Source: a phage
Assembly (NCBI GenBank): GCA_025677605.1
Contig: GCA_025677605.1_4110.1
DNA length: 64,000 nucleotides
Reading direction: 5' to 3' (one strand)
The position numbers and the translations under genes were made by a program. The notes beneath the pieces are model-generated. The model was not told the origin of the DNA. It did no database searches and saw only the letters and a program-made list of their open reading frames with translations. Each line of letters begins with the position of its first letter. Within the stretch, counting starts at the first letter, position 1. This document shows, in pieces, positions 1 through 64,000 of this stretch.

Positions 1-161
1 CCATGTGAGTCAACAACAATTTTTTTAGGAATTGGTGTATCTTCTTCGCATCGTTCTAATAAGATTTCCTGGGTGATTATTGGTGACGCTTGAACTGGAA
101 CCTTATTAGAACACCCAGTGATAAACATAAAAGTAATCAAGAATGTTAATATGTATTTCAT
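1..161 (-). CDS. o-spanin-like outer-membrane lipoprotein (Rz1-type); C-terminus lies beyond window start
   Basis: Minus-strand ATG at 159-161, not in ORF track because truncated; translation MKYILTFLITFMFITGCSNK... has a signal peptide and lipobox ITGC; ATGA overlap with stop of the upstream ORF. Confidence 0.5.
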   Translation of the reverse strand, partial: MKYILTFLITFMFITGCSNKVPVQASPIITQEILLERCEEDTPIPKKIVVDSH

Positions 162-532
162 TTAAATTTCTCTCTAGCTGCAAGTGAATTTTGTTTTAGA
201 TCATTCAAAAGTTTTACCCCTTCTTCATCTAAACATACATTTCTATACACTTCACGCTCAATAATAACTGGTACTTTAGTTTCTATTACCTTTGCATTAT
301 TTTGCATTATCTGTTTAGTTTCTACATAGTTTTTAGTATTTTGGCTTTCAATTTTACTTAAAGCCGCATCTACTTTCTTCTCTATTTTTAATTCAATACT
401 TTCTTTATACCCAGTATAAAAAGTATTAGCCTTCCAGCCACCAAAAGTACATGATGCCATCAGGAGAACAAACGCAATTGGTTTCCAGAACGGTATCAGT
501 ACTTTTGAAACAATAATATCTAGTACACTCAT
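158..532 (-). CDS. i-spanin-like protein (Rz-type: N-terminal membrane anchor, helical periplasmic part)
   Basis: 124 aa; hydrophobic N-terminal segment, charged helical remainder; immediately followed by overlapping lipoprotein gene, the usual two-component spanin arrangement. Confidence 0.5.
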   Translation of the reverse strand: MSVLDIIVSKVLIPFWKPIAFVLLMASCTFGGWKANTFYTGYKESIELKIEKKVDAALSKIESQNTKNYVETKQIMQNNAKVIETKVPVIIEREVYRNVCLDEEGVKLLNDLKQNSLAAREKFK

Positions 533-577
533 AATAATATCTCCTATAGATGATGATATTATTTAGAGTGCTGAAAA

Positions 578-1003
578 TTATCGTTTATCGATCATTGTTT
601 GTACATGTGCTACGAGATGTACGATTCTGGTATCACCTGATTCATACTTATCTTCGATCTCAACCTTAAATTCATCTTCAAGTTCCATGATCATTTCTAC
701 CCAGTCCAGTGAATCAAATTTGAATTTTTCTTCAATTTCTAAGGAGGTTAAATGTAAATTCATCAGTACATCTTTCTCTGATACATCACTATAACGACCA
801 GAAATGAATTTTGCAATTGCTTTTTCAACGTCAGATGGTTCACGTGTACGGTATTCTGGTTCAAGGAACCATTCACCCTTATTGATAGCTTCTAATTCTA
901 GTTTAATTTCATGCATTACTTTATAACGATCAGTACTTTTATGGATGCGACTAACTTCGCGATTCAGTACACGTAGTGCGTCTTTGATTTGTTCGTTTAG
1001 CAT
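578..1003 (-). CDS. acyl-carrier-protein-like domain protein
   Basis: C-terminal FDSLDWVEMIMELEDEFKVEIED matches the ACP phosphopantetheine-attachment motif (DSLD..VEL.M.LEEEF); likely ATG at 1003 with AAGGTG RBS (track start at 1012 is GTG). Confidence 0.55.
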   Translation of the reverse strand: MLNEQIKDALRVLNREVSRIHKSTDRYKVMHEIKLELEAINKGEWFLEPEYRTREPSDVEKAIAKFISGRYSDVSEKDVLMNLHLTSLEIEEKFKFDSLDWVEMIMELEDEFKVEIEDKYESGDTRIVHLVAHVQTMIDKR

Positions 1004-1017
1004 TTTTTTCACCTTAT

Positions 1018-1047
1018 AAAAAAAGAGAACCTCTCATGAAGTTCTCT
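1018..1047 (-). terminator. rho-independent terminator-like hairpin
   Basis: 7-bp stem agagaac/gttctct (1024-1047) followed on minus strand by U7 (plus-strand A-run 1018-1024). Confidence 0.5.
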
Positions 1048-1078
1048 TAGTTTATATCACTGTTTGTTGGTTGTCAAC

Positions 1079-3862
1079 TTATAATTCACTATAACGATTG
1101 TGTGAGTTCAGTCTGTACATTGAGTACAAACCAAGACCACGCATGATTTCACCAGCCCAAAATCCAAAGAACATCCCATTGTCTGAATCTTCTCGAACTG
1201 CTGGACTCCATGAGCCGTTCATCGGTGAACCTGGTTTTGTTATTACATAGTTATTTTGCAATTCATCAACCAATCTGTCAACCATTTCTGGTAAGCGTTC
1301 AATCTTGCACCCAGCTAAGCCACATGCACTACCACCTGCCAACCACAATCCACACATATGTCCTGTGAAATCCCATGCTGGGCCTTCAACTGTTCCATCT
1401 TTATTAAAGATTGTTGGTGAACGACCTTCATTTTCATCCTGGAATTGAATTAAAAAGTTAATCCAGTTCTCACAGAACTCAACCAATTCAACTGGTGGTT
1501 CTTCACCACGCTCTGCTAATTCTTGCCAGCAACGAGCCGCCCCAAAGAATGCACGTGGTTCATATCCACTCCATGCTTCATCACCCCAGTGTAACATTGT
1601 AAACGTATCAGGTTCACCATATTTGAGGTTGTCCCAGCGGTTCCATACATATGCCTGTGCACAAGGACCAACTGTACCGAATTGGTTTGTAAACCATTCT
1701 TGTGAATCTTTCATAAAATCCAACATATTACCCATTCTTGTATGGTCTACTGGTTCGTCTTTAAAGCAGTAAATTACTGGGTATTGGTATCCAGGATATG
1801 GTAGTCCACGCCACCCACCGTACTGATTTGCATATGGGTCAGTAATATTTGAAAATGGAATAGTACCAGGAGTGTAACGTAACGAATTTAATTCATAATC
1901 TTTAATTACACAATCCCCCAAATACGCCGAATATGCTGCTGTTCCAGAAACAGTAATAGAGAATGTCATTGTATAGTCATCGCCATTTTCGGATGTATAT
2001 AGTGGTGGAATATCATTTATACAATACCATTGGATTTTAGCAGTCCCATTGATTGGTGTTGTATCGGGTAATAGAGTGAAATCTTCCAATTCACTATATA
2101 CTGGGGCTTCTGGGTCAGGATCATCGCTGTGATTTGGCTGATACCCAGAAAGATGTAAATCCTCTGGTTTCAATTCTATTGTGGTCCATTCGCCATGTGT
2201 AGCAGGAATCATCCACCACCAACGCCATCCATTATCATCTTCGATTCTGATATTAAAATCATCATCATATGAACGATATGTAAAAGAATTAATAGGTGCT
2301 TTTTCTGAATCCAGTAGCCAGAATCCAACAACTATACCACCATCTTCACCAGTACTGATATCGCATATAGTATCAACTCTGGAACCAAGAATATCAGTAC
2401 TATATTCCATTTTATATATAGCCCCACCATAATCCACTACTGAACGACTGTCAGCCATAATATAAGAGCTACCATCATCTTTCTTCTCACGGACAAAAAC
2501 ACTTAATGGAGTTTCAGAGTGTTTAATTTCAGTACTGGTACTCAGTGGTAAACCACAACGGTATCTTATAGCATCATTATCACTTTTTGTTTTTGATAAG
2601 TCAAGTACTGGCTTAAATGTTAATGGAGAACCATCATCACATATTCCACCATAATCAACAACCAATTTCGAATCAGAATTTAGTCTGAACCATATTGCTT
2701 GCTGTTCAAGAGTACTTTGTGCACTTTGTTCCTGGCGTATTCTGATATAACCATCAACGTTGCGGGAATATGTAGCAATCGCATCACTTGGATAAAAATA
2801 ATCATATGAAATACCATCAGTAAATGGCGTAGATACTTTAGTACTTTGTCTGAAGAATTTATCAAATGCATCAATGTCACCATATGCATAACAAGTAAGT
2901 AAAGAACATTTCCATCCAAGATAATGTTTTCTTTCCTTTGTTATTTTATATAACAAGTAAGAAGCATCACTGAACCATAATTCAGCATCAGATGCGTTAT
3001 CAGCAAAGTCAAGCGTAATAGGAACATGTAATGGACGGTTGTGTTGCATCTGATTACGTGCGATGTACGTACCACCAAATTCAACAGGTTGTCTATTAGC
3101 GAAGTTTAATTTATAAACACCATTTAATGTTCTGTCTTTTACCTGTACTGTTCCTTTTTCTGACTCATAGTGTCCAGTACTGATAATATCCCCATTATAA
3201 TCTACTTTACGTCCTAAGTAATCAATTACCCAATCAACATCATATTGTTCACCAGGGTTATCCCAGTCAGTACTACCATCTGGTAATATTGCCTGTACTG
3301 ACGCGTTAATCTGATTCCATGCAAGTGCACCTTTGAATGCAAAAGTAACTTTATCAAGGAATTGACCATAATACGGCTCATCATGTGGAATACGACATTG
3401 ACCATCTATGAAATTAAATTCTACGCCTTTGAATCCACCGTGAGTAGGCCAATCATCATCTGACAAAGGCCAGTTAGCAAGTATTGGTTCTTTAGCATTC
3501 ACAATCCAGTTACATTGTAATGGACGTGGTGGATCTGGAAACTGTCTATTAGCATAAAAATATTTGTGATATGCGTCCCAATAATACTTAGCTTTATCCA
3601 AAAACATTTCATCATTAGTTGCAAGATAAGCATAGATATAACCAATGATCAAAAGACTTTGACCCTCAGTTGTCCCGTCACCATTTGGTTGACCTTCCAT
3701 TGCACTGAAATTAATAAAATGACGGTTATTTGCTAATACACCTTGATCGTTTATTACGTAATGCTGTTTTGTTGGATCTACTGTATCACCTGTATTTCTT
3801 TCTAAAAATCTATGATGACCATAAAGTAATTGTATAACGTTATCTATGTTATATTTTGTCAT
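1079..3862 (-). CDS. large hypothetical protein, possibly virion-associated (glycan-hydrolase-like or fibre-associated); function unverified
   Basis: ~927 aa ORF, Trp/Tyr/Gly-rich; probable ATG at 3862 (MTKYNIDN) overlapping stop of upstream gene; located in the fibre module. Confidence 0.45.
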   Translation of the reverse strand: MTKYNIDNVIQLLYGHHRFLERNTGDTVDPTKQHYVINDQGVLANNRHFINFSAMEGQPNGDGTTEGQSLLIIGYIYAYLATNDEMFLDKAKYYWDAYHKYFYANRQFPDPPRPLQCNWIVNAKEPILANWPLSDDDWPTHGGFKGVEFNFIDGQCRIPHDEPYYGQFLDKVTFAFKGALAWNQINASVQAILPDGSTDWDNPGEQYDVDWVIDYLGRKVDYNGDIISTGHYESEKGTVQVKDRTLNGVYKLNFANRQPVEFGGTYIARNQMQHNRPLHVPITLDFADNASDAELWFSDASYLLYKITKERKHYLGWKCSLLTCYAYGDIDAFDKFFRQSTKVSTPFTDGISYDYFYPSDAIATYSRNVDGYIRIRQEQSAQSTLEQQAIWFRLNSDSKLVVDYGGICDDGSPLTFKPVLDLSKTKSDNDAIRYRCGLPLSTSTEIKHSETPLSVFVREKKDDGSSYIMADSRSVVDYGGAIYKMEYSTDILGSRVDTICDISTGEDGGIVVGFWLLDSEKAPINSFTYRSYDDDFNIRIEDDNGWRWWWMIPATHGEWTTIELKPEDLHLSGYQPNHSDDPDPEAPVYSELEDFTLLPDTTPINGTAKIQWYCINDIPPLYTSENGDDYTMTFSITVSGTAAYSAYLGDCVIKDYELNSLRYTPGTIPFSNITDPYANQYGGWRGLPYPGYQYPVIYCFKDEPVDHTRMGNMLDFMKDSQEWFTNQFGTVGPCAQAYVWNRWDNLKYGEPDTFTMLHWGDEAWSGYEPRAFFGAARCWQELAERGEEPPVELVEFCENWINFLIQFQDENEGRSPTIFNKDGTVEGPAWDFTGHMCGLWLAGGSACGLAGCKIERLPEMVDRLVDELQNNYVITKPGSPMNGSWSPAVREDSDNGMFFGFWAGEIMRGLGLYSMYRLNSHNRYSEL

Positions 3863-3863
3863 T

Positions 3864-4493
3864 TTATACCCCTGCTCGAATAAGAGCACCGTACCATGTA
3901 ATACCACCATCATAGGTTTCTAGGGAAATTATATCTTTTTGGGATTGTTCATATGAAAGAAGAACTTGACGATTGAATGACCATTTCACATTAGAACTCC
4001 AGCTTACAAGATTTGAACCTGTGCCTTGTTCTATGATAACAGTGCAATCATATACTTGAGTTTTAGCATTAGGAAGGATATTAATTGTAGTGTTTGGTTT
4101 GTTTAGAGTTAAATTAAAAACTTTATTACCAGTACTGGTATCTATATCGTAACTATCAGCTTGTGGTAATACTGTCACAGTACTGTTGGAGCTATCATAT
4201 AATGTAACCCATTCAGTACTGTTTGTGTCATTTGTTGTGCGTGCTTGTATTTTAACACCGTTATTAGTCTCTGTCATCCCAGCCCACGCAGCAATCTGTA
4301 ACGATTGGTTGCTATCTGTTCCTAGTGTTGTAATCACTGAATTACTTAAATGATTATCTGCACCAGAAATTTCGTGTGTTCTGATAATATTAAAAGACGA
4401 TGTATCAAATGTTAATATTGGTTTTTTAAATTCAGCTTTCGAGAATTTAACAACACCAGTAACTTCCATTGTGGTGTAAAAGGAAATAGCCAT
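3864..4493 (-). CDS. hypothetical structural (fibre-like) protein
   Basis: 209 aa, Ser/Thr/Asn-rich beta-like composition typical of fibre or baseplate proteins; tightly coupled to downstream large gene. Confidence 0.45.
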   Translation of the reverse strand: MAISFYTTMEVTGVVKFSKAEFKKPILTFDTSSFNIIRTHEISGADNHLSNSVITTLGTDSNQSLQIAAWAGMTETNNGVKIQARTTNDTNSTEWVTLYDSSNSTVTVLPQADSYDIDTSTGNKVFNLTLNKPNTTINILPNAKTQVYDCTVIIEQGTGSNLVSWSSNVKWSFNRQVLLSYEQSQKDIISLETYDGGITWYGALIRAGV

Positions 4494-4577
4494 AATCCAT
4501 CCTTAAATTAGTTATTATTGGGTATTTATTGGTCTAAGTGGATTTTTTAGACCCATTTAGACCAATATTCAATAATA

Positions 4578-5819
4578 CTATTTCTTACCGTACCACTGCA
4601 TTTCTCGAATATCGATTAGAACTTTTGCAGCTAGTTGAATGTTTGGTTTCTTTGGTAGAACTGACTTAGGATACACCACATTGCGGATATAGTCAACCTT
4701 TTCATTGAAATAATCCATGACTTCTTCATACTTCCATTTACCGTTGCGGATATCCATTAGCATATCAGCATCAGGACGTTTAACAAGGATAATACCGCTT
4801 TGTAATGCTTCTTCGGCACTATTTAGCAGCCTGATCGTATGCATAGCATGTTTTAGATCGAAGCCGTGCTGTGATTCCATAAGAGCACGTTTAGCATTAC
4901 GATTCTCTTTCCATTTGTGATAACTTTTACGGTTCTCACTGTTCTCACTGTATTCTTTTTCATTGAATTTGACAATGAGTTCAGGTCGTACTTTCAATTC
5001 TTCAGTACTGCGTTCTTTGTTGAAATAACGTAAAGAACCATCAGCGTTAATTGTACTTTCATTAGGATTGATAATAACACCAAAGATATTTTCACCGTAA
5101 TGAATTAATTCGTACCCATTGTTATAATCCAATAAGTTGAAATCACGGTCTAGTACTTTATCAGTACTGTAATTATGTACTAAACGTACAAAATGATACT
5201 GTTTCAACGGATGAGTTGAAACTAACTGCAATGAAGTATCACGCATGTATTTTTCAAAATCTATTTTCTTAGCATTAAATGGATGTAGTTTAGAAGTATC
5301 TAAACGTTCTACCAAATAGTGTGGGAAGTTTTCATACATCCATGCTAAAGTTTCATCTACTGGAAAATCTTCTAAGATTTCATTTAGACGTTTTTCAGCA
5401 ATACGCTCTTTATCCATCCACCCGTGGTGATTGGACATACGCTTAACCTGATTATATGCATAACCGGTATAAGAGAATGCAATCTTAGAACTAAGTAATT
5501 GTTGATTGAATGTACGTAGATAATCATAGATTTCAGTACTTTCTACGATGTGTTCAGGATCAACCCATAGTGATTCAAGGATATTTGGGTTAGCCTCTGT
5601 GTATAGTCTTAAGTACTGATTTAGTTCATAGAATTTAGTATCTTCTTCTCTTGAATCAGAAACTTCTTTTACATTATAAAAAGGTGTCAGAATGAACTCT
5701 TTGTTAGCAAGAAAAATACCACGATAATCCGTATCACTTTCAGGTGTACTGGTTCCATACGCTTGTGAACCTGCTAAGTGCTTCACAATTGTTTGTTCAA
5801 GAAATTTGTTATTATTCAT
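4578..5819 (-). CDS. Pol-beta-superfamily nucleotidyltransferase domain protein
   Basis: N-terminal GSQAYGTSTPESDTDYRGIF fits the GS-x(9-13)-DxD nucleotidyltransferase signature; 413 aa. Confidence 0.55.
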   Translation of the reverse strand: MNNNKFLEQTIVKHLAGSQAYGTSTPESDTDYRGIFLANKEFILTPFYNVKEVSDSREEDTKFYELNQYLRLYTEANPNILESLWVDPEHIVESTEIYDYLRTFNQQLLSSKIAFSYTGYAYNQVKRMSNHHGWMDKERIAEKRLNEILEDFPVDETLAWMYENFPHYLVERLDTSKLHPFNAKKIDFEKYMRDTSLQLVSTHPLKQYHFVRLVHNYSTDKVLDRDFNLLDYNNGYELIHYGENIFGVIINPNESTINADGSLRYFNKERSTEELKVRPELIVKFNEKEYSENSENRKSYHKWKENRNAKRALMESQHGFDLKHAMHTIRLLNSAEEALQSGIILVKRPDADMLMDIRNGKWKYEEVMDYFNEKVDYIRNVVYPKSVLPKKPNIQLAAKVLIDIREMQWYGKK

Positions 5820-6217
5820 AGATGTAATGTTAGCTCCTTAAGAAACCCATTATAGTACTTCATGAAATCTTTATGAAGAACTTTGTATTCTGATAAACTA
5901 AAACCTAGATTGATTATAGTATCTTCTTGAAAGAACTTTTCTTCTTCGGATAAATCCAGAGAAATAGATTGTTTGCCACCATTTAATATTTTAGTAAAGT
6001 GTAAACCATCATTATTGATTTCAACGTACATGAAGTTATTTTCACGGTCACGAGGGCAAACAATATTAATGGAACTTTCACCAGTATCATCGTATTCGAA
6101 TGATATTACATCATACTCCCCGATTCCATAAAATTGTTTATCACTCTTGTAACCACTATATACTTTTTTATACGAATCCATCTGTCTTATGGTGCTATAC
6201 ACATCATCAAGATCCAT
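5816..6217 (-). CDS. hypothetical protein
   Basis: 133 aa ORF, 4-nt overlap with downstream gene. Confidence 0.5.
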   Translation of the reverse strand: MDLDDVYSTIRQMDSYKKVYSGYKSDKQFYGIGEYDVISFEYDDTGESSINIVCPRDRENNFMYVEINNDGLHFTKILNGGKQSISLDLSEEEKFFQEDTIINLGFSLSEYKVLHKDFMKYYNGFLKELTLHL

Positions 6218-6220
6218 ATA

Positions 6221-6724
6221 TTAACTCCTGTAATATTGTAAGTATTCGTTCTTTGCATCATCCAATTCTTTTTGTTCCTGAATTTTATTGTCGATATCTT
6301 TCACGTTAGTAATACTGTTATATAGTGCGTGAAGTACAAGAAAATCAGATACAGAAGTTGAAAAATCCTTCCACCCAACCGATATTTTAATACGCACACG
6401 TATATCACGTCCGTCCATCCAGAACATGAACCCTCGATTCCCACGTAAATCATTAATCATATACACTTTAAAACAAGAATCTCGTGTGCTGCTTTCTAGT
6501 CTTTCAAAATCTACATGAATACTGAACAAGTTTTTTGAACAGTACTTACAAAATGCATAGATAACAGGATCACATTTTGAAAGAAGATATTTGTTTTGGA
6601 TAATTTCTCTGCGATCTTTGTCTGATTTAATATTAGGTACTAATAAAGTACTTTTGTTTAAAATCAACGCAACTAAGTACTGAATAATATCATTATCTTT
6701 TACTTTATGTTTACCGAAGATCAT
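6221..6724 (-). CDS. fibre-module paralogue 3 (possible fibre chaperone or adhesin accessory)
   Basis: 167 aa; shares a K..L..K...D..R..I..K motif with the 166-aa and 186-aa neighbours. Confidence 0.5.
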   Translation of the reverse strand: MIFGKHKVKDNDIIQYLVALILNKSTLLVPNIKSDKDRREIIQNKYLLSKCDPVIYAFCKYCSKNLFSIHVDFERLESSTRDSCFKVYMINDLRGNRGFMFWMDGRDIRVRIKISVGWKDFSTSVSDFLVLHALYNSITNVKDIDNKIQEQKELDDAKNEYLQYYRS

Positions 6725-7224
6725 TAGTATAATCCTTTTAGTTTATTAAATTCATTAAGTTTATGCTGCTCGTATTCTAACTTCTTGTACTTTGTTTCAA
6801 GCTCACGAAGTGCAACGAGTAAATGAAACAAAAACATTTGTTCATGTTTAGGTAGAATATTCGCATCTCCGTTAATATAAACAAATGTATGTTTTTCATC
6901 ATAATCTTTAGATGAATATGTTACTGCATTAAAATCAACCTTAGTTTCGGTATCAAACAATTTTACACGGTTGATATGATTACCATATATGAATACTGGT
7001 TCATATAACCAACGTTCACCGTATGGTTCTTTAACTAGGTCTGTGATTAGTTTCATTAGAGAATGAGAACTTAACATTTCTTTAATTTTAAGTATAGTTC
7101 TACGATCTTCATCAGTACGGATAATTTCTTTTAAAGAATAGCTTTTCATCAGTACTGGAAGAATTAATGTACACCACTCTACATTTTCTCTTTTGTGATC
7201 ATTATTTTTCTTTTTGAAAAACAT
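6724..7224 (-). CDS. fibre-module paralogue 2
   Basis: 166 aa; TLILPVLMKSYSLKEIIRTDEDRRTILKIK aligns with TLVVRLLCKSVTLKDFVKTDNERKSLIELK of the upstream paralogue. Confidence 0.5.
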   Translation of the reverse strand: MFFKKKNNDHKRENVEWCTLILPVLMKSYSLKEIIRTDEDRRTILKIKEMLSSHSLMKLITDLVKEPYGERWLYEPVFIYGNHINRVKLFDTETKVDFNAVTYSSKDYDEKHTFVYINGDANILPKHEQMFLFHLLVALRELETKYKKLEYEQHKLNEFNKLKGLY

Positions 7225-7233
7225 AGTAACCTC

Positions 7234-7794
7234 TTAATATAAATCAGTTATTCTCTTTTGGATTTTGAATTTACGCTGTTCTTCTTCAATTTGTGATAAC
7301 TTTTCTTTAATATCTTCAGCACCAATAATCACATGGAACAGGATCATTAACTCATCGTCATCAAGCATATCATAATGAACACCGAAGTTTGAAGAAACAA
7401 CACATGATAAATCTCTTGATTGAATGATAGTTTCTTCGGTTCTGTGTTCAATCCCTGCTGGTGTATAATCGACCTTAAACATGATTGCATTTTTTAAATC
7501 ACGTAGTGTGAATTCTTCATCACCACCCCACAGTTTTTTTTGAACCATAGACCAACGATCACTGAATGGATTTTGGGTGTATTCTGCCAGTAATCCATAT
7601 AGTTTATGCTTACTTAACTTGTACTTAAGTTCGATAAGTGATTTACGTTCATTATCGGTTTTCACAAAATCTTTAAGAGTTACACTTTTGCATAGCAAAC
7701 GAACTACTAGGGTATTCTGAAAGTGCTGCTCTTTTTCTTTTAAACGTTGTAACTGTGCTGGTGACAGCGGTGGTCTAAAACGTGATTGTACCAT
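7234..7794 (-). CDS. fibre-module paralogue 1
   Basis: 186 aa; ATG at 7794 with strong AGGAGG RBS; first of three tandem paralogues downstream of the fibre genes. Confidence 0.55.
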   Translation of the reverse strand: MVQSRFRPPLSPAQLQRLKEKEQHFQNTLVVRLLCKSVTLKDFVKTDNERKSLIELKYKLSKHKLYGLLAEYTQNPFSDRWSMVQKKLWGGDEEFTLRDLKNAIMFKVDYTPAGIEHRTEETIIQSRDLSCVVSSNFGVHYDMLDDDELMILFHVIIGAEDIKEKLSQIEEEQRKFKIQKRITDLY

Positions 7795-7835
7795 AGTTTC
7801 CTCCTAGTTTTTTAGCATTATACGGATAAAAGAAA

Positions 7836-7856
7836 AGCCTGTCAATAGACAGGCTT
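7836..7856. terminator. hairpin terminator (bidirectional context)
   Basis: 8-bp stem agcctgtc/gacaggct with loop aata, flanked by A-rich and T-rich runs; just downstream of fibre gene. Confidence 0.5.
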
Positions 7857-7863
7857 AATTTTT

Positions 7864-10605
7864 TTAACTCCAACGAGTACCAGATTGTGATGGTAACCCA
7901 GAACTAGCTGGGATAGCAGAACCACGATTGTAGGTACTTGGGCGGTATAGCAAGAATCTGGACACTTTTTCAGACTCGATTGATGCAATACCATTAGCAT
8001 CAGTTACTATCTTACCAATGTAGGTTGATGTCATAGTTTCTGATAATTGATATAGTGATATCTGATACGAAGCTGTAGATGTACCTCTATCCATAACCGC
8101 ATATATGTAGAATGTTGAATTATCTGGTGTAGTACTTATGGTAGATAAGTCTATCATAGTCGGTGGTATCTTTGCAAACTTTCCACCCAAGAAAACTGGT
8201 ACTTCTTGTGAAAAGTACACGTTGAACCCTTGTGCCACATCCTGTGAAGCAACAACTAAGTACTGTGATATCGTTTCATTACCAGATATTAGTTTATCCA
8301 TATCTGCTTCAGTAGTACCACATACAGCAAAAACTGATTTAGTTTGATAATCGTTTTTGTTCATTTGGTAATATCCAAACCCAATCCCTGGAATTGTACC
8401 TATATCAAATTGTGCGTTTGAAATATAAGTTGTTTCCATATATCGTTGACTTGAAATAATACCATTTTTCACTTTAGCAATCATGTTAGGATAACGAGTC
8501 CAACCTGGGGTATCAATGCCATATAAAATGTTCACACCTAAGTAGTTAAAACCACTAAACTTAGCAACAGTCATACCAGCCCAACGTTTGATCATTTCAT
8601 TTGGTGAAATTTGGAATGTATTCGTGATTGATGTATATCTTGCTGTATCAACACTAATACCACGTAAAATTATAGTACCACTTGTACCCAGTGCACTACA
8701 TGATATTTCGGAAAAAATAATATAACACACGTTGGTAGTACCGTTTAGTGCAGAAGTGACTGCAATAGATTTAGAATATGTAGTATCAGGTACATAATAA
8801 AAAACAGTTTTATGTTCAGTTATTCCAGTCAATCCGGCTTTAGCAACGGCATTATAACCTATACCTGATAATGTAGTTCCTGAAATTTCATATCTATCAC
8901 TGTTAAAGTCCATTGTAACAGGGTCGAATTTTCCATAAGCTGGTTTATCGATACCTTCTATTAAAGAAGATCCATAAGTGCTGACATTTCCATTGGCATC
9001 AACCAATGTTACCATACCTGCATATTTGTAATCAGTACTTAAATAGTGTCTATTACCTGATGGTGCAAAACCATTCATTGTGGTATTTTGTTCCAAGTTT
9101 TTATAACTATAAGTTGGATTCTCACCTATTTCAGTAAAAACTGTACTATCATAACCATAAGAAATTCCATCAGCAGTACCAGAACATGCAACAAGTATCT
9201 TACGTTTATCTACGAAACGAACACCTATTAAGTTTTCACCGACAGGGGAGCCATAAACTGGCATTACTTCTACACGTTTTAAATTACTACCAGTACGTGT
9301 TTTAGCAACCCAACTATCATAAGGTGTACCAGAAACTTTGTATGTTTGTACTGCATAGGTCGGCATGGATGACCATCTTGCTTTGGTAGTGAAAACAAAA
9401 CCATCAGAAGTTTGACAGATTGAACCATAGTTACCAAGTGCACCATCATAAAACCCTGTAAAGTTTTCCATATTGATTGAAAACGGGTTACTCACTGTTA
9501 TACTACCAGTTGATGTATTAGCTGATACTCTGATTGGACCACGTTCAGAACCGTCAAGTGTCATTGTTTTAGTACTGATATCATATGTAAAGCTGATACC
9601 AAGTGCATATACACCAGATGTTTTTGTTGCGGTAAAGACACGAAACCCTGGATATATCGCTACTCTTATTTTTGTACCATCAGGACTGATAACTGCTTGT
9701 GTATTAAATGCGTTATTTTCCCAATAATCTATTCTGGAAACACCATTATCATATGCTATTAGTGCATCACCACCTGAACCCAACACTGAATAACTATCAT
9801 AAACACGAATATTATTAGATGCAGTGTATGTTACATTTCTTATAGTTCTTCCTGAATAACCACTAATCTGTGTTACTGTCGAAACTGAACCAGTATTAAA
9901 TGCAGTTAAAGGTACTGTGTATATGATAAATGCACACCCGCGAACACTACTCAATACACTTGAATCCATACACCATATATAAACTGAATCATTTACGATG
10001 TGTGCATAGATTGGTTTATTTGTTATTGCTGTTTTTGGAATTCTGCAATGTTTGTGTGCTGATTCATTTAATGTTTCATTTGTTAATGTAAGGTAGTATG
10101 ATGCTCTATCAGTTGATTCCCAAAATAGTAATTCATATGCATTTGACCCATAAAATTCATAAATGTAATCAGTGCTTGGTAGCACAGAAGGTCTATACAT
10201 CGTGTTGGTTGTAATTATATTATCTTGAGTTAGTGTTTCTATATCTCTTATATTTTTAATATAAGCATAATAGTAACCATACGAACTTCCATTTGTACCT
10301 GCACGTAAAATTACACCAGTACCATCATTTTCAATGATACAAGGTTGCATTATTTTTGCAAATGAAAAGGAAGAAGCACCTTCAAATGTACCGTTAATAC
10401 TCATCGGTAGGTAATCTTGATCACCTACCCTTGAAACTGGAAGCATATCAAACATCTGATCTACTTCCGCTTTGTCATAATATTGGTAAGTGATTTTACC
10501 AGCAGAATCAGCAGGGAATCCATTAAAGGAACGTAATGCATACTTTCCATTAATTTTCAAATTCCCTAGTATTTCTGCGTTTCCTATAATTCGTCTCGAA
10601 GCCAT
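7864..10605 (-). CDS. tail fibre protein
   Basis: ~913 aa, Gly/Ser/Thr/Asn/Tyr-rich; C-terminal ~120 aa shared with the two upstream fibre ORFs; ATG at 10605 with AAGGA RBS (track start 10632 is upstream alternative). Confidence 0.7.
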   Translation of the reverse strand: MASRRIIGNAEILGNLKINGKYALRSFNGFPADSAGKITYQYYDKAEVDQMFDMLPVSRVGDQDYLPMSINGTFEGASSFSFAKIMQPCIIENDGTGVILRAGTNGSSYGYYYAYIKNIRDIETLTQDNIITTNTMYRPSVLPSTDYIYEFYGSNAYELLFWESTDRASYYLTLTNETLNESAHKHCRIPKTAITNKPIYAHIVNDSVYIWCMDSSVLSSVRGCAFIIYTVPLTAFNTGSVSTVTQISGYSGRTIRNVTYTASNNIRVYDSYSVLGSGGDALIAYDNGVSRIDYWENNAFNTQAVISPDGTKIRVAIYPGFRVFTATKTSGVYALGISFTYDISTKTMTLDGSERGPIRVSANTSTGSITVSNPFSINMENFTGFYDGALGNYGSICQTSDGFVFTTKARWSSMPTYAVQTYKVSGTPYDSWVAKTRTGSNLKRVEVMPVYGSPVGENLIGVRFVDKRKILVACSGTADGISYGYDSTVFTEIGENPTYSYKNLEQNTTMNGFAPSGNRHYLSTDYKYAGMVTLVDANGNVSTYGSSLIEGIDKPAYGKFDPVTMDFNSDRYEISGTTLSGIGYNAVAKAGLTGITEHKTVFYYVPDTTYSKSIAVTSALNGTTNVCYIIFSEISCSALGTSGTIILRGISVDTARYTSITNTFQISPNEMIKRWAGMTVAKFSGFNYLGVNILYGIDTPGWTRYPNMIAKVKNGIISSQRYMETTYISNAQFDIGTIPGIGFGYYQMNKNDYQTKSVFAVCGTTEADMDKLISGNETISQYLVVASQDVAQGFNVYFSQEVPVFLGGKFAKIPPTMIDLSTISTTPDNSTFYIYAVMDRGTSTASYQISLYQLSETMTSTYIGKIVTDANGIASIESEKVSRFLLYRPSTYNRGSAIPASSGLPSQSGTRWS

Positions 10606-10615
10606 ATATATTCCT

Positions 10616-11206
10616 TTACCATTCTGTCCCACTATTCACATCTGGTGTACCAGAACTGATAGGGATAGCTGAACCAATTTTTGTAGCACTTACTCTGAAG
10701 TCGTCAAATCTTGACACTTTATTTATACTGACCCCTGTAATGCCATCTGGGAAAACTGTCAGTTGTCCTATGTACATATTAACACTACTTTCAGGGCGTT
10801 GAGTTTTAGAAATGAGGTAGTCAGCTACCCCAACATCTAATATAACATATACATAATGTGTTTCAATATTAGTACCAGTAACTCCTGGGTCCGTTATTGT
10901 TTTAGCAGGGAGGGTATAAACCGCTCCCGCCATGAACAATGGTAATTCTTTACTGAAAGTCAATTTGAATCCAGCGGCAGTAATACCTAATGGTTCATTA
11001 CTGTAAAGTGAACCAAATTGTGATAACGGAAAGGAACTGGTAATGTAATTCACATCATCTGTACTCATGAGTGGTACATCAACATTCCCATTAGCATCAG
11101 CTTGATACACATTACCAGAACGATCAGTTATCGTGGTCCCAGTATTTTTTCCTTGTGATTTAACGGAAGCATACGCTTCCACATCAGATCTAAATTTATA
11201 AGCCAT
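10616..11206 (-). CDS. small tail-fibre-related protein
   Basis: 196 aa; C-terminus (...KVSRFDDFRVSATKIGSAIPISSGTPDVNSGTEW) is homologous to the C-termini of the flanking large fibre proteins. Confidence 0.6.
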   Translation of the reverse strand: MAYKFRSDVEAYASVKSQGKNTGTTITDRSGNVYQADANGNVDVPLMSTDDVNYITSSFPLSQFGSLYSNEPLGITAAGFKLTFSKELPLFMAGAVYTLPAKTITDPGVTGTNIETHYVYVILDVGVADYLISKTQRPESSVNMYIGQLTVFPDGITGVSINKVSRFDDFRVSATKIGSAIPISSGTPDVNSGTEW

Positions 11207-11216
11207 ATTATCTCCA

Positions 11217-13901
11217 TTACCAATTCACATTACCAGAACTTGAAGGGAACCCAGAACTAACTGGGAAGGAACTTCCGGCAGCGTCGAATGATGAACCAAA
11301 CAGGTCTAAACGCGAACGTTTTGCTATATTAATTTCGGTTATTTGTAAATTATCAGTTTTCACTGTACCAATCCAGAATATTGAATGAGTTTCAGCTAAT
11401 TCAGTTGTTGATATATGATAGTTTGCAATACCCTGTACTAATTTAATATACACATAAAATGTAGTATTGGCAGGATTTGCTTTCACAGTTGTTAAATCTA
11501 TATTTGATATTGGTAATGTATAGTGTTTACCGGATATCAGTACTGGTGTCTCTTCGGTGAAGTATATAATAAAACCTTGAGCAACATCTTGGGAAACAAG
11601 ACATATAAATGGATTTCCTTTATCAGTCCATGCATTATAATCCGCTAATGTTGTACCATATGTTCTAAAAATTGTTTTGTTATTATTATCTATACTTTGA
11701 AGAATACCAAACCCAATGTTAGGTAAAGCGAATGGTTGACCATCTAATGCATAGATCGGACGTGCACCAGCTATATGGAAATTATTAAATTGGGCTGTCG
11801 CTTTATCCACTGTAGCACGGAAAAATGGAGAGTTTGTATTACCAACTGTATTAAAGAAACCAGGAATACCACCACCAATGAAGTAGAAAGAACCCGCATC
11901 ATATATAGTAATACCAATACTTCCACTATCAAGATGATATGCGGTATCTGTTTTGTAATCCCCAGCTTGAACACTTTCATGTACTAAACGTTTGAACGAC
12001 CATGTTGTAATATCACCAGTTCTTGTATTGACATTCAATTCAACAACTCGAATATATAGACCACGGGCTGTAGTAGATGCTGCAAGAACACCAAAAACAG
12101 GAATATCAGTTTGTTGTGGAACAAATACAGATAATGTTTTTATTGATGCTGGTGATATATTCCATGAACTAGCAACTTTAGCAAATTCGGAATTTCTAAT
12201 GGAATTCATTATATCTTGTGACATACTGATTGTACCATTATTCAGTACATTACCTTTATAATCAAAACTAATTGGCGTTGATGTTCTATTATCAGCCACC
12301 AAAACACCACCATTAGTCGTTACCGTTGAACCAGAAATTGAACTTATAAAAATTCTAGATTCTGGTGTAGTTATAAACGCTCGGTCTGGTGTTGGTTCAT
12401 AGCCAAGAACATTACCATAGTCTAGAGACTTAAATGTAAAGTTCGGGGTAGCTTTATGTACAGCATAGGATGGATAAAAACGACCATCACCTGAACGTCT
12501 TGAATATTGCTTAGTACTGTTATTTGGTAATAACTCCACACCCACTTGGAATGAACCAACTGCTGAACCAAATCTTGGTGATACGACACCATTAATAAAA
12601 TCAGTTGCCGATACACTTCTAACATCCATTAAATCAAATAATGATTTGGGTGGGTATTTTGCATATGATATATTCAATGCTTCTGCAAGGTTTGGTGAAA
12701 ATGAGCAAAACGCATCCCCAGTTGATGGAACATAGCAATAATTACTGAAAATGTTACGTCCACCTGCGTGAAGATAAAACGGGTCAGTTGTTAAACATGG
12801 ACCAGATTCATTCATGCTTGTACCATTATCATAAACAGCAACTGGTGTAGTAGTTGTCATATTATCCAATGCACATTGCTTAGTAGCAATATCAAAAGTC
12901 ATACTAAAACTGTGTTGTGGTCGTATATCATATCTGCCGTTAGTCATCCACATATCGCCACATAATCTAAATTTAAATGTAGTTGTACCTGATTTCTGTG
13001 CAACATATAAATCTGGATCTGTCATATAAATACCAAACCCAATAATACCACTTGGAATTAAAACGTATGGATTATCATTGGTATTTGTTGAATTTATTTT
13101 CATAGTTGGAACAATATTGTCATCATATACCATTGCATTATAAAAAGTTCTTGTGGCCCAACCAGTAATTCTAGTAACACTATAAGTACCACCACCTGGG
13201 TTATTACTTGGACTAAAAGTAACTTTAACCACTGATATTTTAAGAGTATTGCTTGGTGTATCTAAACTGAAAAAGTATAATGCACCATCTTCTGCACGAA
13301 TAACAAATTGTACTTCACCAATTGGCCTAACTGAAGCATAGTCATCAATTAAAATTCCGGTATGCATTGCATCGTTCATTGTGCCATTATTAACGGATAC
13401 AAAAAGTTTATTAATTGAACCATTACTTGCCATACCACATGTAATATCATCACTACATGAATATAAATGGTATGCATAATAATCACCAAAATAATTTGGT
13501 TTATATGCACGAGTAGTATTAACCATACGACTTGTATTTGTTGTACCAACCGCCTGGGTCATATAACTATAATAAACCCCTTGTGTACTCCCATTTGTAC
13601 CAGGACGTAGCATTACTAAAGTGTTATCATCTTCCAAAAATAATTTTGTATTTCTGGATTTAGTATTTTCTGAAGAACCAACTGTTGTACCATTGACACC
13701 AGCAGGTAGATAGTTTTGTGTACCATAACGAGAAATGGGTAACATACCAACCATTTCCAGCATATCATCTTGTGTATATGCATCTATTGTGAGATTGCCA
13801 TTTTCATCAAATACGTTATCATTGATGCTCTGAACACTTCTCTTACCTTTGACTGTTACATTATGTGTAACATCAATGCCACCATATATTTTCTTTGCCA
13901 T
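11217..13901 (-). CDS. tail fibre protein
   Basis: 894 aa; fibre-like composition; C-terminal module QDVAQGF..YF..E.PV...GK...P......T homologous to the 913-aa fibre; ATG 13901 with AAGGGA RBS. Confidence 0.7.
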   Translation of the reverse strand: MAKKIYGGIDVTHNVTVKGKRSVQSINDNVFDENGNLTIDAYTQDDMLEMVGMLPISRYGTQNYLPAGVNGTTVGSSENTKSRNTKLFLEDDNTLVMLRPGTNGSTQGVYYSYMTQAVGTTNTSRMVNTTRAYKPNYFGDYYAYHLYSCSDDITCGMASNGSINKLFVSVNNGTMNDAMHTGILIDDYASVRPIGEVQFVIRAEDGALYFFSLDTPSNTLKISVVKVTFSPSNNPGGGTYSVTRITGWATRTFYNAMVYDDNIVPTMKINSTNTNDNPYVLIPSGIIGFGIYMTDPDLYVAQKSGTTTFKFRLCGDMWMTNGRYDIRPQHSFSMTFDIATKQCALDNMTTTTPVAVYDNGTSMNESGPCLTTDPFYLHAGGRNIFSNYCYVPSTGDAFCSFSPNLAEALNISYAKYPPKSLFDLMDVRSVSATDFINGVVSPRFGSAVGSFQVGVELLPNNSTKQYSRRSGDGRFYPSYAVHKATPNFTFKSLDYGNVLGYEPTPDRAFITTPESRIFISSISGSTVTTNGGVLVADNRTSTPISFDYKGNVLNNGTISMSQDIMNSIRNSEFAKVASSWNISPASIKTLSVFVPQQTDIPVFGVLAASTTARGLYIRVVELNVNTRTGDITTWSFKRLVHESVQAGDYKTDTAYHLDSGSIGITIYDAGSFYFIGGGIPGFFNTVGNTNSPFFRATVDKATAQFNNFHIAGARPIYALDGQPFALPNIGFGILQSIDNNNKTIFRTYGTTLADYNAWTDKGNPFICLVSQDVAQGFIIYFTEETPVLISGKHYTLPISNIDLTTVKANPANTTFYVYIKLVQGIANYHISTTELAETHSIFWIGTVKTDNLQITEINIAKRSRLDLFGSSFDAAGSSFPVSSGFPSSSGNVNW

Positions 13902-13932
13902 ATATATCCCTTTTATCTAGATATCCATAGTG

Positions 13933-13940
13933 TATTTATA
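13933..13940 (-). promoter_or_regulatory. T4-type late promoter motif TATAAATA
   Basis: plus-strand tatttata (minus strand TATAAATA) about 32 nt upstream of the fibre gene ATG. Confidence 0.45.
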
Positions 13941-13946
13941 ATAGTA

Positions 13947-13969
13947 TAAAAAAAGCACCCAAAGGGTGC
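13947..13969 (-). terminator. rho-independent terminator
   Basis: stem gcaccc/gggtgc with loop aaa followed on minus strand by U-run (plus A-run 13947-13954). Confidence 0.5.
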
Positions 13970-13978
13970 TTCTTCATA

Positions 13979-14137
13979 TTAACCGCCGTGTTTAGAAAAT
14001 TCAACTGCTCTTAATTGTTTAAGTGCTTCTTTTCTGGTTGGGTGACGACCGAGAACTTTCTTCCCTGTGTGGTCAGTAACAACCCACTCATTTCCACGTT
14101 TCTGTATCTTTTCAGAAATAATATCAAGATAACGCAT
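13979..14137 (-). CDS. small hypothetical protein (52 aa, below ORF-track cutoff)
   Basis: ATG 14137 preceded by AAAGGAG RBS; translation MRYLDIISEKIQKRGNEWVVTDHTGKKVLGRHPTRKEALKQLRAVEFSKHGG; overlaps nrdG stop by 14 nt. Confidence 0.4.
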   Translation of the reverse strand: MRYLDIISEKIQKRGNEWVVTDHTGKKVLGRHPTRKEALKQLRAVEFSKHGG

Positions 14138-14603
14138 AATCTACTCCTTTACGAAGAATACGTTGATTATTAGAGCCTCTAAATGGTAATTCTAAATTCT
14201 TTTCTTCAAGAATAAATTTACCATCAACTAATACATCAATGTACTCTAGTATTGCGGAGGCATGATTATTTATTATTTCCTCTAAAGTATAACCACTCCA
14301 GCACCAAATATCTTTATTTGGATATTTTTCTTTTACTACTTTACATAACTCAATAACAGTACTGATATTCTTTGGCATCAATGGATCACCACCTAAAAGG
14401 GATAATCCTTGTACATATGGCTTGTTAAGTTCATTCAGGATGATTTCAACTGTTTCAGTACTGAATACTTCCCCACTGCGATAATCCCATGCTTTTTCGT
14501 TGAAGCATTCTTCACATCCGTGGCTACACCCTGAAACAAAAAGGGAGCATCTAACTCCCTCCCCATTAACTAAATCATCCTTGATTATCGTTTGGTAATT
14601 CAT
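14124..14603 (-). CDS. nrdG: anaerobic ribonucleotide reductase activating protein (radical SAM)
   Basis: 159 aa with CSHGCEEC (C-x3-C-x2-C) iron-sulfur motif; adjacent to nrdD. Confidence 0.85.
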   Translation of the reverse strand: MNYQTIIKDDLVNGEGVRCSLFVSGCSHGCEECFNEKAWDYRSGEVFSTETVEIILNELNKPYVQGLSLLGGDPLMPKNISTVIELCKVVKEKYPNKDIWCWSGYTLEEIINNHASAILEYIDVLVDGKFILEEKNLELPFRGSNNQRILRKGVDYALS

Positions 14604-14910
14604 CTAATATTGCACTCACTATTTCCACAAGAACATCACCATGACATGATTTTGGCTTACAAAAGCACCCAAGACGCTTCCCAGCCAATTCAAGTAGTTC
14701 TTCGATAGTAACCTCACCATTTTCAATTCTTTGGATAAGATACTCTCTGAACTTCTCAATCGACTCTTCTCGTGTCGGAACTATAAACTCTGCCTTTGTT
14801 TGTTTGTCATTAATGTGGGTAAATGGATTTCCCCATTTGGACCCACGACCAATATACACATCATATGGTTCTTTATATTTGTTAACTACAATTGGTTTTA
14901 AGTCCATCAT
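14575..14910 (-). CDS. conserved hypothetical protein (GNPF motif)
   Basis: 111 aa, [12 protein letters not shown] motif, Cys pair [11 protein letters not shown]; family assignment not verified. Confidence 0.45.
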
Positions 14911-15269
14911 AGACCTTTAGTAAAAGTACGATTGATTACATCATCTTGTTGTTCTTTTGTTAGTGAATTGAAACGAACTGCATAACCACTAACACGAATT
15001 GTAAGTTGCGGATACTTTTCTGGATTATTTTGTGCATCAATGAGTTGTTCTTTAGATAGAACATTTACATTCAAGTGCTGACCACCTTCAATATTCGGTG
15101 CGTGTTGAATTTCCACATCACGCAGTACCTCGCCATCAAAAGTACTCAAAAGTACTTCATCATCTTCGGAAAAGGTCTTTGATACAATAATACGTGCAAT
15201 ATCATTTTCTATTAGCATGATAGTTCCACGGTGCTCACCTGACATGACTTGTTTACCTTGAATTGACAT
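14907..15269 (-). CDS. autonomous glycyl-radical cofactor (GrcA/YfiD-like; T4 Y06I-like)
   Basis: 120 aa; C-terminal [11 protein letters not shown]....[32 protein letters not shown] matches the GrcA glycyl-radical domain. Confidence 0.8.
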
Positions 15270-15278
15270 AATATCTCC

Positions 15279-17084
15279 TTACATGTGTTGTATACGTTGA
15301 ATAACTTCAGCTTGTTTACCTTTATTGAACGGGCGACTATTTGGTGCACTAAGATATCCTGATACTCTGCGAATAACCGACATTGTACGTTCATTGCGGT
15401 TGTCACATACCGGACAATGGAAACCATTTTTATCTACACTAAATTCACCCTCAAAATCACATTCAAAACACTTATCGACCTTCTGATTAATACCAAAATA
15501 TGGAATTTTAGTATAAGCAAAATTTATTAATGTTTCAAGTGCTTGTATATTATTAGCTAGATTTGGTGTTTCGACATAGCTAATATTACCACCATTGCTT
15601 AGATAAGCAAAGTTTTCCTCATAATCCCATTTAGCAAAAGGTGTACTTTCAACCCATACTGGTTGATGGAATGAGTTAGTGATAAAGTCACGTTTCAGTA
15701 CTGAAGGATGTTTTGCCTCAATACAACGTGCAAATTTATAACATAGTGATTCTGCTGGTGTACCGTAAAGACTAAATGCAATGTTACTCTCTTTTTTGAA
15801 TTCATCACATTTTGCTTTCATGTAGTTCAAAATACTCATACAGAACTCTTTACTAATTGAACCAGTGAGGATCTCTGAGCACTCAGATAACCCAACATAA
15901 CCAATACTGATACTAGCATAACCATTATAAAATAAATGGTCAATAGTGTCTTCAGGATCAAGACGTGCAATCGCACCTTCAGCGAAAAGTATAGGGTTTT
16001 GTTTTGCCTTTGTACCTTTTAAACGTTCTACACGGTTCATCTGTGCTCTGTAAGCAATATTCATGTGCTCGTCAATCTTATCAAAGAAATCACCATCAGA
16101 CTCACTCTCAAGAGCAATTAGTGGTAAGTTGATAGACACAACGCCAAGGTTGAATCTACCATTGTATTTTTCTTCTCCTTGTATATTTTCCCATTTCCCT
16201 AAGAAACTTCTGCATCCCATAGGAGTAACAGGAATAGTTGTGCTTCCAGTAACTTTTTGATTCAAAGGTACTGATACAAAATCAGGATAGATGCGTTTAG
16301 CTGCACAACGCATAGCTAATTGTTTTAAGTCATAATTACAATCAGTACTGTTCATATTAATTCCATCCTGAAGAAAGAATATTACTTTAGGGAATACTGG
16401 AGTAATCTTATCTTTACCTAGTCCATTTTCATGTACTTTCAAATATTGTTCAGTGATTAGTTTTTCAAATTTAGATGTACCTAATCCTAAACTCAAAGAA
16501 ATGAACGCAGCCTGACCATTAGTACTGATCATTGAGTTTGTTTGATATAGAATTGTTTGACAACCGTCATAAACTTCCTTACGCAACTCATCTTCGATGA
16601 ATTCAGTACTAAGATTGTATTTCTTTTGTTTTTCTAGAAGTTTATCCCATGACTTTTGTACATATGGTGCAAGGCCAGTGTCAATGTGAGCCAACGACTG
16701 ACCACCGTACTGTGAACTTGCCACAGCCTGAACAATCTGTGTTAGTACTGTACAAGCTACCCCAAAGCTTTTTGGTTCTTCAATCTTGGCACAACCAATC
16801 ATGAAGCCATTAGCAAGCATATCAGGATAATTAACTAAACAACAGTTTGTTAATGGGCTAATGTAATAGTCTAAATCATGAATATGACCGTAACCTTCAT
16901 TATGCCACTTCATCAATTCATCAGGAATCACATCTTGGGAATAATGTTTAGAAAGAATACCTGCCAATAAATCACGATGTGTATTAACACATTTAGCGTC
17001 TTTATTTGCATTTTCGTTTGTTAAATCAGCGTTACTCTGGTTGAGGAAGTTAGTTACGTCCGTATATAATTTATCTATTTGCAT
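15279..17084 (-). CDS. nrdD: anaerobic ribonucleoside-triphosphate reductase
   Basis: 601 aa; C-terminal Zn-ribbon cysteines (CFECDF...CPVCDN) and glycyl-radical motif RRVSGYL; co-located with nrdG. Confidence 0.9.
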   Translation of the reverse strand: MQIDKLYTDVTNFLNQSNADLTNENANKDAKCVNTHRDLLAGILSKHYSQDVIPDELMKWHNEGYGHIHDLDYYISPLTNCCLVNYPDMLANGFMIGCAKIEEPKSFGVACTVLTQIVQAVASSQYGGQSLAHIDTGLAPYVQKSWDKLLEKQKKYNLSTEFIEDELRKEVYDGCQTILYQTNSMISTNGQAAFISLSLGLGTSKFEKLITEQYLKVHENGLGKDKITPVFPKVIFFLQDGINMNSTDCNYDLKQLAMRCAAKRIYPDFVSVPLNQKVTGSTTIPVTPMGCRSFLGKWENIQGEEKYNGRFNLGVVSINLPLIALESESDGDFFDKIDEHMNIAYRAQMNRVERLKGTKAKQNPILFAEGAIARLDPEDTIDHLFYNGYASISIGYVGLSECSEILTGSISKEFCMSILNYMKAKCDEFKKESNIAFSLYGTPAESLCYKFARCIEAKHPSVLKRDFITNSFHQPVWVESTPFAKWDYEENFAYLSNGGNISYVETPNLANNIQALETLINFAYTKIPYFGINQKVDKCFECDFEGEFSVDKNGFHCPVCDNRNERTMSVIRRVSGYLSAPNSRPFNKGKQAEVIQRIQHM

Positions 17085-17222
17085 TTCACATTCCTTGTAT
17101 GTTATTCGTTTGGGTGAATTTATTTAACTTCAACAAAGAGCATTATAGCCTCATATTGGCCTTTTTCTCTTGACCTAAATCAAGGAAAAGTGCAATTGAT
17201 TAAGTACTGTACAAACACAAAA

Positions 17223-17239
17223 AGCACCACTTGGGTGCT
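17223..17239. terminator. hairpin terminator with A-run and T-run flanks
   Basis: stem agcacc/ggtgct with loop acttg, flanked by acacaaaa and ttta; downstream of nrdD operon start region. Confidence 0.4.
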
Positions 17240-17318
17240 TTTATAGAATAGACAAAATAACAACTGACCAGATTAGCATAACATATAAATTGCAATTGCA
17301 CTGCAACCAATGAATAGT

Positions 17319-17504
17319 TTAATTAGTCTCATCTGGACTCCATGTAATAGTTACAGTAAATGTACCTTCCTGGAATCCATACTCATCTTGTGGAATTTGA
17401 GCAACTAATGGATTGAATCTGGAATTAAACGCTTCATGTACATCACGTTGGATATCACAGATACTTTCACCATCATATTCTTTTTTAAAAATTTCAATCT
17501 GCAT
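17319..17504 (-). CDS. hypothetical protein
   Basis: 61 aa ORF. Confidence 0.4.
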   Translation of the reverse strand: MQIEIFKKEYDGESICDIQRDVHEAFNSRFNPLVAQIPQDEYGFQEGTFTVTITWSPDETN

Positions 17505-17904
17505 TTAAACGTAATGACCCTCGTATTGTCTCTGGATAACTGTCTAATAGATCGATTAGCCTATTAAACGCATGAGTACTGATGAATGGATGTTTCTTCG
17601 CGAGTTCGATGCGTTTCTCAAAATCCATTAATGTAATCTCGGTTCTATTGAAACTACCTTTACGTCTGTACGTTAGTAAACGCTCTTTGTGTCCATTAAG
17701 CTGGAAATCAAAATATGTTGTTGCAGTATAATCACTATCATCACTGATAGGCTTTGAAATATCCAGATTATACGTAGATCCAAATGCGAAAAAGAAACCA
17801 CCATCTTCCAATGGGATATCTTTATCGCTTAGATTGAAATCTGTTTCATCACCTAGTATATCAAATATCTTTCTACTTAATTTTAGAAACTCATCTTCTA
17901 ACAT
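17494..17904 (-). CDS. hypothetical protein
   Basis: 136 aa ORF. Confidence 0.5.
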   Translation of the reverse strand: MLEDEFLKLSRKIFDILGDETDFNLSDKDIPLEDGGFFFAFGSTYNLDISKPISDDSDYTATTYFDFQLNGHKERLLTYRRKGSFNRTEITLMDFEKRIELAKKHPFISTHAFNRLIDLLDSYPETIRGSLRLNAD

Positions 17905-17906
17905 AG

Positions 17907-18128
17907 TTATTCCTCGTTTTCATTTGGAATACAATATACAAATACTAAATGCTTAAAGTGATCAGTACTGGAATATAATGCCAATTCATGTAATGGGAAA
18001 TTGGTATCTTTAAATTTACCATTTTCGTATATAGTTATTTGTAACGAATGTTTTGGCTCAAAAATATAATAGTACATTATTGATTCACCAAACAGTACAG
18101 TATGGTGCTGATATCGTTCAATTTTCAT
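17907..18128 (-). CDS. hypothetical protein
   Basis: track ORF 17907-18176 trimmed to internal Met to avoid 52-nt overlap with upstream deaminase-like gene; start uncertain. Confidence 0.4.
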   Translation of the reverse strand: MKIERYQHHTVLFGESIMYYYIFEPKHSLQITIYENGKFKDTNFPLHELALYSSTDHFKHLVFVYCIPNENEE

Positions 18129-18493
18129 GTATGGATAATCTCTTTTACCCCGTACTCCTGAATTGCTAATGTACAAATCTCACAAGGTTTTGCTGAAACT
18201 GGAATTCCATCTTTACTTACACGAGCGATAAGAAGAGTATGTACTTCAGCACGAGCAGCAAGAAGACACGAAATTTCAGCGTGTAAAAATTCCCCTTGAG
18301 GGCGACCAGCACGAATTGCAAAGCCTTTCTGCTTAGGGTGAGTCTGTGTGTAAGAGTTGGTACGAGTAGCCAGTACTCGACCTTTCTTATCCAGTGCACG
18401 AGCAATTACTCTATACCGTTTGTAATTGCCAACTTGTTCAATCGGCGGCATCTCACGGAGTTCTTCTACCAGTTTAAGCAATTTCGGGTTCAT
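18125..18493 (-). CDS. CDA-fold zinc deaminase-like protein (second deaminase, distinct from cd)
   Basis: 122 aa with HAE...PCEIC zinc-binding signature of cytidine/deoxycytidylate deaminase superfamily. Confidence 0.55.
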   Translation of the reverse strand: MNPKLLKLVEELREMPPIEQVGNYKRYRVIARALDKKGRVLATRTNSYTQTHPKQKGFAIRAGRPQGEFLHAEISCLLAARAEVHTLLIARVSKDGIPVSAKPCEICTLAIQEYGVKEIIHT

Positions 18494-19107
18494 ATGTTGT
18501 AGTCTATGCCTTTTCTAAGTGATTCCTCAAGCACCCATAGTTTACATTCCTCGGATTGTAAATGTTTGTTTGCCTCTTCTTGTTCTTCTATTGTACAAGT
18601 TTTGAGGAATTCTTTCAAGGCTTTTATTGTACCTTTAATGTTTTCAATATCACCTGGAATATAATCAAGTTCAATTTCAGATAATTTTGAGTTCTCCCAT
18701 GTGTTACGAAGTTCTGCTGGTTGGAACATTGATGAAGGAAAAGCACTTTTCGTCACTACACGCTGATGTACAGCATCATACTTAGCTTCCGCTTCTTCTT
18801 GTGTGTAATCACCGTACTTTTCTAGGATCTTGGTGTATAAATTATCAATTGCTTCTTCATATGTATCACCACCACAATCCAACTCGTACTCATGTCCACG
18901 AACGAACTTCCCTTCGTCTTCATCGAAAAACGGAGTTAGCATTTCGATCCAGTACTGTGTTTTTGTATTCAGTGCCGGATAATCTTCAATACGATTGGTG
19001 ATAGGACATACATCGTGTGGCTCAACATCAATGCGAGCATCAACGTAGTCTTTATTGATAAATTCAGGGTGTCCCAAAATCCACCAGTACTTTTGTGATG
19101 TTGTCAT
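18490..19107 (-). CDS. hypothetical protein
   Basis: 205 aa ORF, coupled to neighbours. Confidence 0.5.
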   Translation of the reverse strand: MTTSQKYWWILGHPEFINKDYVDARIDVEPHDVCPITNRIEDYPALNTKTQYWIEMLTPFFDEDEGKFVRGHEYELDCGGDTYEEAIDNLYTKILEKYGDYTQEEAEAKYDAVHQRVVTKSAFPSSMFQPAELRNTWENSKLSEIELDYIPGDIENIKGTIKALKEFLKTCTIEEQEEANKHLQSEECKLWVLEESLRKGIDYNI

Positions 19108-19114
19108 GATATCC

Positions 19115-19474
19115 TCAAATGTAACGTTTCTTTTTATAATCGTACCCTATTGCTTTGTAAAAGTCAAATAACGAAGCATGTTCAAACGTAGGTAATAGAT
19201 CATATGGGTGCTGATAGTTTGCAATGCCAACAATTTTAAGCATTGATACCGCAGTTCTTGCATTCTCTTCATCCCATTCGTCTAAACGCCAAAGGGAACA
19301 AAGTACTGCTCGTTCATGTTGCTTACCGAGAAAGAATTCAGCTTCACGGTCACGGAATGCACCTACGCTGATAGTACTTTTGTACCAGTCTTTCTCACCA
19401 TAAGCTGGTAGACGAATGATGTGCTTTTCTTCAGCTTTACCAAAACGATGTAGGAATGCAACATAATCACTCAT
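19115..19474 (-). CDS. hypothetical protein
   Basis: 119 aa ORF. Confidence 0.5.
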   Translation of the reverse strand: MSDYVAFLHRFGKAEEKHIIRLPAYGEKDWYKSTISVGAFRDREAEFFLGKQHERAVLCSLWRLDEWDEENARTAVSMLKIVGIANYQHPYDLLPTFEHASLFDFYKAIGYDYKKKRYI

Positions 19475-19496
19475 AGTTTATATCCCATTACGTCTT

Positions 19497-19730
19497 TCAT
19501 TGAGCATCCTTTGGGACTGTTGTTAAGCGTTTGCGGTTAACAATTTTGCGACACATAAGATTTAGATCCTGTCCGTGACGCATCTCATGACAGGCATAGA
19601 GTGTGCCATTATGATTCAGTTTAGTTAAGTCCTTACGGATCATTTCTGCATCCATCTCGTTAACTTTAGGTGCACAGCCTACGAGTAAGGTTGCCCCAGC
19701 AACTAAACAAGAAATGATAATCTTTTTCAT
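19497..19730 (-). CDS. small lipoprotein
   Basis: 77 aa; signal peptide MKKIIISCLVAGATLLVGC with lipobox LVGC. Confidence 0.55.
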   Translation of the reverse strand: MKKIIISCLVAGATLLVGCAPKVNEMDAEMIRKDLTKLNHNGTLYACHEMRHGQDLNLMCRKIVNRKRLTTVPKDAQ

Positions 19731-19733
19731 GAA

Positions 19734-19919
19734 TTAATCCTCTTTGCAAATGTATTGTAATTTTGTTTCACCATTAATGACATACATCTGATTACTTTCT
19801 AGTAAACAGTTATCTGGTGCTTCTTCAAACACTGAATAGTATTGTGTACTGTATTTAAAGTCCATTAGTGAACAAGATGATATTAACATTAATACTAATA
19901 CATATGCAAGTCTTTTCAT
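19734..19919 (-). CDS. small lipoprotein
   Basis: 61 aa; MKRLAYVLVLMLISSCS signal peptide with lipobox-like ISSC. Confidence 0.5.
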   Translation of the reverse strand: MKRLAYVLVLMLISSCSLMDFKYSTQYYSVFEEAPDNCLLESNQMYVINGETKLQYICKED

Positions 19920-19937
19920 GATTATTTTCCAATGTTT

Positions 19938-20588
19938 TTAAGTTTTGGTCTTAGCTAATGCAATCTGGATTCGTGTAATGAACTCACGCTCAATTTCATC
20001 GGCATTTGTACCTTGGTATTGCGTCTTGAATAGTTCCATAGCTTTAAGTGCCATTTGTACTGAAATGTCAGCAATGCTCTCAGTACTGGAATTGTCAAAT
20101 ACACATTTGAGGCTTAGTTCACCGTCACTTACATCATCTACTAAAATTGGCGTTTTGTTCTGTTCATCAATGTAACGCAACGCTTTGAACTCTGCTTTGG
20201 TTAGATTTTCATACCAACGTGGATGGTTGAACAAATCATACATTGTAACTTTCGCTGATTCCATGAGAAGCAATAGCTCTTCATTTCTGCGAATATGTTT
20301 TTCTTCACCTTTGTGATTTTTGTAAGCATATGCACAACGCATAATGGCTAAACGAACTTCACCTGCTTTGGTGATAGTATATGAATGTGTTGCATTATCA
20401 TAATCACTTTCCCATTGCTGTCCAGCGTATTCATACCAAAGAACATTAGTTTCCCATTTCAGGAAATCAAATTCCAATAAATTATCAATCAACTTAGCCA
20501 TATGACCAACGTATTCTCGGCTAATAATATTGAAAGAACCGTTATGTTTAGCGTGATACAGAATCTTTTCTTGAGTTACATTTTTCAT
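19938..20588 (-). CDS. hypothetical protein
   Basis: 216 aa ORF. Confidence 0.5.
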   Translation of the reverse strand: MKNVTQEKILYHAKHNGSFNIISREYVGHMAKLIDNLLEFDFLKWETNVLWYEYAGQQWESDYDNATHSYTITKAGEVRLAIMRCAYAYKNHKGEEKHIRRNEELLLLMESAKVTMYDLFNHPRWYENLTKAEFKALRYIDEQNKTPILVDDVSDGELSLKCVFDNSSTESIADISVQMALKAMELFKTQYQGTNADEIEREFITRIQIALAKTKT

Positions 20589-20916
20589 TACATGTAATCC
20601 TTGATATATTTTAGAAGTTTAGATTTCTCTTCAGTACTTAATGATTTCTTGTTCATTAAATGTTTCATTTCTTGACGTTCAATTTCTTCGCGACGTTGTG
20701 ATTCTAACTGCAAACGGATATTGTATTCTTCATCCGTTTCTTCTCGTGTCCAAATTACATTGTATCCATCGAAACCGCCGTAACCACCGTCTGGTGAAAG
20801 ACTAATGTGTCCCTTGTACTCTGCACGGTACTTATTAAGAGTGTCAATCAATGTATCAATACAACACTGTTCAATTTCAATATAGCCAATAACTACATCA
20901 ACATCAACTTTGCTCA
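20588..20916 (-). CDS. hypothetical protein
   Basis: track ORF 20588-21079 trimmed to ATG at 20916 (MSKVDVDV...), because the upstream part runs through a terminator hairpin and the preceding gene. Confidence 0.45.
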
Positions 20917-20931
20917 TAACGTTTAACCTAT

Positions 20932-20955
20932 AAAAATAGGGAGCATTAGCTCCCT
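20932..20955 (-). terminator. rho-independent terminator
   Basis: stem gggagc/gctccc with loop atta (stop codon of upstream gene in loop) followed on minus strand by U5. Confidence 0.5.
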
Positions 20956-21503
20956 TTGTATTGTTTTTTACGCTTAGTACTGTATTTCCAGCCAGTACTG
21001 TGTCTTGTTCTAAAATCGTCCCAATATGTCGGTAGTGAACGCATCTTGCGTTTTCCACGAATATCAGGTTCACCATCATCCTTCAGTACTACACACGCCA
21101 TACGACGCTCTTGTTGGGTCTTAGGACGTTTGTAGCGAGAATGGTTATGCTTGTACATGTAAGAGCGTTTGTGTCGCCATTCGGTGTCACGGGCCTTACG
21201 TTTATGTTCCCAGTACTCATTATAGAGAACCATGTATTCACCCATAAGTAAATCAGGCGATACTAATAAACCTTTTTCAGTACAGAGATAATAACCGACA
21301 AACTTTTCAGGATACATTTCGTAATAGAAACGATTTTTCCAGAATGATTCACGATTCTTCTTGTTGAACTCGGATAAATCAAATTTCATTTTGCTGTGAA
21401 ATAGTTCAACCCCTTCGTGGTCAGCAATATATTGTAGAAGATTATCAACAATCTCTACTTTTCCAGAATCATGGTACAACGTAAATGTTTGGTCAAAGAA
21501 CAT
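20946..21503 (-). CDS. hypothetical basic protein
   Basis: 185 aa; Lys/Arg-rich C-terminal third suggests nucleic-acid binding. Confidence 0.5.
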   Translation of the reverse strand: MFFDQTFTLYHDSGKVEIVDNLLQYIADHEGVELFHSKMKFDLSEFNKKNRESFWKNRFYYEMYPEKFVGYYLCTEKGLLVSPDLLMGEYMVLYNEYWEHKRKARDTEWRHKRSYMYKHNHSRYKRPKTQQERRMACVVLKDDGEPDIRGKRKMRSLPTYWDDFRTRHSTGWKYSTKRKKQYKGS

Positions 21504-21511
21504 ATTATTTT

Positions 21512-21539
21512 CTCCATTAAGTTAAAGTTCCTTAATGGA
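21512..21539 (-). promoter_or_regulatory. stem-loop overlapping the ribosome-binding site of the 185-aa gene
   Basis: 9-bp stem tccattaag/cttaatgga; the GGAG Shine-Dalgarno (plus 21512-21515) lies at the base of the stem. Confidence 0.35.
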
Positions 21540-21566
21540 AAGTCATGCGACCTCTGAAAGTATCTT

Positions 21567-22313
21567 TCATACATCCTCCTTGGGGTATAATTTTCTAAAT
21601 TCAGTCATCAGTTTGTTACGAATCGGTTTCGCATAATCAATAACAGCTTGTGCTTTTACATGATAATCACCATATGTTTCATCATATATCTTATAGATGT
21701 TGTCGCGAATGTTCAGCATTTCAAGCACATCAAACTCTTGTTTCATTGACGCAATATTCATTTCATGTTCAGTATTGGATCTGTACAGATTGTAATAATG
21801 CGTAATGATATAGATGAAGTGAATGCTATGCCAGATGTTCTTCAGTCCTAACATCTTATCGTAATCTTCCAGTACTGTCAACTTCTTTTTTCCTTTATTA
21901 AAGGCTTTATCTGATGCAGTACTGCAAATTTTACGAATCTCACTGTTACGGCGTGTCATCATAACCGAACCGATATGACCAAGGTACATCAAAAGATGAT
22001 TTGCACATTTCGGTACAATAGTACCAAAACCGATGGTATAGTATTTAACATCACCACGCATTAATTCGACACGAAGATGATTGAGAGTCATACATTCAAT
22101 ATTGACAGGTATATCAATACAATCTAATTTTACAGAGAACTCACCTTCTTCAAACTCTTCTGGTACTATATTAATAACATCAATATCATTTGGTAATTTG
22201 TCATCATACTTATACAAACAAAAAGTATTCCACGAACCATAGATAAATGGGCATTTATAACCAATTTTGATTAGTTCGGTGATGATTGCTTCGGTTTGTT
22301 TTTCAAGATCCAT
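21567..22313 (-). CDS. hypothetical protein, possible minimal nucleotidyltransferase
   Basis: 248 aa; IYGSWNTFCLYKYDDKLPNDIDV loosely fits GS...DxD; weak. Confidence 0.45.
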   Translation of the reverse strand: MDLEKQTEAIITELIKIGYKCPFIYGSWNTFCLYKYDDKLPNDIDVINIVPEEFEEGEFSVKLDCIDIPVNIECMTLNHLRVELMRGDVKYYTIGFGTIVPKCANHLLMYLGHIGSVMMTRRNSEIRKICSTASDKAFNKGKKKLTVLEDYDKMLGLKNIWHSIHFIYIITHYYNLYRSNTEHEMNIASMKQEFDVLEMLNIRDNIYKIYDETYGDYHVKAQAVIDYAKPIRNKLMTEFRKLYPKEDV

Positions 22314-22325
22314 AGTTTACCACCA

Positions 22326-22353
22326 ATAAAAAATCCCTGCCAATTGACAGGGA
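22326..22353 (-). terminator. rho-independent terminator
   Basis: stem tccctg/caggga with 8-nt loop, followed on minus strand by U-run (plus A-run 22326-22333). Confidence 0.5.
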
Positions 22354-22457
22354 TGAAAAACTTACTGAAATAACACATGGAGTTCTTTTTAAATTCATAA
22401 AAAGTATTATTATTCTTATGAAAGTATTTATTAAGAACTCCAAAAAAACGCGTTAAA

Positions 22458-22646
22458 TCAAAAACCTTTTTGTGCAACCAGTTCACGATATTGTGCACGT
22501 GTTAGTACACCTTGCTTACGTAGAGACTGAAGCCCACTTAAAGTTTCAGCTTTACGTAGCTCATAAGTGCGTTGTTCTTTGGATTGAATAACTTTCACTT
22601 TTTTAACTTTAACTTCTGGTTCTTTTTTCTTAGGTTGTTTAGCCAT
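22458..22646 (-). CDS. small basic protein
   Basis: 62 aa, Lys-rich N-terminus (MAKQPKKKEPEVKVKKVK). Confidence 0.45.
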   Translation of the reverse strand: MAKQPKKKEPEVKVKKVKVIQSKEQRTYELRKAETLSGLQSLRKQGVLTRAQYRELVAQKGF

Positions 22647-22714
22647 GATTTACTTCCTTCTTCGATAATGGTGTGTTCATTATAGCAATGAACACATTTA
22701 ATGTCAATAATAGA

Positions 22715-24154
22715 TTACATATTTTCTTCTGCAAACTCTGCAAGTGCAGAACGTACAACACCTTCCAATTCAATGATACGACACCCTTCCCAATCTTTGA
22801 ATTTTTCAGTTACATATGTCAAACCACTATTAACTGGACTAATAAACTTACTATCAATCTGTGCTAAGTTACCCATAATGATAACCTTACAGTTTTGACC
22901 TGCACGGGTAAGAATAGTTTTTGCCTGTGCAGGGGTGATGTTCTGGAATTCATCAACAATTAGAATTGTATTAGTAAAAGAACGACCACGAATAAAGTTC
23001 AATGCTTTAAACTGCATTACGTTACGTTTGAGAATCTCTTCAATGCTACCTTGTGGGTTAGCATCATCTTTGTGTAGATACTCTAGAGCATCGATTGCAG
23101 CCCCACAGAATGGGATGACCTTTTCAGCTTCAGAACCGGGTAAGAAACCAATTTCTTCAAATTGTGAATCTTGTGTTTTGGAGAAGATGATACGATCGTA
23201 TTTACGCTTCTCTAGTACTAATTCGAGTGAAGTAGCAACAGTAATCAATGTTTTACCAGTACCTGCTGAACCAAGTAGTACTGTCAAATGTACATCAGGG
23301 TCAAGAATACTGTTAATTGCTAGTGCCTGTTGAATATTCTTTGCTTTAATATCCCAAACTTTAGCACGAAGAGCGATACTTTGACCAATATCCTGGAATA
23401 CCAAAATATCTTCAGGTGTTAGTGAACCGTCTTCTTCTTCGATAGCAGATTGACCTTCGTATACGAATAGTACATCAGCATTATCATATAGATAATCACC
23501 AATACATAGATTATCTGGAAGAACATCTTGAATCAATGCGGTTGGAATATAGTGATATAGACGGCGACCTTCTTGTTGGGATTTAATTTCAGCATTGTTA
23601 ACTTCACTGAATGTTTTCCAGAAATCAATATCAAGGTGGTGCTGCCCAATATGAATCAACTCACTATCTTCGATTGCAACGTCATGACGGTAATCTTGTA
23701 CCTCAACACCGTAGCTCATTGCTTTGATACGCATGTTAATGTCGCGAGTTACCAGTACTGATTGTGATGCCAAAGCCACTAGAATGATTTTGTCATCTGG
23801 TACAGTACTTTTAAGTAGAGTTTCTACTTTATCTTCACTGCCGCCCATACGAATAAGTGCTTCAGCTTCTTCATTCGTCATAACGAATAGCTTACTGGAT
23901 GCATCCATATTTTTGTGGATATTGGCAATATTAACACCAGTACTGCTGATTTCTTCATGAGTAGCATCTTTCAAAATTGCATCGATGTTACGGATTGCGA
24001 AACGTGCATCACGTGATACGTCAACATTACGGCTCTTGATTGAATCAAGTTCTTCAAGAACAGTGAATGGTAGAATCACTGCTGCCCCATCAAATGCTAC
24101 GGTTGCATTTGGATCGGATAGTAGTACGTTTGTGTCAATTGTGTATTTTTTCAT
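22715..24154 (-). CDS. phoH: PhoH-family ATPase with N-terminal PIN domain (YlaK-like)
   Basis: Walker A GSAGTGKT; N-terminal PIN-like region; likely ATG at 24154 (MKKYTIDTN) with AGGA RBS. Confidence 0.75.
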   Translation of the reverse strand: MKKYTIDTNVLLSDPNATVAFDGAAVILPFTVLEELDSIKSRNVDVSRDARFAIRNIDAILKDATHEEISSTGVNIANIHKNMDASSKLFVMTNEEAEALIRMGGSEDKVETLLKSTVPDDKIILVALASQSVLVTRDINMRIKAMSYGVEVQDYRHDVAIEDSELIHIGQHHLDIDFWKTFSEVNNAEIKSQQEGRRLYHYIPTALIQDVLPDNLCIGDYLYDNADVLFVYEGQSAIEEEDGSLTPEDILVFQDIGQSIALRAKVWDIKAKNIQQALAINSILDPDVHLTVLLGSAGTGKTLITVATSLELVLEKRKYDRIIFSKTQDSQFEEIGFLPGSEAEKVIPFCGAAIDALEYLHKDDANPQGSIEEILKRNVMQFKALNFIRGRSFTNTILIVDEFQNITPAQAKTILTRAGQNCKVIIMGNLAQIDSKFISPVNSGLTYVTEKFKDWEGCRIIELEGVVRSALAEFAEENM

Positions 24155-24218
24155 AAAACATCCTTGAGTTATGAGCACATCCTTGTGCTCTACGGTAGAT
24201 TATAGACTCAGACACTTC

Positions 24219-24518
24219 TTATTGTGGCTCATAGTCAACGTAGCAGCGGTGACCGCGAGCCTTTTCTGTCCAGCATTCATTGTAAACAATTTGCCCAACT
24301 GAAACTGGTTTCCTTGATGCTCCATACTTAATAGACCCATCTTCAGTCTTATAAGTAAATGAACATGTATTTTCTTCACACTGCCCTATGTCAGTAACAA
24401 CAGCAGTACGGTAGTATATATCTCTGTGTTTGGTTTGATCTTGATGATAAAAGAACCAAAACCCAATAAGAAATATAATACTTGTGATTATAAAGCTTTG
24501 TATATGATGTTTTGTCAA
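24219..24518 (-). CDS. small membrane-anchored protein
   Basis: 99 aa with N-terminal hydrophobic segment IITSIIFLIGFWFFY and Cys-containing extracytoplasmic part. Confidence 0.5.
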   Translation of the reverse strand: MTKHHIQSFIITSIIFLIGFWFFYHQDQTKHRDIYYRTAVVTDIGQCEENTCSFTYKTEDGSIKYGASRKPVSVGQIVYNECWTEKARGHRCYVDYEPQ

Positions 24519-24847
24519 TTGTCCCCTCTCAAAAATCTAAAACCATTCTGTAAGTACGTGTCAATGTTGACCTTCCCTACAGGATTACTGCTATGGATGA
24601 TATAATCGAATTCAGTACTGATATTGTTTTCGACCATATAATCAATTAGAAATTTTGCAAATGAATACCCTGTCTTTTCATCCTCCCCAACATCACCTAA
24701 GTCATGATCGAAGCTAATAAATTGTGGTAAACCATGTTCATTTACATAAGCACATGCACTTTCATAATCACGACATAAAACCATGTTTTGATTTGGATAA
24801 TACTTTTCAGGATCACGAATATCATCCAGAAACATTGAGTAAGACAT
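24515..24847 (-). CDS. hypothetical protein
   Basis: 110 aa ORF, 4-nt overlap with downstream gene. Confidence 0.5.
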   Translation of the reverse strand: MSYSMFLDDIRDPEKYYPNQNMVLCRDYESACAYVNEHGLPQFISFDHDLGDVGEDEKTGYSFAKFLIDYMVENNISTEFDYIIHSSNPVGKVNIDTYLQNGFRFLRGDN

Positions 24848-24858
24848 TATAATTCACC

Positions 24859-25407
24859 TTATAAGTAACTAATCAGTAAATTCTCGGATTGAACAAGATG
24901 TTCTAATTCCATTTTAGCAGTTCCTATGAAGTTTTGTGTCATAAGATTATTATATCCTGCTTCTCGGTTTTGTCCCTTTGAATAACGAGAAATGTGACAT
25001 AAATTAACACCAGCCACTTCTGCACTTGCATGTTTAGCAGTACTGTATCCATCGCGAATCGCTTTCAATTCTTCGTAAGTAACTTCATAACTATAGCTAT
25101 GGGTATGTGCTCCTAGATATAGTTCGTAAGTTTTCAATGGTTTCAATTGTTCGATGAAAATATTATAATTCATCTCTTCCTGAATTTCACGGAATAGTGC
25201 ATCTTCTAAGGTGGCATCGGTATCTTCGACTGTTCCACCACAACCACCCAGTAAACCATCCCAACGAAGCTGGAGTAATACCAGATTCACAACAGGGATA
25301 TCATTTAATTCATAACCTTTATATGGGTTACAATTTCGAGCAAAGAAGTAACAGAATACAAAGTTTGCTCGTTTACCATACTCACCTAGAGGTACTTCTC
25401 GAATCAT
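24859..25407 (-). CDS. Nudix-like hydrolase (divergent Nudix box)
   Basis: GGCGGTVEDTDATLEDALFREIQEEMN resembles Nudix box G-x5-E-x7-REUxEExGU with a short insertion. Confidence 0.5.
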   Translation of the reverse strand: MIREVPLGEYGKRANFVFCYFFARNCNPYKGYELNDIPVVNLVLLQLRWDGLLGGCGGTVEDTDATLEDALFREIQEEMNYNIFIEQLKPLKTYELYLGAHTHSYSYEVTYEELKAIRDGYSTAKHASAEVAGVNLCHISRYSKGQNREAGYNNLMTQNFIGTAKMELEHLVQSENLLISYL

Positions 25408-26156
25408 TTCATTCTATCCTTAATGATAGTTTCCAGTACTGGAATCGCTTTTGTAGCTGGTTTTATAATTTTTTCATTGAACATGAAATCGTTATCATTT
25501 TTTCTGATGTTGATATTAATACTAAAGCATGGCAAACAAGCAACCAGATGTGACCATTTCAGTACTGTGTCACTGCTACCAATGACTACAACTGTATCAT
25601 CTTCTGTTAAGGATTGCAATACTAAATTACGCTCATCGTATATTGGGAGTTTTTCACCATCAACATAACGATAATATTCACCAATGAACACTACGTTTGG
25701 TTTCGCAAAGACACCTTCTTTCGGAATGTACGGTTCATAACCACAATCCACAATACTATAATCGTCACCACCAATTGTAAAATTCTCAATAACTTCTTTT
25801 AAATTACCATGTAACTTTAATTCATTGCCACCAATACGAGTATAGAGATCATCCATATTCGAAGTCATATGTAAAAAGTTATCACCGTATGTATCTTCTA
25901 GAGATTTGATATAATAATGCATATCATTAGGAACACAATCTTTCATTTTAACACGTAATGTGTTATAGAAAGTATGCACTAAATGGTACTTAGTACTAAG
26001 ACGTGCAATGTTACATACATCATTTATTTGAAATTGATCCCATAGGCCATCGTCCATGCGAAACGGTTCCATCCCACTTTCAACGGATAGACCTGCACCG
26101 GAAATAACCAATACACGTTTATTACCTTTATTTTTTATAAAAGAGTCAGAAATCAT
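25404..26156 (-). CDS. Sir2-family (sirtuin-like) NAD-dependent enzyme, no zinc-ribbon module
   Basis: GAGLSVESGMEPFR matches sirtuin NAD-binding motif GAG(I/L)S.ESGIP.FR; LHG catalytic-His motif; 4-nt stop/start overlap with Nudix gene. Confidence 0.75.
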   Translation of the reverse strand: MISDSFIKNKGNKRVLVISGAGLSVESGMEPFRMDDGLWDQFQINDVCNIARLSTKYHLVHTFYNTLRVKMKDCVPNDMHYYIKSLEDTYGDNFLHMTSNMDDLYTRIGGNELKLHGNLKEVIENFTIGGDDYSIVDCGYEPYIPKEGVFAKPNVVFIGEYYRYVDGEKLPIYDERNLVLQSLTEDDTVVVIGSSDTVLKWSHLVACLPCFSININIRKNDNDFMFNEKIIKPATKAIPVLETIIKDRMK

Positions 26157-26365
26157 AGCTTACCTACTGTACCTAATGAACTCAAATCGTATACAAATAA
26201 GATACACACAACCGAGATGACAATGTGATATATCATCCATCCATTGAATTTCTCTTTGTTTTTGATAATTTTATATATACATTTAATATTATTGTACGCT
26301 ACAACTGCTAGAAATACAACAACAAAATAAACAAAGCATAGTGAAAAGTAATTGATAGTTATCAT
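26153..26365 (-). CDS. small membrane protein (two predicted TM helices)
   Basis: 70 aa, two hydrophobic stretches. Confidence 0.45.
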   Translation of the reverse strand: MITINYFSLCFVYFVVVFLAVVAYNNIKCIYKIIKNKEKFNGWMIYHIVISVVCILFVYDLSSLGTVGKL

Positions 26366-26397
26366 AGTTATAATACTCTCCTTATTAAATTAATATA

Positions 26398-26422
26398 GGG
26401 GATTATAAGAATCCCCTTTTTT
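26398..26422. terminator. hairpin with T-run
   Basis: 7-bp stem ggggatt/aatcccc with loop ataag followed by T6 on the plus strand; A/T-rich on the other side. Confidence 0.35.
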
Positions 26423-26425
26423 GTA

Positions 26426-27028
26426 TTACAGCTTAGGATAGCTTAGTAAATCATACTCAGCACTAACGCTGGTAACATTATCACTTACAATTTTGAAGAT
26501 AGAATCGGTGCGATCAACCATCTTAACACCTGTTTCTTTTTGAACTTCAATATATGCTTGCATAGCTGCAATTGCATGATATGTACCACTACCAACAGAT
26601 GTAATTTGTGTCTTAGGTTGGAGTACTGAAAAATCCTCTTGAACTTCATAAATTGTATGATTATGAAGAATAATAAACTGTCCACCACCAACGTCTTGAG
26701 TTGTATCACGAGCACCCCATTCTTCTTTAAATAGTGTGCGAATACGTGGGATTACCTCAAGTACTAAGTACTGTGAGAATGTTTGGTTTGATTGCTGTTC
26801 AGGTAAATCAAGTTTATACGTCAGCAATTGTCCCATGCGGAAGCTCGACGTGTATCCCATTGCCATAACTTCTTTGGTGCGATTCAATCCACTTTCATCG
26901 ATTTTGATGAATTCTTTTTCAAACACTTTTGGTTCAGTTTGAATTGCTTTAGTGAAACCATTACTACCCAGTTTGTCACCCGCGATAAAAGATGTGTTAC
27001 CATCAGTGTAAGCAATAATACAAGTCAT
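26426..27028 (-). CDS. HslV/proteasome-beta-like Ntn-hydrolase
   Basis: N-terminus MTCIIAYTDGNTSFIAGD aligns with HslV TTIVSVRRNGHVVIAGD (Thr1 nucleophile); later SVGSGTYHAIAAMQA resembles the GSG...A motif. Confidence 0.6.
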   Translation of the reverse strand: MTCIIAYTDGNTSFIAGDKLGSNGFTKAIQTEPKVFEKEFIKIDESGLNRTKEVMAMGYTSSFRMGQLLTYKLDLPEQQSNQTFSQYLVLEVIPRIRTLFKEEWGARDTTQDVGGGQFIILHNHTIYEVQEDFSVLQPKTQITSVGSGTYHAIAAMQAYIEVQKETGVKMVDRTDSIFKIVSDNVTSVSAEYDLLSYPKL

Positions 27029-27039
27029 TGATATCTCCG

Positions 27040-27336
27040 TTATAAAAGATGCATTACATCTAAGATTGTGTACATGAAATACAATAGTAAACCCAAAATT
27101 ATGAGTAAAATTGTATACGAAATTTTAAAGAAATAATAAAAGTACTTTTCAGTTTTAGAAGAAAACTCACCATTTTCTTCAAGAAAACCACTCTTGAAAT
27201 CACTTGCCATAATCACTGATAAAAGAACAATGATTCCATATGTAACTATAGTAGCATAGAAGATGAACTCTGTCCAGCCTTGAAGATGTGATAATTCTGT
27301 CATTTTTTGTTTCCTTGGTTGATAATGTACAACCAT
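27040..27336 (-). CDS. small membrane protein
   Basis: 98 aa with several hydrophobic segments. Confidence 0.5.
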   Translation of the reverse strand: MVVHYQPRKQKMTELSHLQGWTEFIFYATIVTYGIIVLLSVIMASDFKSGFLEENGEFSSKTEKYFYYFFKISYTILLIILGLLLYFMYTILDVMHLL

Positions 27337-27430
27337 TATATCTTAAAATCGGGTGGCAGTACACCACCCTTAACCAAAATCATGAATTAGTATTAGGATT
27401 ATATCATTGCTTCATAAAAAATACAACTTT

Positions 27431-28036
27431 TTATTGAATGATTCCCCATTTAACGAGATCTGATCTTCGTAATACAACGATATCCTCACCATGTTTAGTA
27501 CTGATATCAATGAGTGTTTCAGCGGGGATACCGTTATGTGCGTACAGTGTAAAAAGATACCCAACTTTAGTTGAGACTTGATGTGTAAACTCCATCAACT
27601 GTCTAACTGAAACGAATGTCGTATCTGGATCTGCACCATTCGTAGATACTAGTGAGATGTTATGTAAACCCATCACTGCGGTATCACTCATATCCCTACG
27701 TTCAGATGATGCAGAGAAAAAAACCAGACTACAAGACGAATTACATTGCTTTGGGACATAAACAGTTAACTTTTTAGCAGCCACAAAAAATCCCAAATCT
27801 AATCCTGCATCAAAATCTCCACCAGGTGATGTTATTGTTATAATTTTAAATCTTGTTTCTTTCCACAACTTCTTCACTTCTTGTACAGTTTCATCATTTA
27901 GTTCACCATCAATTGACACAACATGTTCATTTAATAGAAAAACAGATGATTTTTTTGAAACTTCTGCCGCTGCCGGAAAGTTTAATGCAGCGATTAAAAC
28001 AACGGTTTGTACAATCTCTTTCAAGATTCGTTTCAT
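27431..28036 (-). CDS. secreted ClpP/S49-like serine-protease-fold protein
   Basis: N-terminal signal peptide ending AAAEV; ITSPGGDFDAGLDL resembles the ClpP INSPGG..AGLAIYD motif. Confidence 0.45.
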   Translation of the reverse strand: MKRILKEIVQTVVLIAALNFPAAAEVSKKSSVFLLNEHVVSIDGELNDETVQEVKKLWKETRFKIITITSPGGDFDAGLDLGFFVAAKKLTVYVPKQCNSSCSLVFFSASSERRDMSDTAVMGLHNISLVSTNGADPDTTFVSVRQLMEFTHQVSTKVGYLFTLYAHNGIPAETLIDISTKHGEDIVVLRRSDLVKWGIIQ

Positions 28037-28234
28037 TGATTACCTCGGATTTGAGTTAAGGAACATAAATAATAGTACAATAATTGATCAATTATGTCAA
28101 GTGCAAAACTGAACAATTATGACTGTAGTATCAAGTGTTTTTGTTAAGTTCATTGATTTACCAATTGACCATTTGAACTATGGTATCATATTGGGAGGCA
28201 GTTTACAATCCCATTTTTAAGGTAAGGAGATGTT
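28037..28234. promoter_or_regulatory. divergent intergenic control region
   Basis: 198-bp AT-rich gap between divergent genes; TTGACC and TATCAT hexamers, GTTTAC at 28201, duplicated CAATTATG and palindrome TTGATCAA; AAGGAG RBS before ATG 28235. Confidence 0.35.
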
Positions 28235-28750
28235 ATGAAACCAATAGCTGGCTTAGATCAATTTCCATTTGTTATAGGTGGATTGCAGGTTACTGCTGCA
28301 AAGATAGAAGGGCAAGTATTTGTTAAAGAATTGTATGTTATAAAACAAAGAACATTCGATTCATATGATTTAATATCTGAAAATTTCAAGATTTACAAAG
28401 ATATAAAAATCACAGGTAGAAATAAAGATAAATCAACATTGTTGTATGATGATGACGATGCTGAAATTGCTAAATCTTTAGCAAATAATACATTTTGCAT
28501 AAAAGAAGCTGATGCTATTAATAATAAGTATGGTTTTGGTATTCAATATCAAAGTAATAAAATAAAATTACATAATGGTGAAATAATTTTCAGAAGAACG
28601 AACGTGGAGCCAAATTCGTTGTCTAAAGTTATAATAAAGCCAGATGATTTTGTTCTTTATTCAAATGATAAAATGCAATTCACTGCTTACTTCTCTCCGA
28701 AAGATTGGCCTGACCAAACCAGATTTCCACCGTATGCTCGTTTCCAATAA
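28235..28750 (+). CDS. island paralogue A (shared N-terminal domain only)
   Basis: 171 aa; AAGGAG RBS; N-terminal ~130 aa homologous to N-termini of the two following plus-strand ORFs. Confidence 0.8.
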   Translation: MKPIAGLDQFPFVIGGLQVTAAKIEGQVFVKELYVIKQRTFDSYDLISENFKIYKDIKITGRNKDKSTLLYDDDDAEIAKSLANNTFCIKEADAINNKYGFGIQYQSNKIKLHNGEIIFRRTNVEPNSLSKVIIKPDDFVLYSNDKMQFTAYFSPKDWPDQTRFPPYARFQ

Positions 28751-28761
28751 CTTTATATTTT

Positions 28762-28788
28762 AAGGAGTCTTCGGACTCCTTTTTTTAA
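28762..28788 (+). terminator. rho-independent terminator
   Basis: stem ggagtc/gactcc with TTCG tetraloop (28764-28779) followed by T8. Confidence 0.7.
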
Positions 28789-28810
28789 TCCTAAAATACT
28801 TTTGGTATAA

Positions 28811-28818
28811 TATAAATA
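28811..28818 (+). promoter_or_regulatory. T4-type late promoter motif TATAAATA
   Basis: tataaata located 37 nt upstream of ATG 28855, after the terminator. Confidence 0.4.
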
Positions 28819-28854
28819 ATATAACACTACAATACAATTTATAAAGGAAAGTAT

Positions 28855-31023
28855 ATGAAAGCAATATCTAGTGAAGGTAAATTGCCTTTTGGTATTGGTG
28901 GTATTAAAGTTTCTGTCGCTAAAATCGATGGTAAGGTGTTAACCGAAACTTTATATATTAACCGTCAACGTTCCGGTAACGTGTATGATCTCATCAATGA
29001 TAATGGTGATATCTATTACAAAGTTTCCATGCGTTGGTATGATACTCGTGGTATCGACATTCCAAATTCTGTTGAACCAGCAGACGCAATTAATATGGTT
29101 CAAGACAATTCATTCATGATCTATGTTGATGATGGTATTAGCATGGGATATACTATGCTTTATATGGGTCGTGTTATTAAATTAAATAATGGTCGCATCG
29201 TAAAACGCGATTATGTTAATGCTGATATCCCCGTAACTGGTGTTGTAATTACACCCAAAGATGCATCTCTTAAAGTTGGTGCAACAAAACAACTATCAGC
29301 CCAAGTAGTTCCATCTAATGCAAAAGACAAGGCAGTAACCTACTCTTCATCTGCTCCTACAATCGTTGAAGTTGATGCTCAAACAGGTCTAGCAACTGCA
29401 CTTGCAAATGGCAATGCTGATGTAACCGTAACAACTCACGATGGTGATTTCACAGATGTGTGTTCTATCGTTGTCAGTACTGGTGTTACAGGTGTTACTG
29501 TTTCTCCTAAAACTGCAACGGTGAATGTTGGAGAAACTCAACAATTGTTAGCTGAAGTTTCTCCTGCATCTGCAACTGATAAGAAAGTTACATGGGCTTC
29601 ATCTGCTCCATCCGTTGCAACAGTTGATAAAGATTCTGGGTTGGTAACAGGTGTATCCAATGGTGATGTTACTATTACTGCAACAACTGAAGATGGTTCA
29701 TTGACTGATACTTCTTCTATTAAAGTTCAAACAGCAGTAACTGGTGTTACGTTAACACCTGAAACATATACATTCACTACTATTGGTGCAAATGAACCAT
29801 TAACAGCAACGGTACTACCAAGAACTGCATCAAATCAGGAAGTTCGTTATGAATCTTCTGCACCTACAGTAGCAGAAGTTGATGATGACGGTTTAGTAAC
29901 TTCTGTTAATAATGGTACTGCCACTATTACCGTAACAACTATTGATGGTGAAAAAACCGCACAATCAATTATTGATGTGACGATCCCAGTAACTGGTATT
30001 AACCTAACACCTGCAACCGCTTCATTAACTTCTGTTGGTGCAACACAGCAATTAACTGCAACTGTTCTACCAGCTAATGCTCGTAACAAAGCAGTAACAT
30101 ACGCAACTTCTGCTGCTGGTGTTGCAACCGTTAGTACAAGTGGTTTAATCACTGCGGTAGCGAATGGCACTGCTAATATCACGGCTACTACTGCTGATGG
30201 TGGCTTTAGTAAAGTTTGTGCAGTAACTGTAGCAATTCCAGTTCCAGTAACAACTATTAATGTTACTCCAGCAACTAAAACATTGACTGCTGTTAACGCA
30301 ACTCAAGCAATGGCTGCTGAAGTTCTTCCAGCTAACGCAACTAATAAAGCTGTAACATGGTCTTCTAGTGCACCTGCTGTAGCGAAAGTTGATGCTAGTA
30401 CTGGTGTTGTAACTGCGTTAACTAACGGTACTGCAAACATTATCGCAACTGCCGCTGATGGAAGTGGTAAAACAGGTCAAGGTGTCATTACTGTGTCAAT
30501 CCCAGTTCCTGTAGCTAGTGTTTCTGTTTCTCCAACAACAGCAACATTAACATCTGTTGGTGCAACTCAACAACTAACACCAACTGTACTACCAGCTAAT
30601 GCTACTAACAAAGCAGTAACTTATAGTACTTCTGCTGCTGGGGTCGCAACTGTTAGTGCAAGTGGTTTAATCACTGCTGTTGCAAACGGTACTGCTGATA
30701 TCACTGTAAAAACTACTGATGGTGCAAAAACTGCAAAATGTGCTGTAACTGTTAATATTCCAGTACCAGTATCCAGCGTTGGTTTAACACCTAAAGCCAC
30801 TGATCTTTCACTATCAGGTACTAAAACAGTTCAACTAGTTCCAGAAGTTCTTCCAGCTAACGCAACTAACAAATCAGTAACTTATAGTGCAGATGAACCT
30901 ACTAAAGTATCTATTAGTGATGATGGATTAGTAACTGCTCTAGAAGAAGGTACTGTAGTCATTACAGTGACTACTGTGAATGGCAATAAAACTGATACTG
31001 CAACTGTAACAATCAGTGCTTAA
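28855..31023 (+). CDS. island paralogue B: shared N-terminal domain fused to seven tandem Big_2 (bacterial Ig-like) domains
   Basis: 722 aa; N-terminal domain paralogous to A and C; then seven ~85-aa repeats of pattern VTGV.. P.tat..vG.tqqL.a.VLPanAtnK.VT..SS.p.vAtV...GlvTav.nGTa.ITa.T.DG. Confidence 0.85.
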   Translation: MKAISSEGKLPFGIGGIKVSVAKIDGKVLTETLYINRQRSGNVYDLINDNGDIYYKVSMRWYDTRGIDIPNSVEPADAINMVQDNSFMIYVDDGISMGYTMLYMGRVIKLNNGRIVKRDYVNADIPVTGVVITPKDASLKVGATKQLSAQVVPSNAKDKAVTYSSSAPTIVEVDAQTGLATALANGNADVTVTTHDGDFTDVCSIVVSTGVTGVTVSPKTATVNVGETQQLLAEVSPASATDKKVTWASSAPSVATVDKDSGLVTGVSNGDVTITATTEDGSLTDTSSIKVQTAVTGVTLTPETYTFTTIGANEPLTATVLPRTASNQEVRYESSAPTVAEVDDDGLVTSVNNGTATITVTTIDGEKTAQSIIDVTIPVTGINLTPATASLTSVGATQQLTATVLPANARNKAVTYATSAAGVATVSTSGLITAVANGTANITATTADGGFSKVCAVTVAIPVPVTTINVTPATKTLTAVNATQAMAAEVLPANATNKAVTWSSSAPAVAKVDASTGVVTALTNGTANIIATAADGSGKTGQGVITVSIPVPVASVSVSPTTATLTSVGATQQLTPTVLPANATNKAVTYSTSAAGVATVSASGLITAVANGTADITVKTTDGAKTAKCAVTVNIPVPVSSVGLTPKATDLSLSGTKTVQLVPEVLPANATNKSVTYSADEPTKVSISDDGLVTALEEGTVVITVTTVNGNKTDTATVTISA
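29236..31020 (+). repeat. tandem array of seven Big_2-coding repeats (~255 bp each)
   Basis: repeat units 4 and 6 (about 30010-30180 and 30550-30720) are roughly 85 percent identical at DNA level by eye. Confidence 0.7.
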
Positions 31024-31038
31024 TTTTTAATAATATAG

Positions 31039-31060
31039 TGCATGAAAATTATCATGCACT
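31039..31060 (+). promoter_or_regulatory. inverted repeat between island genes B and C
   Basis: gtgcatg-aaaattat-catgcac perfect 7-bp inverted repeat without a T-run. Confidence 0.3.
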
Positions 31061-31080
31061 TTACTTGGAGAAGTATAATA

Positions 31081-31455
31081 ATGGGTAAACCAATTGCATT
31101 AACCGGAAGACTTCCTTTTTCTATTAATGGTATCGAAATTACTGGTGCTAAAATTAATGGAGCAGCTATTCTTGGTAAACTATATATTTTAAAACAACGT
31201 TCAGCACATACTTATGATCTAATCGATGAAAGCGGTAAGGTTTATGAATATGTTCAGATGGTGTATAGAAATAAAGATTCATATATCATGAATTTCGAAG
31301 ATTCAGATGAAAGCCTTGTAGAAAGCCTAAGAGATAATACTTTCTTCATTAAATTGAAAGATGAAGAAGCAGGTATTGAAGGGTTTTGCACTATGTACAT
31401 GATTCACAAAATTAAATTACATAATGGACAATACATCCTACGTAAAAAAGCATAA
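31081..31455 (+). CDS. island paralogue C (shared N-terminal domain only)
   Basis: likely ATG 31081 (MGKPIALTG...) with GGAGAAG RBS; 124 aa homologous to N-termini of A and B. Confidence 0.75.
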   Translation: MGKPIALTGRLPFSINGIEITGAKINGAAILGKLYILKQRSAHTYDLIDESGKVYEYVQMVYRNKDSYIMNFEDSDESLVESLRDNTFFIKLKDEEAGIEGFCTMYMIHKIKLHNGQYILRKKA

Positions 31456-31482
31456 TAAAAAAGGAGCCATAGGCTCCTTTTC
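31456..31482. terminator. bidirectional rho-independent terminator
   Basis: stem ggagcc/ggctcc with loop ata, flanked by A7 upstream and T4 downstream; sits between convergent genes. Confidence 0.6.
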
Positions 31483-31743
31483 TCATTTATTTAACTTTTC
31501 AACAACATAATCAACATCAATTTGGTTATCATAGTAAATTGTAAAGCCAAATCTACCAGTTACTTTCATTTCACGACCAGTAGTGTGGCTAACATTCACA
31601 ATGTAGTACTTGTTATTATGCGGGGAAAAACGTACTTGATAATTCTTATTACCACGCATTGAATAATCAGTATCAACTAAACAATAGATAGCAAACAATA
31701 CAAATATAACAATACAACCTAGAAACAAATATACCATTGTCAT
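31483..31743 (-). CDS. small membrane protein
   Basis: 86 aa with N-terminal TM segment VYLFLGCIVIFVLFAIYCLV. Confidence 0.5.
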   Translation of the reverse strand: MTMVYLFLGCIVIFVLFAIYCLVDTDYSMRGNKNYQVRFSPHNNKYYIVNVSHTTGREMKVTGRFGFTIYYDNQIDVDYVVEKLNK

Positions 31744-32222
31744 TTATTGAGTCCATTATCATAGATACAATTTACAATAATCCCAGCATCTTCCAGTACT
31801 TTAATAGCTTCTGGTGGAGTGCGAGGATACGATTTTTCGTAAATTACACGAGAAATACCACTACCAGCGATTAACTTAGAACAAGTATAGCACGGTTGGA
31901 GTGTGGTGTAAAGTGTTGCACCCTGACGTTCTTGTGGTGAACTATATAGTAATGCATTCATTTCCGCATGGATCTCATGAATGTTGCTCCACTCGTGATG
32001 TAAGTGTTTTGCATCTTCATCAATCCAATCCTGAAACTGACCATTGTTTACGAGATGTTTATTAACATCACAACAGTTAGGTTGCTTTGATGGTGTACCG
32101 TTATATCCAGTACTCAATACTCGGTTATTCTTTACAATAACACAACCTACTTTCTGGGAAAGACACTTACTTTCCTCAGCAACGACACTGGCTATCTTCA
32201 ACCACGTTGTATGTTTCATCAT
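31740..32222 (-). CDS. cd: dCMP deaminase
   Basis: HAEMNAL and PCYTCSKLI zinc-binding motifs; overall collinear with T4 Cd. Confidence 0.85.
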   Translation of the reverse strand: MMKHTTWLKIASVVAEESKCLSQKVGCVIVKNNRVLSTGYNGTPSKQPNCCDVNKHLVNNGQFQDWIDEDAKHLHHEWSNIHEIHAEMNALLYSSPQERQGATLYTTLQPCYTCSKLIAGSGISRVIYEKSYPRTPPEAIKVLEDAGIIVNCIYDNGLNK

Positions 32223-32697
32223 ATGTCCCTAAATTGGTTAATAGTTCTTTACAGATCTGATGTGTACGTAAAATACGCATATAGTCTACTATATCTTTCT
32301 GTGTAATGTCAAATGGTTTTGAGCTATAAACATTCCAGCAACGAACGATTTCCAGAATGAAATCCACTTCCTTATTCATAATCTTATCAACTGCCACGAT
32401 AACATCTTTTTCGTTTTGTTCTAATGTACGACCAGTATCTGAAAAAATCCCACCTAATGTGAACATCGCCCCACTATACAACCCAATAAAAATATCAGAT
32501 GGTTTGTACATATTATACATAGTAAGTGCATAAATTTTCATGAAGATATTACGGTGAAAGTGTTTGTATGTTTTTTCTTTAGCTTCGTCTGATACACGGT
32601 CAGCTTCCGAAATACATTGTCGCACAAGTTCCAACGTATTGTTTACGTTCTTTAGCCAAATATCAGTATCTTCTTGTGATAATTGATTATAGTTCAT
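32176..32697 (-). CDS. hypothetical protein
   Basis: 173 aa ORF; 3-prime end overlaps cd start region, exact boundaries uncertain. Confidence 0.45.
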   Translation of the reverse strand: MNYNQLSQEDTDIWLKNVNNTLELVRQCISEADRVSDEAKEKTYKHFHRNIFMKIYALTMYNMYKPSDIFIGLYSGAMFTLGGIFSDTGRTLEQNEKDVIVAVDKIMNKEVDFILEIVRCWNVYSSKPFDITQKDIVDYMRILRTHQICKELLTNLGTYDETYNVVEDSQCRC

Positions 32698-32698
32698 A

Positions 32699-33208
32699 TC
32701 ACTCCTTTAATTTTAAAGATTCAACCATCTCTTCACACATTTTCATGTGATGATATTGTTTTTCATCTAAAGTATATGGGATATTACGACCTTGTAAATC
32801 CATACTAATATCATAATTTCTATACATAAATGACGAGTGCTTAATCATAAATGTTACAGCTTCCCAAACTTTACCCGATTCTTCATATATTTCCTTAGTA
32901 TTGATTGATGTTAATTTTCTAATTTTTTTAATATCCATACCAACAATTGTTGAATTGAAATCAAGTCCAATGTAATTAAAATTCATACAATTATATCTTA
33001 ATACTAGTCCATCTCCCTCAGTTATAGTAGTAAGAAACCACTGGTAATCATTAATTTTATGATACCATTTTCTTGTATTCAAATAATTATCGTACCATTT
33101 CTTGGTTATTTCTATTGCTTCAGTACTGATATTTTTTGCGTACTCATTTATTAAAAACATATTTTTTGAGAACTCAATACTGCTTTCTTTAGTGATTTTA
33201 AAGATCAT
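32699..33208 (-). CDS. hypothetical protein
   Basis: 169 aa ORF. Confidence 0.5.
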   Translation of the reverse strand: MIFKITKESSIEFSKNMFLINEYAKNISTEAIEITKKWYDNYLNTRKWYHKINDYQWFLTTITEGDGLVLRYNCMNFNYIGLDFNSTIVGMDIKKIRKLTSINTKEIYEESGKVWEAVTFMIKHSSFMYRNYDISMDLQGRNIPYTLDEKQYHHMKMCEEMVESLKLKE

Positions 33209-33561
33209 TAAAGTATTACCTCCTTCCTAGTGTTACTTGCGTCGCACCAATAAAAGACGTGCCAGTCAGGAAACTCCTTCTTTATTTGTACTGCACAAGC
33301 TTGACTTAATATATGTGATGCTTGTTGGATCATAAACATCCCAGGTGCTTCCACATTTATCATATCCGATGGTGACAGATATGAACTCCAATTGGATGCC
33401 TCCCAAATTTGCTGGTAAACATACAAGCTATGCATTAAACCTGCACTAAAAAGTTTTTTGTATCCATCAAGATCATCATTAATCCAATAGTCTCCTGTTT
33501 CAGAAGTCCATATAGGATCAGATGAATAATCCATATCAACAGAAATGTAAACTTTACTCAT
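33208..33561 (-). CDS. hypothetical protein
   Basis: 117 aa ORF. Confidence 0.5.
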   Translation of the reverse strand: MSKVYISVDMDYSSDPIWTSETGDYWINDDLDGYKKLFSAGLMHSLYVYQQIWEASNWSSYLSPSDMINVEAPGMFMIQQASHILSQACAVQIKKEFPDWHVFYWCDASNTRKEVIL

Positions 33562-33581
33562 ATAATTTACCTATGCGAAAA

Positions 33582-33599
33582 GGGAGTACAATGACTCCC
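33582..33599 (-). terminator. terminator-like hairpin
   Basis: stem gggagt/actccc with loop acaatg followed on minus strand by uuuucg. Confidence 0.4.
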
Positions 33600-33609
33600 A
33601 TTTATTTAA

Positions 33610-34056
33610 TCACTTTTCGGTCGGTGTATAGTTATATTGTTGACAATCTTCAACAGTTAATACACCTTCATCGTAGCCGTACTGAAGTACAATATCAAAT
33701 GCTTCATCTACCATAGTAACAACATCACGATAACGGACAATAGTATGTGCACGTTTTTCAACAGCTTTCATGATACCCATTAGCAGCCATTTACCTTCGT
33801 CGGTATGTAGTTTTGCAAAACGTGGTCGTTTAGTTGCTGCCATAATATCAGTCCAATCAGCCTTAAAGACTTCAGGACGTTTAGGTATATCAAACAATGT
33901 AGTTGGGAAGGTTACATTGTTTTTCTTCATTGCGTCAGCTTGTGCAGCACGATAGCCTTGACGGAAAATTGGATGCTGCATTTTAAGTTGTTCTGGTGAC
34001 AATACTAGTTTATTTTTAAACGCATCATAACCATCTTTGTATTGTTCATTAGCCAT
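33610..34056 (-). CDS. hypothetical protein
   Basis: track ORF trimmed to internal ATG (MANEQYKDGY) to remove overlap with upstream gene; start uncertain. Confidence 0.45.
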   Translation of the reverse strand: MANEQYKDGYDAFKNKLVLSPEQLKMQHPIFRQGYRAAQADAMKKNNVTFPTTLFDIPKRPEVFKADWTDIMAATKRPRFAKLHTDEGKWLLMGIMKAVEKRAHTIVRYRDVVTMVDEAFDIVLQYGYDEGVLTVEDCQQYNYTPTEK

Positions 34057-34060
34057 TGTA

Positions 34061-34354
34061 TTATTCCTTATCTTCTGTGCTGACAGCTTTTTTCTCGTTG
34101 AATGAACCGTGTTCGGCTCGCAAATTTGCAGCATATTGCACCGCATCAATTGGTTTAATATTGTTCTTCATAAGAACTTCTTGCATCAATTCAAGAATTT
34201 CAGCCATACCAACCAGTAGGTCTTCTGATTCTTTAATGTCTTTTAGTGCTAACGCTTGAGTACTGATCTGCTCTAGTGCAGTACTGATGAATTCCGAATC
34301 ATCAAGAATTTCAACTTCTTCAGTGCTAGAGTTTCGTACAAGTTTCTTTGACAT
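34061..34354 (-). CDS. small acidic protein immediately downstream of clpP
   Basis: 97 aa, Glu/Asp-rich, helical composition. Confidence 0.5.
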   Translation of the reverse strand: MSKKLVRNSSTEEVEILDDSEFISTALEQISTQALALKDIKESEDLLVGMAEILELMQEVLMKNNIKPIDAVQYAANLRAEHGSFNEKKAVSTEDKE

Positions 34355-34417
34355 TTTAACTCCTTAGAAAATGCCCCACAAAGTGAGGCATAATATATTT
34401 TAAGTTTTAGTACTGAA

Positions 34418-35113
34418 TTATACCCACTCTTCCACGCCACCGCGACGTTTAACTAGGTATTGACCTTTTTCATTACGTGGACCAAGGATAATACCATCGA
34501 TAAATCCAAGTTCACCATACTCAAGTGCTTCATCTGCACTCAACCACAAATCGCGGTCCGCATCTTCTAGTAGTTTTTCATGAGAAACACCTACAGCTTC
34601 AGCGATTTCTTTCGTCAGCAATGTGTTCAATGCATCAGAGTGTTTTAGTGCAATTTTCTGATCAGTGATCAGACCTTGTGTACCAGAACTTACTTGGTGA
34701 CACATAAAGTACGAGCGTTTACCACCAAGACGATAACCTTTAGTACCAACTACTGATTGTGTGTAGCAACCCATTGATGCTGCATAACCCATCACTACTG
34801 TGCGGATTGGTGATACACAAGATTTAGCAATATCAGAAATACCCAAACCTGCATGAACACTACCACCCGGCGAGGAAATATAAAGAGTAATTGGTTCAGA
34901 ACCTTGAGAATCCAACCACACCAATTGTTGCTTGATGATATGTGCCATCTGGTCGTTGAAATCAGTATCAAGGAAAATGATACGGTCTTGCATCATACGA
35001 GATGCTAGATCATAAGTACGTTCGTTGCCATTAACTTTTTCAACTACATATGGAATTGAAATGTTAGTTGTTTCACCATTCGCATAACCACCAAACATAA
35101 ATTGTTGAGTCAT
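34418..35113 (-). CDS. clpP: ATP-dependent Clp protease proteolytic subunit-like serine peptidase
   Basis: ISSPGGSVHAGLGI, catalytic GYAASMG, HQ and DRD motifs collinear with ClpP. Confidence 0.85.
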   Translation of the reverse strand: MTQQFMFGGYANGETTNISIPYVVEKVNGNERTYDLASRMMQDRIIFLDTDFNDQMAHIIKQQLVWLDSQGSEPITLYISSPGGSVHAGLGISDIAKSCVSPIRTVVMGYAASMGCYTQSVVGTKGYRLGGKRSYFMCHQVSSGTQGLITDQKIALKHSDALNTLLTKEIAEAVGVSHEKLLEDADRDLWLSADEALEYGELGFIDGIILGPRNEKGQYLVKRRGGVEEWV

Positions 35114-35145
35114 TGTATATTTTCCTCTATTGTTTCATTGATGTG

Positions 35146-35157
35146 AGTATTATATCA
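35146..35157 (-). promoter_or_regulatory. extended -10 promoter-like element upstream of clpP
   Basis: minus-strand TGATATAAT (TGnTATAAT) about 40 nt upstream of the clpP ATG. Confidence 0.3.
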
Positions 35158-35173
35158 CAGTGTTCGTATTTGT

Positions 35174-35557
35174 CTACAATTTTCTTGTAAAATCTAGTAA
35201 ACCGTAAATTGTTTCTTTGTTGTACAGAGTTGGGTCTATCTTCAGTAACCTAACCATACCTGTATCATACACAGAAGTGTTGGTAATGTCAAACAAAGAA
35301 TGCGTATAATATTGGTCAGTACTGACATAAATGAAGAATTCGTTCGATTTATCTAAATCTTCAAAGAAAACTGCATCATAGTATTCAGCACGACCATCAA
35401 TATACACTTCAACTGAATCATCATCCAGCCAGTAGTGAGAGATTTCAGTACTGTTCTGTTGTAACTTTGTTTCACCTCTAGTGTGGTGTAAGTTTGCATT
35501 TAACACGTACTTGATTTCGTTATTATATACAATTGTGTACACAGTAATAATTTTCAT
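35174..35557 (-). CDS. hypothetical protein
   Basis: 127 aa ORF. Confidence 0.5.
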   Translation of the reverse strand: MKIITVYTIVYNNEIKYVLNANLHHTRGETKLQQNSTEISHYWLDDDSVEVYIDGRAEYYDAVFFEDLDKSNEFFIYVSTDQYYTHSLFDITNTSVYDTGMVRLLKIDPTLYNKETIYGLLDFTRKL

Positions 35558-35952
35558 CAGTACTCCCTAATTGATACCAGTGCGTTAAGAAATTCTAAAC
35601 GAATTCCACATGGTATGGTATCAAAATCAACCTCAATCATTCTTAATGAATCAGGGATTTCATTTCTAAAGAACATATTACATGCAAAAGTACTGAAAGG
35701 TAACACATCACCTTTACTATCATCACAAACAACAACGTACACTTTACCACTAAAAGAATCCAAATCATCTGCTCTCTGGATATCACGACTATAGTGATAC
35801 CTATCTTTCAGTACTGAGTTGATTCCTTTCTTATCATCATAGAATTGAACTTTATCACAATATGTCACCAGACGCATACCATATCTTTGGAACATACGAG
35901 CACTTCCATTGATTACGATCATTTTGTCTTTTGTATGCAATGTATATATCAT
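35557..35952 (-). CDS. hypothetical protein
   Basis: 131 aa ORF. Confidence 0.5.
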   Translation of the reverse strand: MIYTLHTKDKMIVINGSARMFQRYGMRLVTYCDKVQFYDDKKGINSVLKDRYHYSRDIQRADDLDSFSGKVYVVVCDDSKGDVLPFSTFACNMFFRNEIPDSLRMIEVDFDTIPCGIRLEFLNALVSIREY

Positions 35953-35961
35953 AGTAATCCC

Positions 35962-36753
35962 TTAGATTTCGAATACCAATTTAGGATTGTAATCGAAATT
36001 CTCACAAGCTCCACTATAAGATTCGTAACCTCTTGGATTACAAATGATACGTGTCTTACCGATGTGGTAATCAAAGCTACTATGAACATGACCATGAATC
36101 CAAACATCAGCACCCAAATCTTCAATGTACTGATCCATGTCTGAACAGTAACAACCATTCAGTGAATCGTTTTTATATTTTGGTGAAACACTTTGAAAAC
36201 TCGGTGCGTGATGGGTAATCACGATGACCTTGAAATCATTATCCTGCATTAAGCGTACTGTGTCAACTGAATTTTTGATAAATTGTTTATCTTTGTGATG
36301 CATGAACTCAGTATCTTCTGGTGTCAGTTTCTTACGCCAAGGCTCGGATGTTGTTCCATGACGGATGTGTTTATAATCGTTCATCTTCTGACGAGCATCA
36401 AACTTCGTCATGGAATTACCTTTGTCAAAGTCTGTCCACAGAGTACTACCAACGAGCAAAACACCATCCAGCCATACAAATTTGTTTTGCAAAAAGATGA
36501 AATTAGGAAACTCATCTTGTATATCGGACAGTACTTGATGCGTTTTGTAAATGTTCGAACCGTAGTACTCGTGGTTGCCAGGAACCAGTACTACATTCTT
36601 GAACTGCTTACACAGTGATTCGATGCCAGTACGATAACGGCTGCGTTTAACTTCATCGAAATCCCCTGCAATGATCAGTACTGTGTCACTGTAATCACCA
36701 CTGTGGAGGTAATCAGTGCCACCGTGCACATCAGATGTTACGACAAATTTCAT
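35962..36753 (-). CDS. calcineurin-like metallophosphoesterase
   Basis: motifs SDVHGG, AGDF, PGNHEY, GHVH; probable ATG 36753 with GGAGG RBS (track start further upstream overlaps ligase gene). Confidence 0.7.
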   Translation of the reverse strand: MKFVVTSDVHGGTDYLHSGDYSDTVLIIAGDFDEVKRSRYRTGIESLCKQFKNVVLVPGNHEYYGSNIYKTHQVLSDIQDEFPNFIFLQNKFVWLDGVLLVGSTLWTDFDKGNSMTKFDARQKMNDYKHIRHGTTSEPWRKKLTPEDTEFMHHKDKQFIKNSVDTVRLMQDNDFKVIVITHHAPSFQSVSPKYKNDSLNGCYCSDMDQYIEDLGADVWIHGHVHSSFDYHIGKTRIICNPRGYESYSGACENFDYNPKLVFEI

Positions 36754-36772
36754 AATTACCTCCAATAAATGT

Positions 36773-38191
36773 TTAGCCAAGTGATTCAATAATACTGTTT
36801 GAGAAGACCTCAACTGCACTATCACGAATTTCTAAGATACGAGTATAATCGTCACAAGTGTTTTTGTCAAATCTAAATTCAATAAACACTGGTAAGAATA
36901 GTGATGGTTCACCAGTACGCTTATCATATACTACGTCATTGCACTCAATTGTAACAACTTTGCCAATGAGTTCTTGCATTCTTTCCCAAATGGTTTTAAA
37001 TGTCCATTCAGCATCTTTCTCTTTAATGCCTGTTCCTACGCTTACTTTTAGTGTACCACAAGCACTTTCCAGTTGTAAAGAACCAAGCATACCTTTACGC
37101 TTACCTTCACCTTCATTGAAACCAACAATACGCAAGTCCAGTTGCATTTTCAATTTCATTTTCAACTGCTTAGGAGAAGTATGAGATTTCCAGATACCAT
37201 CTTCACATTTCAGTACTGAACCTTCTTCACCTGAACTCATGAGTTCAGAGTTGTAAGCAAAGGCTTCTTTGAGATCCTTCACCTTACGATATCCAACCAT
37301 ACGCACGAATTCACTACCTAATGCATTGATTGCACCTTCAAGAATCTCGCGACGTTCCTTACGTTTCACATCCCAGATACCAGCACAATAAGCATCATAT
37401 GGCACTACATCCCAGAGAACGAATACAGTACGCATTGCTTCGTTTTGGGTGATAGTATCCTTACCAGCTTTCTGAATGATGCCGTTACCAGTTGTACGTG
37501 GAAGAATAGTTTCCCCATCAGTATCCAGTACTAAACCCTCGCCCATAAAGACTACACCACTACTGAAACGTTCATCTGTACTTTGAATATGATGAGCAAG
37601 TCCAGCCATTTCAGCATCACGACAACCGAGGAAGTCATAAATCTTACCATTACGGGAAGTGGATGTTAATGATGCATTGATAACAACGTGGTTCAAGTAC
37701 TGACCATCCATCTTAACTTCAGCAACGGCATAACCATAATCTTTGAAGTTGATGTTCTTAGCAGTTTTCTTGTCAATCAATGAACAACGCATATAAGGTT
37801 CATCTTTAATAAAGCCTTTACCGAATACATCATTACAGTTCTTTTCCTGAATACCACAATCAAGGTTCTTCGTGAGCATTTTACGGAGAACTTCCTGATC
37901 ATCTTCAGATACGGAACCCAGTACTGAAGCAATGAAATCACGCCCCGTATTACCCGTCACACCACGCTTATAGATGCATTCTAGCTTATCAATAGCTTCA
38001 TCTAACGTCATATGTTGATACACGTCAGCAGCGTCTGGTAGCTTCTTATAGCCACTTACGATAGTAGGGTCTAGCGTATATTTCAGTACTTTTTTGAGTG
38101 TTTCATTGTTTTTGTTTTCTTCAAGGATTGCTTTCTTACCAAGTGTACTTGAAGTCTTTTTGATTTGTTCCAGAATTGCTAAAATGCTCAT
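36773..38191 (-). CDS. ATP-dependent DNA ligase (T4 gp30-like)
   Basis: 472 aa; adenylation motif EVKMDGQ (KxDG); size close to T4 DNA ligase. Confidence 0.8.
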   Translation of the reverse strand: MSILAILEQIKKTSSTLGKKAILEENKNNETLKKVLKYTLDPTIVSGYKKLPDAADVYQHMTLDEAIDKLECIYKRGVTGNTGRDFIASVLGSVSEDDQEVLRKMLTKNLDCGIQEKNCNDVFGKGFIKDEPYMRCSLIDKKTAKNINFKDYGYAVAEVKMDGQYLNHVVINASLTSTSRNGKIYDFLGCRDAEMAGLAHHIQSTDERFSSGVVFMGEGLVLDTDGETILPRTTGNGIIQKAGKDTITQNEAMRTVFVLWDVVPYDAYCAGIWDVKRKERREILEGAINALGSEFVRMVGYRKVKDLKEAFAYNSELMSSGEEGSVLKCEDGIWKSHTSPKQLKMKLKMQLDLRIVGFNEGEGKRKGMLGSLQLESACGTLKVSVGTGIKEKDAEWTFKTIWERMQELIGKVVTIECNDVVYDKRTGEPSLFLPVFIEFRFDKNTCDDYTRILEIRDSAVEVFSNSIIESLG

Positions 38192-38200
38192 TATATTCCC

Positions 38201-39397
38201 TTATAGATAATAGGTTCCATAAAAAATAGGACAGTCAGTGCTAATATGAACCATAGTTTTTTTATTAGATTCTGATGAATTATTACTATATCGTTTGGTC
38301 GGTGGATAGAAAGGTGAATTATAACCACGCCATGTATTGAAAGATGTATGTTCATCGATATCAACATCCATTGACATTACACCATTCGCATCAACTTCTA
38401 CTGGGTATCCGCAGTATTTTTCAAAATCACCCTTGTACGCTATAGAATAATCATGGCGATAATATCCATAGGAATTTCTGCTGTTGTTATCTGAAATACC
38501 AAAGAATACACGATATTTTTGACCATTCTGTTCAGTCATGAATAATACGTTTTCATTGAAACGACCATTAACAAGAACGTCTTTAGTGATTTCAGTGTAT
38601 TTTACTTTCATATCAGTACTTTTAAATGATTTAGTACTGATCAGTACTGGCCTATTACATTCACCTAATGCGTTCTCAGTTCGCATTCGGTACGTATTGA
38701 AATATGCATTTGCTTTAACAATTTCAGCTTCCATTGTTGTTTTAACGTTATGGAGTGCTCTGGGTGTTAATTCGTATCGGTCAAGGCTTGCACATACACC
38801 ATATGTACCATCAGCGATACAATACACCATATGATAGAAAGAACTTTTGTTAGGTAAAGAGAATTCTTTAGTTTTCTTCAAACAAAGAGCATGAACGCGA
38901 CCACAATAGTAGTACTCTTTTTTGTTATAAAGGAATCCATCACCAACTTTCAACTCACCAACAACGCTTTTACGTTCTTCAGCTTTTTCTTGCTTCTCTT
39001 GCATCTTAGCAAATGTTTTTGTATTACCATTGATGAGTTCAAGATTATTATTAAAGAACATAGCATCTTGGAATACACCATTAACGATATCATTGTGTGT
39101 GATTAAGTCCAGCATATTGTTTGCAGTGATATTGAACTCAAATCCTTCTGGGTGACGACAAACAAAATAGGTATCACGCCCACTGTGAATCAATTTTTGA
39201 ACAATAGCAAAACCTTTTTTCGGTTCATTGTCGAGTATAAGTGACGGCATATTATTGGTTCTTGCCCAGTACTCAACACGTTCTTTCTTAGTTTCAAATG
39301 CTTTAGTGTGCATTTTAGTTGCGTCGATAATATATCCGTCAACCTGATCCCCACTAACAAAACGTCTTGCGACGAAAATCTTTTCAGGAAAATTCAT
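38201..39397 (-). CDS. hypothetical protein
   Basis: ~399 aa from internal ATG (MNFPEK...) giving a one-base overlap with upstream gene; track start 39460. Confidence 0.5.
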   Translation of the reverse strand: MNFPEKIFVARRFVSGDQVDGYIIDATKMHTKAFETKKERVEYWARTNNMPSLILDNEPKKGFAIVQKLIHSGRDTYFVCRHPEGFEFNITANNMLDLITHNDIVNGVFQDAMFFNNNLELINGNTKTFAKMQEKQEKAEERKSVVGELKVGDGFLYNKKEYYYCGRVHALCLKKTKEFSLPNKSSFYHMVYCIADGTYGVCASLDRYELTPRALHNVKTTMEAEIVKANAYFNTYRMRTENALGECNRPVLISTKSFKSTDMKVKYTEITKDVLVNGRFNENVLFMTEQNGQKYRVFFGISDNNSRNSYGYYRHDYSIAYKGDFEKYCGYPVEVDANGVMSMDVDIDEHTSFNTWRGYNSPFYPPTKRYSNNSSESNKKTMVHISTDCPIFYGTYYL

Positions 39398-39816
39398 CAA
39401 ATAGTCCTCATTGTACTCATAGCTTTTAGTGTTTCGTACATATGACCGTATTTGTGACATAGCTGTAAATCAGTCATTGGGTCGTTAGTACGCATCAGTG
39501 CCATGTCATCAATCATTTCTTCAGTGCATAGTACTGCTACACTAGTGAGGGTATCGTTCAAACCTGGTTCATTGAATTTAGCAAATGGAACCTTGCCCTG
39601 TTTGGATAGATTCTCGTAATGAGTGGTTAATTTATCTTGGTTGCCAGCATTGAGAATTACAATAGTTTCGTGCTCATTATACCATTTATCGATTAGAGTA
39701 CTGAATACTGAACCTTCATAATCTTTGACGAGTTTAATACCAGCATGAAATGCCTGAATGCCAGCCTGAACACCCTGACAGTACATGTTTGTTAAGCAAT
39801 ATAGTTTCACTTCCAT
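39397..39816 (-). CDS. hypothetical protein
   Basis: 139 aa ORF. Confidence 0.5.
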   Translation of the reverse strand: MEVKLYCLTNMYCQGVQAGIQAFHAGIKLVKDYEGSVFSTLIDKWYNEHETIVILNAGNQDKLTTHYENLSKQGKVPFAKFNEPGLNDTLTSVAVLCTEEMIDDMALMRTNDPMTDLQLCHKYGHMYETLKAMSTMRTI

Positions 39817-40034
39817 ACCTCTTGTTTTTCTACATATCCTTTACCATCACAATCTGGACATGCATAATATCGACGAAATTCTTCATCGGGAACTTGTTGT
39901 GTTCCGTTACATTTAGGACAAATGCGACGAACACCAGAAATAATACGTTCATGATGCTCAGCTTGTTTAGCTGAATCAAAAATGCGACCATCTTCAGTTT
40001 GATATTTTTCAACCTGAACATAAATTACTTTCAT
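39807..40034 (-). CDS. zinc-ribbon protein
   Basis: 75 aa with CPKCNG ... CPDCDG paired CxxC motifs. Confidence 0.5.
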   Translation of the reverse strand: MKVIYVQVEKYQTEDGRIFDSAKQAEHHERIISGVRRICPKCNGTQQVPDEEFRRYYACPDCDGKGYVEKQEVWK

Positions 40035-40321
40035 TTTATATCCTTATAAAAAGTTAAATCTTCAGTGCTTAATTGTACAAAACATTTGTTAGTTTCATTG
40101 TCAACCAGAATTTCAACATACACCTTCACTTCATGAATTGTTACAATTCTATGAATCACACCAATAGTAGTTCCATCTATATATGGTAGCTCAACCCAAC
40201 GACCAACCAATTTATCACTTAAATGGTCTTTCATTTGTTGGTTGGTATCATTGATTATTGCATCGAGTGATTTTTTAAAAAAGTTAAATTCGGTTAATGC
40301 ACTATCAATCATGTCATGCAT
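40031..40321 (-). CDS. small protein, member of dispersed ~90-aa paralogue family
   Basis: 96 aa; K.LVGRWVEL motif at the family-typical position. Confidence 0.45.
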   Translation of the reverse strand: MHDMIDSALTEFNFFKKSLDAIINDTNQQMKDHLSDKLVGRWVELPYIDGTTIGVIHRIVTIHEVKVYVEILVDNETNKCFVQLSTEDLTFYKDIK

Positions 40322-40326
40322 AATAA

Positions 40327-41070
40327 TTACCTTTTGAATCGACTAAATGAATATTCGTCTTTTTCTTTACGCAAATAACGCATCTTACCACCTTGTGGGG
40401 TAGCAATAGTCAAATCACCAGTAAGAAACTGACTGTCAATCCAGATACGGTTACCATAAATGAGGGGATCAAACACGGCAGTATGCCCACTAAGTACATA
40501 ATCTACGTTGGTAATACGTGATGCATTAAAGACGTTGTTGGCTTTACAGAAATCAAATGTCTTTCTGTCCCATAGGCATGACTCAATTGTATCACTGGAC
40601 ATTGATTTTGTCCCAGTAATGAACTTATTCCAGTCAGTGTGCTTAAGGTCTACACTTGCATGTACGAGGCCAATCTTGAGTCCTCTGTGATTGATTTGGA
40701 TAATCATAGGTAGCTGGTTCAAGTACTGACGGAAGAATTCCACTCCTGATACACCAACTTCTTCCAGGAACTTATCGCCCCCATTCTGTGTCCAGCAATG
40801 ATACCAGTCACGATGAGTTGCAGAATCAATACACATCGATTCATGATTGCCCATGATCATATATCGATTCTCAGCGAATAAAAACTCAAACAAAAGGTGA
40901 GCACTTTGCTCACCTCTGTCAATTAAATCGCCTAAACTGAATACATAATCTTCAGGAGTAATACCAAATTCTTTCTTGGTATGTTCCCATAGTTTTGCAT
41001 TACCGTGAATGTCTCCTACTATATACAAATCTTTTTCATCAGGAACTGTTACTTCTAAGAAATGTTTCAT
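40327..41070 (-). CDS. Ser/Thr protein phosphatase (PPP-family metallophosphatase, lambda-phosphatase-like)
   Basis: GDIHG, GDLIDRG and GNHE motifs in canonical order. Confidence 0.75.
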   Translation of the reverse strand: MKHFLEVTVPDEKDLYIVGDIHGNAKLWEHTKKEFGITPEDYVFSLGDLIDRGEQSAHLLFEFLFAENRYMIMGNHESMCIDSATHRDWYHCWTQNGGDKFLEEVGVSGVEFFRQYLNQLPMIIQINHRGLKIGLVHASVDLKHTDWNKFITGTKSMSSDTIESCLWDRKTFDFCKANNVFNASRITNVDYVLSGHTAVFDPLIYGNRIWIDSQFLTGDLTIATPQGGKMRYLRKEKDEYSFSRFKR

Positions 41071-41321
41071 TGTTCTTTAATCCATATAATTTTATCATAG
41101 GTGACAACTTGAGTATTGGCAATTTGGTCATTAACATAGCAATCTACGTAATATCGCACATCACCATAATATGTTCCCATATCTCTTATGCATATTTTTT
41201 GCCAACCTCTGGAGTGTTTAAGAAGAATTTCTTGACCAATATATTTGTGCTTAGCACGTTGGACAAAATCATCAGATAACGATTGTAACATCTTTAACTG
41301 TTCAATTTCCGTCTTTGTCAT
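41067..41321 (-). CDS. small paralogue-family protein
   Basis: 84 aa; HKYIGQEILL motif. Confidence 0.45.
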   Translation of the reverse strand: MTKTEIEQLKMLQSLSDDFVQRAKHKYIGQEILLKHSRGWQKICIRDMGTYYGDVRYYVDCYVNDQIANTQVVTYDKIIWIKEQ

Positions 41322-41544
41322 GTTTCTTCTTCTTGAATTTTGTTAGTGTATCGTAAAAATCTTTACAGATTGAAATGAAAAGATACACCAACGACACAGG
41401 CCACAGTACTGATAACATAGAGCAGGTACTAATATTAATCATTGTGGTAGGGGTATCTTTAAAAGAACCCCAATTGATGATAAGAAAAGTACTGATAAAT
41501 GTACTCAGTACTCCTACACCATACAAAGCAAAAAATAAAATCAT
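41302..41544 (-). CDS. small membrane protein
   Basis: 80 aa, two hydrophobic segments. Confidence 0.45.
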   Translation of the reverse strand: MILFFALYGVGVLSTFISTFLIINWGSFKDTPTTMINISTCSMLSVLWPVSLVYLFISICKDFYDTLTKFKKKKHDKDGN

Positions 41545-41889
41545 TTATTCCTCTTCTATTAGTTCTAAACGATCTAAACGGTAAGTGAATCCGTACCATT
41601 CAGAACTTTTTGGATTTTCATATTCAACATCAACATAGATTGATGAATTCTTTACTCGCAACAAAGTAATAAACATAACTGTATTTTCGTTGATATGAGA
41701 AGCTTCATCATCACAATAAATCCAGTCAGAATCTACTTCATCCTCCTTAGCCTTATTGATGTGGTCAATATACTCTTGAGTGAATTTTACTTTTTTGCCT
41801 ATTAATTTATTTTTTAAGGTACTAACGAATTCTGATTGAAGATCAAGGAGAGATTCGAAGTACCTTAGTTCAGATGATAACGGAACCAT
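41545..41889 (-). CDS. small paralogue-family protein
   Basis: 114 aa; NKLIGKKVKF motif. Confidence 0.45.
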   Translation of the reverse strand: MVPLSSELRYFESLLDLQSEFVSTLKNKLIGKKVKFTQEYIDHINKAKEDEVDSDWIYCDDEASHINENTVMFITLLRVKNSSIYVDVEYENPKSSEWYGFTYRLDRLELIEEE

Positions 41890-42506
41890 TAATCACAGCT
41901 TCCTGAACTTGAGCTTGAACTATCACAAGAGCCACTGTCATAAGAGGAAGATGAGTCGCTATAGGATGAAGTACTGATAATTGCGGCAGTTGTTGCTGCT
42001 GTCAGTAGAACAGTGCTTGTACCATCATCAGTACTGGTAGTACTGGAAGATGCTTCCTTATCAGTTTTAGTGCTTTTGCGAGTTGTACTGGTTTTTTTGG
42101 TATTTTTAGTGCTAGTCTTGCGACCTTTTGTTTTCTTAGAAGTTTTTGCTTTTGTTTTAGTTGTTGATGCTTTTGGTTGTGGTTCTTCTTTTACTGGAAC
42201 TTCTTCAACTTCTTCCTGAACTGATTTAACTTCTTCAGCCGCACCATCAATGTAAACGTCATCAACAGTTAAAGTTGGCGTATATCCTTCAAAAACTGGT
42301 ACATCATGTACTGCTTTATCACGATTATCGTCAATGACTGGTGTCATGTCACGGCGACCCATAATAATTAGTAAACCTAGTTCTAGTACTGGCGTAAAAA
42401 TAATACCAAATACTGTGTATGCCAGTGCATTACGGTTGTAAGATTTTGCCAAAAACCAACCAATAACCAGACCAAGTACGTATAGTACGTATAGTGCATA
42501 AATCAT
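41889..42506 (-). CDS. membrane-anchored low-complexity protein
   Basis: 205 aa: N-terminal TM helices, Lys/Thr-rich basic tract and Ser/Cys-rich acidic tail (SSSYDSGSCDSSSSSSGSCD). Confidence 0.5.
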   Translation of the reverse strand: MIYALYVLYVLGLVIGWFLAKSYNRNALAYTVFGIIFTPVLELGLLIIMGRRDMTPVIDDNRDKAVHDVPVFEGYTPTLTVDDVYIDGAAEEVKSVQEEVEEVPVKEEPQPKASTTKTKAKTSKKTKGRKTSTKNTKKTSTTRKSTKTDKEASSSTTSTDDGTSTVLLTAATTAAIISTSSYSDSSSSYDSGSCDSSSSSSGSCD

Positions 42507-42802
42507 AGTATGACTCCTTTAATTACAATTATTTTACCGATATCTTCGATATAATTAGAAAAGTGATAGTTGTCTTGGTATATCAACCACGCACCAAACC
42601 CATCTACTATTTCGATTATATTAATTTCTTCAATTGGATTATTTTTACATTCAGCAACTAACGGACAAAAATAATCATTTAAAATTTGAAGATATATTTT
42701 ACTTACCTCTAACCATTCAGTTCTATTATAGTATTTGTCAAAAGTAAAAGTTTCCCACAGAAGTTTATATGTTTCTTCTGCTTCATATAATATTTTAATC
42801 AT
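42503..42802 (-). CDS. hypothetical protein
   Basis: 99 aa ORF. Confidence 0.45.
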   Translation of the reverse strand: MIKILYEAEETYKLLWETFTFDKYYNRTEWLEVSKIYLQILNDYFCPLVAECKNNPIEEINIIEIVDGFGAWLIYQDNYHFSNYIEDIGKIIVIKGVIL

Positions 42803-43101
42803 ATACTAATAATTTCGTTAGTGGATACTACTCTTCCGTACATCAATGGGATTACGTACACATTTGGAACCGAAATCCCCACTGATTTAATTGTATCACA
42901 TAGCTCATTATTTGTCCTGGCATTTTTGAACTTTATTTCTCTACCTTCAAATGCATCAATAACAGATTGTGAATATGAATCCATTAACACCCTGAAGTTA
43001 ATCATCATAGTTGGGTAGTCTAGTATCCCCTCAAGTCGCATATCATGGCACGTTCTGAATAGCATAATGTATGTTTTATGACAAAGTAATAGTTCATTCA
43101 T
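42799..43101 (-). CDS. hypothetical protein
   Basis: 100 aa ORF. Confidence 0.45.
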   Translation of the reverse strand: MNELLLCHKTYIMLFRTCHDMRLEGILDYPTMMINFRVLMDSYSQSVIDAFEGREIKFKNARTNNELCDTIKSVGISVPNVYVIPLMYGRVVSTNEIISI

Positions 43102-43415
43102 ATGAAAATCTCATCCAGATACAATGTAGTACTGGGTCTGTCTGTATTAACATCAGTACTGCAATCAATCATCAGACCGTAGTCAGTACCCCATATTTGC
43201 TTGATATAAAGGTCATAATCACGACTGGTATTTGCTTCATATACTACATTATTATAAAAAAGATCAGTCAATTCGTAATAGAAATCTTTAACACGTTTAT
43301 TCACCTCTTTTCTGTACATATCCATCTCAACGTTATCAATGTACAATAACCATTTCAGACAATAATTAAAATGATTCTCGTACATTATTAATTTATTATA
43401 TTCTTCTTGTGTCAT
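43098..43415 (-). CDS. hypothetical protein
   Basis: 105 aa ORF. Confidence 0.45.
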   Translation of the reverse strand: MTQEEYNKLIMYENHFNYCLKWLLYIDNVEMDMYRKEVNKRVKDFYYELTDLFYNNVVYEANTSRDYDLYIKQIWGTDYGLMIDCSTDVNTDRPSTTLYLDEIFI

Positions 43416-43735
43416 AGTTCAATCTCTTCTATGTACATACTATTTTCTATGTACGGATCAAATGGGTGTATTTTATAATCAACGAATATTCCATATCCTG
43501 TACCAAAAACACCATGAATATATACAATATCATCTTCGCACTTAATAGTTCTGTACTTAAATCTCTTTTCCAATGATTCATATATTTCACTAATTATACA
43601 GTTAATATAGTTATATAACTGATGGTTTGATTTAGTGCATTGTTCTTCAAGAAGTATATTATATAGAATCAGAAAGTATCTGTTTATATAATTCAAATAA
43701 TCTAATTCACTTTTTGTTATTAACGTGTTGGTCAT
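43412..43735 (-). CDS. hypothetical protein
   Basis: 107 aa ORF. Confidence 0.45.
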   Translation of the reverse strand: MTNTLITKSELDYLNYINRYFLILYNILLEEQCTKSNHQLYNYINCIISEIYESLEKRFKYRTIKCEDDIVYIHGVFGTGYGIFVDYKIHPFDPYIENSMYIEEIEL

Positions 43736-44123
43736 ATATAATCTCTATCTCATTTGAATCGTAATATGCTTTATGGGTTCTTGTTTTATTTTGGTATTTT
43801 ATTTTGGTTTTGATAAAATATATAACCTTTTTCCATTCATAATACACGTACTCAATTTTACCATAGTCACCAGTACTAAGTAATACTTTTTTACCTTTGT
43901 ACAGTTCTTGTAATTGTGTTTTATAATCCTCAAGAAATCTACTTTCAAAAATTTTTACATCACTTTCCATCACAAGGTCGATAAGAATAGCAAGATGCCT
44001 ATCCAATAATAGTAAGTTCTCTTGATCGTATTGCATAATATCTTTGTCCATTATCAGATTTTGCCGTATACATGTATGCCCCATAAGAATATGATATGTT
44101 GGTAATTTCAACTTCTCTTCCAA
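43707..44123 (-). CDS. hypothetical protein (start uncertain)
   Basis: 138 aa track ORF overlapping upstream ORF by ~125 nt; true start probably an internal Met. Confidence 0.35.
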   Translation of the reverse strand: MEEKLKLPTYHILMGHTCIRQNLIMDKDIMQYDQENLLLLDRHLAILIDLVMESDVKIFESRFLEDYKTQLQELYKGKKVLLSTGDYGKIEYVYYEWKKVIYFIKTKIKYQNKTRTHKAYYDSNEIEIIYDQHVNNKK

Positions 44124-44370
44124 GATATATAGCTTTTGTTCCTACGTATTTTTTAAGCAGTGGTGTAGTTAGATCAAGGAGATAGGTTTCAAGGAAATCG
44201 GAAATATCATAACATGGGTCTACTAATTGAGTATGAAAGAAACGACGAGTATCTCTTATCAATTTCACTTGCCTGTCATACAATTCTAATCTCGTCATAT
44301 GTTGCATCCCATAAAAAACCTGCTCGTTCGCACCTGTACAAAATATTACCATTCCAGGTCGCCACTTCAA
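43999..44370 (-). CDS. small paralogue-family protein (start uncertain)
   Basis: KKYVGTKAIYL motif; track start is TTG, probable internal ATG. Confidence 0.35.
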   Translation of the reverse strand: MKWRPGMVIFCTGANEQVFYGMQHMTRLELYDRQVKLIRDTRRFFHTQLVDPCYDISDFLETYLLDLTTPLLKKYVGTKAIYLGREVEITNISYSYGAYMYTAKSDNGQRYYAIRSRELTIIG

Positions 44371-44557
44371 TAATTGTCCATGTTAAATCGGTATCATCTA
44401 GAACATTGACACCAAAAACCACTTTTGATAATTCGTTCTCGTAATTATCCATCAGTACTGATAATGATGTTAGTAATCTTTCATCGGATTCTGAAAAATA
44501 TAAACTACGTAAAATACGATAATGATAATAAAAAAACTTCAATGAATCATTATTCAT
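44276..44557 (-). CDS. hypothetical protein
   Basis: 93 aa, ATG 44557. Confidence 0.45.
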   Translation of the reverse strand: MNNDSLKFFYYHYRILRSLYFSESDERLLTSLSVLMDNYENELSKVVFGVNVLDDTDLTWTIIEVATWNGNILYRCERAGFLWDATYDEIRIV

Positions 44558-44859
44558 GAAAAAATAAACCTCGAATATATTCTTGAGCGAAATGTTATAT
44601 TACTTGGGATATATTTGCAACAAAGGTATGGATATCCGTAAGTGCTGGATTCGATTTTGGTAATAATAACATCACTACCTCGATATTTGCACTGAACATT
44701 TGAGTATTTTTTATTCAAAAAGTCAAGATATTCATCATGAAAATGAATGAGTTGTTCTTCAAACTTGTATTGTTTTTCATTATACATTGCAAGAGATTCT
44801 TCTTTAAGAAGATATAATGTTTTCAATAATGCTTGGAATTCATTCGTATTCATATCCAT
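44554..44859 (-). CDS. hypothetical protein
   Basis: 101 aa ORF. Confidence 0.45.
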   Translation of the reverse strand: MDMNTNEFQALLKTLYLLKEESLAMYNEKQYKFEEQLIHFHDEYLDFLNKKYSNVQCKYRGSDVIITKIESSTYGYPYLCCKYIPSNITFRSRIYSRFIFS

Positions 44860-45106
44860 CCACAGTAGTTATTGTTGCTCGCGTTGTGAATTGGTATCTA
44901 TGCCCATACATATCAACGCCAGATACAACTATATTATTGTTAGTATCAAGATATACTGAATCAATTTTAATAATGCGTTCCCAGTCACTTGTATCATAGA
45001 CACATTTAACATATGTATCTTTATATTTTTCTGATAGTTGCTTTACTAAATTTTTCAGTACTTGAATATGTGAATTAACAAATTGGAAATCTATATTAAT
45101 ATTCAT
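44840..45106 (-). CDS. hypothetical protein
   Basis: 88 aa ORF. Confidence 0.45.
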   Translation of the reverse strand: MNINIDFQFVNSHIQVLKNLVKQLSEKYKDTYVKCVYDTSDWERIIKIDSVYLDTNNNIVVSGVDMYGHRYQFTTRATITTVDGYEYE

Positions 45107-45108
45107 GT

Positions 45109-45369
45109 TTATTCATCCGTTATAGATAATTCAGAGATAATTTTTACCATATGTTCACCCAAGAAATTGTTAGATCCAGTTAGGAATATTTTAGCTTTTA
45201 TTTTAATTTCATCACTAAGTGGAGAATAATAAATCTCTACAATTTGTCCACGTCTCCCAGTTGATAAACATGTAGCAATTTTGCCTATGTACTTGATTCG
45301 CAACTCTTCCATTAGGGAGTGCAAAACCAACTGACATTGTTTGAAATGTACATCATAACTATTATCCAT
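45109..45369 (-). CDS. small paralogue-family protein
   Basis: 86 aa; IKYIGKIATC motif. Confidence 0.45.
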   Translation of the reverse strand: MDNSYDVHFKQCQLVLHSLMEELRIKYIGKIATCLSTGRRGQIVEIYYSPLSDEIKIKAKIFLTGSNNFLGEHMVKIISELSITDE

Positions 45370-45393
45370 TATATCACCTAAATTAAAAGAAAA

Positions 45394-45411
45394 GGGATCA
45401 GTACTGATCCC
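45394..45411 (-). terminator. palindromic terminator hairpin centred on CAGTACTG
   Basis: perfect 18-nt palindrome gggatcagtactgatccc flanked by A-rich run; minus-strand U-rich tail; downstream of pseT. Confidence 0.5.
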
Positions 45412-45421
45412 TTTGTAATAA

Positions 45422-46354
45422 TCAAAATAGTCCAGGTTCCACCTGAAATACTTTCAAGCCTAGTAGCTTACGCCACATGAATACAACGGCGGCCCTGTCA
45501 TCAAATACTTTCTTAACATCGTAATGATTAACAACGTTATTCATATACAACTCGAATTTGACAACATCATCAGGACGTTTATCATCGATAGCTCGCATTA
45601 ACAATACATCGTAGGGAATGCCCCAATTCTTAAGCCACTGTTCAGTATCAGCACGACACCCTTCAGTACGCCCACTCATGACGATTACCTTACGCTTATG
45701 GAAAACAGCCTCAGCAATGACAGACAGAATTACTTCTTCATCTGGTGTATCCTGAAGGACAGTACTTTCATCAAACGGGTTACGTCCCCACTTATGAGCA
45801 AGAGTACCGTCGATATCAACAATGATAGCAGCTTCACGTGCATTACCATAGTAACCAATGTGTAATGCCTTTCTATAATAGTACGTATCTGCCATTGTGT
45901 CAATGATATCATATTGAACTGAACGCTCACGCTGGAGGTTATATTTCTTACAAAGTTTTACGAACTCTTTAATCTTAAAGAATTCATGAACATCTGCACC
46001 ACGGTCTTCATTAGGCACAAAATCATCATAGAAGTTCTTTTCTTTGTAATCATAACCATTATCTTTAGCCCAACGTTTCCATTCATCACGAAAACCTTGT
46101 TTCAGGTTCGTATCGGACACAATAATATTCCATCCATTCGCTGCTGCGGCGTTTGCTGCACTGAACTGTTGATTAGTTACGTACTTCTCGTTCGCATCAG
46201 TGAATTTATAAGCATCATGTGACCCAGCCATAGACTCTCGAATATCATCACGGTTGATGTTGATAGTCTTGGACTTTGCTTTTTTAATTTCTTGCACTGC
46301 CCACGTGGTTTTACCACATCCTGGCAATCCAACTGTTAGTGTAATAGTTGGCAT
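45422..46354 (-). CDS. pseT: polynucleotide 5-prime kinase / 3-prime phosphatase
   Basis: N-terminal P-loop GLPGCGKTT and C-terminal HAD-phosphatase motif IVDIDGTLA; 310 aa, near T4 Pnk size. Confidence 0.85.
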   Translation of the reverse strand: MPTITLTVGLPGCGKTTWAVQEIKKAKSKTININRDDIRESMAGSHDAYKFTDANEKYVTNQQFSAANAAAANGWNIIVSDTNLKQGFRDEWKRWAKDNGYDYKEKNFYDDFVPNEDRGADVHEFFKIKEFVKLCKKYNLQRERSVQYDIIDTMADTYYYRKALHIGYYGNAREAAIIVDIDGTLAHKWGRNPFDESTVLQDTPDEEVILSVIAEAVFHKRKVIVMSGRTEGCRADTEQWLKNWGIPYDVLLMRAIDDKRPDDVVKFELYMNNVVNHYDVKKVFDDRAAVVFMWRKLLGLKVFQVEPGLF

Positions 46355-46666
46355 TTAATCCTCAATAAATTTCACATTCTTTAGATTGTACCACGAAAAA
46401 CGTTCATGTCGTGTGTTGTGTCCTATAGTTACTTCTACATAGCACTCGTCAGAAATGTGATGAGTAACTACATGAAATTTAACATTAACATCACTAATGA
46501 TAGTTTCGAACCATGTTTTAGTGTTGTAATCCCAGCATTCAACTTTCTTACCAATGAGTGATTTCTTGTATTGTGTAATCATATCATGAACAATTTCAGA
46601 AATAGTATTAGTTAATTCAATTTCTGCATTCATTAAATTATTAAGTTCTTTTAATGCTTTATTCAT
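46355..46666 (-). CDS. small paralogue-family protein
   Basis: 103 aa; KKSLIGKKVECW motif. Confidence 0.45.
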   Translation of the reverse strand: MNKALKELNNLMNAEIELTNTISEIVHDMITQYKKSLIGKKVECWDYNTKTWFETIISDVNVKFHVVTHHISDECYVEVTIGHNTRHERFSWYNLKNVKFIED

Positions 46667-46920
46667 TAGATTACCTCAATAATATCATCAATTGAGATAC
46701 CAATACAATTATCGACAGTGATATTCAATGTAAAATCATCATCTACATATACATTAGTGATTTTACCATAAACATTCATCCCATCATAAGATGATTTATA
46801 ACGTACTCTTTTGTTAATATATTTTGCACGTAGAGTATTACTCTCACGGTACAATATATCCGTCAAACATTCTGATAGTACTTTATAATATAACAAATCA
46901 CTTGAATGATTGTTTTTCAT
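46666..46920 (-). CDS. small paralogue-family protein
   Basis: likely ATG 46920 (MKNNHSS...; track start is TTG); AKYINKRVRY motif. Confidence 0.45.
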   Translation of the reverse strand: MKNNHSSDLLYYKVLSECLTDILYRESNTLRAKYINKRVRYKSSYDGMNVYGKITNVYVDDDFTLNITVDNCIGISIDDIIEVI

Positions 46921-47134
46921 TGTATTTCCCAACTCCAAATCGCTTGGAGATTTTTACAAGTACAGCTTCATCACAACGAATACTAGCAGTGTCATTGGAT
47001 GAACTGTACTTTAAGGGGGTCCACTGTAATTGAGATTCTTCAAGGAACTTGATACATCTGAAGTAATCTTTCAGAGAAAGAAACTTAACCACTGACATAT
47101 CCTGAACAATACTATGCTGAACTTCAACTTTCAT
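46898..47134 (-). CDS. hypothetical protein
   Basis: 78 aa ORF. Confidence 0.4.
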   Translation of the reverse strand: MKVEVQHSIVQDMSVVKFLSLKDYFRCIKFLEESQLQWTPLKYSSSNDTASIRCDEAVLVKISKRFGVGKYNEKQSFK

Positions 47135-47143
47135 ATGAACTCC

Positions 47144-47401
47144 TTATAGTGGATCGAATTTATTTTCACGTTTTGATGTATAGCGAGTTACATCATGTAT
47201 TCTCGGCTTAACATCCTTTGGTTTCCTTTTCTTCTTATATTCAGTACTACTACACCCAAAAGTATTCTCGATTCGCTTCTTACTAATCTTCACACCTTTC
47301 ATTGAGCGTTTGTGCTGTAAATCATCGATTTCTTGTTGTATTTTCCTGAACTCAGTAGGAGAAAGGGAACCATCATTTTTATACTTAGGTTTAGCCATCA
47401 C
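47144..47401 (-). CDS. small basic protein
   Basis: 85 aa, Lys/Arg-rich. Confidence 0.45.
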   Translation of the reverse strand: MMAKPKYKNDGSLSPTEFRKIQQEIDDLQHKRSMKGVKISKKRIENTFGCSSTEYKKKRKPKDVKPRIHDVTRYTSKRENKFDPL

Positions 47402-47427
47402 TTCTCCTTGTGCTGGGCTAGTTAGTA

Positions 47428-48573
47428 CTAAAAATCCTTTAGTACATCTTTGTAGTACTTTAGTAAAGTCTCTTTATAATCGACACTTTTGCCATTGTAC
47501 AACGCAAAGGCCAAGCCTTGTCGGTTCAATACATTAGGTAAATCTTGCTGAACCTTTTGAGCGAATTCCTTTCGCTCTAAGTGCTTGTATGCATGGACGA
47601 AGCTTTCTACCTCATCTTGTAAAGCATTATAGCACGAAAATACCAATTGTTCCATTCTTAATATCTTATCCATAGCATATGTATCAGTACTGAACAATTG
47701 TTTTAAGTCATCACTTGCACCAGTCAGTACAGCTTCATATAAATGGGAATCAATAAGAATGGAATCTTTTGTTAAATGCAAAGAGCAATACCAGTCAGTT
47801 TTGATTTTGCACATTGTACCATCTTTCATTATACACACAAAACCTTCAATGTCAAGCATAGAACGTACTTTATCGATTGACTCTTTAAATGTAGGCATAA
47901 TCGGGAATGTATGATGAATGTCATTACCTGTCATATTAGTACTGTACTGTGAAAGGCATGGAAACTTATCACGTAGTGCTTTACCGCATAACAACTCACC
48001 ACTAATACGATGACGAACGTTAAGAACAAATAACTGTTCCACCTGATATGGTAACACAATTCGATACTCTGGGCTTGTGTATTCCAGATTCACAGTATAG
48101 CCCAAACGGTCTGCTTCATCAATGTATTGATAGAGATTTTGGTTCTCGTTCAAAAGTCGAGTACTGTTAATAGCATGGTCAGAAGATAACGAAGTGTGTG
48201 ATTTGCAACGGATTTCACCATCATTATCACGGAATGTGCTGATGATAGATCCATCTAGCTTAGGCATTACAACCGCAATATCATCACAGGTAGTATCAGC
48301 ACTGAACATTGTGTACGGGTTTTCATATGCATTGAAGAACTTTTTCATTGTACGTGCTGCACAACGAATCATAATTCCGTTGGAATCAATTTCCCACATA
48401 GAACCACGAGTTTCTAGTGCATTTTTATTTGTGAAATCGGTATAAGATGCCAGACGATAGGTGAATACACGGTATAAACCACCACCAGGGCTTGTGTGAT
48501 CTATATAGAAAAATGCATCATTAGATTCACATAGTTCCATTAAATCATTGTATATTTCTCGTAAATTACTCAT
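47428..48573 (-). CDS. rnlA: RNA ligase 1
   Basis: 381 aa; adenylation motif VMPKLDGS (KxDG); size and context match T4 RnlA. Confidence 0.85.
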   Translation of the reverse strand: MSNLREIYNDLMELCESNDAFFYIDHTSPGGGLYRVFTYRLASYTDFTNKNALETRGSMWEIDSNGIMIRCAARTMKKFFNAYENPYTMFSADTTCDDIAVVMPKLDGSIISTFRDNDGEIRCKSHTSLSSDHAINSTRLLNENQNLYQYIDEADRLGYTVNLEYTSPEYRIVLPYQVEQLFVLNVRHRISGELLCGKALRDKFPCLSQYSTNMTGNDIHHTFPIMPTFKESIDKVRSMLDIEGFVCIMKDGTMCKIKTDWYCSLHLTKDSILIDSHLYEAVLTGASDDLKQLFSTDTYAMDKILRMEQLVFSCYNALQDEVESFVHAYKHLERKEFAQKVQQDLPNVLNRQGLAFALYNGKSVDYKETLLKYYKDVLKDF

Positions 48574-48833
48574 CTAATTACCTCTATATCTACATCTGTG
48601 CCATAGTAGGAAACGTAACCATTATCTGACTTACATTGAATTGATAACTCTGATTCATAGTATGTTACTTTGATCACTGTTAGAACTTTTTCTTCAATTT
48701 CTCCCGTTAAATAATCCATTTCACGAACACGAATGTTGGTTCCTTTTGGGAGTTCTTGTGCAATTTTATTAACAAGTTCAAAAGCAGCTTCTTCAAGTGT
48801 GTGCAACAATTGCAATCTATCTTGGATATTCAT
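48570..48833 (-). CDS. small paralogue-family protein
   Basis: likely ATG 48833 (MNIQDRL...) one base after stop of upstream gene; track start 48878. Confidence 0.45.
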   Translation of the reverse strand: MNIQDRLQLLHTLEEAAFELVNKIAQELPKGTNIRVREMDYLTGEIEEKVLTVIKVTYYESELSIQCKSDNGYVSYYGTDVDIEVIR

Positions 48834-48834
48834 A

Positions 48835-49524
48835 TTATTTCCACCAACTGGTATCACGTCCATTAGATAAAGACTCATTGTACTGATGCCTGAAATTTGT
48901 ATCAGGATTATTAATCATAGTACTAATAAAATCAAATTTAGTGTTCTCTTGGATATATTCAATAACACTATCTTTAAACTTGATAGTACTGAAATCTAAA
49001 TCCAAATGTTCATACGATACTGGATGACAAAACTCATGTGTACGCAATGATCTCATCGTATCCTTAATGTATTGTACGGTGTTAATCATTGCTTCATAGT
49101 CTGGCATTGCACGCATCATCATAAGCTGGAAGTGTTCTTCCTCTGTCATTGATTCATCTAAATCAATAACAACTTCTTCATTCTTAGAGTCATATACTTT
49201 AATCTTACTATTCGTAGGGTCAAGCATAGCCCAATCAGGGTACAGGCATGTTTTCCAGAAAGGATTATTACACTGAAACATACTGACCAGTACTTGATTT
49301 TTATCGAAGATTGCAAAACCAAGATCATTACTGGGCTGTACTTCACACACATATATATCATATGCAGAGTCTTCAGAGCAGAATGATCCAACTACATTTG
49401 ATATATGTGAATATGGAGTTTCTCTTGATTTTAATTCAAAGGCTCTCTCCATGCGGTTAATCTGTGGTTGTAAAGTAATTACACCCCTTAGTACATATAA
49501 AATTCTATCTAAATCTTTAATCAA
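48835..49524 (-). CDS. hypothetical protein
   Basis: 229 aa ORF. Confidence 0.5.
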   Translation of the reverse strand: MIKDLDRILYVLRGVITLQPQINRMERAFELKSRETPYSHISNVVGSFCSEDSAYDIYVCEVQPSNDLGFAIFDKNQVLVSMFQCNNPFWKTCLYPDWAMLDPTNSKIKVYDSKNEEVVIDLDESMTEEEHFQLMMMRAMPDYEAMINTVQYIKDTMRSLRTHEFCHPVSYEHLDLDFSTIKFKDSVIEYIQENTKFDFISTMINNPDTNFRHQYNESLSNGRDTSWWK

Positions 49525-50099
49525 AATTCTATCCCCGTGTCGGTTAATTTTGCCCCGTCCATGTACCTGACAGTTATTTCAATACGACTCTCGGCACTCA
49601 ATTTCTGAAGCTCACTGTAGTACAATTTAAATTCTTCAAAAAACTCAAACGGTGGAATATCGAATAGAGTACTCATCTGGAAGTGCTCAGGTAAGCCAAA
49701 ATCTAATATATTAATCTTAGGAATAAGACCATCTGATGCTGCACCTTCAGGTGTACTGCTGTCTGCTATATAAAACATAGAATCACCATGACGCTGAATG
49801 ACGAATATACAATCATCTTCAGTTACATAAATTATATTTCCTAGGTATGGATCATTATCACACCACTCATCATGGACGAGTTCTTCAACTTGAAGTAAAT
49901 CTTTTATAATTCCCTGACCACTATCATCAACTCGAATATGTAAACCAGAATCATCTTTACTCAACCAGCGGTATCTTGAATCACATCCTGATTCCATAAA
50001 TGGATATTTTGAAAAATCCATGTCAGTACCGTTATAATACCAATTGTACCACTCGTTACGCATAGTAATCAGCTTAGTACTTAATTCTACAATATTCAT
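49521..50099 (-). CDS. hypothetical protein
   Basis: 192 aa ORF. Confidence 0.5.
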   Translation of the reverse strand: MNIVELSTKLITMRNEWYNWYYNGTDMDFSKYPFMESGCDSRYRWLSKDDSGLHIRVDDSGQGIIKDLLQVEELVHDEWCDNDPYLGNIIYVTEDDCIFVIQRHGDSMFYIADSSTPEGAASDGLIPKINILDFGLPEHFQMSTLFDIPPFEFFEEFKLYYSELQKLSAESRIEITVRYMDGAKLTDTGIEF

Positions 50100-50395
50100 T
50101 TTAGTTTTAACCTTTTAGCAACATATTCTCTTAATTTTCCATCTGGAAGTTCTACTACAAAATATGGATGATATGTTAGTCTCAGAGTAACCCTTTTTAT
50201 TACACCTCGGTCATATGATATGGGAATTCCATAGGGATCATCAATTTCAACCTCCTTACCATATAACATTGCATTGCATGTATAGGTGTATTGCGTGAGT
50301 ATACCGAGCATAGTACTAACGGAACCACCACTGCTCCATCTGGCAACATCAGCAAGCATTGTTATAGTACTACTAACTAATTGTATTTTGTCCAT
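50096..50395 (-). CDS. hypothetical protein
   Basis: 99 aa ORF. Confidence 0.45.
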   Translation of the reverse strand: MDKIQLVSSTITMLADVARWSSGGSVSTMLGILTQYTYTCNAMLYGKEVEIDDPYGIPISYDRGVIKRVTLRLTYHPYFVVELPDGKLREYVAKRLKLK

Positions 50396-50406
50396 AATGT
50401 ACCTAC

Positions 50407-50432
50407 AAAAAAGACCAGCAATCCATGCTGGC
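50407..50432 (-). terminator. rho-independent terminator
   Basis: stem ccagca/tgctgg with 6-nt loop followed on minus strand by U6. Confidence 0.5.
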
Positions 50433-50438
50433 CTGTAC

Positions 50439-50717
50439 TTATTTTAATTCTTTATACGTGTATATACCAACAGTATCATTGGAGAAAATAATATAAAAAT
50501 ACACACCATGTGTATCAAAATCAATTTCATCAATGATACCTGATTTATTCATTGATTTATGTGTAACTTCTTTATTAGTATAAAGTGGAATAAACTCAGA
50601 AGAAAAATCATCTATCATAGCCCTTATATCGTCTATGTATGGTTTATTTTTAATATACATATCACCATAAAGTTCTAAAAGATATTCATATGTCCACACA
50701 TCTCTTTGTAAATTCAT
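50439..50717 (-). CDS. hypothetical protein
   Basis: 92 aa ORF. Confidence 0.45.
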   Translation of the reverse strand: MNLQRDVWTYEYLLELYGDMYIKNKPYIDDIRAMIDDFSSEFIPLYTNKEVTHKSMNKSGIIDEIDFDTHGVYFYIIFSNDTVGIYTYKELK

Positions 50718-50725
50718 AACTTACC

Positions 50726-51454
50726 TTAGAAGTAAATCATACCAAGTAATTCAGAATCGTCTGGTCTGTTATAATCTTGCTTCTTAACTTTGAAGTAGAA
50801 AGACTCATGTTCTTCTAAATTATATCTCTTTTTAAGGCAACGTGTGTAAGTCTGACAGTTCGGATGTACCCATTCATAAATGTGTACACCATTCTCATCA
50901 TAACCATTTACACTACAACGATTGCCTTCGTGCTTTTTGTAGTTTTTACTCTTTTCAGTAAATTCACGAGCACATGTGGTATGAGGCTTTTTATAATCAA
51001 AAGGTACTTCAGTTATACGGAAATAATAGAAAAATTCGTCTTCATCATATCCCAAGAGCACTGTGTTAGTTTCACGTACATTGTAATGATTCTTACTTTT
51101 TGCTTCATTTTCGTATATATCTTTCAGTACTTCATCAAATACTACATCACTTGCAGCATTCGGGTTTGACACACCTGATACACGGCGTTCAATAATAAAA
51201 TCGGTAAACTTACGTTCTTCTTCAATATCGCCGTTCATATACAGACTAACAAACTTATCCTTGTATGTTTTGACTGAATATTGTTTACCTTGCACTTCAC
51301 TGTATACATCAGCTAGTAAATTCTCTTGTCCGCATTGGACACCACTTACTGAATATGCAGTTGCATGTTCTGCCATTACGGATGTTAGCATTTGGAAATT
51401 TGCAATGTTTAATTGGTTTGCTAACTCGCTGGCAAATCTGATACGGTCAATCAC
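50726..51454 (-). CDS. hypothetical protein
   Basis: 242 aa ORF. Confidence 0.5.
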   Translation of the reverse strand: MIDRIRFASELANQLNIANFQMLTSVMAEHATAYSVSGVQCGQENLLADVYSEVQGKQYSVKTYKDKFVSLYMNGDIEEERKFTDFIIERRVSGVSNPNAASDVVFDEVLKDIYENEAKSKNHYNVRETNTVLLGYDEDEFFYYFRITEVPFDYKKPHTTCAREFTEKSKNYKKHEGNRCSVNGYDENGVHIYEWVHPNCQTYTRCLKKRYNLEEHESFYFKVKKQDYNRPDDSELLGMIYF

Positions 51455-51512
51455 TCTACACGCTCCTTGTGTTAGTTATTATTCCATACCAACAATTATA
51501 TCACTACTTATA

Positions 51513-51815
51513 CTACTGTCCCGCTTTATAACAATAAAGATTCTCTAATTTGAAGTCCGCAAGGTCACATTCAGAACGTACTCGGTTCTTGTTCCAGTAC
51601 AAAATACGAATCCTTTCATAATCACGATAAACACTAATAATGCTTTTGTGCTTGGATTTATAGTATTCCTGCACAGTCACAAGATACACGGTCCTCAATA
51701 AAGACTTAATGGGATAGGGCATATTCTGTGCTGTAGTAATACTATAAATCATCTTCATTGTTTCAGCAATAAGTACTTCATTTGTTTGATTTGTCATTGA
51801 AATCCTTACATACAC
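51513..51815 (-). CDS. hypothetical protein
   Basis: 100 aa ORF. Confidence 0.45.
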   Translation of the reverse strand: MYVRISMTNQTNEVLIAETMKMIYSITTAQNMPYPIKSLLRTVYLVTVQEYYKSKHKSIISVYRDYERIRILYWNKNRVRSECDLADFKLENLYCYKAGQ

Positions 51816-51960
51816 TATGTAAAGTAAATCCTAAACCTACACCGACAATTGGAAATAGTAAATTGATATACCATGTATTCATTGTTGAAAATGAATAAGC
51901 ACCTGCAACTGTCAGTACTGCAAGAGAAAAAAGACTCCAGATAAAAAATAATGTTCTCAT
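51778..51960 (-). CDS. small membrane protein
   Basis: 60 aa, two hydrophobic helices. Confidence 0.4.
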   Translation of the reverse strand: MRTLFFIWSLFSLAVLTVAGAYSFSTMNTWYINLLFPIVGVGLGFTLHSVCKDFNDKSNK

Positions 51961-52247
51961 AAAAAGGTTACCTCATCGAATGAAAAGTTTAAGTACGTTG
52001 GTGAATTTTGGTCTAAACTATGAATAGTAATATGACCATTGAAATAAAAAGAAACATCCTCTGCTTGAAGTTTTGGATATTTTCTAGTACTGAAATATCT
52101 TCCTACTACTAAGTCAGAAAACATATTTCTGTATTCTTGTGATACGTTTTTGTATAGGTTATGTAGAGCACTTTCTTGTGAATCGAAAGTAATGGAATAA
52201 TCTTTCACCAATATAGCATATGTTTTCTGTATTAAAATGATATTCAT
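51957..52247 (-). CDS. tandem-array paralogue
   Basis: 96 aa; DLVVGRYFS motif; last unit of the tandem array. Confidence 0.45.
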   Translation of the reverse strand: MNIILIQKTYAILVKDYSITFDSQESALHNLYKNVSQEYRNMFSDLVVGRYFSTRKYPKLQAEDVSFYFNGHITIHSLDQNSPTYLNFSFDEVTFL

Positions 52248-52507
52248 AAATCACCTAATACCTCAAAAATTATTGTTATTGGGTATACTGGGTTATCAGA
52301 TGAAGTAACACATACTATTAGTACGTTTTTTCCAGGTGCTACATCCTTTACAGTGAAATTAATATTATTAAGAATCAGTGATTTACCAATATAATGTTCT
52401 TTCAAAGATTCTATAAAATAGTCCAGTACTGGATTATCTACACTATAGGATAACTCAGTACTGGCTATCATTTTATATGTATGAACTATTAGTTCAGCTT
52501 TAGTCAT
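52244..52507 (-). CDS. tandem-array paralogue
   Basis: probable ATG 52507 (MTKAEL...); EHYIGKSLIL motif; track ORF extended to 52630. Confidence 0.4.
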   Translation of the reverse strand: MTKAELIVHTYKMIASTELSYSVDNPVLDYFIESLKEHYIGKSLILNNINFTVKDVAPGKNVLIVCVTSSDNPVYPITIIFEVLGDL

Positions 52508-52700
52508 GTACACGCTCACAATTAAGGCAATAAATGCACTCAATGTCTGGTCGCCATGATTTATCAAAATCTTTGTGCTGTTCTTCAGTGTATTCCGCAT
52601 CATCATTGATGGGAAAGAAATCCCCAGCACCAGTGGCCCAGTCTGAATCTAAGCGGAAACGAGCTAATTGAGTACTGTTACAGTATGGACATTTATTCAA
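52500..52700 (-). CDS. zinc-ribbon protein
   Basis: 66 aa with CPYCN ... CLNCERV Cys pairs. Confidence 0.45.
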   Translation of the reverse strand: MNKCPYCNSTQLARFRLDSDWATGAGDFFPINDDAEYTEEQHKDFDKSWRPDIECIYCLNCERVHD

Positions 52701-52980
52701 AATTTATTCCTTCTAACTGATATACGTTTAATGAAAATGACCCACTATTATTATCGCATCTGAAACACAGTGTTAAAGAACCATTAAAACTAACGACATC
52801 AGTACAGGTACATTTTTCACCATTGGATATGATAGATTTTCCTATATATAAATCTCTTACTATAGTACGGTAATGTTGCCATAAAAAATAATACACACTT
52901 TCATAGTACTCATCTGTTACATATGACAAGTATAAGAAGCTATAAAATACTTGTATTTCCTTTAAGTTGTTTTTCATCAT
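52693..52980 (-). CDS. tandem-array paralogue
   Basis: 95 aa; DLYIGKSIIS motif. Confidence 0.45.
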   Translation of the reverse strand: MMKNNLKEIQVFYSFLYLSYVTDEYYESVYYFLWQHYRTIVRDLYIGKSIISNGEKCTCTDVVSFNGSLTLCFRCDNNSGSFSLNVYQLEGINFE

Positions 52981-53240
52981 TTAAAATCCAGTAAATTTAT
53001 ACCAATGAAGTCCCCGTCTCTGCGGTAGAATTCTAAACGCAACCTACCTCTATGACTTACTACATCAGTACAACGATAGTTTTTATTATTTCTACGTATT
53101 GGAAGTCCTATAAAATGATGTTGTATCTCAGATAGATAATTTGACCATATTTTATTACGTACTTCATAGTAGAAACCTAATTCGTTATTCATATCATCAT
53201 ATAAAAGTTGATATGTGAATTGTAAATCATGATAGTTCAT
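52977..53240 (-). CDS. tandem-array paralogue
   Basis: 87 aa; starts MNYHDLQFTYQ; HHFIGLPIRR motif. Confidence 0.5.
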   Translation of the reverse strand: MNYHDLQFTYQLLYDDMNNELGFYYEVRNKIWSNYLSEIQHHFIGLPIRRNNKNYRCTDVVSHRGRLRLEFYRRDGDFIGINLLDFK

Positions 53241-53512
53241 AGGTACTCCAAATCAACAAATCCGCTTTTCGACTCTTCATTGTTATAGTAAATTCCAACA
53301 AGACTTCCATTATAACTTTTAATTCTGATAATACGTACAGTCATGTCGTCAATCATATATTCTTTATCAACAAAAATCTCGTTAATCATTGCCAAATATT
53401 CACACCACAATGTAAGAAAAAAATCTCGTTCATCGTAAGTTAATATTCCTTCACCACGTTCATATTGTTCATGAAGAATTTTGTACGTGAATTGTAAATC
53501 CTTATAATTCAT
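53237..53512 (-). CDS. tandem-array paralogue
   Basis: ATG 53512 gives MNYKDLQFTYK like its neighbours; track ORF starts further upstream. Confidence 0.5.
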   Translation of the reverse strand: MNYKDLQFTYKILHEQYERGEGILTYDERDFFLTLWCEYLAMINEIFVDKEYMIDDMTVRIIRIKSYNGSLVGIYYNNEESKSGFVDLEYL

Positions 53513-53768
53513 AGATATAAATCTCATGTAATCCATCACTAGAATCTCTACCCCTGAAGCATAGATCCCCGTTGTAACTATCAACTTGAAATATTTTTAC
53601 TGTTTTACCTTCGTATTGAATTATAGTACCTATAAAATGTTCACGTAAAGATTTTATATAATCACTCCACAAACGATGATAAAATGCATTATCCATGCAG
53701 TTGTTATCAGCGTAACGATACATATAAAATGTTAGTTTATAGGTGAAATGTAAATCCTTATAATTCAT
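53502..53768 (-). CDS. tandem-array paralogue
   Basis: 88 aa; MNYKDLHFTYK; EHFIGTIIQY motif. Confidence 0.5.
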   Translation of the reverse strand: MNYKDLHFTYKLTFYMYRYADNNCMDNAFYHRLWSDYIKSLREHFIGTIIQYEGKTVKIFQVDSYNGDLCFRGRDSSDGLHEIYIYEL

Positions 53769-54040
53769 TATAATATCTCTAAATTTATAGATTGTTGTCC
53801 AATAATAGAATCAGTATAGAATAACACAATTTCACCACCTATACTATCAACGCGTGTTAGCTTACGCATTTCACCATCTATAAAGATTTCGTTAGCGTAA
53901 AAGTAATTTTGAATCATTGTAAAATATTCATTCCATATAATATAAACTGGATTTTTATAAATGATAGGATTATGTACTTTACTTTCAATATATGTTTTGT
54001 ATAAAGCTTTATATGTTCTATTCAGTACTCGATAATCCAT
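53768..54040 (-). CDS. tandem-array paralogue
   Basis: 90 aa; MDYRVLNRTYK. Confidence 0.5.
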   Translation of the reverse strand: MDYRVLNRTYKALYKTYIESKVHNPIIYKNPVYIIWNEYFTMIQNYFYANEIFIDGEMRKLTRVDSIGGEIVLFYTDSIIGQQSINLEIL

Positions 54041-54058
54041 TTACTTTTCCTTAAAAAG

Positions 54059-54080
54059 ATGCCCGAACTAAGTCGGGCAT
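54059..54080 (-). terminator. rho-independent terminator
   Basis: 8-bp stem atgcccga/tcgggcat with loop actaag followed on minus strand by cuuuuu. Confidence 0.5.
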
Positions 54081-54085
54081 AATTA

Positions 54086-54700
54086 TTATTCATCGTCGTC
54101 ATCATCATCCAGTTCGATGTAGATTTCACCATCATCATCATCAAAGCTTTCAACGATAACACCTGGAATGTTTAGAGTACTGAATAATACGTCATATTTT
54201 TCATCTGAAGGAATTAAGACAAATTCTTCAATATCTTGAATATCTGGCATCTTATCTTCAGGGATACCCATCTGAAGAAGTGATTGAACCATCTTTGCTT
54301 TGAATTCTTCAAATTTCTCTTTAGATGCAAAATCCATGATAAGTTGTGCTACATATCCATCTTCATTACCAAAAGCAATTGCCATTTGTGGATCTGTACC
54401 TACTAAACACCATGTAGTTTTTGCTGTGTTAGTTTCAATAAATTTATGAATTTCTTTGATTACATCATGTCTTGAACTGTTTACGATGCAATCTAGATTC
54501 TCAATGCCGTCCATAATACCAGTACTGTCATTGGTTTCTTCAAACTCACCGAAGTCACCCAGAACATACTGTACACCATCATCATAAATGGAATATGCAT
54601 AATCTAAATCAGCAAGAGAATCACATTTACCTCGAATTGGACGAAGGGATAGCCCAAGGCGTAGATAACGAAAATAAGTATTACTGTTTGTATTTGTCAA
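54086..54700 (-). CDS. acidic hypothetical protein (poly-Asp C-terminus)
   Basis: track ORF uses TTG at 54742; possible TTG at 54700 preceded by AAGGAG; C-terminus IELDDDDDDE; start uncertain. Confidence 0.4.
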   Translation of the reverse strand: MTNTNSNTYFRYLRLGLSLRPIRGKCDSLADLDYAYSIYDDGVQYVLGDFGEFEETNDSTGIMDGIENLDCIVNSSRHDVIKEIHKFIETNTAKTTWCLVGTDPQMAIAFGNEDGYVAQLIMDFASKEKFEEFKAKMVQSLLQMGIPEDKMPDIQDIEEFVLIPSDEKYDVLFSTLNIPGVIVESFDDDDGEIYIELDDDDDDE

Positions 54701-54971
54701 AATAGTTCTCCTTGGTGAGATAGAATAAATGATCACTTCCAAGATAAATTATATATCCAGTATATGAAAGACTCGGTGATGACCTCACTGTACACAGTTT
54801 ACCTTCAGTACTGCACGAAGTCAAGAGTTTTTTGCATTCAGTACTGAAGCCATTGATACCACGGCATTTAATGTGCCATAGTTCTATACCGTCTAGTACT
54901 GAAAATGTTTCGTATGATCCTAAAATACACTCATCCAATATGATAGAAGTGATATCATTTATTTCAGACAT
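54681..54971 (-). CDS. hypothetical Cys-rich protein
   Basis: 96 aa ORF. Confidence 0.45.
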   Translation of the reverse strand: MSEINDITSIILDECILGSYETFSVLDGIELWHIKCRGINGFSTECKKLLTSCSTEGKLCTVRSSPSLSYTGYIIYLGSDHLFYLTKENYFDKYKQ

Positions 54972-55257
54972 GTAAATTGTCCAGTAAGTTGATTACATCA
55001 TCGTGTGTAAGATCAGTATCAGTACAAAGGAAGTTCATAATGAACTGCATTTGTGAATAAAGATTAGCGAGAAATTCAACTTCATCCAGACGATATGAAT
55101 AACCCATTGGAACCACTTGACATGTCCATTCACCTAGGGTTTTGTTCGCAACAACCGATACAATAGTGTTACCTTTGTATTCTACTTGGATATTACGATA
55201 TCCTGAACTTTCATTTTGTTCCCATAGTACTGGGTTAGTTTTGAAGAGTACTGTCAT
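54964..55257 (-). CDS. hypothetical protein
   Basis: 97 aa ORF. Confidence 0.45.
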   Translation of the reverse strand: MTVLFKTNPVLWEQNESSGYRNIQVEYKGNTIVSVVANKTLGEWTCQVVPMGYSYRLDEVEFLANLYSQMQFIMNFLCTDTDLTHDDVINLLDNLHV

Positions 55258-55793
55258 GGTTCTTTCCTCATGTATTTTATTACATCTTTAAAAAGTTTTA
55301 TTTTCAAGTCATTATCATCACCTGGTAGATAAGAACTGAAGCTTTCAAAATCATCACGCTTAGCAAAAGAACGCATTTCAGTTGAACTGTACTTGCTAAC
55401 GGTTCGGTCTATACCAGCTTGGATTGCTTTTATATTACGAAAATTATACAAGTTTCCATTGTATCTGTCAAGTACATTTTGAAAGTTTTCTATCCTGTCT
55501 GAACCACATATGAAAAGAACATCACTGTACTTACCATTCAATTCCTGCATAATATCAAAAAGATTATCTTCAGTACTGATGTTGTGTTGAATTCTTGGAT
55601 AGAAACCCTCAGTGTAATACATTTTCAATTCAGGTGGTAATGGATTCTTAATACAATCTTGTGTAGTACTAAGGTATATTTTTAAATCAGCATTGTATTG
55701 TTCTTTCATCGATACGGCTTTATCAAAAATTAACCCATGTCCCAAATGCACTGGATTTATACGTCCATACGTTACTATACAAGTGTCTTTCAT
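55254..55793 (-). CDS. HxGH-family nucleotidyltransferase, NMNAT-like (PPAT-like not excluded)
   Basis: TYGRINPVHLGH (T/HxGH motif) and C-terminal SKYSSTEMR (ISSTxxR-type motif). Confidence 0.6.
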   Translation of the reverse strand: MKDTCIVTYGRINPVHLGHGLIFDKAVSMKEQYNADLKIYLSTTQDCIKNPLPPELKMYYTEGFYPRIQHNISTEDNLFDIMQELNGKYSDVLFICGSDRIENFQNVLDRYNGNLYNFRNIKAIQAGIDRTVSKYSSTEMRSFAKRDDFESFSSYLPGDDNDLKIKLFKDVIKYMRKEP

Positions 55794-56311
55794 ATATTCT
55801 TCATCACCTGACCGATAGATTTAAGATGGTTGATTTTAGCTGGTGTTAAGTACTTATCCAGTACTATTAAACAGCTAGGGAATGGAGCACTATCAGTCTT
55901 TTTATCTGGTTCTTCAGGGATGCCAAATTTTAAACGTCCTTTAATAAAACAAATACAGTCACAAAGCTTAGATGCATATTCCTGAAATGCAATTGTATCA
56001 GTACGTGATGGAACAAGTATCAGTACTGTTGCACCATTATTATAAGCATCAACTGCCTTAGATAGCCAAGGTTTCAGGTCGCTGTATGGTGGGTTAAGAA
56101 AGACGATATTGTTTCCCCAATCCTGTGAAAGACTATCATCTTCCGGTGTAAAAAACTTGTCACATAATGCAGTTTCTTTAACACATGCTGCATCAAGTGT
56201 GAATCCCCAGACTTCATCCAAATCTTCAAAGAATTCCTTTGGAGTAGTCCAGTTATCTTTTCCAGTACTGAAGTGTACCGAATGTTTTTTCGAAGCATCC
56301 TTCTTCGACAT
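55790..56311 (-). CDS. DNA N6-adenine methyltransferase (small phage Dam-like family)
   Basis: 173 aa with catalytic NPPY motif (VFLNPPYS) and upstream FTLDAAC segment. Confidence 0.65.
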   Translation of the reverse strand: MSKKDASKKHSVHFSTGKDNWTTPKEFFEDLDEVWGFTLDAACVKETALCDKFFTPEDDSLSQDWGNNIVFLNPPYSDLKPWLSKAVDAYNNGATVLILVPSRTDTIAFQEYASKLCDCICFIKGRLKFGIPEEPDKKTDSAPFPSCLIVLDKYLTPAKINHLKSIGQVMKNI

Positions 56312-56327
56312 AATACTTTCTCCATTA

Positions 56328-56942
56328 TTAAATTTTACTTATTGTTTCTGTTATCAAACCATTATCTAAATCATATTGTAAAATATCTATTCTACGCTTT
56401 ATTCCATTAATAACTCTTAAATCGACAACAGAACTGTATTTTTCTATGATTTCATATAGATATTTTATTTTCTCCCTTTGCCATACTTGATGAGCTTCTT
56501 CAGGTGTGTGAAATAACCCAAAGTTTCGTATTTGTTTTCCAAATTTACATATTGCAGGTCTATATTTTTTGGAACACCTATCATCATTGAAATACGACAC
56601 ACCAATATAATTATTACCTCTATTTCCGTCAATTATACAACTGTTAATTAAACCAGGTATAAAGGCACACGTTTCAGGTGAGTAAATATCTTTATCTCCC
56701 CCAATTATATCTTTATCTAATTGATATCCCTCAATATAGTGAAGTTTAAACCATTTTTTGAAATTGGAATAATATTTCCATTCATCACAAACTGTTGTGT
56801 TTATGTATGATAAATTCTTATCAGTTCTTTTAAGACTATAGCAACGCCTAATTATTCCAGTCCATTTATCATATATATGATAATCCAAACTTGATGGTAT
56901 GGAGTCGCCAGGAATGTCATTAATACCAAAATTATATATCAC
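56328..56942 (-). CDS. hypothetical Cys-rich protein
   Basis: 204 aa ORF. Confidence 0.5.
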   Translation of the reverse strand: MIYNFGINDIPGDSIPSSLDYHIYDKWTGIIRRCYSLKRTDKNLSYINTTVCDEWKYYSNFKKWFKLHYIEGYQLDKDIIGGDKDIYSPETCAFIPGLINSCIIDGNRGNNYIGVSYFNDDRCSKKYRPAICKFGKQIRNFGLFHTPEEAHQVWQREKIKYLYEIIEKYSSVVDLRVINGIKRRIDILQYDLDNGLITETISKI

Positions 56943-56956
56943 TGATTTTCCTTTAA

Positions 56957-57499
56957 TTATAGACAGTTCTGTAAGATATTATCGAACAGTTTACTGTCCA
57001 GGTTGTACTCATATAAAAATTTAAATCTAGAACCGTACTTCATCATTATATTGAATGCTTCATCTTCTGCTAATACATAGAAGTTGAAGTCATCTACTGT
57101 ACCATTGAACCCAATAAAATCCATAATTTCAATAGTAACATCATGTCCTTGATGGAAGTACTTCACTGACAAAGGAAGTCCAAGAACACTATATTGTCTG
57201 GATTCCCCTTCTAATTTCCCATCTACAACATGGAATTTCCTTGATACTGTATTAGAATTATATCGCTCTTCTCCGTAATGTCCATAGCGAACAGAAAAAA
57301 TTACTGGGTTTTTTGTAGGTCTACAAGTGATTTTTGCTAGTTCTACACCTCCCATGTACTCAACAATATGATTGATAGTTCCTTTTTCTTTTACTATTTT
57401 ATATCCATCAAATGAATCTCTATCAAATTCTTCTAGTACTTCAAATTCTTTTGATTTATAAATGATCTCTGTTGTTTTGTTCTTTGAAAATACAGGCAT
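56957..57499 (-). CDS. hypothetical protein
   Basis: 180 aa ORF. Confidence 0.5.
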   Translation of the reverse strand: MPVFSKNKTTEIIYKSKEFEVLEEFDRDSFDGYKIVKEKGTINHIVEYMGGVELAKITCRPTKNPVIFSVRYGHYGEERYNSNTVSRKFHVVDGKLEGESRQYSVLGLPLSVKYFHQGHDVTIEIMDFIGFNGTVDDFNFYVLAEDEAFNIMMKYGSRFKFLYEYNLDSKLFDNILQNCL

Positions 57500-58192
57500 T
57501 ATTATTCCTTTTTAGGAAACATCAAATAATGTACTCGATGTTGATTTCGTTTGCACTCAATCAACATCAGTAGAATTAATTCATCGCTACGCTCTGAATA
57601 ATTCTAATAGTACTAAATGGTTTTAATTAATATTGACGAGGTTTGGAAGAGCATATTTCATCCCCCCACTGGGGGAAAGAATTAAAATTTGACGCTGGTG
57701 GTCTTCACATATTTCATATCACGAATTCTCTTAACGAGGCGAAAGCGGGTTGCTCTGTTTCTCTCTATCGCGGTTCTTGTAGCAACGGTCGTCGGTCTTA
57801 AACATCCCGACACATAATACGAGTACCATATGAACAGTACTGGTATTTGATTTCACCAAATTTTGGACGCAACTATCTTGTACAAATAGTTGACCGCAAT
57901 TTCTAATGAAATCTCCCTTAGCAAATCTGGTAAGGTGCGATCCTTATATGTCTATCTAGGAACTCTCTGTGTGCTTATCGGAGTTCTTTATACAGCCGCA
58001 TTGCCGTGAGGGGTTCATAATATGCCCACATCTGACGGGTTTCATCTGCTGTTCGTACTGAAAGGACTACTCATCTACCCTCTACATTTTCGAGTGGATT
58101 AGGCTCTTAATCATTTCCATATGGAACCTTTCAGGATTAAAAAAAAAGAGTGACAAAGATATATTGCCACTCATCATTATATCACCAAGAAT
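57500..58192. other. ORF-free, GC-richer intergenic region; candidate structured non-coding RNA or decayed element
   Basis: no ORF of 60 aa or more in any frame; visibly more G+C than flanking DNA; G/C hairpin cccccc-act-ggggg at about 57662-57675. Confidence 0.4.
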
Positions 58193-59032
58193 TTATTTGT
58201 CCTGGGTATTTTCAGTAAATTTCTTCCACAGTAGTAATGTATTTTGACGAATTATTTCAATATGTCTTGAACTAAATTGTCTTTCATTATCGTCCCATAG
58301 TGCATCTGAATTCAAAAATGCCAGAAATACAAATGCAACATCTTCTCGTGGGACATTGAATACTGTATTGTTCGTACATACACGATCCATTGGTACAGGC
58401 ATACCACCAGTACGATCACTGTACTGTAAGTCACGTGCCACCAGATTTACATCTTTGACGAATTTATGATTGATATAAGGCTTCAGAACGTTAAGGAAGT
58501 CATTATATCCATTATTGTGGTCAATTTCAAACATTACATGTTCAGTATTGTCCGCGTCTTCACAGTCGTTATTATTGCTATTTTTGAAATCAAAAAACCT
58601 TTCACTCATTCTACTGGAGTTTGAAGATGAACAATTACGTATACCACCAGAACGGCGTTTAATATTTTCTAAATCTTCATCAGTACTGGAATAATAAGTA
58701 AGATCATATGAATCATTACCAATCATAATACGCTTAGTATAATGGTTATAAACTATAAAGTCATAATCTTTAATACCAAGTAACATGAACTGGAATACTA
58801 ATTCATCCGGTACATCAACGAGTGCATGTTCAAAGTCTTCATATCTGGAACGGAATACAACATCCTTAAATCCACGGTAGATAATAAAATTACCAAAGTC
58901 GAAATAATTTTCATGCATATGGACATTTTCATTTCTGATGTATTCAGACGAAGCTGGTGCAACACGGTCATCTTCTGATGCGTAATGATCGGTTTCTTTA
59001 ACATTAAAGTTGATAATAAAATTTAATTTCAT
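58193..59032 (-). CDS. hypothetical protein
   Basis: 279 aa ORF. Confidence 0.5.
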   Translation of the reverse strand: MKLNFIINFNVKETDHYASEDDRVAPASSEYIRNENVHMHENYFDFGNFIIYRGFKDVVFRSRYEDFEHALVDVPDELVFQFMLLGIKDYDFIVYNHYTKRIMIGNDSYDLTYYSSTDEDLENIKRRSGGIRNCSSSNSSRMSERFFDFKNSNNNDCEDADNTEHVMFEIDHNNGYNDFLNVLKPYINHKFVKDVNLVARDLQYSDRTGGMPVPMDRVCTNNTVFNVPREDVAFVFLAFLNSDALWDDNERQFSSRHIEIIRQNTLLLWKKFTENTQDK

Positions 59033-59046
59033 AGTGCCTCATAGAC

Positions 59047-59078
59047 AAAAAGGCCGAGAATATTCCCGACCTTTTTTT
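59047..59078. terminator. imperfect hairpin flanked by A-run and T-run
   Basis: ggccgagaat/attcccgacc stem with two mismatches, A4 upstream and T7 downstream. Confidence 0.4.
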
Positions 59079-59086
59079 ATTATGTA

Positions 59087-59395
59087 TTAGTTTGAGGTTC
59101 CCCAGCAGTAGACTGGTTTCAAATTCTCAAGAGGATTAACTTCAGGTTTCAGTACTGTAACGCGAACTTCATAAGTACTTCCATCTGCACGAGTCATTGT
59201 TTCATAATGAATACTTTCAATGAACGTTTCATATTCTTCTTGTGAACGAGCACGAACTGCTGAAGAGTATTTCTTCTTAGTATCCGATTTTAAGGTAACA
59301 CTTACGAGTTCTGCTTCTTCGCCATTTTCAAGCTTGTTGAAATCAAACTCTGGTACACCTTCAAACATATCAAATTTCATTCCGTTGTCTTCCAT
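59087..59395 (-). CDS. hypothetical protein
   Basis: 102 aa ORF. Confidence 0.5.
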   Translation of the reverse strand: MEDNGMKFDMFEGVPEFDFNKLENGEEAELVSVTLKSDTKKKYSSAVRARSQEEYETFIESIHYETMTRADGSTYEVRVTVLKPEVNPLENLKPVYCWGTSN

Positions 59396-59448
59396 TTTAA
59401 ATTCCTTTTATATAATGTTTAATTAGTTTGTTTTAATAATCGGAGATA

Positions 59449-59835
59449 TTACAGTACTTCGTATTGTAGTGTTCCGTGACGGAACTTCTCTAGTTGTGAT
59501 AGTACTTCTTTACGTTCAACAATCTCTGGTACTTCTTCTTGAAGTTGATTACACACTTCAACAATGAAATCCCAATCTGAATCACAATTCTGACGAACAG
59601 CTTCAATTGTTTTCCAGTCAGTACTGATTTCACCTTCGTCATTGCGATAGTTAGGCCATGCACGACCGTAGTCACCTACTGTTTTATCATTCAAAACACG
59701 AATTGCATTGAAAATCTGACCAGTACCAAAGAATTTAGTTTGTTTCATATCTTCTAAACAACATAGTTTTGGTTCACCTTGTACCTCGATGAGAAGTACA
59801 CCACCAATTGCTTTTAGAATAGAACTTGTATTCAT
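59449..59835 (-). CDS. hypothetical protein
   Basis: 128 aa ORF. Confidence 0.5.
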   Translation of the reverse strand: MNTSSILKAIGGVLLIEVQGEPKLCCLEDMKQTKFFGTGQIFNAIRVLNDKTVGDYGRAWPNYRNDEGEISTDWKTIEAVRQNCDSDWDFIVEVCNQLQEEVPEIVERKEVLSQLEKFRHGTLQYEVL

Positions 59836-59901
59836 CTTTATCTCCGTTTATCAAAAAGATGCGAACATTATATCATTGAATTGTCATATGTCCAGATGAT
59901 T

Positions 59902-60204
59902 TTAGACAATATTTTCAATCCAATTTTCAAAGTCTTGAATTGCAAGGATGAACATATTCTCGTCTTGGAAGTCGAGGATGTGCTCGCTATATAGATAACT
60001 GATGTACTTACTGTCCTCTGTCTTTGTATTGTGCTTACAGTTCATGATAAGCATTTCAACAGCACGCTCATATGAACATGGATTCAAATACAATTTAGTA
60101 CCATCAGGGTGAACAACCTCTACTGCTCCTTCAGGAATAAAACGTTTCCCAGTATTAGGAGTATATGGTTGTGTCAAGAATTTAATTTCAAATTTAGTAT
60201 CCAT
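59902..60204 (-). CDS. hypothetical protein
   Basis: 100 aa ORF. Confidence 0.5.
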   Translation of the reverse strand: MDTKFEIKFLTQPYTPNTGKRFIPEGAVEVVHPDGTKLYLNPCSYERAVEMLIMNCKHNTKTEDSKYISYLYSEHILDFQDENMFILAIQDFENWIENIV

Positions 60205-60224
60205 ACTAAATCTATCTCCATGTA

Positions 60225-61061
60225 TTAACTTACTCTTTCAATATTTTCGAGAATAGTATTAACTATACTCATCTTACCACCTAACTGTTGGTAAGTTTTC
60301 AACTTATTAACTATGCCTTTACGTAAGATATCAAGAATCTCGTACTGCTTAGGGTTCAGTACTAACTCTGCTTGAAATGCTGCCAGCGGATCAAAAATAC
60401 CAAGTAATGATGCATCAGGTACATCCAGTTCTAATGTAAACGAATGTCGGTATCCAGAGGTTATAGTGGCGATTGTTTTATCACCTGTACGAGTGATATC
60501 CAAATCACACATCACTGGACGCCCATCTTCGGTGTTATATCTGAAAAAAGCAACACTACGCATAATAATCCCGTCTGATGACAAACGTTCTTGGAGTGTG
60601 ATGTTGCTTTCTTCTGTACCTTGTGTTAGACGGAAAGTTGTTTCAAATGATCGTACATTATTTTCGACAGTATATTTTGCAAATCTATCAGTACTACGAA
60701 CTGAAACTATACCACTGGCATTAATTCTACGATTAAAAACTATATCATTAATCGTGGTATCTCGGTAACGAATTGTATCTTCTGACTTGTAATAATGGAC
60801 TGATGGTGTGTTGAATATTTCAGACTTAAGATCTGAATCATATTCGTATGATAGTGAAGTTTCATAAGTCTCATTATTACGAATATTAATATCTAGTGTC
60901 GAAGGACGGATATTGTTTTTTACAGAAACAGTATGTCCTGTAATGTTATAAACATCATAAGATTCTCCATTTGCTGTTTTTACTGCACCAAATGTTTCAG
61001 GATTCTCAGATAGAATCTTGATATGATCAAGTACTGAATACTCTTTGAAGTTTAAGAACAT
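60225..61061 (-). CDS. hypothetical protein
   Basis: 278 aa ORF. Confidence 0.5.
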   Translation of the reverse strand: MFLNFKEYSVLDHIKILSENPETFGAVKTANGESYDVYNITGHTVSVKNNIRPSTLDINIRNNETYETSLSYEYDSDLKSEIFNTPSVHYYKSEDTIRYRDTTINDIVFNRRINASGIVSVRSTDRFAKYTVENNVRSFETTFRLTQGTEESNITLQERLSSDGIIMRSVAFFRYNTEDGRPVMCDLDITRTGDKTIATITSGYRHSFTLELDVPDASLLGIFDPLAAFQAELVLNPKQYEILDILRKGIVNKLKTYQQLGGKMSIVNTILENIERVS

Positions 61062-61069
61062 TTACATTT

Positions 61070-61106
61070 CCTCGGACAAAAAATTAGTCGAGATAAAATC
61101 TCGACT
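61070..61106 (-). terminator. rho-independent terminator
   Basis: 9-bp stem agtcgagat/atctcgact with loop aaa followed on minus strand by U-rich run. Confidence 0.5.
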
Positions 61107-61221
61107 GGTGTTTAATTTTTCCATTTTTTGCAGCTTTCTTGCGGTCCACGTGCACTTGAGCCTTATTAAACTCATTACAGTGCTTTGCAACAAAGTTGTT
61201 TACTTTAGATTTCTTAGCCAT
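61084..61221 (-). CDS. small basic protein (45 aa, below ORF-track cutoff)
   Basis: ATG 61221 with GGAG RBS; translation MAKKSKVNNFVAKHCNEFNKAQVHVDRKKAAKNGKIKHQSRFYLD. Confidence 0.4.
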   Translation of the reverse strand: MAKKSKVNNFVAKHCNEFNKAQVHVDRKKAAKNGKIKHQSRFYLD

Positions 61222-61223
61222 AA

Positions 61224-61697
61224 TTACTCCAGGTCTGGATCTTTCACTGTAAGGCTCTCGATATCACTTGCATATAGAACTACGTTGACTTGCTTCTCAG
61301 ATACTTTAAAGTCATGATAACTATCTTTGATTATGAAGTTGTCAAGTAGAAAACCCTTGGTAACGCACATCATAATTTTATCGTCTTTAATAGTATATGT
61401 ATTTTTCTTCTTATGCACTTCACTCTGTGGTGTGATAGAAGGATCATTACGAACAACACAATCAATATATTCTTCATTCGTATTCATTGGTATACCCATT
61501 ATAAATGAGTTTTCAGTACTGATAGTTAGTATAAAAATATTAGTACGTGGGCAATGGAAATGTTCATACATTGACTTGCTGCACAAGAAAAGGCATTGGA
61601 TAATGTCTCTTACGTTAAACATTATATCATGCACTTTGAAAGCGTCCAACTCTAAAATGTCATCAATCTTTCCGTTTTCAACAGTTTTAATCTCCAT
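61224..61697 (-). CDS. hypothetical protein
   Basis: 157 aa ORF. Confidence 0.5.
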   Translation of the reverse strand: MEIKTVENGKIDDILELDAFKVHDIMFNVRDIIQCLFLCSKSMYEHFHCPRTNIFILTISTENSFIMGIPMNTNEEYIDCVVRNDPSITPQSEVHKKKNTYTIKDDKIMMCVTKGFLLDNFIIKDSYHDFKVSEKQVNVVLYASDIESLTVKDPDLE

Positions 61698-61737
61698 GAT
61701 CTATCCTTGATCGTCATCGCACATCCATGTGCTGGTG

Positions 61738-62238
61738 TTACGACACAGCGTTTTCGTAATATTCTATTGCTTCCGAGATATTTTGAATTGCCTGTGCCTT
61801 TAATGATTTGTTATAGCGACCAGTAAATGAACCTAAATTCTTAATGAGATCAAGAAATAATGGAAGTACTTCAGATGTATCAGTAAAATCACACTGATAT
61901 AAAGTTCCCATCTGGAACAATTCACCGCCGTCTACGCACAACGTGTTAAAGTCTTTTTGTACTCCCTTTTCTTCATTGAAAATGAAATACGAAGTCCCCA
62001 TGTGGTGAAGATAAACACCATGTTCATCCTGAACGTGGCAGGGGGTAATACACATCGCCGTATTGTCAATATTATTTACTATCGTCAAACGGAGGCTATG
62101 TAATCCGAAAACTACAGTACTATTGAGTGTACTGCATTGTAAATGGTCATTGGTGATAGTAACTTTACTTGTCCTTTTGTCATCGAATGAACGCATAATC
62201 AAAGAAATGCAAAGTTTCATATCAGTTGTTAGTTTCAT
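61738..62238 (-). CDS. hypothetical protein
   Basis: 166 aa ORF. Confidence 0.5.
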   Translation of the reverse strand: MKLTTDMKLCISLIMRSFDDKRTSKVTITNDHLQCSTLNSTVVFGLHSLRLTIVNNIDNTAMCITPCHVQDEHGVYLHHMGTSYFIFNEEKGVQKDFNTLCVDGGELFQMGTLYQCDFTDTSEVLPLFLDLIKNLGSFTGRYNKSLKAQAIQNISEAIEYYENAVS

Positions 62239-62680
62239 CTAAAATACCCTTAATATGTTTGATTAAATTGACTAGTACTGATTTATCAAATGGATTATTT
62301 AGACCAATACACTCGTACTGGAATAAGTCACCATCAAGAATAACATCTAAATCAATATCTAACTTCTTATTGTTGGTATCAAACATAGTAACATTATCAG
62401 AAGAAACTGTCAACACTTTTTGTGAATTTTTAATCTTATTACTGATATAAACATCAATAAGTAATTTACTGTTCACTGTAACCGTTTCAAAGATGATTTG
62501 ACTAGTACCGTAAATGTATTTTACTGAATTATGTATTCGTGAATATTTTAATTTGTATAAATTAATACCATTGTACTTACATTTGGTATCAATTTTTAAT
62601 TTGCATGATAAGATAGCATTAACTAATTCATTTATATTAGTTAATCTTGTTTCGGCTATCGATAAAGTTGGTAAATTCAT
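62222..62680 (-). CDS. hypothetical protein
   Basis: 152 aa ORF. Confidence 0.5.
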   Translation of the reverse strand: MNLPTLSIAETRLTNINELVNAILSCKLKIDTKCKYNGINLYKLKYSRIHNSVKYIYGTSQIIFETVTVNSKLLIDVYISNKIKNSQKVLTVSSDNVTMFDTNNKKLDIDLDVILDGDLFQYECIGLNNPFDKSVLVNLIKHIKGILDETNN

Positions 62681-63101
62681 TATGTAATACCTTTAGGCAT
62701 TGTAATGTTTCTGACATGATATTTGAATCGAACTCAATACTATCAAATTTGATAAATGTACTTTGTGTGAAGAAGGTAGATTCCACATCGGTTGAATAAA
62801 ATGATTCATCAAAGAGATTAGTACTGAACATACCAGTTTTCTTTTTAAAGAACATCATGAATTTTGAATTATAACGAATGACGGCTTCATCTTTATTGAT
62901 GATGATACGAGAAATCTGTGTTCTCGTTTGTGTGAGAATATTGATTTGGAAAACATTTTTCTTAACTTCAACAATATCAACCATATAACCATCCCCACTA
63001 TAAAAGTTACTTCTAACTTGGATTGGCTTTGATGTGATATTGATAATTGCGTCTTGAATAAAAAAGTTTACCGTATCAATGTTTCCTAAAATGTCTAACA
63101 T
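62637..63101 (-). CDS. hypothetical protein
   Basis: 154 aa ORF; start may be internal because of 44-nt overlap. Confidence 0.45.
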   Translation of the reverse strand: MLDILGNIDTVNFFIQDAIINITSKPIQVRSNFYSGDGYMVDIVEVKKNVFQINILTQTRTQISRIIINKDEAVIRYNSKFMMFFKKKTGMFSTNLFDESFYSTDVESTFFTQSTFIKFDSIEFDSNIMSETLQCLKVLHNEFTNFIDSRNKIN

Positions 63102-63619
63102 AAATTCTCCTTAATAGCTGTCATATTTACGAGAAATTCTTCAAGTACTTCCTCTGTAATACGCTCTGTATACCAGAATATCACAATATCTTTTGAAAGA
63201 CGAACATTCATAAAAATATCTACTAACTCTCTGTAGTACTCTAGAGTTTCTATATCTTTTAGAATTAGTGAGTACTGAAACATAGATTCTTCAGTTAACT
63301 TAAATTCTGGATATAGTAATTCGTTAAATTCAATTGATTCAATCTGTACTTTTATTCCTTTGAAGTTATTGGTTATACAACCTGAATAATTATTTCGGTA
63401 CAACGCGGCATAATCCATGAATTTTGCTTTGTGATTAAAATCAAGAACAGTTTCACCTTTATATGACAATCGGTGGAACGCCGAGAACCTTGTAATTTCC
63501 CACGGTTGCTTAATATCTAGTTCTGTAATATCAATTTGATTGTGCATAAGATCTGTGAAAATCTCACCAATCTTCAATAGTAACTTAGTACGTACCAGTA
63601 CTGTCATTGAATCAGTCAT
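63095..63619 (-). CDS. hypothetical protein
   Basis: 174 aa ORF. Confidence 0.5.
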   Translation of the reverse strand: MTDSMTVLVRTKLLLKIGEIFTDLMHNQIDITELDIKQPWEITRFSAFHRLSYKGETVLDFNHKAKFMDYAALYRNNYSGCITNNFKGIKVQIESIEFNELLYPEFKLTEESMFQYSLILKDIETLEYYRELVDIFMNVRLSKDIVIFWYTERITEEVLEEFLVNMTAIKENLC

Positions 63620-63966
63620 TATACACCTTCATATTCATCAAGAAAATCTTCGATAATCATTTCAGCTTCATCCATATGCATAGCATCAACTTCAACAATA
63701 CGAACTTTAGATGTATCCCAAATCATATAACTAGGAACATTGTCCGGCTCGTATTCATTTTTGTACTGAACTGCATCGTAACCTTCAGTATCACAATACT
63801 CAATAAGTGATCGCCATTCGTCATCACTACCCATATCCTCACACAGAAGCACGTTATCAACGTCAACTTCTAAGGTATGCAAGTACACCGTGTCAGCATC
63901 AACAACGTTCAGTGGGCTTCTCAGCTTGCGTAACGCAGCCTCAAGAGCACTATGCTTCCCTCCCAT
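63619..63966 (-). CDS. acidic hypothetical protein
   Basis: 115 aa, Asp/Glu-rich. Confidence 0.5.
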   Translation of the reverse strand: MGGKHSALEAALRKLRSPLNVVDADTVYLHTLEVDVDNVLLCEDMGSDDEWRSLIEYCDTEGYDAVQYKNEYEPDNVPSYMIWDTSKVRIVEVDAMHMDEAEMIIEDFLDEYEGV

Positions 63967-64000
63967 ATGTAAACCACCATAAGGAATGTAGAAGTTGTCA

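What the first reader, a model, noticed from the sequence alone, without database searches (positions are those of the whole stretch)
6221..13901. Three fibre genes share a C-terminal module and are followed by three tandem paralogues
The 894-aa, 196-aa and 913-aa fibre ORFs end in a homologous ~120-aa module (QDVAQGF..YF..E.PV...GK, ...K.SRF.....S.....GS..P.SSG.P...G...W). Immediately downstream are three paralogous ~170-aa genes. This looks like modular duplication of a receptor-binding or assembly domain with cognate accessory proteins (chaperone or adhesin-like), which would bear on host range.
Basis: partly seen in the sequence, partly recalled or inferred. Interest (0 to 1): 0.5.

Follow-up and report, generated by a model that had tools for sequence, protein, structure and literature searches.

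The report
Jumbo-phage fibre trio plus unrelated early genes
Three neighbouring virion ("fibre") genes of a giant E. coli phage are true paralogues that move between phages as one host-range cassette, one of them reduced to only its two end modules, while the three small genes downstream are a separate early-expressed family and not their dedicated helpers.

Summary
The window is an Asteriusvirus jumbo phage, 99% identical to Escherichia phage A4. Both observations hold. F894, F196 and F913 share a ~125-aa C-terminal module (E 1e-17 to 1e-20), and the three downstream proteins (186, 166 and 167 aa) are paralogues.

The homology goes further than reported. F894 and F913 are paralogous over their whole length. 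F196 also shares the N-terminal ~68 aa. It is the middle paralogue with its ~700-aa beta-propeller body missing; relatives GAP32 and fHe-Yen9-04 have three full-length copies.

The family has no assigned function in PHROGs. It is a virion protein in phAPEC6. In RAY, EL and SPN3US it is fused to the phiKZ gp131-type fibre-attachment domain. The end modules are the conserved parts and the propeller body is variable, so the shared module is more likely an assembly or docking element than a receptor-binding tip.

The "cognate accessory" reading is not supported:
- The small genes are separated from the trio by a terminator.
- They have their own perfect sigma-70 promoter.
- They are packed with a nucleotidyltransferase gene.
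- They are absent from the phAPEC6 virion proteome.
- Phage EJP2 lacks them.
- In ph0011 they were not co-transferred with the fibre cassette.

Their function is unknown. Overall this is a modest finding.

The parts
13953..13971 (-). Intrinsic terminator (GC hairpin AAGCACCCTTTGGGTGCTT followed by a T7 run) that closes the upstream nrdG unit. It forms the upstream boundary of the fibre cassette.
   Evidence: Read directly; hairpin listed. The equivalent hairpin is conserved in ph0011, 121Q, EJP2, GAP32 and Yen9-04. The blastn block shared with ph0011 ends at 13979.
13933..13940 (-). TATAAATA, a T4-type late-promoter-like motif 32 nt upstream of the F894 ATG.
   Evidence: The motif is depleted in the window (4 found vs 11.2 expected). 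(T/A)ATAAATA is conserved at the same place in ph0011, 121Q, EJP2, GAP32 and Yen9-04. PMC5259590 proposes ATAAATA as the late promoter of structural genes in CBB and GAP32. Its function here is inferred.
11217..13901 (-). F894, fibre paralogue 1. Layout: N-terminal shared segment (aa 1-68), beta-propeller body (aa ~70-765), C-module (aa 770-894).
11220..11594 (-). C-module of F894 (aa 770-894): a ~90-aa beta domain plus a conserved 30-aa tail ending in Trp. The tail is predicted disordered in the monomer.
   Evidence: pLDDT below 50 for aa 864-894. It is the most conserved segment among orthologues.
10616..11206 (-). F196, fibre paralogue 2 in mini form. It consists of the N-segment (aa 1-72) joined directly to the C-module (aa 73-196); the propeller body is missing.
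   Evidence: Both halves best match the middle full-length paralogue GAP32_144 (E 4e-12 and 3e-22). It shares an N-terminal indel and the LSQ[FY]G motif with GAP32_144. dN/dS is 0.25. PHROG 26864.
7864..10605 (-). F913, fibre paralogue 3, with the same architecture as F894. Its C-module is aa 787-913 (nt 7867-8247).
   Evidence: PHROG 3573, E 2.5e-206. Position-3 orthologues cluster in the C-module tree.
7817..7856 (-). Composite element: an intrinsic terminator hairpin (7856-7835 plus T-run) that carries a perfect sigma-70 promoter (TTGACA, 17 nt spacer, TATAAT; 7845-7817). A Shine-Dalgarno sequence and the p186 ATG follow.
   Evidence: There are 4 perfect promoters in the window, all on the - strand, against 0.23 expected. 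The element is conserved after the third fibre gene in seven other phages. The ph0011 recombination boundary lies at 7783.
7234..7794 (-). p186, small paralogue 1 (PHROG 18641).
   Evidence: AF2 model pLDDT 70: N-terminal helices, a 3-stranded sheet and a 40-residue C-terminal helix. No significant fold match.
6724..7224 (-). p166, small paralogue 2 (PHROG 18641).
6221..6724 (-). p167, small paralogue 3 (PHROG 7868), the most divergent of the three.
   Evidence: It is 92% identical to the A4 copy with dN/dS 0.52.
4578..6217 (-). p133 (5816-6217) and an RlaP-family nucleotidyltransferase (4578-5819). Both are packed or overlapping with the small paralogues and are probably in the same operon. 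Given as context.
   Evidence: Coordinates (gaps of 9 and 3 nt, overlaps of 1 and 4 nt). Pfam RlaP, E 2e-17. The same linkage is seen in 121Q and Muenster.

Best explanation
The region holds two independent units.

Unit 1 (about 7860-13975, - strand) is a three-gene cassette bounded by terminators. It probably has a late, T4-type TATAAATA promoter. It encodes three ancient paralogues of a jumbo-phage virion protein family that most likely forms baseplate-attached, host-recognising fibres.
- Each full-length subunit (F894, F913) has three parts: a ~68-aa N-terminal segment, a variable body of probably two beta-propellers of the lectin or sialidase fold type (the likely receptor-binding part), and a conserved ~125-aa C-module (a small beta domain plus a flexible Trp-terminated tail).
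- F196 is the middle paralogue after loss of the propeller body. It keeps only the two end modules and is under purifying selection.
- I infer that the shared end modules are assembly or docking elements.
- The most likely use is to bring the three paralogues together into one hetero-oligomeric fibre (1:1:1). F196 would supply the third chain of the end modules without a body.
- The precedent is phiKZ, where paralogues gp131, gp133, gp134 and gp135 are proposed to co-assemble through a shared domain.
- The cassette is exchanged between phages as a unit and so acts as a host-range module.

Unit 2 (about 4578-7845) is a separate operon. It is driven by a perfect sigma-70 promoter, so it is probably early. 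It encodes three fast-evolving cytoplasmic paralogues of a family restricted to RaK2-like phages, followed by p133 and an RlaP nucleotidyltransferase. These are not fibre-specific helpers. My best guess is host-interaction or anti-defence proteins.

Shown: the homologies, the domain layout, the mosaic inheritance, the regulatory motifs, and virion detection of an orthologue.
Inferred: late and early timing, baseplate location, hetero-oligomer formation, receptor binding by the propellers, and the role of the small paralogues.
For: Homology and layout:
- Pairwise and HMM homology of the three proteins.
- Three full-length tandem paralogues follow nrdG in GAP32, CBB and Yen9-04.
- Both halves of F196 best match the middle copy GAP32_144, and they share an indel.
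- Orthologues at positions 1 and 3 cluster across genera, with 85% and 66-89% bootstrap.

Structure:
- AF2 model pLDDT 84, all-beta, with disordered conserved termini.
- The ends are conserved and the body is variable.

Virion and fibre link:
- phAPEC6 gp323c was found in virion mass spectrometry.
- CBB_148 and CBB_149 are annotated as structural.
- SPN3US gp168 is a tail protein.
- RAY gp18 and gp19, EL gp115 and SPN3US gp168 carry the C-module. Their N-terminal regions are homologous to phiKZ gp131/133/134/135 (gp168 only to gp131 and over ~135 aa; the others over ~250 aa; E 1e-7 to 1e-19).
- That N-domain is the fibre-attachment domain of the proposed hetero-hexameric phiKZ fibre (PMC13250141).
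- RAY also has three C-modules, one of them on a body-less 420-aa protein, gp18.

Cassette behaviour:
- Window vs ph0011: the block 7783-13979 is 91.6% identical, with dS 0.15-0.38 against 1.05-1.45 for the backbone. dN/dS is 0.17-0.25 for all three genes.

Unit 2:
- Terminator plus perfect promoter, conserved in four genera.
- RpoD-like promoters mark early genes in the relative CBB.
- Tight packing with the nucleotidyltransferase gene.
- 35-37% aa identity between lineages whose backbone proteins are 84-91% identical.
- Only 69 representatives among 1.84 billion proteins, all standalone.
Against: - No structure, interaction or localisation data exist for any member carrying the Asteriusvirus-type N-segment. 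That segment is not homologous to the gp131 N-domain, so attachment to the baseplate is an extrapolation.
- Hetero-oligomer formation is untested. I could not run a multimer prediction. Three separate homo-oligomers would fit most of the data equally well.
- The CBB virion mass-spectrometry table, as far as it was displayed, does not list CBB_147-149. The phAPEC6 detection rests on 4 peptides.
- Placement of the short paralogues within the C-module tree is unresolved.
- The propeller matches are generic (4-11% identity), and no binding or catalytic residues were examined.
- Promoter timing is inferred from motifs only.
- The role proposed for the small paralogues has no positive evidence.
Confidence: 0.55

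Rival explanations
1. Three independent receptor-binding proteins. F894 and F913 each form their own homo-oligomeric fibre or spike with its own receptor specificity. The shared N- and C-modules dock each of them separately to the virion. F196 is a body-less adaptor, plug or spacer that occupies the same docking site.
For: - Multiple independent receptor-binding proteins are the norm in RaK2-like phages; see the Muenster tail-fibre cluster.
- The paralogues are only 25% identical.
- Position-specific signatures in the C-tail could reflect three different docking sites.
- The monomer model is compact and confident on its own (pTM 0.79).
Against: - All three genes are kept in the same order in four genera.
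- They transfer together as one block.
- A count of three C-modules recurs in the distant RAY lineage, including one body-less copy.
- phiKZ shows that such paralogue sets can co-assemble.
- None of these points excludes this rival.
Confidence: 0.3
2. The C-module is a receptor-binding tip or an intramolecular chaperone. The three ~170-aa proteins are cognate chaperones or adhesins, one per fibre.
For: - Three fibres sit next to three small genes.
- The small paralogue family also lies downstream of the unrelated receptor-binding gene cluster in RaK2-like Muenster.
- Both blocks are hypervariable between Asteriusvirus lineages.
Against: - A terminator and a separate sigma-70 promoter lie between the blocks.
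- ph0011 pairs window-type fibres with small paralogues that are only 35-37% identical to the window's.
- EJP2 has the trio without any detectable small paralogue.
- GAP32 and Yen9-04 have four small paralogues for three fibres, interleaved with Thg1 and methyltransferase genes.
- The small paralogues are not in the phAPEC6 virion proteome.
- There is no Pfam, PDB or fold similarity to Tfa, gp38 or S74.
- The C-module is the conserved part, not the variable part, and it is internal in some homologues.
Confidence: 0.08
3. The trio is a virion decoration rather than a baseplate fibre. It could form, for example, the 'hairy' whiskers or collar appendages seen on the phAPEC6 and CBB tails and capsids, or it could be an injected or internal protein.
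For: - phAPEC6 and CBB carry unassigned whisker fibres at three tail levels and on the capsid (PMC7247149).
- The Asteriusvirus N-segment differs from the gp131-type baseplate attachment domain.
- The genes lie outside the main structural gene block, next to nrdDG.
Against: - The family is present in phages without reported whiskers.
- In RAY, EL and SPN3US it is fused to the baseplate-fibre attachment domain.
- SPN3US gp168 was assigned to the tail.
- The model is a globular propeller architecture, not a thin filament.
Confidence: 0.1

Closest known systems
phiKZ gp131-gp135 baseplate-fibre paralogue set (Sycheva et al. 2012; structural atlas of phiKZ, PMC13250141)
   Same: - A tandem set of paralogous virion proteins that share a terminal assembly domain and differ elsewhere.
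- It includes a small paralogue (gp132, 110 aa).
- gp131 has a distal beta-propeller (seven blades).
- The paralogues are proposed to co-assemble into a hetero-oligomeric fibre base.
- RAY gp18 and gp19, EL gp115 and SPN3US gp168 physically link the two families by carrying both the gp131-type N-domain and the C-module found here.
   Different: - The window proteins have no detectable gp131-type N-domain. They have a different ~68-aa N-segment.
- The C-module is not detectable in the 116-214 kb of phiKZ that I scanned.
- Here both ends are shared, not only the N-terminus.
- PDB 4GBF was not among the top fold matches.
GAP32_143/144/145, CBB_147-149 and fHe-Yen9-04 g137-139 (PHROG 3573; annotated 'hypothetical', 'structural protein' or 'minor tail protein')
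   Same: - Direct orthologues in the same position after nrdG, in the same order and with the same N- and C-modules.
- The same terminator, late-motif and sigma-70 promoter framing.
   Different: In these genera the middle gene is full length (895-912 aa). In Asteriusvirus it is a 195-196-aa protein with only the end modules.
Beta-propeller receptor-binding proteins and lectins or sialidases (phage phi11 RBP 5EFV, phi92 endosialidase 4HIZ, AAL and AofleA fucose lectins)
   Different: - Sequence identity is only 4-11%.
- No family-level sequence match.
- No active-site or sugar-site residues were checked.
- The similarity is at the level of the generic propeller fold.
Tail-fibre chaperones (lambda/P2/Mu Tfa family, T4 gp38 and gp57A) and the C-terminal intramolecular chaperone (Peptidase_S74)
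   Same: Only the gene position: small genes immediately downstream of fibre genes, and a conserved C-terminal fibre module.
   Different: - No sequence or fold similarity.
- A separate promoter.
- Not co-inherited with the fibres.
- The module is conserved in a body-less protein and is internal in some homologues.

Membership tests
Jumbo-phage virion protein family PHROG 3573 / 7449 / 26864 (GAP32_143-145, EL gp115, RAY gp19 type) | Full-length sequence homology to family profiles | tested here: met
   F894 vs PHROG 3573: E 1.7e-198. F913: E 2.5e-206. F196 vs PHROG 26864: E 1.5e-43. tblastn finds 161 phage records.
Jumbo-phage virion protein family PHROG 3573 / 7449 / 26864 (GAP32_143-145, EL gp115, RAY gp19 type) | Presence of the ~125-aa C-module (QDVAQGF...YF..E.P...G ... 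K.SR...GS..P.S.G.P...G...W) | tested here: met
   The module HMM hits all three window proteins and 27 other ORFs, including RAY gp18-20, EL gp114 and gp115, and SPN3US gp168. Alignment A6.
Jumbo-phage virion protein family PHROG 3573 / 7449 / 26864 (GAP32_143-145, EL gp115, RAY gp19 type) | Physical presence in the virion | not testable with these tools
   Only by proxy: phAPEC6 gp323c (the F894 orthologue) gave 4 peptides in virion mass spectrometry; SPN3US gp168 is a tail protein; CBB_148 and CBB_149 are annotated as structural.
phiKZ gp131-like fibre paralogue family | gp131-type N-terminal attachment domain (~250 aa) | tested here: not met
   BLASTP of F894, F913 and F196 against all phiKZ ORFs of 116-214 kb gave no hit to gp131-135 (best E 0.39, to another ORF). 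RAY gp18 and gp19 and EL gp115 hit at E 1e-11 to 1e-19. The N-module HMM finds nothing in phiKZ.
phiKZ gp131-like fibre paralogue family | C-terminal seven-bladed beta-propeller (PDB 4GBF) | tested here: inconclusive
   A propeller fold is predicted, but 4GBF is not in the top 50-60 matches. I could not count blades because no coordinates were available.
phiKZ gp131-like fibre paralogue family | Co-assembly of the paralogues into one hetero-oligomeric fibre | not testable with these tools
   No multimer prediction was available. The idea is supported only by analogy and by co-inheritance.
Intramolecular chaperone / Peptidase_S74 C-terminal domain | Match to Pfam PF13884 or to solved S74 domains | tested here: not met
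   No Pfam hit for the proteins or for 17 C-modules. The profile search against PDB sequences found nothing.
Intramolecular chaperone / Peptidase_S74 C-terminal domain | Invariant catalytic Ser-Lys dyad and a strictly C-terminal position | tested here: not met
   The only invariant residues are a Thr and a Tyr. The Ser of the K.SR motif is replaced in RAY gp20 and EL gp115. The module is followed by ~150 aa in RAY gp20 and ~300 aa in SPN3US gp168.
Tail-fibre assembly chaperones (Tfa/Caudo_TAP, T4 gp38, gp57A), tested for p186, p166 and p167 | Sequence or fold similarity to a known chaperone family | tested here: not met
Tail-fibre assembly chaperones (Tfa/Caudo_TAP, T4 gp38, gp57A), tested for p186, p166 and p167 | Co-transcription and co-inheritance with the cognate fibre gene | tested here: not met
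   A terminator plus an own sigma-70 promoter. The ph0011 mosaic. EJP2 lacks them.

The most novel reading that the evidence does not exclude
The three paralogues build an obligate hetero-trimeric (pseudo-threefold) fibre. One chain has been reduced to its two assembly modules, so the fibre would display two different propeller receptor-binding bodies. A similar '2 long + 1 short, three C-modules' arrangement is also found in the distant nucleus-forming phage RAY (gp18, gp19, gp20). That recurrence would point to a general design rule for jumbo-phage fibres. Separately, the three small paralogues would be a new family of hypervariable early host-interaction or anti-defence proteins.
Probability: 0.3. 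Interest if true: 0.6.

Novelty: new variant of a known kind. Interest (0 to 1): 0.35.

Why it matters
If the trio is a host-range cassette that moves as a unit between terminators, it gives a defined swap unit for engineering the host range of Asteriusvirus jumbo phages, which are being isolated as therapy candidates.

The body-less middle paralogue is a natural experiment. It marks which parts of these uncharacterised proteins are needed for assembly and which for receptor binding. It also suggests that hetero-oligomeric fibres built from paralogues, recently proposed for phiKZ, may be widespread in jumbo phages.

Separating the small paralogues from the fibres also prevents a mis-annotation as "tail fibre chaperones". 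It flags them instead as a fast-evolving early gene family of unknown role.

Tried and rejected
- Single-sequence and profile searches of the full-length proteins, the C-module and the N-module against PDB sequences gave nothing significant.
- Pfam and NCBIfam gave nothing for any of the six proteins. A DUF5484 hit at the F894 N-terminus (E 0.015) is chance: only 1 of 14 homologues shows it.
- I expected a direct link to phiKZ gp131, following the statement in PMC5105663. The window proteins do not match gp131-135. The link exists only through the chimeric RAY, EL and SPN3US proteins.
- The weak 4y9v (phage lyase) motif match of the small-paralogue profile (E 0.046) was judged to be chance.
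- The exhaustive search over 1.84 billion protein representatives found no fused or annotated relatives of the small paralogues.
- The word-indexed protein search with F196 alone found only 6 close relatives.
- The C-module tree could not place the short paralogues, which sit on long branches.
- The Goslar cryo-EM preprint does not resolve or mention the Goslar homologue gp26.
- A first bootstrap script timed out and one script failed on a file name. Both were rerun.

Full report
**Origin and gene map.** The 7.7-kb region is 99.0% identical to Escherichia phage A4, a 355-kb Asteriusvirus jumbo phage. All six genes are annotated there as hypothetical proteins. All lie on the - strand. In transcription order they are:
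- nrdD, nrdG, then a terminator
- F894 (11217-13901)
- F196 (10616-11206)
- F913 (7864-10605)
- a terminator/promoter element
- p186 (7234-7794), p166 (6724-7224), p167 (6221-6724)
- p133 (5816-6217)
- an RlaP-family nucleotidyltransferase (4578-5819)

**Check of the observation.** The shared C-terminal module is real.
- F196 aa 77-196 aligns with F913 aa 791-912 at 39% identity (E 8e-21).
- It aligns with F894 aa 774-894 at 36% identity (E 7e-18).

The homology is wider than reported.
- F894 and F913 are paralogous over their whole length (25% identity, E 6e-48).
- F196 also shares the first ~68 residues (N-module HMM; alignment).

The three downstream proteins are paralogues.
- p186 vs p166 gives E 7e-14, and p186 vs p167 gives E 1e-4.
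- They show reciprocal hits to PHROGs 18641 and 7868.
- An iterative HMM unites them with three genes in 121Q, phAPEC6 and ph0011, and with four each in GAP32 and fHe-Yen9-04.

There are no further members of either family elsewhere in the 64-kb window.

**What the large proteins are.**
- PHROGs places them in families of unknown function: 3573, 7449 and 26864.
- Pfam, NCBIfam and PDB sequence searches, including profile searches, give nothing.
- tblastn finds the family in 161 phage genomes, almost all of them jumbo phages. These include Asteriusvirus, Mimasvirus (GAP32, CBB), Eneladusvirus (fHe-Yen9-04) and Xanthomonas phages. They also include nucleus-forming phages: RAY, EL, SPN3US, Goslar and OBP.
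- An AlphaFold2 model of F894 built on 32 sequences is good (pLDDT 84.3, pTM 0.79).
- The model is all-beta from residue 70 to 860, with about 51 strands in residues 86-749. I read this as roughly two propellers. It is followed by a small 9-strand domain.
- The first 61 residues and the last 31 have low confidence, although their sequences are conserved.
- That is generic propeller similarity (4-11% identity), not family membership.

**Virion and fibre evidence.**
- The phAPEC6 orthologue of F894, gp323c, was detected in purified virions with 4 peptides. The F196 and F913 orthologues are not annotated in that genome, so they could not have been scored.
- CBB_148 and CBB_149 are annotated as structural proteins.
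- SPN3US gp168 is a tail protein (PMC5105663).
- RAY gp18 and gp19, EL gp115 and SPN3US gp168 contain the C-module. Their N-terminal regions are homologous to phiKZ gp131/133/134/135 (gp168 only to gp131 and over ~135 aa; the others over ~250 aa; E 1e-7 to 1e-19).
- In the 2026 phiKZ atlas, that N-domain anchors a proposed hetero-hexameric fibre base (gp131 x3 plus gp133, gp134 and gp135) to the peripheral baseplate (PMC13250141).
- F913 aligns with RAY over 94% of its length. So in chimalliviruses the same body and C-module sit on a bona fide baseplate-fibre anchor.
- The window proteins themselves lack that anchor. They are not members of the gp131 N-domain family, and their attachment site is inferred.

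**The mini paralogue.**
- GAP32, CBB and fHe-Yen9-04 carry three full-length (~900 aa) paralogues in the same place.
- Both halves of F196 best match the middle one, GAP32_144. The N-terminal half gives E 4e-12, against 2.5e-6 and 3.7e-4 for the flanking copies. The C-terminal half gives E 2.9e-22.
- Only the middle copy shares the 4-5-residue N-terminal insertion and the LSQ[FY]G motif.
- Orthologues at positions 1 and 3 form clades across genera, with 85% and 66-89% bootstrap. The triplication is therefore old.
- F196 is thus the middle paralogue with residues ~69 to ~785 removed.
- It is 195-196 aa long in all Asteriusviruses examined and is under purifying selection (dN/dS 0.25).
- RAY independently shows the same pattern. 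It has three C-modules, one of them on a 420-aa protein (gp18) that has the anchor domain and the C-module but no body.

**What the shared modules do (inference).**
- Among 28 F894 orthologues, the first 120 and last 140 residues are the conserved parts (60-73% identity). The body is variable (34-55%).
- The module is retained without a body in F196.
- It is internal in RAY gp20 and SPN3US gp168.
- It has no conserved Ser-Lys dyad.

This speaks against a receptor-binding tip and against an S74-type intramolecular chaperone. It favours an assembly or docking role. The three genes persist in fixed order and transfer together, and phiKZ provides a precedent. For these reasons I favour a hetero-oligomer of the three paralogues. 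Three separate homo-oligomers remain a serious rival.

**Cassette behaviour.** Against ph0011:
- Backbone genes are saturated at synonymous sites (dS 1.05-1.45; 84-91% aa identity).
- The block 7783-13979 is 91.6% identical (dS 0.15-0.38; 89-95% aa identity).
- Its edges fall at the two terminators.
- Against 121Q, ph0011's fibres are only 44-54% identical, but its small paralogues are 87-96% identical.

ph0011 is therefore a 121Q-type phage that acquired a window-type fibre trio without the small paralogues.

**The small paralogues are a separate unit.**
- Between the F913 stop codon and the p186 start codon lies a GC hairpin with a T-run. Its loop and 3' arm carry TTGACA, a 17-nt spacer and TATAAT, a 12/12 match to consensus. 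A Shine-Dalgarno sequence follows.
- The window has four such perfect promoters, all on the coding strand, against 0.23 expected by chance.
- The same composite element follows the third fibre gene in ph0011, 121Q, phAPEC6, EJP2, GAP32 and Yen9-04. It also follows an unrelated fibre cluster in the RaK2-like phage Muenster.
- Upstream of F894 there is a terminator and then TATAAATA, 32 nt before the ATG. The motif is conserved as (T/A)ATAAATA in the relatives and is depleted genome-wide.
- For the relative CBB, RpoD-like promoters were assigned to early genes and ATAAATA to late structural genes (PMC5259590).
- p186, p166, p167, p133 and the nucleotidyltransferase gene are packed with gaps of 9 and 3 nt and overlaps of 1 and 4 nt.
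- EJP2 has the trio but no detectable small paralogue anywhere in its genome.
- GAP32 and Yen9-04 have four small paralogues, interleaved with Thg1, DUF4326 and methyltransferase genes.
- None of the small paralogues was found in the phAPEC6 virion proteome.
- The family is tiny: 69 representatives among 1.84 billion proteins, all standalone proteins of 150-210 aa.
- The p186 model (pLDDT 70) shows N-terminal helices, a three-stranded sheet and a 40-residue C-terminal helix. It has no significant structural neighbour.
- The small paralogues diverge much faster than the backbone: 35-37% against 84-91% aa identity.

I conclude that they are probably early, cytoplasmic, rapidly evolving proteins. 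A host-interaction or anti-defence role is a guess without positive evidence.

**Verdict.** The region does contain a duplicated fibre-type host-range cassette. However, the shared module is probably for assembly rather than receptor binding, and the downstream paralogues are not cognate accessories. Novelty is modest. The family is already catalogued but uncharacterised. The body-less middle paralogue and the recurrent set of three C-modules are the interesting points.

Noticed in passing
window 7817-7845, 22679-22707, 47828-47855, 55443-55471 (all - strand): There are four perfect TTGACA-N16-18-TATAAT promoters, all on the coding strand, against 0.23 expected by chance. They probably mark the early transcription units of this phage.
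   Followed up: partly
window 13933-13940 and 10720-10727 (- strand): TATAAATA, the T4 late-promoter consensus, is depleted in the window (4 found vs 11.2 expected). The two copies on the coding strand lie 32 nt before the F894 ATG and, inside F196, 115 nt before the F913 ATG. The second may be an internal late promoter.
   Followed up: partly
window 1090-4579: The 209-aa tail-fibre-like gene (3864-4493; PHROG tail-fibre hits) and the ~927-aa 'tail protein I' gene downstream of the nucleotidyltransferase are present in A4, in the window and in 121Q (genes 508 and 509). They are missing from ph0011, which therefore differs in a second receptor-binding locus.
   Followed up: partly
window 4578-5819 and 6221-6724: Against phage A4, the nucleotidyltransferase gene has dS 0.24 and p167 is only 92% identical (dN/dS 0.52), although the flanking genes are 98-100% identical. 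These look like local recombination or divergence patches in an otherwise near-identical genome.
   Followed up: no
L007 (phAPEC6) 6397-6984 and ~6990-9730; L008 (121Q) gene 501: The phAPEC6 GenBank record does not annotate the orthologues of F196 and F913; only a spurious 114-nt ORF is annotated there. They could therefore not be found in its virion proteome. The annotated start of 121Q_501 appears to be truncated.
   Followed up: partly
window 13300-13499 (F894 aa ~135-200): There is one hypervariable patch inside the otherwise 84-100% identical fibre cassette when compared with ph0011 (71% nucleotide identity). It lies in the first propeller region and is a candidate specificity loop.
   Followed up: no
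L005 (RAY) 5098-6360, gp18: RAY gp18 (420 aa) consists of a phiKZ gp131-type N-domain plus the C-module and has no propeller body. It is a second, distant example of a body-less fibre paralogue sitting next to two long ones (gp19, gp20).
   Followed up: partly
L015 (Goslar) 4881-7484, gp26: Goslar gp26 (867 aa) is a body homologue of F913 (E 2e-13). It is flanked by a Peptidase_S74-domain protein (gp25) and by two ~165-aa genes (gp27, gp28). The 2026 Goslar cryo-EM preprint does not resolve the peripheral baseplate or fibres and does not mention gp26.
   Followed up: partly
small-paralogue profile (alignment A4), motif in p186 aa ~47-62: The conserved motif R..hI..KY.hSK weakly matches the C-terminal part of a phage 'particle-associated lyase' (PDB 4y9v, E 0.046). 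This is probably chance.
   Followed up: no

What the first reader, a model, noticed from the sequence alone, without database searches (positions are those of the whole stretch)
18125..18493. Second, divergent CDA-fold deaminase in addition to dCMP deaminase
A 122-aa protein with HAE and PCEIC zinc-ligand motifs belongs to the cytidine/dCMP deaminase superfamily but is much shorter than, and unrelated in detail to, the canonical cd gene at 31740-32222. Small deaminases of this fold include nucleic-acid editing and toxin-type enzymes, so its substrate (free nucleotide, tRNA, DNA) is open.
Basis: partly seen in the sequence, partly recalled or inferred. Interest (0 to 1): 0.5.

Follow-up and report, generated by a model that had tools for sequence, protein, structure and literature searches.

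The report
Phage-only miniature zinc deaminase gene
The 122-residue gene is a real second zinc deaminase in this jumbo coliphage, from an uncharacterised phage-only family of stripped-down deaminases that most likely convert cytosine nucleotides to uracil nucleotides for thymidine synthesis, though no substrate has ever been tested.

Summary
Window 18125-18493, minus strand, encodes a 122-aa protein with HAE (residues 71-73) and PCEIC (103-107). It passes the Pfam PF00383 cut-off and is under strong purifying selection (dN/dS 0.05).

The window is an Asteriusvirus jumbo coliphage, 99% identical to phage A4, where this gene is labelled "dCMP deaminase". A T4-like cd lies at 31740-32222. BLASTP finds no alignment between the two proteins.

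The small protein belongs to a large family of single-domain proteins of about 100-145 aa, which includes phiKZ gp260. The family has a signature N-S-Y-x-K-T-H-P-x-Q insert and is uniformly basic (median pI 9.65). It is found almost only in phages.

Predicted structures show the window protein ending at strand 4 of the fold. Longer relatives add a strand 4-5 hairpin, as in cytidine deaminases, rather than the helix 4 of dCMP deaminases and TadA. Profile searches nevertheless rank dCMP deaminases as the closest solved relatives.

In three other complete phage genomes (phiKZ, DES1, Aeromonas 2L372D) the family member is the only zinc-type deaminase, and each genome also has a thymidylate synthase. 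The most likely role is therefore deamination of free cytosine nucleotides (confidence about 0.5). A role on DNA or RNA is the main rival (about 0.2). No biochemistry for this family was found.

The parts
18125..18493 (-). Coding sequence of the 122-aa miniature zinc deaminase (stop codon included). It is the orthologue of A4_486, RaK2 ORF518, GAP32_134 and phiKZ gp260.
   Evidence: dN/dS is 0.05. The AlphaFold2 model has pLDDT 91.7.
18275..18283 (-). HAE motif, residues 71-73: the first zinc ligand (His) and the catalytic Glu, at the start of helix 2.
   Evidence: H71 and E73 are invariant and A72 is at least 90% conserved in 57 family members. Helix 72-80 is seen in the model.
18173..18187 (-). 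PCEIC motif, residues 103-107: the second and third zinc ligands, at the start of helix 3.
   Evidence: P103, C104 and C107 are invariant. Helix 105-114 is seen in the model.
18329..18358 (-). Family signature NSYTQTHPKQ, residues 46-55. [quoted passage not shown]
   Evidence: N46 and P53 are invariant; H52 and Q55 are at least 90% conserved. Helix 53-61 is seen in the model. The meaning of the insert position comes from Iyer 2011.
18490..19107 (-). Upstream 205-aa protein of unknown function (PHROG_16370). Its stop codon overlaps the deaminase start (ATGA). It lies immediately upstream of the deaminase in three Rak2-like genera.
   Evidence: 39% identical in RaK2, 36% in GAP32, same position in both. 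No Pfam match.
17907..18128 (-). Downstream 73-aa ORF (A4_487). Its ATG at 18128 overlaps the deaminase stop codon. It is not conserved outside close relatives.
14124..17084 (-). Anaerobic ribonucleotide reductase block downstream on the same strand: nrdD (15279-17084), a GrcA-like glycyl-radical ORF (14907-15269), DUF4326 (14575-14910) and nrdG (14124-14603). This synteny with the deaminase is conserved.
   Evidence: The same order is seen in RaK2, GAP32 and PBECO4.
31740..32222 (-). Canonical T4-type dCMP deaminase (cd, 160 aa), given here as the comparator. It has HAEMNA...PCYTC and residues matching the T4 second zinc site.
   Evidence: (A4_461).

Best explanation
The gene encodes a catalytically competent zinc-dependent hydrolytic deaminase. 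It belongs to a phage-restricted 'mini-deaminase' family that appears to derive from dCMP-deaminase-like stock and has been pared down to the fold's minimal core: helix 1, strands 1-2, an inserted THPxQ helix, helix 2 with HAE, strand 3, a short hairpin, helix 3 with PCxxC, and strand 4.

Its most likely job is to deaminate a free cytosine (deoxy)nucleotide to the uracil form, or a 5-substituted dC nucleotide to the matching dU/dT form. The candidate substrates are dCMP, dCDP or dCTP. The product would feed the phage's thymidylate synthase during replication.

Unlike T4-type Cd, it would work without allosteric dCTP/dTTP control. Conserved basic residues (K50 in most members, H52, R91, K102) are inferred to hold the phosphates.

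In this phage it acts alongside the regulated Cd. It may differ from Cd in which phosphorylation state it prefers. Its fixed position just upstream of the NTP-reducing NrdD/NrdG would fit a dCTP or dCDP preference.

Shown here: the gene is real, catalytic residues are conserved, the predicted fold is truncated, the family is phage-restricted, and the genomic contexts are as described. Inferred: the substrate, the lack of regulation, and the phosphate-binding role of the basic residues.
For: Catalytic residues are invariant across 57 diverse members, and dN/dS is 0.05.

Profile searches against solved structures rank dCMP deaminases first: S-TIM5 5.9e-11, S. mutans 2.1e-9, T4 2.2e-6. TadA scores 1.6e-5 and CDA 1.9e-3.

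Four of the five residues that contact the dC moiety in T4 Cd (Asn40, Ala105, Glu106, Pro131; PMC12697855) have conserved counterparts here (N46, A72, E73, P103).

Whole-genome scans show the family member as the only zinc-deaminase signature in three genomes:
- Xanthomonas phage DES1, which also has ThyX and a class I RNR.
- Aeromonas phage 2L372D, which also has ThyX, dUTPase and class I and III RNRs.
- phiKZ, which also has ThyA.

The gene lies in replication or nucleotide-metabolism modules:
- Upstream of nrdD-nrdG in three Rak2-like genera.
- Between a CobS-like ATPase and primase/helicase/PolA in about 30 environmental phage loci, with ThyX within 8 kb in 6 of them.
- Near DnaB, topoisomerase and NUDIX genes, or ThyX, RecA and dNMP kinase genes, on other contigs.

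Promiscuity across dCMP, dCDP and dCTP has been demonstrated for related phage and bacterial enzymes.
Against: No member of the family has been assayed, and nothing was found in the searchable literature.

This phage already has a T4-type Cd, and phiKZ already has a dCTP deaminase, PHIKZ214. A canonical cd lies within 8 kb of the mini-deaminase in 5 environmental loci. Plain redundancy therefore needs explaining.

The protein lacks helix 4 and strand 5, which all canonical dCMP deaminases have. It also lacks the second zinc site.

The family is uniformly very basic: median pI 9.65, and 75 of 75 environmental members above pI 9, against 36% of background ORFs and pI 7.0-8.7 for canonical cds. 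That is more typical of proteins that bind nucleic acids.

Confidence: 0.5

Rival explanations
1. It is a polynucleotide cytosine deaminase: a very small, basic enzyme that deaminates C (or 5mC) in single-stranded DNA or RNA. The target could be host or competitor nucleic acid, phage transcripts, or replication intermediates.
For: The family is uniformly highly basic, with net charge about +8 on roughly 120 aa and 12 alignment columns that are at least 60% Lys/Arg.

Loss of C-terminal elements leaves the pocket uncapped on that side. Among known deaminases, such truncations are described for toxin-type and nucleic-acid-acting clades and for Bd3614 (Iyer 2011).

The gene occurs alongside dedicated dUMP-supplying deaminases in this phage, in phiKZ and in 5 environmental loci.

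Phage proteins annotated as dCMP deaminases have been shown to deaminate 5mC and C in ssDNA (bioRxiv 10.1101/2024.12.05.627091).

Against: There is no conserved downstream immunity-like gene, no fusion to targeting or trafficking domains in the 120 best profile hits, and no uracil-glycosylase inhibitor was noticed nearby.

The family member is the only zinc deaminase in three phages that have a thymidylate synthase.

The strand2-helix2 insert could cap the pocket.
Confidence: 0.2
2. It deaminates another small molecule. Candidates are a nucleoside (cytidine or deoxycytidine, as for tetrameric CDA), a purine or pterin-like base, a modified or signalling nucleotide used by host immunity, or an antibiotic-like nucleoside (as for blasticidin S deaminase).

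For: A non-redundant function would explain why the gene coexists with Cd or Dcd.
Against: The first zinc ligand is His, not the Cys typical of CDA and blasticidin S deaminase. TIGR01354 scores 15 bits against a cut-off of 113.65.

There is no PADLOC match and no link to known anti-defence loci. Sequence profiles favour dCMP deaminases. No conserved neighbouring gene points to a special metabolite.
Confidence: 0.12
3. It is a TadA-like tRNA adenosine-34 deaminase, as some automatic annotations of family members state.
Against: The C-terminal helices that TadA uses to hold the anticodon loop are absent. No NCBIfam TadA match was found.

None of phiKZ's seven tRNAs has A at position 34, and the window has no tRNA genes. 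Environmental carriers of about 40-60 kb place the gene inside the replication module.
Confidence: 0.03
4. It is a catalytically dead or purely regulatory remnant of a deaminase.
For: The fold is extremely truncated. Some members, such as phiKZ gp260, have HSE instead of HAE.
Against: All zinc ligands and the catalytic Glu are invariant across hundreds of divergent sequences. dN/dS is 0.05. The four-strand, three-helix core that remains is the part of the fold that carries the active site.
Confidence: 0.03

Closest known systems
dCMP deaminases of the short, single-zinc type (cyanophage S-TIM5 dCD, PDB 4P9C; S. mutans ComEB-type dCD, PDB 2HVV) and T4 Cd (PDB 1VQ2)
   Same: These are the best profile matches among solved structures (5.9e-11, 2.1e-9, 2.2e-6). 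The shared sequence features are 'L/I-S-x-G-x-N' before the pocket Asn, HAE, and 'PCxxC..AI...GIK.V.Y'. The residues that contact dC are conserved. [quoted passage not shown] Both kinds of gene are phage-encoded and sit in nucleotide-metabolism contexts.
   Different: The mini-deaminase is 20-70 residues shorter. It has no helix 4 or parallel strand 5; the window protein ends at strand 4, and long relatives have an antiparallel 4-5 hairpin. It has no second zinc site. The G-Y-N-G motif is replaced by x-N-S-Y followed by K-T-H-P-x-Q. It carries an extra hairpin with a conserved Arg and Gly before PCxxC. Its pI is about 9.7 against about 7. BLASTP finds no alignment to this phage's own Cd.
Tetrameric cytidine deaminase (CDD/CDA) and blasticidin S deaminase (the C-terminal hairpin division of Iyer et al. 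2011)
   Different: These enzymes use Cys-x-Glu and the PCGxCRQ motif. The mini-deaminases use His-Ala-Glu, score far below the TIGR01354 cut-off, and rank below dCMP deaminases in profile searches. The window protein lacks strand 5 altogether.
TadA/Tad2 tRNA adenosine deaminases
   Different: The mini-deaminase has no C-terminal RNA-binding helices. No A34 tRNA substrate is encoded in phiKZ. It has the family-specific THPxQ insert.
Phage 5mC-selective cytidine deaminases (mSCD-B5 and relatives, bioRxiv 10.1101/2024.12.05.627091)
   Same: Both are phage proteins annotated as dCMP deaminases (PF00383 and PF14437). The mSCD enzymes turned out to have non-canonical substrates: 5mC and 5hmC nucleotides, and ssDNA.
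   Different: mSCD-B5 is a 154-aa protein with the prototypical dCMP-deaminase fold. Its gene sits next to a thymidylate-synthase homologue that makes 5m-dCMP. No such gene lies near the window gene, and no cytosine hypermodification is known for Asteriusvirus.
Pseudomonas phage phiKZ gp260 (PHIKZ260) and the Rak2-like orthologues (RaK2 ORF518, GAP32_134, 121Q gp490)
   Same: These belong to the same family (33-71% identity). All are uncharacterised. GenBank notes have recorded the similarity since the RaK2 and GAP32 genome records were annotated.
   Different: phiKZ gp260 has HSE instead of HAE and sits among small early-type genes rather than next to nrdD.

Membership tests
CDA / dCMP deaminase zinc-binding superfamily (Pfam PF00383) | [H/C]-A-E and P-C-x-x-C zinc-binding and catalytic motifs, with a Pfam score above the gathering threshold | tested here: met
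   HAE at residues 71-73 and PCEIC at 103-107. PF00383 scores 30.5 bits against a cut-off of 25. All 57 family members sampled match PF00383.
CDA / dCMP deaminase zinc-binding superfamily (Pfam PF00383) | Three-layer alpha/beta/alpha fold with a four-strand 2134 core sheet and helices 1-3 | tested here: met
Canonical dCMP deaminase (T4 Cd / ComEB / DCTD; Helix-4 division) | Helix 4 between strands 4 and 5, so that strand 5 runs parallel to strand 4 (Iyer 2011) | tested here: not met
   The window protein ends at strand 4, residues 118-121 of 122. The 143-aa relative P0050 has a tight strand 4-5 hairpin and no helix 4. The family's length after PCxxC is bimodal, 15-17 or 25-29 residues.
Canonical dCMP deaminase (T4 Cd / ComEB / DCTD; Helix-4 division) | [quoted passage not shown] | tested here: inconclusive
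   An insert is present at this position (helix 53-61, THPxQ). The second-zinc ligands are absent. The window's canonical cd has counterparts to them.
Canonical dCMP deaminase (T4 Cd / ComEB / DCTD; Helix-4 division) | G-Y-N-G motif associated with the dCTP/dTTP allosteric site, and a hexameric regulated enzyme (from my own knowledge of the S. mutans and S-TIM5 structures) | tested here: not met
   The motif is T-N-S-Y in the window protein and x-N-S-Y in the family consensus. Oligomeric state could not be tested.
Canonical dCMP deaminase (T4 Cd / ComEB / DCTD; Helix-4 division) | Significant sequence similarity to characterised dCMP deaminases | tested here: inconclusive
   The family profile matches S-TIM5 dCD at 5.9e-11 and S. 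mutans dCD at 2.1e-9. The single sequence finds nothing significant in the PDB, no NCBIfam ComEB hit, and no BLASTP alignment to the phage's own Cd.
Canonical dCMP deaminase (T4 Cd / ComEB / DCTD; Helix-4 division) | dCMP to dUMP activity | not testable with these tools
   This needs an enzyme assay.
TadA/Tad2 tRNA A34 deaminase | C-terminal helices beyond the core that contact the anticodon loop | tested here: not met
   The protein ends at strand 4. The feature is described in Iyer 2011.
TadA/Tad2 tRNA A34 deaminase | An available tRNA with A34 as substrate in the same genetic system | tested here: not met
   The phiKZ tRNA anticodons are tgt, gtt, gtt, gtc, cat, tgg and taa. The window has no tRNA genes. 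Host tRNA-Arg(ACG) remains a formal possibility.
Tetrameric cytidine deaminase (TIGR01354) | C-x-E first ligand, PCGxCRQ motif, and a score above the equivalog cut-off | tested here: not met
   The motif here is HAE. TIGR01354 scores 15 bits against a cut-off of 113.65.
Polymorphic-toxin deaminases (MafB19, SCP1.201/DddA, YwqJ and others) | A deaminase at the C-terminus of a trafficking polypeptide, or a cassette with an adjacent immunity gene, together with a family-specific Pfam match | tested here: not met
Phage 5mC-selective deaminases (mSCD) | Prototypical dCMP-deaminase fold of about 150 aa, encoded within about 3 kb of a thymidylate-synthase homologue that methylates or hydroxymethylates dCMP | tested here: not met
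   The fold is truncated. Neighbours within about 3 kb have no thymidylate-synthase match. Activity on 5mC was not tested.

The most novel reading that the evidence does not exclude
The family could be the smallest natural polynucleotide cytosine deaminases, at 100-122 aa. On this reading they are phage enzymes that edit or mutate single-stranded DNA or RNA during infection, whether of the host, of rival elements or of the phage itself. The uniform positive charge would be the nucleic-acid-binding surface. The missing C-terminal elements would leave the pocket open to a polymer.
Probability: 0.2. Interest if true: 0.8.

Novelty: new variant of a known kind. Interest (0 to 1): 0.45.

Why it matters
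If the family acts on nucleotides, it shows that a working cytosine-nucleotide deaminase can be built from about 100 residues, without helix 4, strand 5 or the second zinc site. It would also add an unregulated second route to dUMP or dUTP in many large phages, including the model phage phiKZ. Databases currently label these proteins 'dCMP deaminase', 'TadA' or 'hypothetical' without any test.

If the family acts on DNA or RNA, it would be a new class of ultra-compact natural deaminases. That would interest base-editor engineering and the study of phage-host conflict.

Either way, one set of enzyme assays on this protein or on phiKZ gp260 would annotate several thousand metagenomic phage proteins.

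Tried and rejected
- Single-sequence search of the PDB found nothing significant. Profiles were needed.
- NCBIfam gave no usable classification. Even the canonical cd falls below the equivalog cut-offs, so those thresholds are not a fair membership test.
- Pfam MafB19-like and Bd3614-like hits looked like a lead towards toxin clades. I rejected this because the canonical cd scores higher on the MafB19 model (56.9 bits) than any mini-deaminase tested.
- A search for domain fusions found none.
- PADLOC found no defence-related match.
- Gene neighbourhoods in phiKZ, S-SCSM1 and DES1 were mostly small unannotated genes and gave no conserved partner.
- The CobT/CobS adjacency seen in about 30 environmental loci is probably synteny within one lineage rather than a functional link, and no literature connects them.
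- Literature searches for any characterisation of phiKZ gp260 or of small phage deaminases found none. The S-TIM5 structure paper was not available.
- The first attempt to fetch related loci failed because the alignment was too diverse.
- The 'tRNA-specific adenosine deaminase' mentioned for phage Sharanji could not be tied to this gene. By gene order it is more probably the canonical cd.

Full report
**What is there.**

The window is part of an Asteriusvirus jumbo coliphage. The stretch 17400-19500 is 99.0% identical to Escherichia phage A4, a 355-kb genome.

The flagged ORF is exactly as described, on the minus strand at 18125..18493, with an ATG start and 122 aa. HAE occupies residues 71-73 and PCEIC residues 103-107. 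A six-frame search of the whole window for the zinc-deaminase signature finds only this ORF and the cd gene at 31740-32222.

The ORF overlaps both neighbours by ATGA, so the three genes are probably translated as a coupled unit.

It passes the Pfam PF00383 threshold (30.5 bits against 25) and matches PHROG_174. Against the PBECO4 orthologue it shows 54 synonymous and 19 non-synonymous differences, giving dN/dS 0.05. It is a real gene under strong purifying selection.

The second deaminase is a T4-type Cd: 160 aa, 78 bits on PF00383, about 40% identical to Cd of T4-like phages, and annotated as A4_461. BLASTP of the two window proteins gives no alignment even at E<=100.

**The family.**

Close homologues come from Rak2-like jumbo phages. 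A profile search of 1.84 billion cluster representatives finds 846 at E<1e-10 and 3858 at E<1e-3. The best hits are all proteins of 96-166 aa.

A second profile search lists 855 proteins at E<=1e-8. The best 120 are all single-domain proteins of 99-156 aa with no fusions.

The family has a characteristic pattern: D-K-x-G-R-x-L-S-x-G-x-N-S-Y-x-K-T-H-P-x-Q ... L-H-A-E-I-x-A-L ... R ... G ... A-K-P-C-x-x-C-x-x-A-I ... G-I-K-x-V-x-Y/H-T. In this pattern N46, P53, H71, E73, P103, C104 and C107 are invariant. H52, Q55, A59, A72, R91, A101 and A110 are at least 90% conserved.

The family is essentially phage-only.
- The same kind of scan over one genome from each of 185,579 bacterial and archaeal species gave 10 loci, all on short metagenome-bin contigs.
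- Among 50,697 cultured phage genomes about 200 carry it. These are Rak2-like phages, phiKZ-like phages (PHIKZ260), large cyanophages, Aeromonas Plateaulakevirus, Xanthomonas DES1, Salicola SCTP-2 and others.
- The canonical cd type is found in 3491 cultured phage genomes.

**Structure.**

The AlphaFold2 model of the window protein has pLDDT 91.7. Its elements are helix 3-14, strands 28-34 and 40-45, an inserted helix 53-61, helix 72-80 (HAE), strand 86-92, a short hairpin, helix 105-114 (PCxxC) and strand 118-121. The chain then ends.

This is the minimal four-strand, three-helix core that Iyer et al. 2011 define for the fold. It lacks the fifth strand that distinguishes their two divisions.

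Across 200 family members the length after PCxxC is bimodal: 15-17 residues, or 25-29 residues with a 'Y-T-x-x-x-G-...' tail.

A model of a long member (P0050, 143 aa, pLDDT 92.2) shows strand 125-130, a two-residue turn and strand 133-138. That is an antiparallel 4-5 hairpin, as in cytidine and blasticidin-S deaminases. It is not the helix 4 plus parallel strand 5 of dCMP deaminases and TadA.

- For P0050, TadA scores 13.0, S. mutans dCD 12.7 and CDA 12.2. CDA gives the longest alignment, 112 residues.

Sequence profiles are clearer. The family profile matches S-TIM5 dCD at 5.9e-11, S. mutans dCD at 2.1e-9, a Mycoplasma tRNA deaminase at 1.3e-7, T4 Cd at 2.2e-6, TadA at 1.6e-5 and CDA at 1.9e-3.

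The family is therefore best described as a divergent, pared-down offshoot of dCMP-deaminase-like stock with an atypical C-terminus. Weak Pfam hits to toxin-type models are uninformative, because the canonical cd scores higher on them.

**Context.**

In Asteriusvirus, Alcyoneusvirus (RaK2) and Mimasvirus (GAP32) the gene order is conserved. A roughly 205-aa unknown protein comes first, overlapping the deaminase start. The mini-deaminase follows, then one to three small ORFs, then nrdD, a GrcA-like glycyl-radical protein, and nrdG.

In about 30 of 75 environmental phage loci the order is a CobT-like vWA protein, a CobS-like AAA+ ATPase, the mini-deaminase, a Toprim primase, a DnaB-type helicase and PolA. 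ThyX lies within 8 kb in 6 loci and a canonical dCMP deaminase within 8 kb in 5 loci.

Other contigs place it beside DnaB, YAcAr, topoisomerase I and NUDIX genes. Another places it a few kb from PTH2, ThyX, RecA and dNMP kinase genes.

No partner is conserved across all clades.

**Whole-genome checks.**

I fetched three complete genomes and searched all six frames for the zinc-deaminase signature.
- DES1 (64.7 kb) has only the mini-deaminase. It also carries ThyX, a class I RNR and thioredoxin.
- Aeromonas phage 2L372D (123 kb) has only the mini-deaminase. It also carries ThyX, dUTPase and class I and III RNRs.
- phiKZ (280 kb) has only gp260, with HSE...PCPTC. It also carries ThyA (gp235), a dUTPase-fold dCTP deaminase (gp214) and thymidylate kinase.
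- The anticodons of phiKZ's seven tRNAs all begin with T, G or C. A TadA-like role on phage tRNA is therefore excluded there.

In three independent lineages, then, the mini-deaminase is the only zinc deaminase in a genome that makes its own thymidylate. In this phage and in phiKZ it coexists with a dedicated Cd or Dcd.

**Interpretation.**

The weight of evidence favours a free cytosine-nucleotide deaminase that feeds thymidylate synthesis. That evidence is the profile similarity, the conserved residues that contact dC in T4 Cd, the cap-like insert, the replication and nucleotide-metabolism contexts, and the sole-deaminase status beside ThyX or ThyA.

The loss of the G-Y-N-G motif and of the C-terminal elements suggests the enzyme is unregulated. 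This point rests on my own knowledge of the allosteric site in dCMP deaminases and is an inference.

Related enzymes accept dCMP, dCDP and dCTP. The strong positive charge could serve polyphosphate binding. I therefore suggest that in Rak2-like phages the enzyme may prefer dCTP or dCDP produced by NrdD, complementing Cd. This is an inference, not a result.

Confidence in the nucleotide-level mechanism is about 0.5. Confidence that the protein is an active deaminase of a distinct phage-specific family is about 0.9.

**The main rival.**

The family is uniformly basic. Median pI is 9.65, and 97% of members are above 8.5. All 75 environmental members are above pI 9, against 36% of 472 background ORFs of similar size. 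Canonical cds from the same loci and from the window have pI 6.95-8.7.

Twelve alignment columns are at least 60% Lys/Arg.

Three things keep a single-stranded DNA or RNA substrate plausible, at about 0.2:
- the positive charge;
- the pocket being open on the C-terminal side;
- the recent demonstration that phage 'dCMP deaminases' can deaminate 5mC and C in ssDNA.

Other small-molecule substrates are rated at about 0.12. TadA-like and non-catalytic readings are about 0.03 each.

**Novelty.**

The gene is already in GenBank, labelled 'dCMP deaminase', 'cytidine/deoxycytidylate deaminase' or 'hypothetical protein'. Its likeness to phiKZ ORF260 is recorded in the annotation notes of the RaK2 and GAP32 genome records. 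Papers on Asteriusvirus mention only one dCMP deaminase.

I found no biochemical or structural study of any member.

The family is thus a new variant of a known kind: a known fold and chemistry in a phage-specific minimal architecture with an untested substrate. It is of moderate interest. It would be of high interest if the polynucleotide reading proved true.

Noticed in passing
window 19107-19115, compared with L001 5753-6556 (A4_484): Phage A4 carries an extra 804-bp gene (267 aa, no Pfam match) between the 205-aa and 119-aa ORFs. The window lacks it, so a roughly 850-bp indel sits in an otherwise 99%-identical region.
   Followed up: partly
window 14907-15269 (-): A 120-aa stand-alone glycyl-radical domain protein lies between nrdD and nrdG. 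It matches Pfam Gly_radical, resembles GrcA/YfiD, and corresponds to 'vs.6' in the RaK2 annotation. The 601-aa NrdD appears to keep its own RVSGYL glycyl-radical motif, so this looks like a spare-part radical cofactor.
   Followed up: partly
window 14575-14910 (-): A DUF4326 protein is inserted between the glycyl-radical ORF and nrdG. A gene lies at the equivalent position in RaK2, where it is annotated nrdA.1; I did not compare the two sequences.
   Followed up: no
window 22715-24178 (-): A PhoH-like ATPase is fused to an N-terminal PIN nuclease domain (487 aa).
   Followed up: no
window 25404-26156 (-): A phage-encoded Sir2-family protein (PF02146, E 1.9e-19) lies close to ClpP-like protease genes. 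Sir2 domains are usually discussed as host NAD+-depleting defence effectors, so a phage copy is worth a look.
   Followed up: no
window 28855-31023 (+): A 722-aa protein has seven Big_2 Ig-like repeats. It is one of the few genes on the plus strand, flanked by short 'structural protein' ORFs. It is probably a capsid or tail decoration protein.
   Followed up: no
window about 45400-48600 (-), matching A4_427 and A4_432: An RNA ligase and a polynucleotide kinase/3'-phosphatase lie near each other. This is a T4-like tRNA-repair pair that would counter anticodon nucleases.
   Followed up: no
environmental loci L004-L083, genes at positions -2 and -1 relative to the mini-deaminase: About 30 uncultured phage contigs of roughly 40-60 kb share the order CobT-like vWA protein, CobS-like AAA+ (AAA_5 + CbbQ_C), mini-deaminase, primase, helicase, PolA. 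The role of the CobS/CobT pair in phages is unknown, and its fixed position at the head of the replication module is unexplained.
   Followed up: partly
L100 9655-10008: On a 142-kb phage contig the gene just upstream of the mini-deaminase encodes a YAcAr (SLOG-type, predicted nucleotide-binding) domain and overlaps it by 8 bp. This could be a lead to a nucleotide-related partner.
   Followed up: no
L002 5175-5285 (phiKZ 246947-247057): phiKZ gp260 and the Aeromonas phage 2L372D member use H-S-E instead of H-A-E in helix 2. This is a natural variant at a position that is Ala in almost all known CDA-fold deaminases.
   Followed up: no

What the first reader, a model, noticed from the sequence alone, without database searches (positions are those of the whole stretch)
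24859..26156. Translationally coupled Nudix-Sir2 pair (NAD-related module) in a phage
A Sir2-family protein with a clear NAD-binding motif (GAGLSVESGMEPFR, LHG) but no zinc-ribbon cysteines overlaps by 4 nt a divergent Nudix hydrolase. Zinc-less Sir2 domains in prokaryotes are typically NADases or ADP-ribosyltransferases (as in Thoeris ThsA, DSR, SIR2-HerA). A phage-borne copy next to a Nudix enzyme, with an NMNAT-like nucleotidyltransferase elsewhere (55254-55793), suggests manipulation of NAD or ADP-ribose pools: counter-defence against NAD-depleting immunity, exclusion of competing phages, or ADP-ribosylation of host targets.
Basis: partly seen in the sequence, partly recalled or inferred. 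Interest (0 to 1): 0.7.

Follow-up and report, generated by a model that had tools for sequence, protein, structure and literature searches.

The report
Phage sirtuin–Nudix–cREC NAD operon
A giant E. coli phage carries a zinc-less, CobB-like sirtuin followed by two enzymes that would dismantle its ADP-ribose by-product; this gene set was described by comparative genomics in 2022 as a probable NAD-dependent RNA-repair system, and nobody has tested it at the bench.

Summary
On the minus strand a 250-aa Sir2 (25404..26156) overlaps a 182-aa Nudix (24859..25407) by ATGA. The catalytic residues are intact and the zinc-ribbon cysteines are absent.

The chain runs small TM protein, Sir2, NUDT16-like Nudix, cREC phosphoesterase, membrane protein, PIN-PhoH (26365..22715). 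The window is an Asteriusvirus jumbo phage, 98.7% identical to Escherichia phage A4.

The sirtuin is closest in sequence and fold to E. coli CobB. It matches no defence-system model, so the ThsA/DSR analogy is not supported. The "NMNAT-like" ORF is a generic HIGH-superfamily nucleotidyltransferase whose nearest fold is PPAT. Phage A4 has no Nampt.

Iyer et al. 2022 already described this neighbourhood (sirtuin, Nudix, cREC, PIN) as a predicted Tpt1-like RNA-repair system. My data reproduce it:
- Nudix and cREC are fused in related phages.
- RNA ligase, cREC and Sir2 are contiguous in other lineages.
- T5 pairs Sir2 with an RNA-repair HAD phosphatase.

One observation is absent from the two papers I checked. 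In relatives the module abuts Nampt, NadM and an Acb1-like 2H enzyme, which keeps a counter-defence reading alive.

Verdict: real, conserved, already described, biochemically untested.

The parts
26153..26365 (-). Small 70-aa predicted membrane protein, the first gene of the chain. It overlaps the Sir2 start by 4 nt.
   Evidence: ORF. No PHROG family and no Pfam family above cut-off. Annotated as a CDS in phage A4. Found only in A4 and 121Q; relatives carry an Acb1-like 2H and/or a Zn-binding gene at this position.
25404..26156 (-). Zinc-less, CobB-derived (class III-like) sirtuin, 250 aa.
   Evidence: Pfam SIR2 1.9e-19, phrog_2162 2.9e-72, no PADLOC hit. CobB 1S5P E 2.9e-21. G20, G22, S24, N100, D102 and H116 are invariant in 61 homologues; F32 and R33 are kept in 60 of 61. 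No Zn cysteines. AF2 pLDDT 93.8, best fold match CobB with TM 0.78/0.86. dN/dS 0.09.
24859..25407 (-). NUDT16/X29-type Nudix hydrolase, 182 aa.
   Evidence: Pfam Nudt16-like 5.5e-19, phrog_9999 4.3e-84. Full-length match to human NUDT16 at E 3e-13 with REIQEE intact. Not related to T4 NudE. Fused to cREC in Eneladusvirus-type phages. dN/dS 0.05.
24515..24847 (-). cREC (cyclic-phosphate-processing receiver-like) predicted phosphoesterase, 110 aa.
   Evidence: Pfam cREC_REC 1.8e-22. The FLDDIRD, FDHDLG and HSSNP motifs are conserved across standalone and fused copies. No match to any solved structure. dN/dS 0.07.
24219..24518 (-). Conserved 99-aa membrane protein (phrog_14661). It overlaps the cREC stop by 4 nt.
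   Evidence: PHROG 1.3e-32. Present between Sir2/Nudix/cREC and PIN-PhoH in 18 jumbo-phage loci, including those that lack Nudix and cREC.
22715..24178 (-). PIN-PhoH (PhoH2-type) predicted RNase/ATPase, the last gene of the chain. Phage A4 annotates a 479-aa product starting at about 24154.
   Evidence: Pfam PIN_4 1.2e-21 and PhoH 1e-43. The PIN acidic residues are visible in the translation. Linked to Sir2 in all jumbo loci.
26361..26417 (-). Terminator-like hairpin (26417..26397) and a weak sigma-70-like promoter (26388..26361) upstream of the chain.
   Evidence: Consensus scan. Suggestive only: the promoter count in the region is not above the shuffles.
22679..22707 (-). Perfect sigma-70-type promoter (12/12 with a TG extension) just after the PIN-PhoH stop. 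It marks the start of the next unit.
45422..46354 (-). T4-type polynucleotide kinase/phosphatase. Not contiguous with the chain; a possible RNA-repair partner.
   Evidence: Pfam HAD_PNKP 5.1e-42 and AAA_33 1e-13.
47428..48573 (-). T4 Rnl1-like tRNA ligase. Not contiguous with the chain; a possible RNA-repair partner.
   Evidence: Pfam RNA_lig_T4_1 1.8e-15 and T4_Rnl1_C 7.2e-15.

Best explanation
The pair is the core of a six-gene early-type chain: TM protein, Sir2, Nudix, cREC, membrane protein, PIN-PhoH.

Shown: the sirtuin is an intact NAD-binding enzyme of CobB ancestry. It belongs to a phage-specific clade that has lost the zinc-binding cysteines.

Inferred mechanism:
1. The sirtuin uses NAD+ to transfer ADP-ribose onto a phosphate on damaged RNA, most likely a 2'-phosphate left at or next to a repaired break.
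2. Its conserved His then activates the ribose 2''-OH. This releases the RNA with a free 2'-OH together with nicotinamide and ADP-ribose 1'',2''-cyclic phosphate. The chemistry matches that of Tpt1/KptA.
3. cREC opens the cyclic phosphate.
4. The NUDT16-like Nudix cuts the ADP-ribose pyrophosphate to AMP plus a phosphoribose. It may also strip ADP-ribose from stalled RNA ends.

Nudix and cREC are accessory clean-up or salvage enzymes rather than obligate partners.
For: Intact, selected enzymes:
- Catalytic residues are invariant or nearly so across 61 homologues.
- dN/dS is 0.05-0.09 for Sir2, Nudix and cREC.
- The cREC aspartates are conserved.

Functional linkage of Nudix and cREC:
- They are adjacent here and fused into one roughly 300-aa protein, in the same order, in ten related loci.

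RNA-repair context recurs in independent lineages carrying the same zinc-less sirtuin clade:
- L056: Rnl1-like ligase, cREC and Sir2 are contiguous, with a kinase and a phosphoesterase beside them.
- rV5-like L046: ligase, cREC, kinase, Sir2.
- T5 and L039: Sir2 with a 'Swiss-army-knife' RNA-repair HAD phosphatase; in L039 Sir2 sits inside a tRNA array.
- The kinase-plus-cyclic-phosphodiesterase layout without a phosphatase resembles the fungal/plant tRNA-ligase pathway, which leaves a 2'-phosphate and so needs a Tpt1-like step (established knowledge of Trl1/Tpt1).

Other support:
- Human NUDT16 removes ADP-ribose from RNA phosphate ends made by TRPT1 and PARP10 (PMC6582358).
- L002 and L003 keep Sir2, the membrane protein and PIN-PhoH but lack Nudix and cREC. 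Those two are therefore dispensable accessories.
- The window also encodes PNKP and Rnl1.
- Iyer et al. 2022 reached the same prediction (PMC9503650).
Against: - There is no biochemical evidence for any phage sirtuin or any cREC.
- The sirtuin looks like a protein deacylase: CobB is its best sequence and fold match, and the acyl-lysine-tunnel motif VVFxGE is kept.
- The whole clade is acidic (median pI 5.1), which is unusual for a stand-alone RNA-binding enzyme.
- In this phage the RNA ligase and PNKP are 20 kb away. They form a T4-type pair, which should not leave a 2'-phosphate.
- PIN nucleases are metal-dependent and do not make cyclic phosphates (established knowledge).
- Phage early genes for nucleic-acid metabolism cluster anyway, which weakens inference from gene neighbourhood.
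- The '2H' enzyme counted as an RNA-repair component in relatives matches the anti-CBASS Acb1 family better. The module also abuts NAD-salvage genes there. Both facts fit a counter-defence reading.
Confidence: 0.45

Rival explanations
1. Host-takeover protein deacylase or protein ADP-ribosyltransferase. The phage sirtuin keeps CobB's activity on (acyl-)lysines of host or phage proteins. Nudix, with cREC, simply destroys the O-acyl-ADP-ribose or ADP-ribose it produces.
For: CobB is the best sequence match (E 3e-21) and the best fold match (TM 0.78/0.86). The class III signature Y64 and the FGE tunnel motif are conserved. The family is acidic like CobB. Public records annotate it as a 'NAD-dependent deacylase'. 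Nudix enzymes are known to hydrolyse O-acetyl-ADP-ribose (established knowledge).
Against: All NCBIfam CobB equivalog scores fall far below cut-off (91.8 against 318). The zinc module that shapes the peptide cleft has lost its cysteines across the clade. The succinyl-binding Arg is Leu in this subgroup. This reading does not explain a cyclic-phosphate esterase fused to the Nudix, nor the repeated ligase, cREC, Sir2 adjacency.
Confidence: 0.25
2. Counter-defence module. Nudix and cREC degrade NAD-derived or cyclic-nucleotide immune signals or toxic ADP-ribose metabolites, and the locus is part of an anti-defence island.
For: In related jumbo phages the module directly follows NadM, Nampt (NARP2, shown to counter NAD depletion: bioRxiv 10.1101/2024.02.11.579819) and a 2H enzyme matching Pfam Acb1 at 56 bits against a cut-off of 27. 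Nampt or NadM lies within 8 kb of Sir2 in 28 of 84 loci spanning several lineages. Iyer et al. argue that phage Nudix, Macro and NADAR enzymes mostly target soluble ADPr signals.
Against: A sirtuin consumes NAD rather than restoring it. This phage and 121Q lack Nampt, NadM and Acb1 altogether yet keep the module under selection. No known anti-defence protein resembles these three. The library search found no report of a Nudix or cREC cleaving gcADPR or CBASS signals.
Confidence: 0.15
3. NADase used by the phage for host shut-off or exclusion of competing phages, in the manner of ThsA, DSR or SIR2-HerA.
For: The zinc ribbon is absent. The canonical TQN motif is T[T/A/S]N in the clade, reminiscent of the TTNYD motif of defence SIR2 domains (recalled from memory, not tested).
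Against: No PADLOC hit. No SIR2_2-type Pfam hit. No defence Sir2 among the top 50 fold matches. No sensor or partner domain. F32, which in sirtuins disfavours simple hydrolysis, is kept in 60 of 61 homologues. NAD depletion would also starve the phage, which has no NAD salvage.
Confidence: 0.07
4. Adjacent but functionally unrelated early genes. The overlap reflects only the compact gene packing of this genome.
For: At least 16 junctions in the window have the same 4-nt overlap. Nudix is linked to Sir2 only in the Rak2/Asterius/Eneladus superclade, and its distant homologues in Aeromonas phages are not near a Sir2.
Against: The gene order Sir2, Nudix, cREC, membrane protein, PIN-PhoH is kept between phages whose Sir2 proteins are only about 40% identical. 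The Nudix::cREC fusion and the independent cREC-Sir2 adjacency in other lineages also argue for a link.
Confidence: 0.08

Closest known systems
Sirtuin-centred predicted NAD-dependent RNA-repair neighbourhood of jumbo phages (Iyer, Burroughs, Anantharaman, Aravind 2022, Viruses 14:1977, section 3.7.3; prototype Serratia phage BF)
   Same: The same sirtuin clade and the same neighbours: Nudix, cREC, a membrane protein and PIN-PhoH in the same order. Here Nudix and cREC are separate genes, which that paper treats as the usual state; it reports the fusion as occurring only sometimes.
   Different: The window has no 2H gene and no adjacent Nampt or NadM. I find that the Nudix is NUDT16/X29-type, that the relatives' 2H matches Acb1, and that the module abuts NARP2 there. 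The paper's text mentions neither Acb1 nor a sirtuin-NadV link, and the passages I read do not classify this Nudix as NUDT16-type.
E. coli CobB and class III sirtuins (SIRT5)
   Same: Best sequence and fold match. The NAD-binding GAGxS, FR loop, N/D and catalytic His-Gly motifs are kept, as are the FGE motif and the Tyr of the YxxR motif.
   Different: No zinc-binding cysteines. TQN is TSN. The Arg of YxxR is Leu here. Scores lie far below the NCBIfam CobB cut-offs. The genomic context is RNA and ADP-ribose processing rather than acyl-CoA metabolism.
Tpt1/KptA RNA 2'-phosphotransferase with Cpd1/Poa1-type Appr>p processing
   Same: The proposed chemistry is the same: NAD-dependent removal of an RNA phosphate, yielding nicotinamide and ADP-ribose 1'',2''-cyclic phosphate, followed by a cyclic phosphodiesterase step. 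The neighbourhoods with ligase and kinase mirror the fungal/plant tRNA-ligase pathway.
   Different: The fold is unrelated (a sirtuin Rossmann fold rather than an ART fold). The by-product would be processed by cREC and Nudix instead of 2H and Macro. The analogy is inferred and not tested.
Human NUDT16 / Xenopus X29
   Same: Full-length homology (E 3e-13), a conserved Nudix helix and a conserved C-terminal FIG(S/T)A motif. NUDT16 cleaves the ADP-ribose pyrophosphate on proteins and on RNA ends.
   Different: Roughly 25-30% identity by my estimate from the printed alignment. It is a phage protein, and its substrate is unknown.
Defence SIR2 NADases (ThsA, DSR1/2, SIR2-HerA) and phage NARP2
   Same: All lie in the NAD/ADP-ribose conflict network. 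NARP2 genes are neighbours of the module in relatives.
   Different: There is no profile or fold similarity to defence SIR2, and no partner domains. This phage has no Nampt or NMNAT.

Membership tests
Sirtuin (SIR2, PF02146) | Profile match above the curated cut-off | tested here: met
   70.8 bits against a cut-off of 24, covering profile positions 1-178 of 180.
Sirtuin (SIR2, PF02146) | NAD-binding GAGxS, FR loop, Asn/Asp of TQNxD, catalytic His-Gly | tested here: met
   G20, G22, S24, N100, D102, H116 and G117 are invariant in 61 homologues. A21, F32 and R33 are kept in 60 of 61. The Gln of TQN is Ser here and T/A/S across the clade.
Sirtuin (SIR2, PF02146) | Zinc-ribbon CxxC...CxxC in the small domain | tested here: not met
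   Absent here and throughout the jumbo, T5-like and rV5-like clade. Other phage Sir2 proteins retain it. The beta-strands of the module persist in the AF2 model.
Sirtuin (SIR2, PF02146) | NAD-dependent deacylase or ADP-ribosyl transfer activity | not testable with these tools
   No experimental report on a phage sirtuin was found.
CobB / class III sirtuin | Closest sequence and structure relatives | tested here: met
   1S5P and 6RXJ at E 2-3e-21. Foldseek E 9e-19, TM 0.78/0.86.
CobB / class III sirtuin | NCBIfam equivalog score | tested here: not met
   Best score 91.8 bits against a cut-off of 318.
CobB / class III sirtuin | Y-x-x-R acyl-carboxylate motif | tested here: inconclusive
   Y64 is invariant. 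Position 67 is Arg in 52 of 61 homologues but Leu in the window's subgroup. R68 is kept.
Defence-type SIR2 NADase (ThsA, DSR, SIR2-HerA) | Match to defence-system profiles | tested here: not met
   No PADLOC hit at E<=0.01.
Defence-type SIR2 NADase (ThsA, DSR, SIR2-HerA) | Fused or adjacent sensor/partner (SLOG, HerA, long C-terminal domain) and fold similarity | tested here: not met
   A stand-alone 250-aa protein whose neighbours are Nudix and a small TM protein. No defence Sir2 among the top 50 PDB fold matches.
NUDT16/X29-type Nudix (PF22327) | Profile match above cut-off and full-length homology to NUDT16 | tested here: met
   69.1 bits against 27. Human NUDT16 at E 3e-13 over residues 28-178.
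NUDT16/X29-type Nudix (PF22327) | Catalytic Nudix helix REx2EE | tested here: met
   REIQEE aligns with RELREE of NUDT16.
T4 NudE-type phage Nudix | Sequence similarity to T4 NudE | tested here: not met
   BLASTP E 3.7. T4 NudE does not match PF22327. Phage A4 has a separate NudE-like gene elsewhere.
cREC (PF20274) | Profile match and conserved receiver-like aspartates | tested here: met
   80.3 bits against 27. The LDDxRD and FD(H/N)DLG motifs are conserved.
Iyer et al. 2022 sirtuin RNA-repair neighbourhood, type 1 | Distinct-clade sirtuin linked to Nudix, cREC and a PIN protein | tested here: met
   The same order is seen in the prototype Serratia phage BF.
Iyer et al. 2022 sirtuin RNA-repair neighbourhood, type 1 | Linked 2H phosphoesterase | tested here: not met
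   No homologue of the BF 2H gene in the window or in phage A4. In relatives it matches Pfam Acb1.
Tpt1/KptA-like RNA 2'-phosphotransferase (functional analogue) | NAD-dependent removal of an RNA 2'-phosphate yielding Appr>p | not testable with these tools
   Inferred from context only.
NARP2 NAD reconstitution (Nampt + NMNAT) | Nampt/NadV gene present | tested here: not met
   None in the window. None in phage A4 with three divergent Nampt queries. No Asteriusvirus among the top 60 Nampt-bearing phages.
NARP2 NAD reconstitution (Nampt + NMNAT) | NMNAT identity of ORF 55254..55793 | tested here: not met
   The HxGH motif is the only feature. No Pfam hit. No PDB sequence hit. The fold is nearest PPAT. 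Only E 0.003 over 55 residues to the phage BF NadM.

The most novel reading that the evidence does not exclude
The zinc-less phage sirtuin would be the first sirtuin that works on nucleic acid: a Tpt1-like RNA 2'-phosphotransferase or RNA-phosphate ADP-ribosyltransferase. cREC and the NUDT16-like Nudix would convert its product ADP-ribose 1'',2''-cyclic phosphate to AMP plus ribose-1,5-bisphosphate. In relatives that carry Nampt and NadM next door, that product and the released nicotinamide could be fed back into NAD (via PRPP), closing an NAD cycle around RNA repair.
Probability: 0.3. Interest if true: 0.8.

Novelty: already known. Interest (0 to 1): 0.35.

Why it matters
If the published prediction is right, sirtuins gain a new class of substrate in RNA. 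Phages would then possess a second, convergent solution to the 2'-phosphate problem of RNA repair, and cREC would be its first assigned enzyme partner.

The alternative is that the module belongs with the neighbouring NARP2 and Acb1-like genes of related phages. It would then be an uncharacterised anti-defence activity.

Either outcome is testable with three small soluble proteins. For this scan, however, the finding is a correct re-discovery of a neighbourhood that comparative genomics described in 2022.

Tried and rejected
- PADLOC scans of Sir2, Nudix, cREC, the membrane proteins, PIN-PhoH and the BF 2H gene gave nothing relevant.
- tRNA scans found none in the window. Only 3 of 30 related loci have tRNA arrays near Sir2.
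- I looked for a 2H gene near PIN-PhoH by reading the ORFs and found none.
- I tested whether the Nudix belongs to the characterised T4 NudE clade. It does not.
- The cREC sequence and the 248-aa orphan gave no hits against the PDB.
- For the NMNAT hypothesis on 55254..55793 I ran Pfam, PHROG, PDB sequence, PDB profile, AF2 with Foldseek, and BLASTP against a genuine phage NadM. Only superfamily-level similarity emerged.
- I fetched the rest of phage A4 in seven pieces and combined them with the window to look for Nampt, NadM, Acb1 and extra copies. All searches were negative.
- Literature searches found no experimental work on phage sirtuins, cREC or Nudix-type anti-Thoeris enzymes.
- Isoelectric points served as a crude test of RNA binding. 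The family is acidic, which is weak evidence against direct RNA binding.
- The promoter and terminator scan is only suggestive.
- I did not use the large representative-protein search or the third fold search. Neither would have changed the verdict.
Full report
**What is there.** The window is a piece of an Asteriusvirus jumbo phage. The region 24200-27100 is 98.7% identical to Escherichia phage A4. On the minus strand a 250-aa ORF (25404..26156) and a 182-aa ORF (24859..25407) share the tetranucleotide ATGA. The first is a Sir2-family protein: Pfam SIR2 at 70.8 bits against a cut-off of 24, and phrog_2162 at 2.9e-72. The second is a Nudix hydrolase of the NUDT16/X29 type: Pfam Nudt16-like at 69.1 bits against 27, and phrog_9999 at 4.3e-84.

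The overlap carries little weight on its own. At least 16 gene junctions in this window have the same 4-nt overlap, including those on either side of the pair.

**The unit is larger than the finding.** Immediately downstream lies a cREC ('cyclic-phosphate processing receiver') protein at 24515..24847 (Pfam 1.8e-22). It is followed by a conserved 99-aa membrane protein (phrog_14661) and a PIN-PhoH protein at 22715..24178 (PIN_4 1.2e-21, PhoH 1e-43). A 70-aa membrane protein precedes Sir2. A hairpin and a weak promoter lie upstream of that first gene. A perfect sigma-70 promoter follows the PIN-PhoH stop, so a six-gene unit spanning 26365..22715 is plausible but not proven.

**The sirtuin.** Its N-terminal half aligns with E. 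coli CobB at E 3e-21, roughly 45% identical by my reading of the printed alignment. Sixty-one homologues keep the catalytic residues: G20, G22, S24, N100, D102 and H116 are invariant, and A21, F32 and R33 are kept in 60 of 61. The AlphaFold model is confident (pLDDT 93.8, pTM 0.91). It superposes best on CobB (TM 0.78/0.86), then on archaeal Sir2 and SIRT5. No defence-type Sir2 appears among the top 50 matches, and no PADLOC model matches.

The zinc-ribbon cysteines are missing, although the beta-strands of that module remain. This is a clade trait shared with the sirtuins of T5-like and rV5-like phages, whereas other phage sirtuins keep CxxC...CxxC. Clade-specific changes include TQN to T[T/A/S]N. 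In the window's subgroup the class III Arg of the YxxR motif is also replaced by Leu. All NCBIfam CobB equivalog scores lie far below their cut-offs. The protein is of CobB ancestry but is not an ordinary CobB, and it is not a ThsA/DSR-like NADase by any test I could run.

**The Nudix and cREC.** The Nudix aligns over its full length with human NUDT16 and Xenopus X29 (E 3e-13 to 1e-10) and has an intact REIQEE helix. It is unrelated to the characterised T4 NudE (BLASTP E 3.7), which also fails to match the Nudt16-like profile. Among sequenced phages it occurs in 88 records. These are the Rak2/Asterius/Eneladus jumbo superclade, plus distant copies in Aeromonas phages that are not near a sirtuin.

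cREC keeps its receiver-like aspartates. It has no solved relative and no experimental literature. Sir2, Nudix and cREC are all under strong purifying selection, with dN/dS of 0.05-0.09 against 121Q.

**Context elsewhere.** I fetched eighty viral loci encoding relatives of the sirtuin and searched them with profiles built from the window's proteins. The results fall into groups:
- Close jumbo relatives have the same order: Sir2, Nudix, cREC, membrane protein, PIN-PhoH.
- Ten loci of Eneladusvirus-type phages, whose Sir2 is about 40% identical, have Nudix and cREC fused in that order into one roughly 300-aa protein. Pfam confirms this.
- One lineage (L002, L003) has Sir2, the membrane protein and PIN-PhoH without Nudix or cREC.
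- In rV5-like phages the row is Rnl1-like RNA ligase, cREC, P-loop kinase, Sir2.
- In L056 ligase, cREC and Sir2 are contiguous.
- In T5, Sir2 is followed by a 'Swiss-army-knife' RNA-repair HAD phosphatase.
- In L039, Sir2 sits inside a tRNA array with the same phosphatase nearby.

The window itself encodes a T4-type PNKP (45422..46354) and an Rnl1-like ligase (47428..48573), about 20 kb away.

**Prior description.** This neighbourhood is in the literature. [quoted passage not shown] Their proposal is that the sirtuin acts like KptA/Tpt1 on RNA 2'-phosphates while the neighbours process ADPr>P. My context analysis reproduces their description independently. I found no experimental test of it.

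**Additions to that description.**
1. The Nudix is NUDT16-type, and human NUDT16 removes ADP-ribose from RNA phosphate ends made by TRPT1 and PARP10 (PMC6582358). The passages of the 2022 paper that I read do not make this classification.
2. In Serratia phage BF and the other non-Asterius relatives, the module is directly preceded by NadM (NMNAT plus Nudix), Nampt and a 2H protein. That 2H protein matches Pfam Acb1, the anti-CBASS family, at 56 bits against a cut-off of 27.
3. Nampt or NadM lies within 8 kb of a phage sirtuin in 28 of 84 loci from several lineages.

The 2022 paper's text mentions neither Acb1 nor a sirtuin-NadV link, and the NARP paper does not mention phage sirtuins.

The ORF at 55254..55793 has an HxGH motif and PHROG 'cytidyltransferase' hits. 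It has no Pfam hit and no PDB sequence hit, even with a profile. Its top 50 fold matches are all PPAT (E 5e-5, TM about 0.55), and it shows only E 0.003 similarity to a real phage NadM. It is a HIGH-superfamily nucleotidyltransferase of unknown substrate, placed beside a Dam methylase and an HNH nuclease. Calling it NMNAT-like is not justified.

Nothing turns up in the window. A local tblastn of phage A4 (seven fetched pieces plus the window itself) also finds nothing, using three divergent Nampt queries, two NadM queries and the Acb1-like query. This phage keeps the Sir2, Nudix, cREC module without any NAD salvage of its own.

**Mechanism.** I commit to the RNA-end model at 0.45. The sirtuin would transfer ADP-ribose from NAD+ to an RNA phosphate. 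Its catalytic His would then activate the 2''-OH, releasing the RNA together with nicotinamide and ADP-ribose 1'',2''-cyclic phosphate. cREC would open the cyclic phosphate, and the Nudix would split the pyrophosphate.

What is shown:
- All three enzymes are intact and under selection.
- Nudix and cREC are fused in relatives.
- The association with RNA ligase, kinase and phosphatase recurs across lineages.
- Nudix and cREC are dispensable accessories.

Everything about substrates is inferred.

Evidence against the model:
- The enzyme looks like CobB.
- The family is acidic, with a median pI of 5.1.
- This phage's own repair pair is T4-type and should not leave a 2'-phosphate.
- PIN nucleases do not make cyclic phosphates.
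- Phage early genes cluster by timing as well as by pathway.

The rivals are a CobB-like protein deacylase or ADP-ribosyltransferase with by-product disposal (0.25), a counter-defence role tied to the NARP2 and Acb1 neighbours of relatives (0.15), a ThsA-like NADase (0.07), and mere adjacency (0.08).

**Verdict.** The feature is real, conserved and correctly spotted, but it was only partly delimited and partly misinterpreted. The neighbourhood is already described in the comparative-genomics literature, and its biochemistry is untested. Interest is 0.35 and novelty is 'already known'. The most novel reading still open is a nucleic-acid-directed sirtuin with an NAD-recycling clean-up arm, at a probability of about 0.3.

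Noticed in passing
window 14575..14910 (-): A DUF4326 protein (Pfam 5.4e-25) sits between the anaerobic ribonucleotide reductase NrdD (15279..17084) and its activase-like gene. Iyer et al. 2022 predict that this domain processes terminal phosphates of ADP-ribose derivatives, so it is a second NAD/ADPr-network gene in the window.
   Followed up: partly
window 45422..46354 and 47428..48573 (-): A T4-type polynucleotide kinase/phosphatase and an Rnl1-like tRNA ligase, the classic phage tRNA-repair pair, lie about 20 kb from the sirtuin.
   Followed up: partly
window 21567..22313 (-): A 248-aa orphan just downstream of the PIN-PhoH unit carries a 'GS...DIDV' motif reminiscent of minimal nucleotidyltransferases. 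It has no Pfam, PHROG, PDB or PADLOC hit and is absent from the related phage fEgEco12.
   Followed up: partly
L089 (Serratia phage BF) 1759..5900; L007-L020 upstream of Sir2: In related jumbo phages NadM, Nampt (NARP2) and a 2H protein matching Pfam Acb1 (anti-CBASS, 56 bits) sit directly upstream of the sirtuin. Asteriusvirus phages (this window, A4, 121Q) lack the whole block.
   Followed up: yes
L051 6051..8699; L054 4964..8735: Zinc-containing phage sirtuins of a different clade lie directly after Nampt, or after NadM and Nampt. Sirtuin-Nampt adjacency therefore recurs outside the zinc-less clade.
   Followed up: partly
window 55254..56942 (-): The HIGH-superfamily nucleotidyltransferase (fold nearest PPAT) is translationally coupled to a Dam-family N6-adenine methyltransferase (55790..56311), with an HNH endonuclease next door. 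Its substrate is unknown.
   Followed up: partly
window 26426..27028 and 27431..28036 (-): An HslV-like peptidase (phrog_1040) and a protease that phage A4 annotates as a ClpP/crotonase-like domain protein (phrog_26024) lie just upstream of the sirtuin chain.
   Followed up: no
window 22679..22707 (-): A perfect sigma-70 consensus promoter (TTGACA, 17 nt, TATAAT, with a TG extension) lies immediately after the PIN-PhoH stop.
   Followed up: no
phage A4 outside the window (L091 13687..16618; L092 2632..3096): A cluster of a CCA-adding/2',3'-cyclic phosphodiesterase protein, a T4 NudE-like Nudix (43% identity to T4 NudE by tblastn) and a macro-domain protein, plus a further Nudix near the tail-sheath genes. 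These are more ADPr- and RNA-end-processing enzymes in the same genome.
   Followed up: partly
L039 6532..14556: In this 86-kb viral contig the zinc-less sirtuin (7998..8705) sits inside an array of 11 tRNA genes, with a HAD_SAK_2 RNA-repair phosphatase at 11072..11599.
   Followed up: partly
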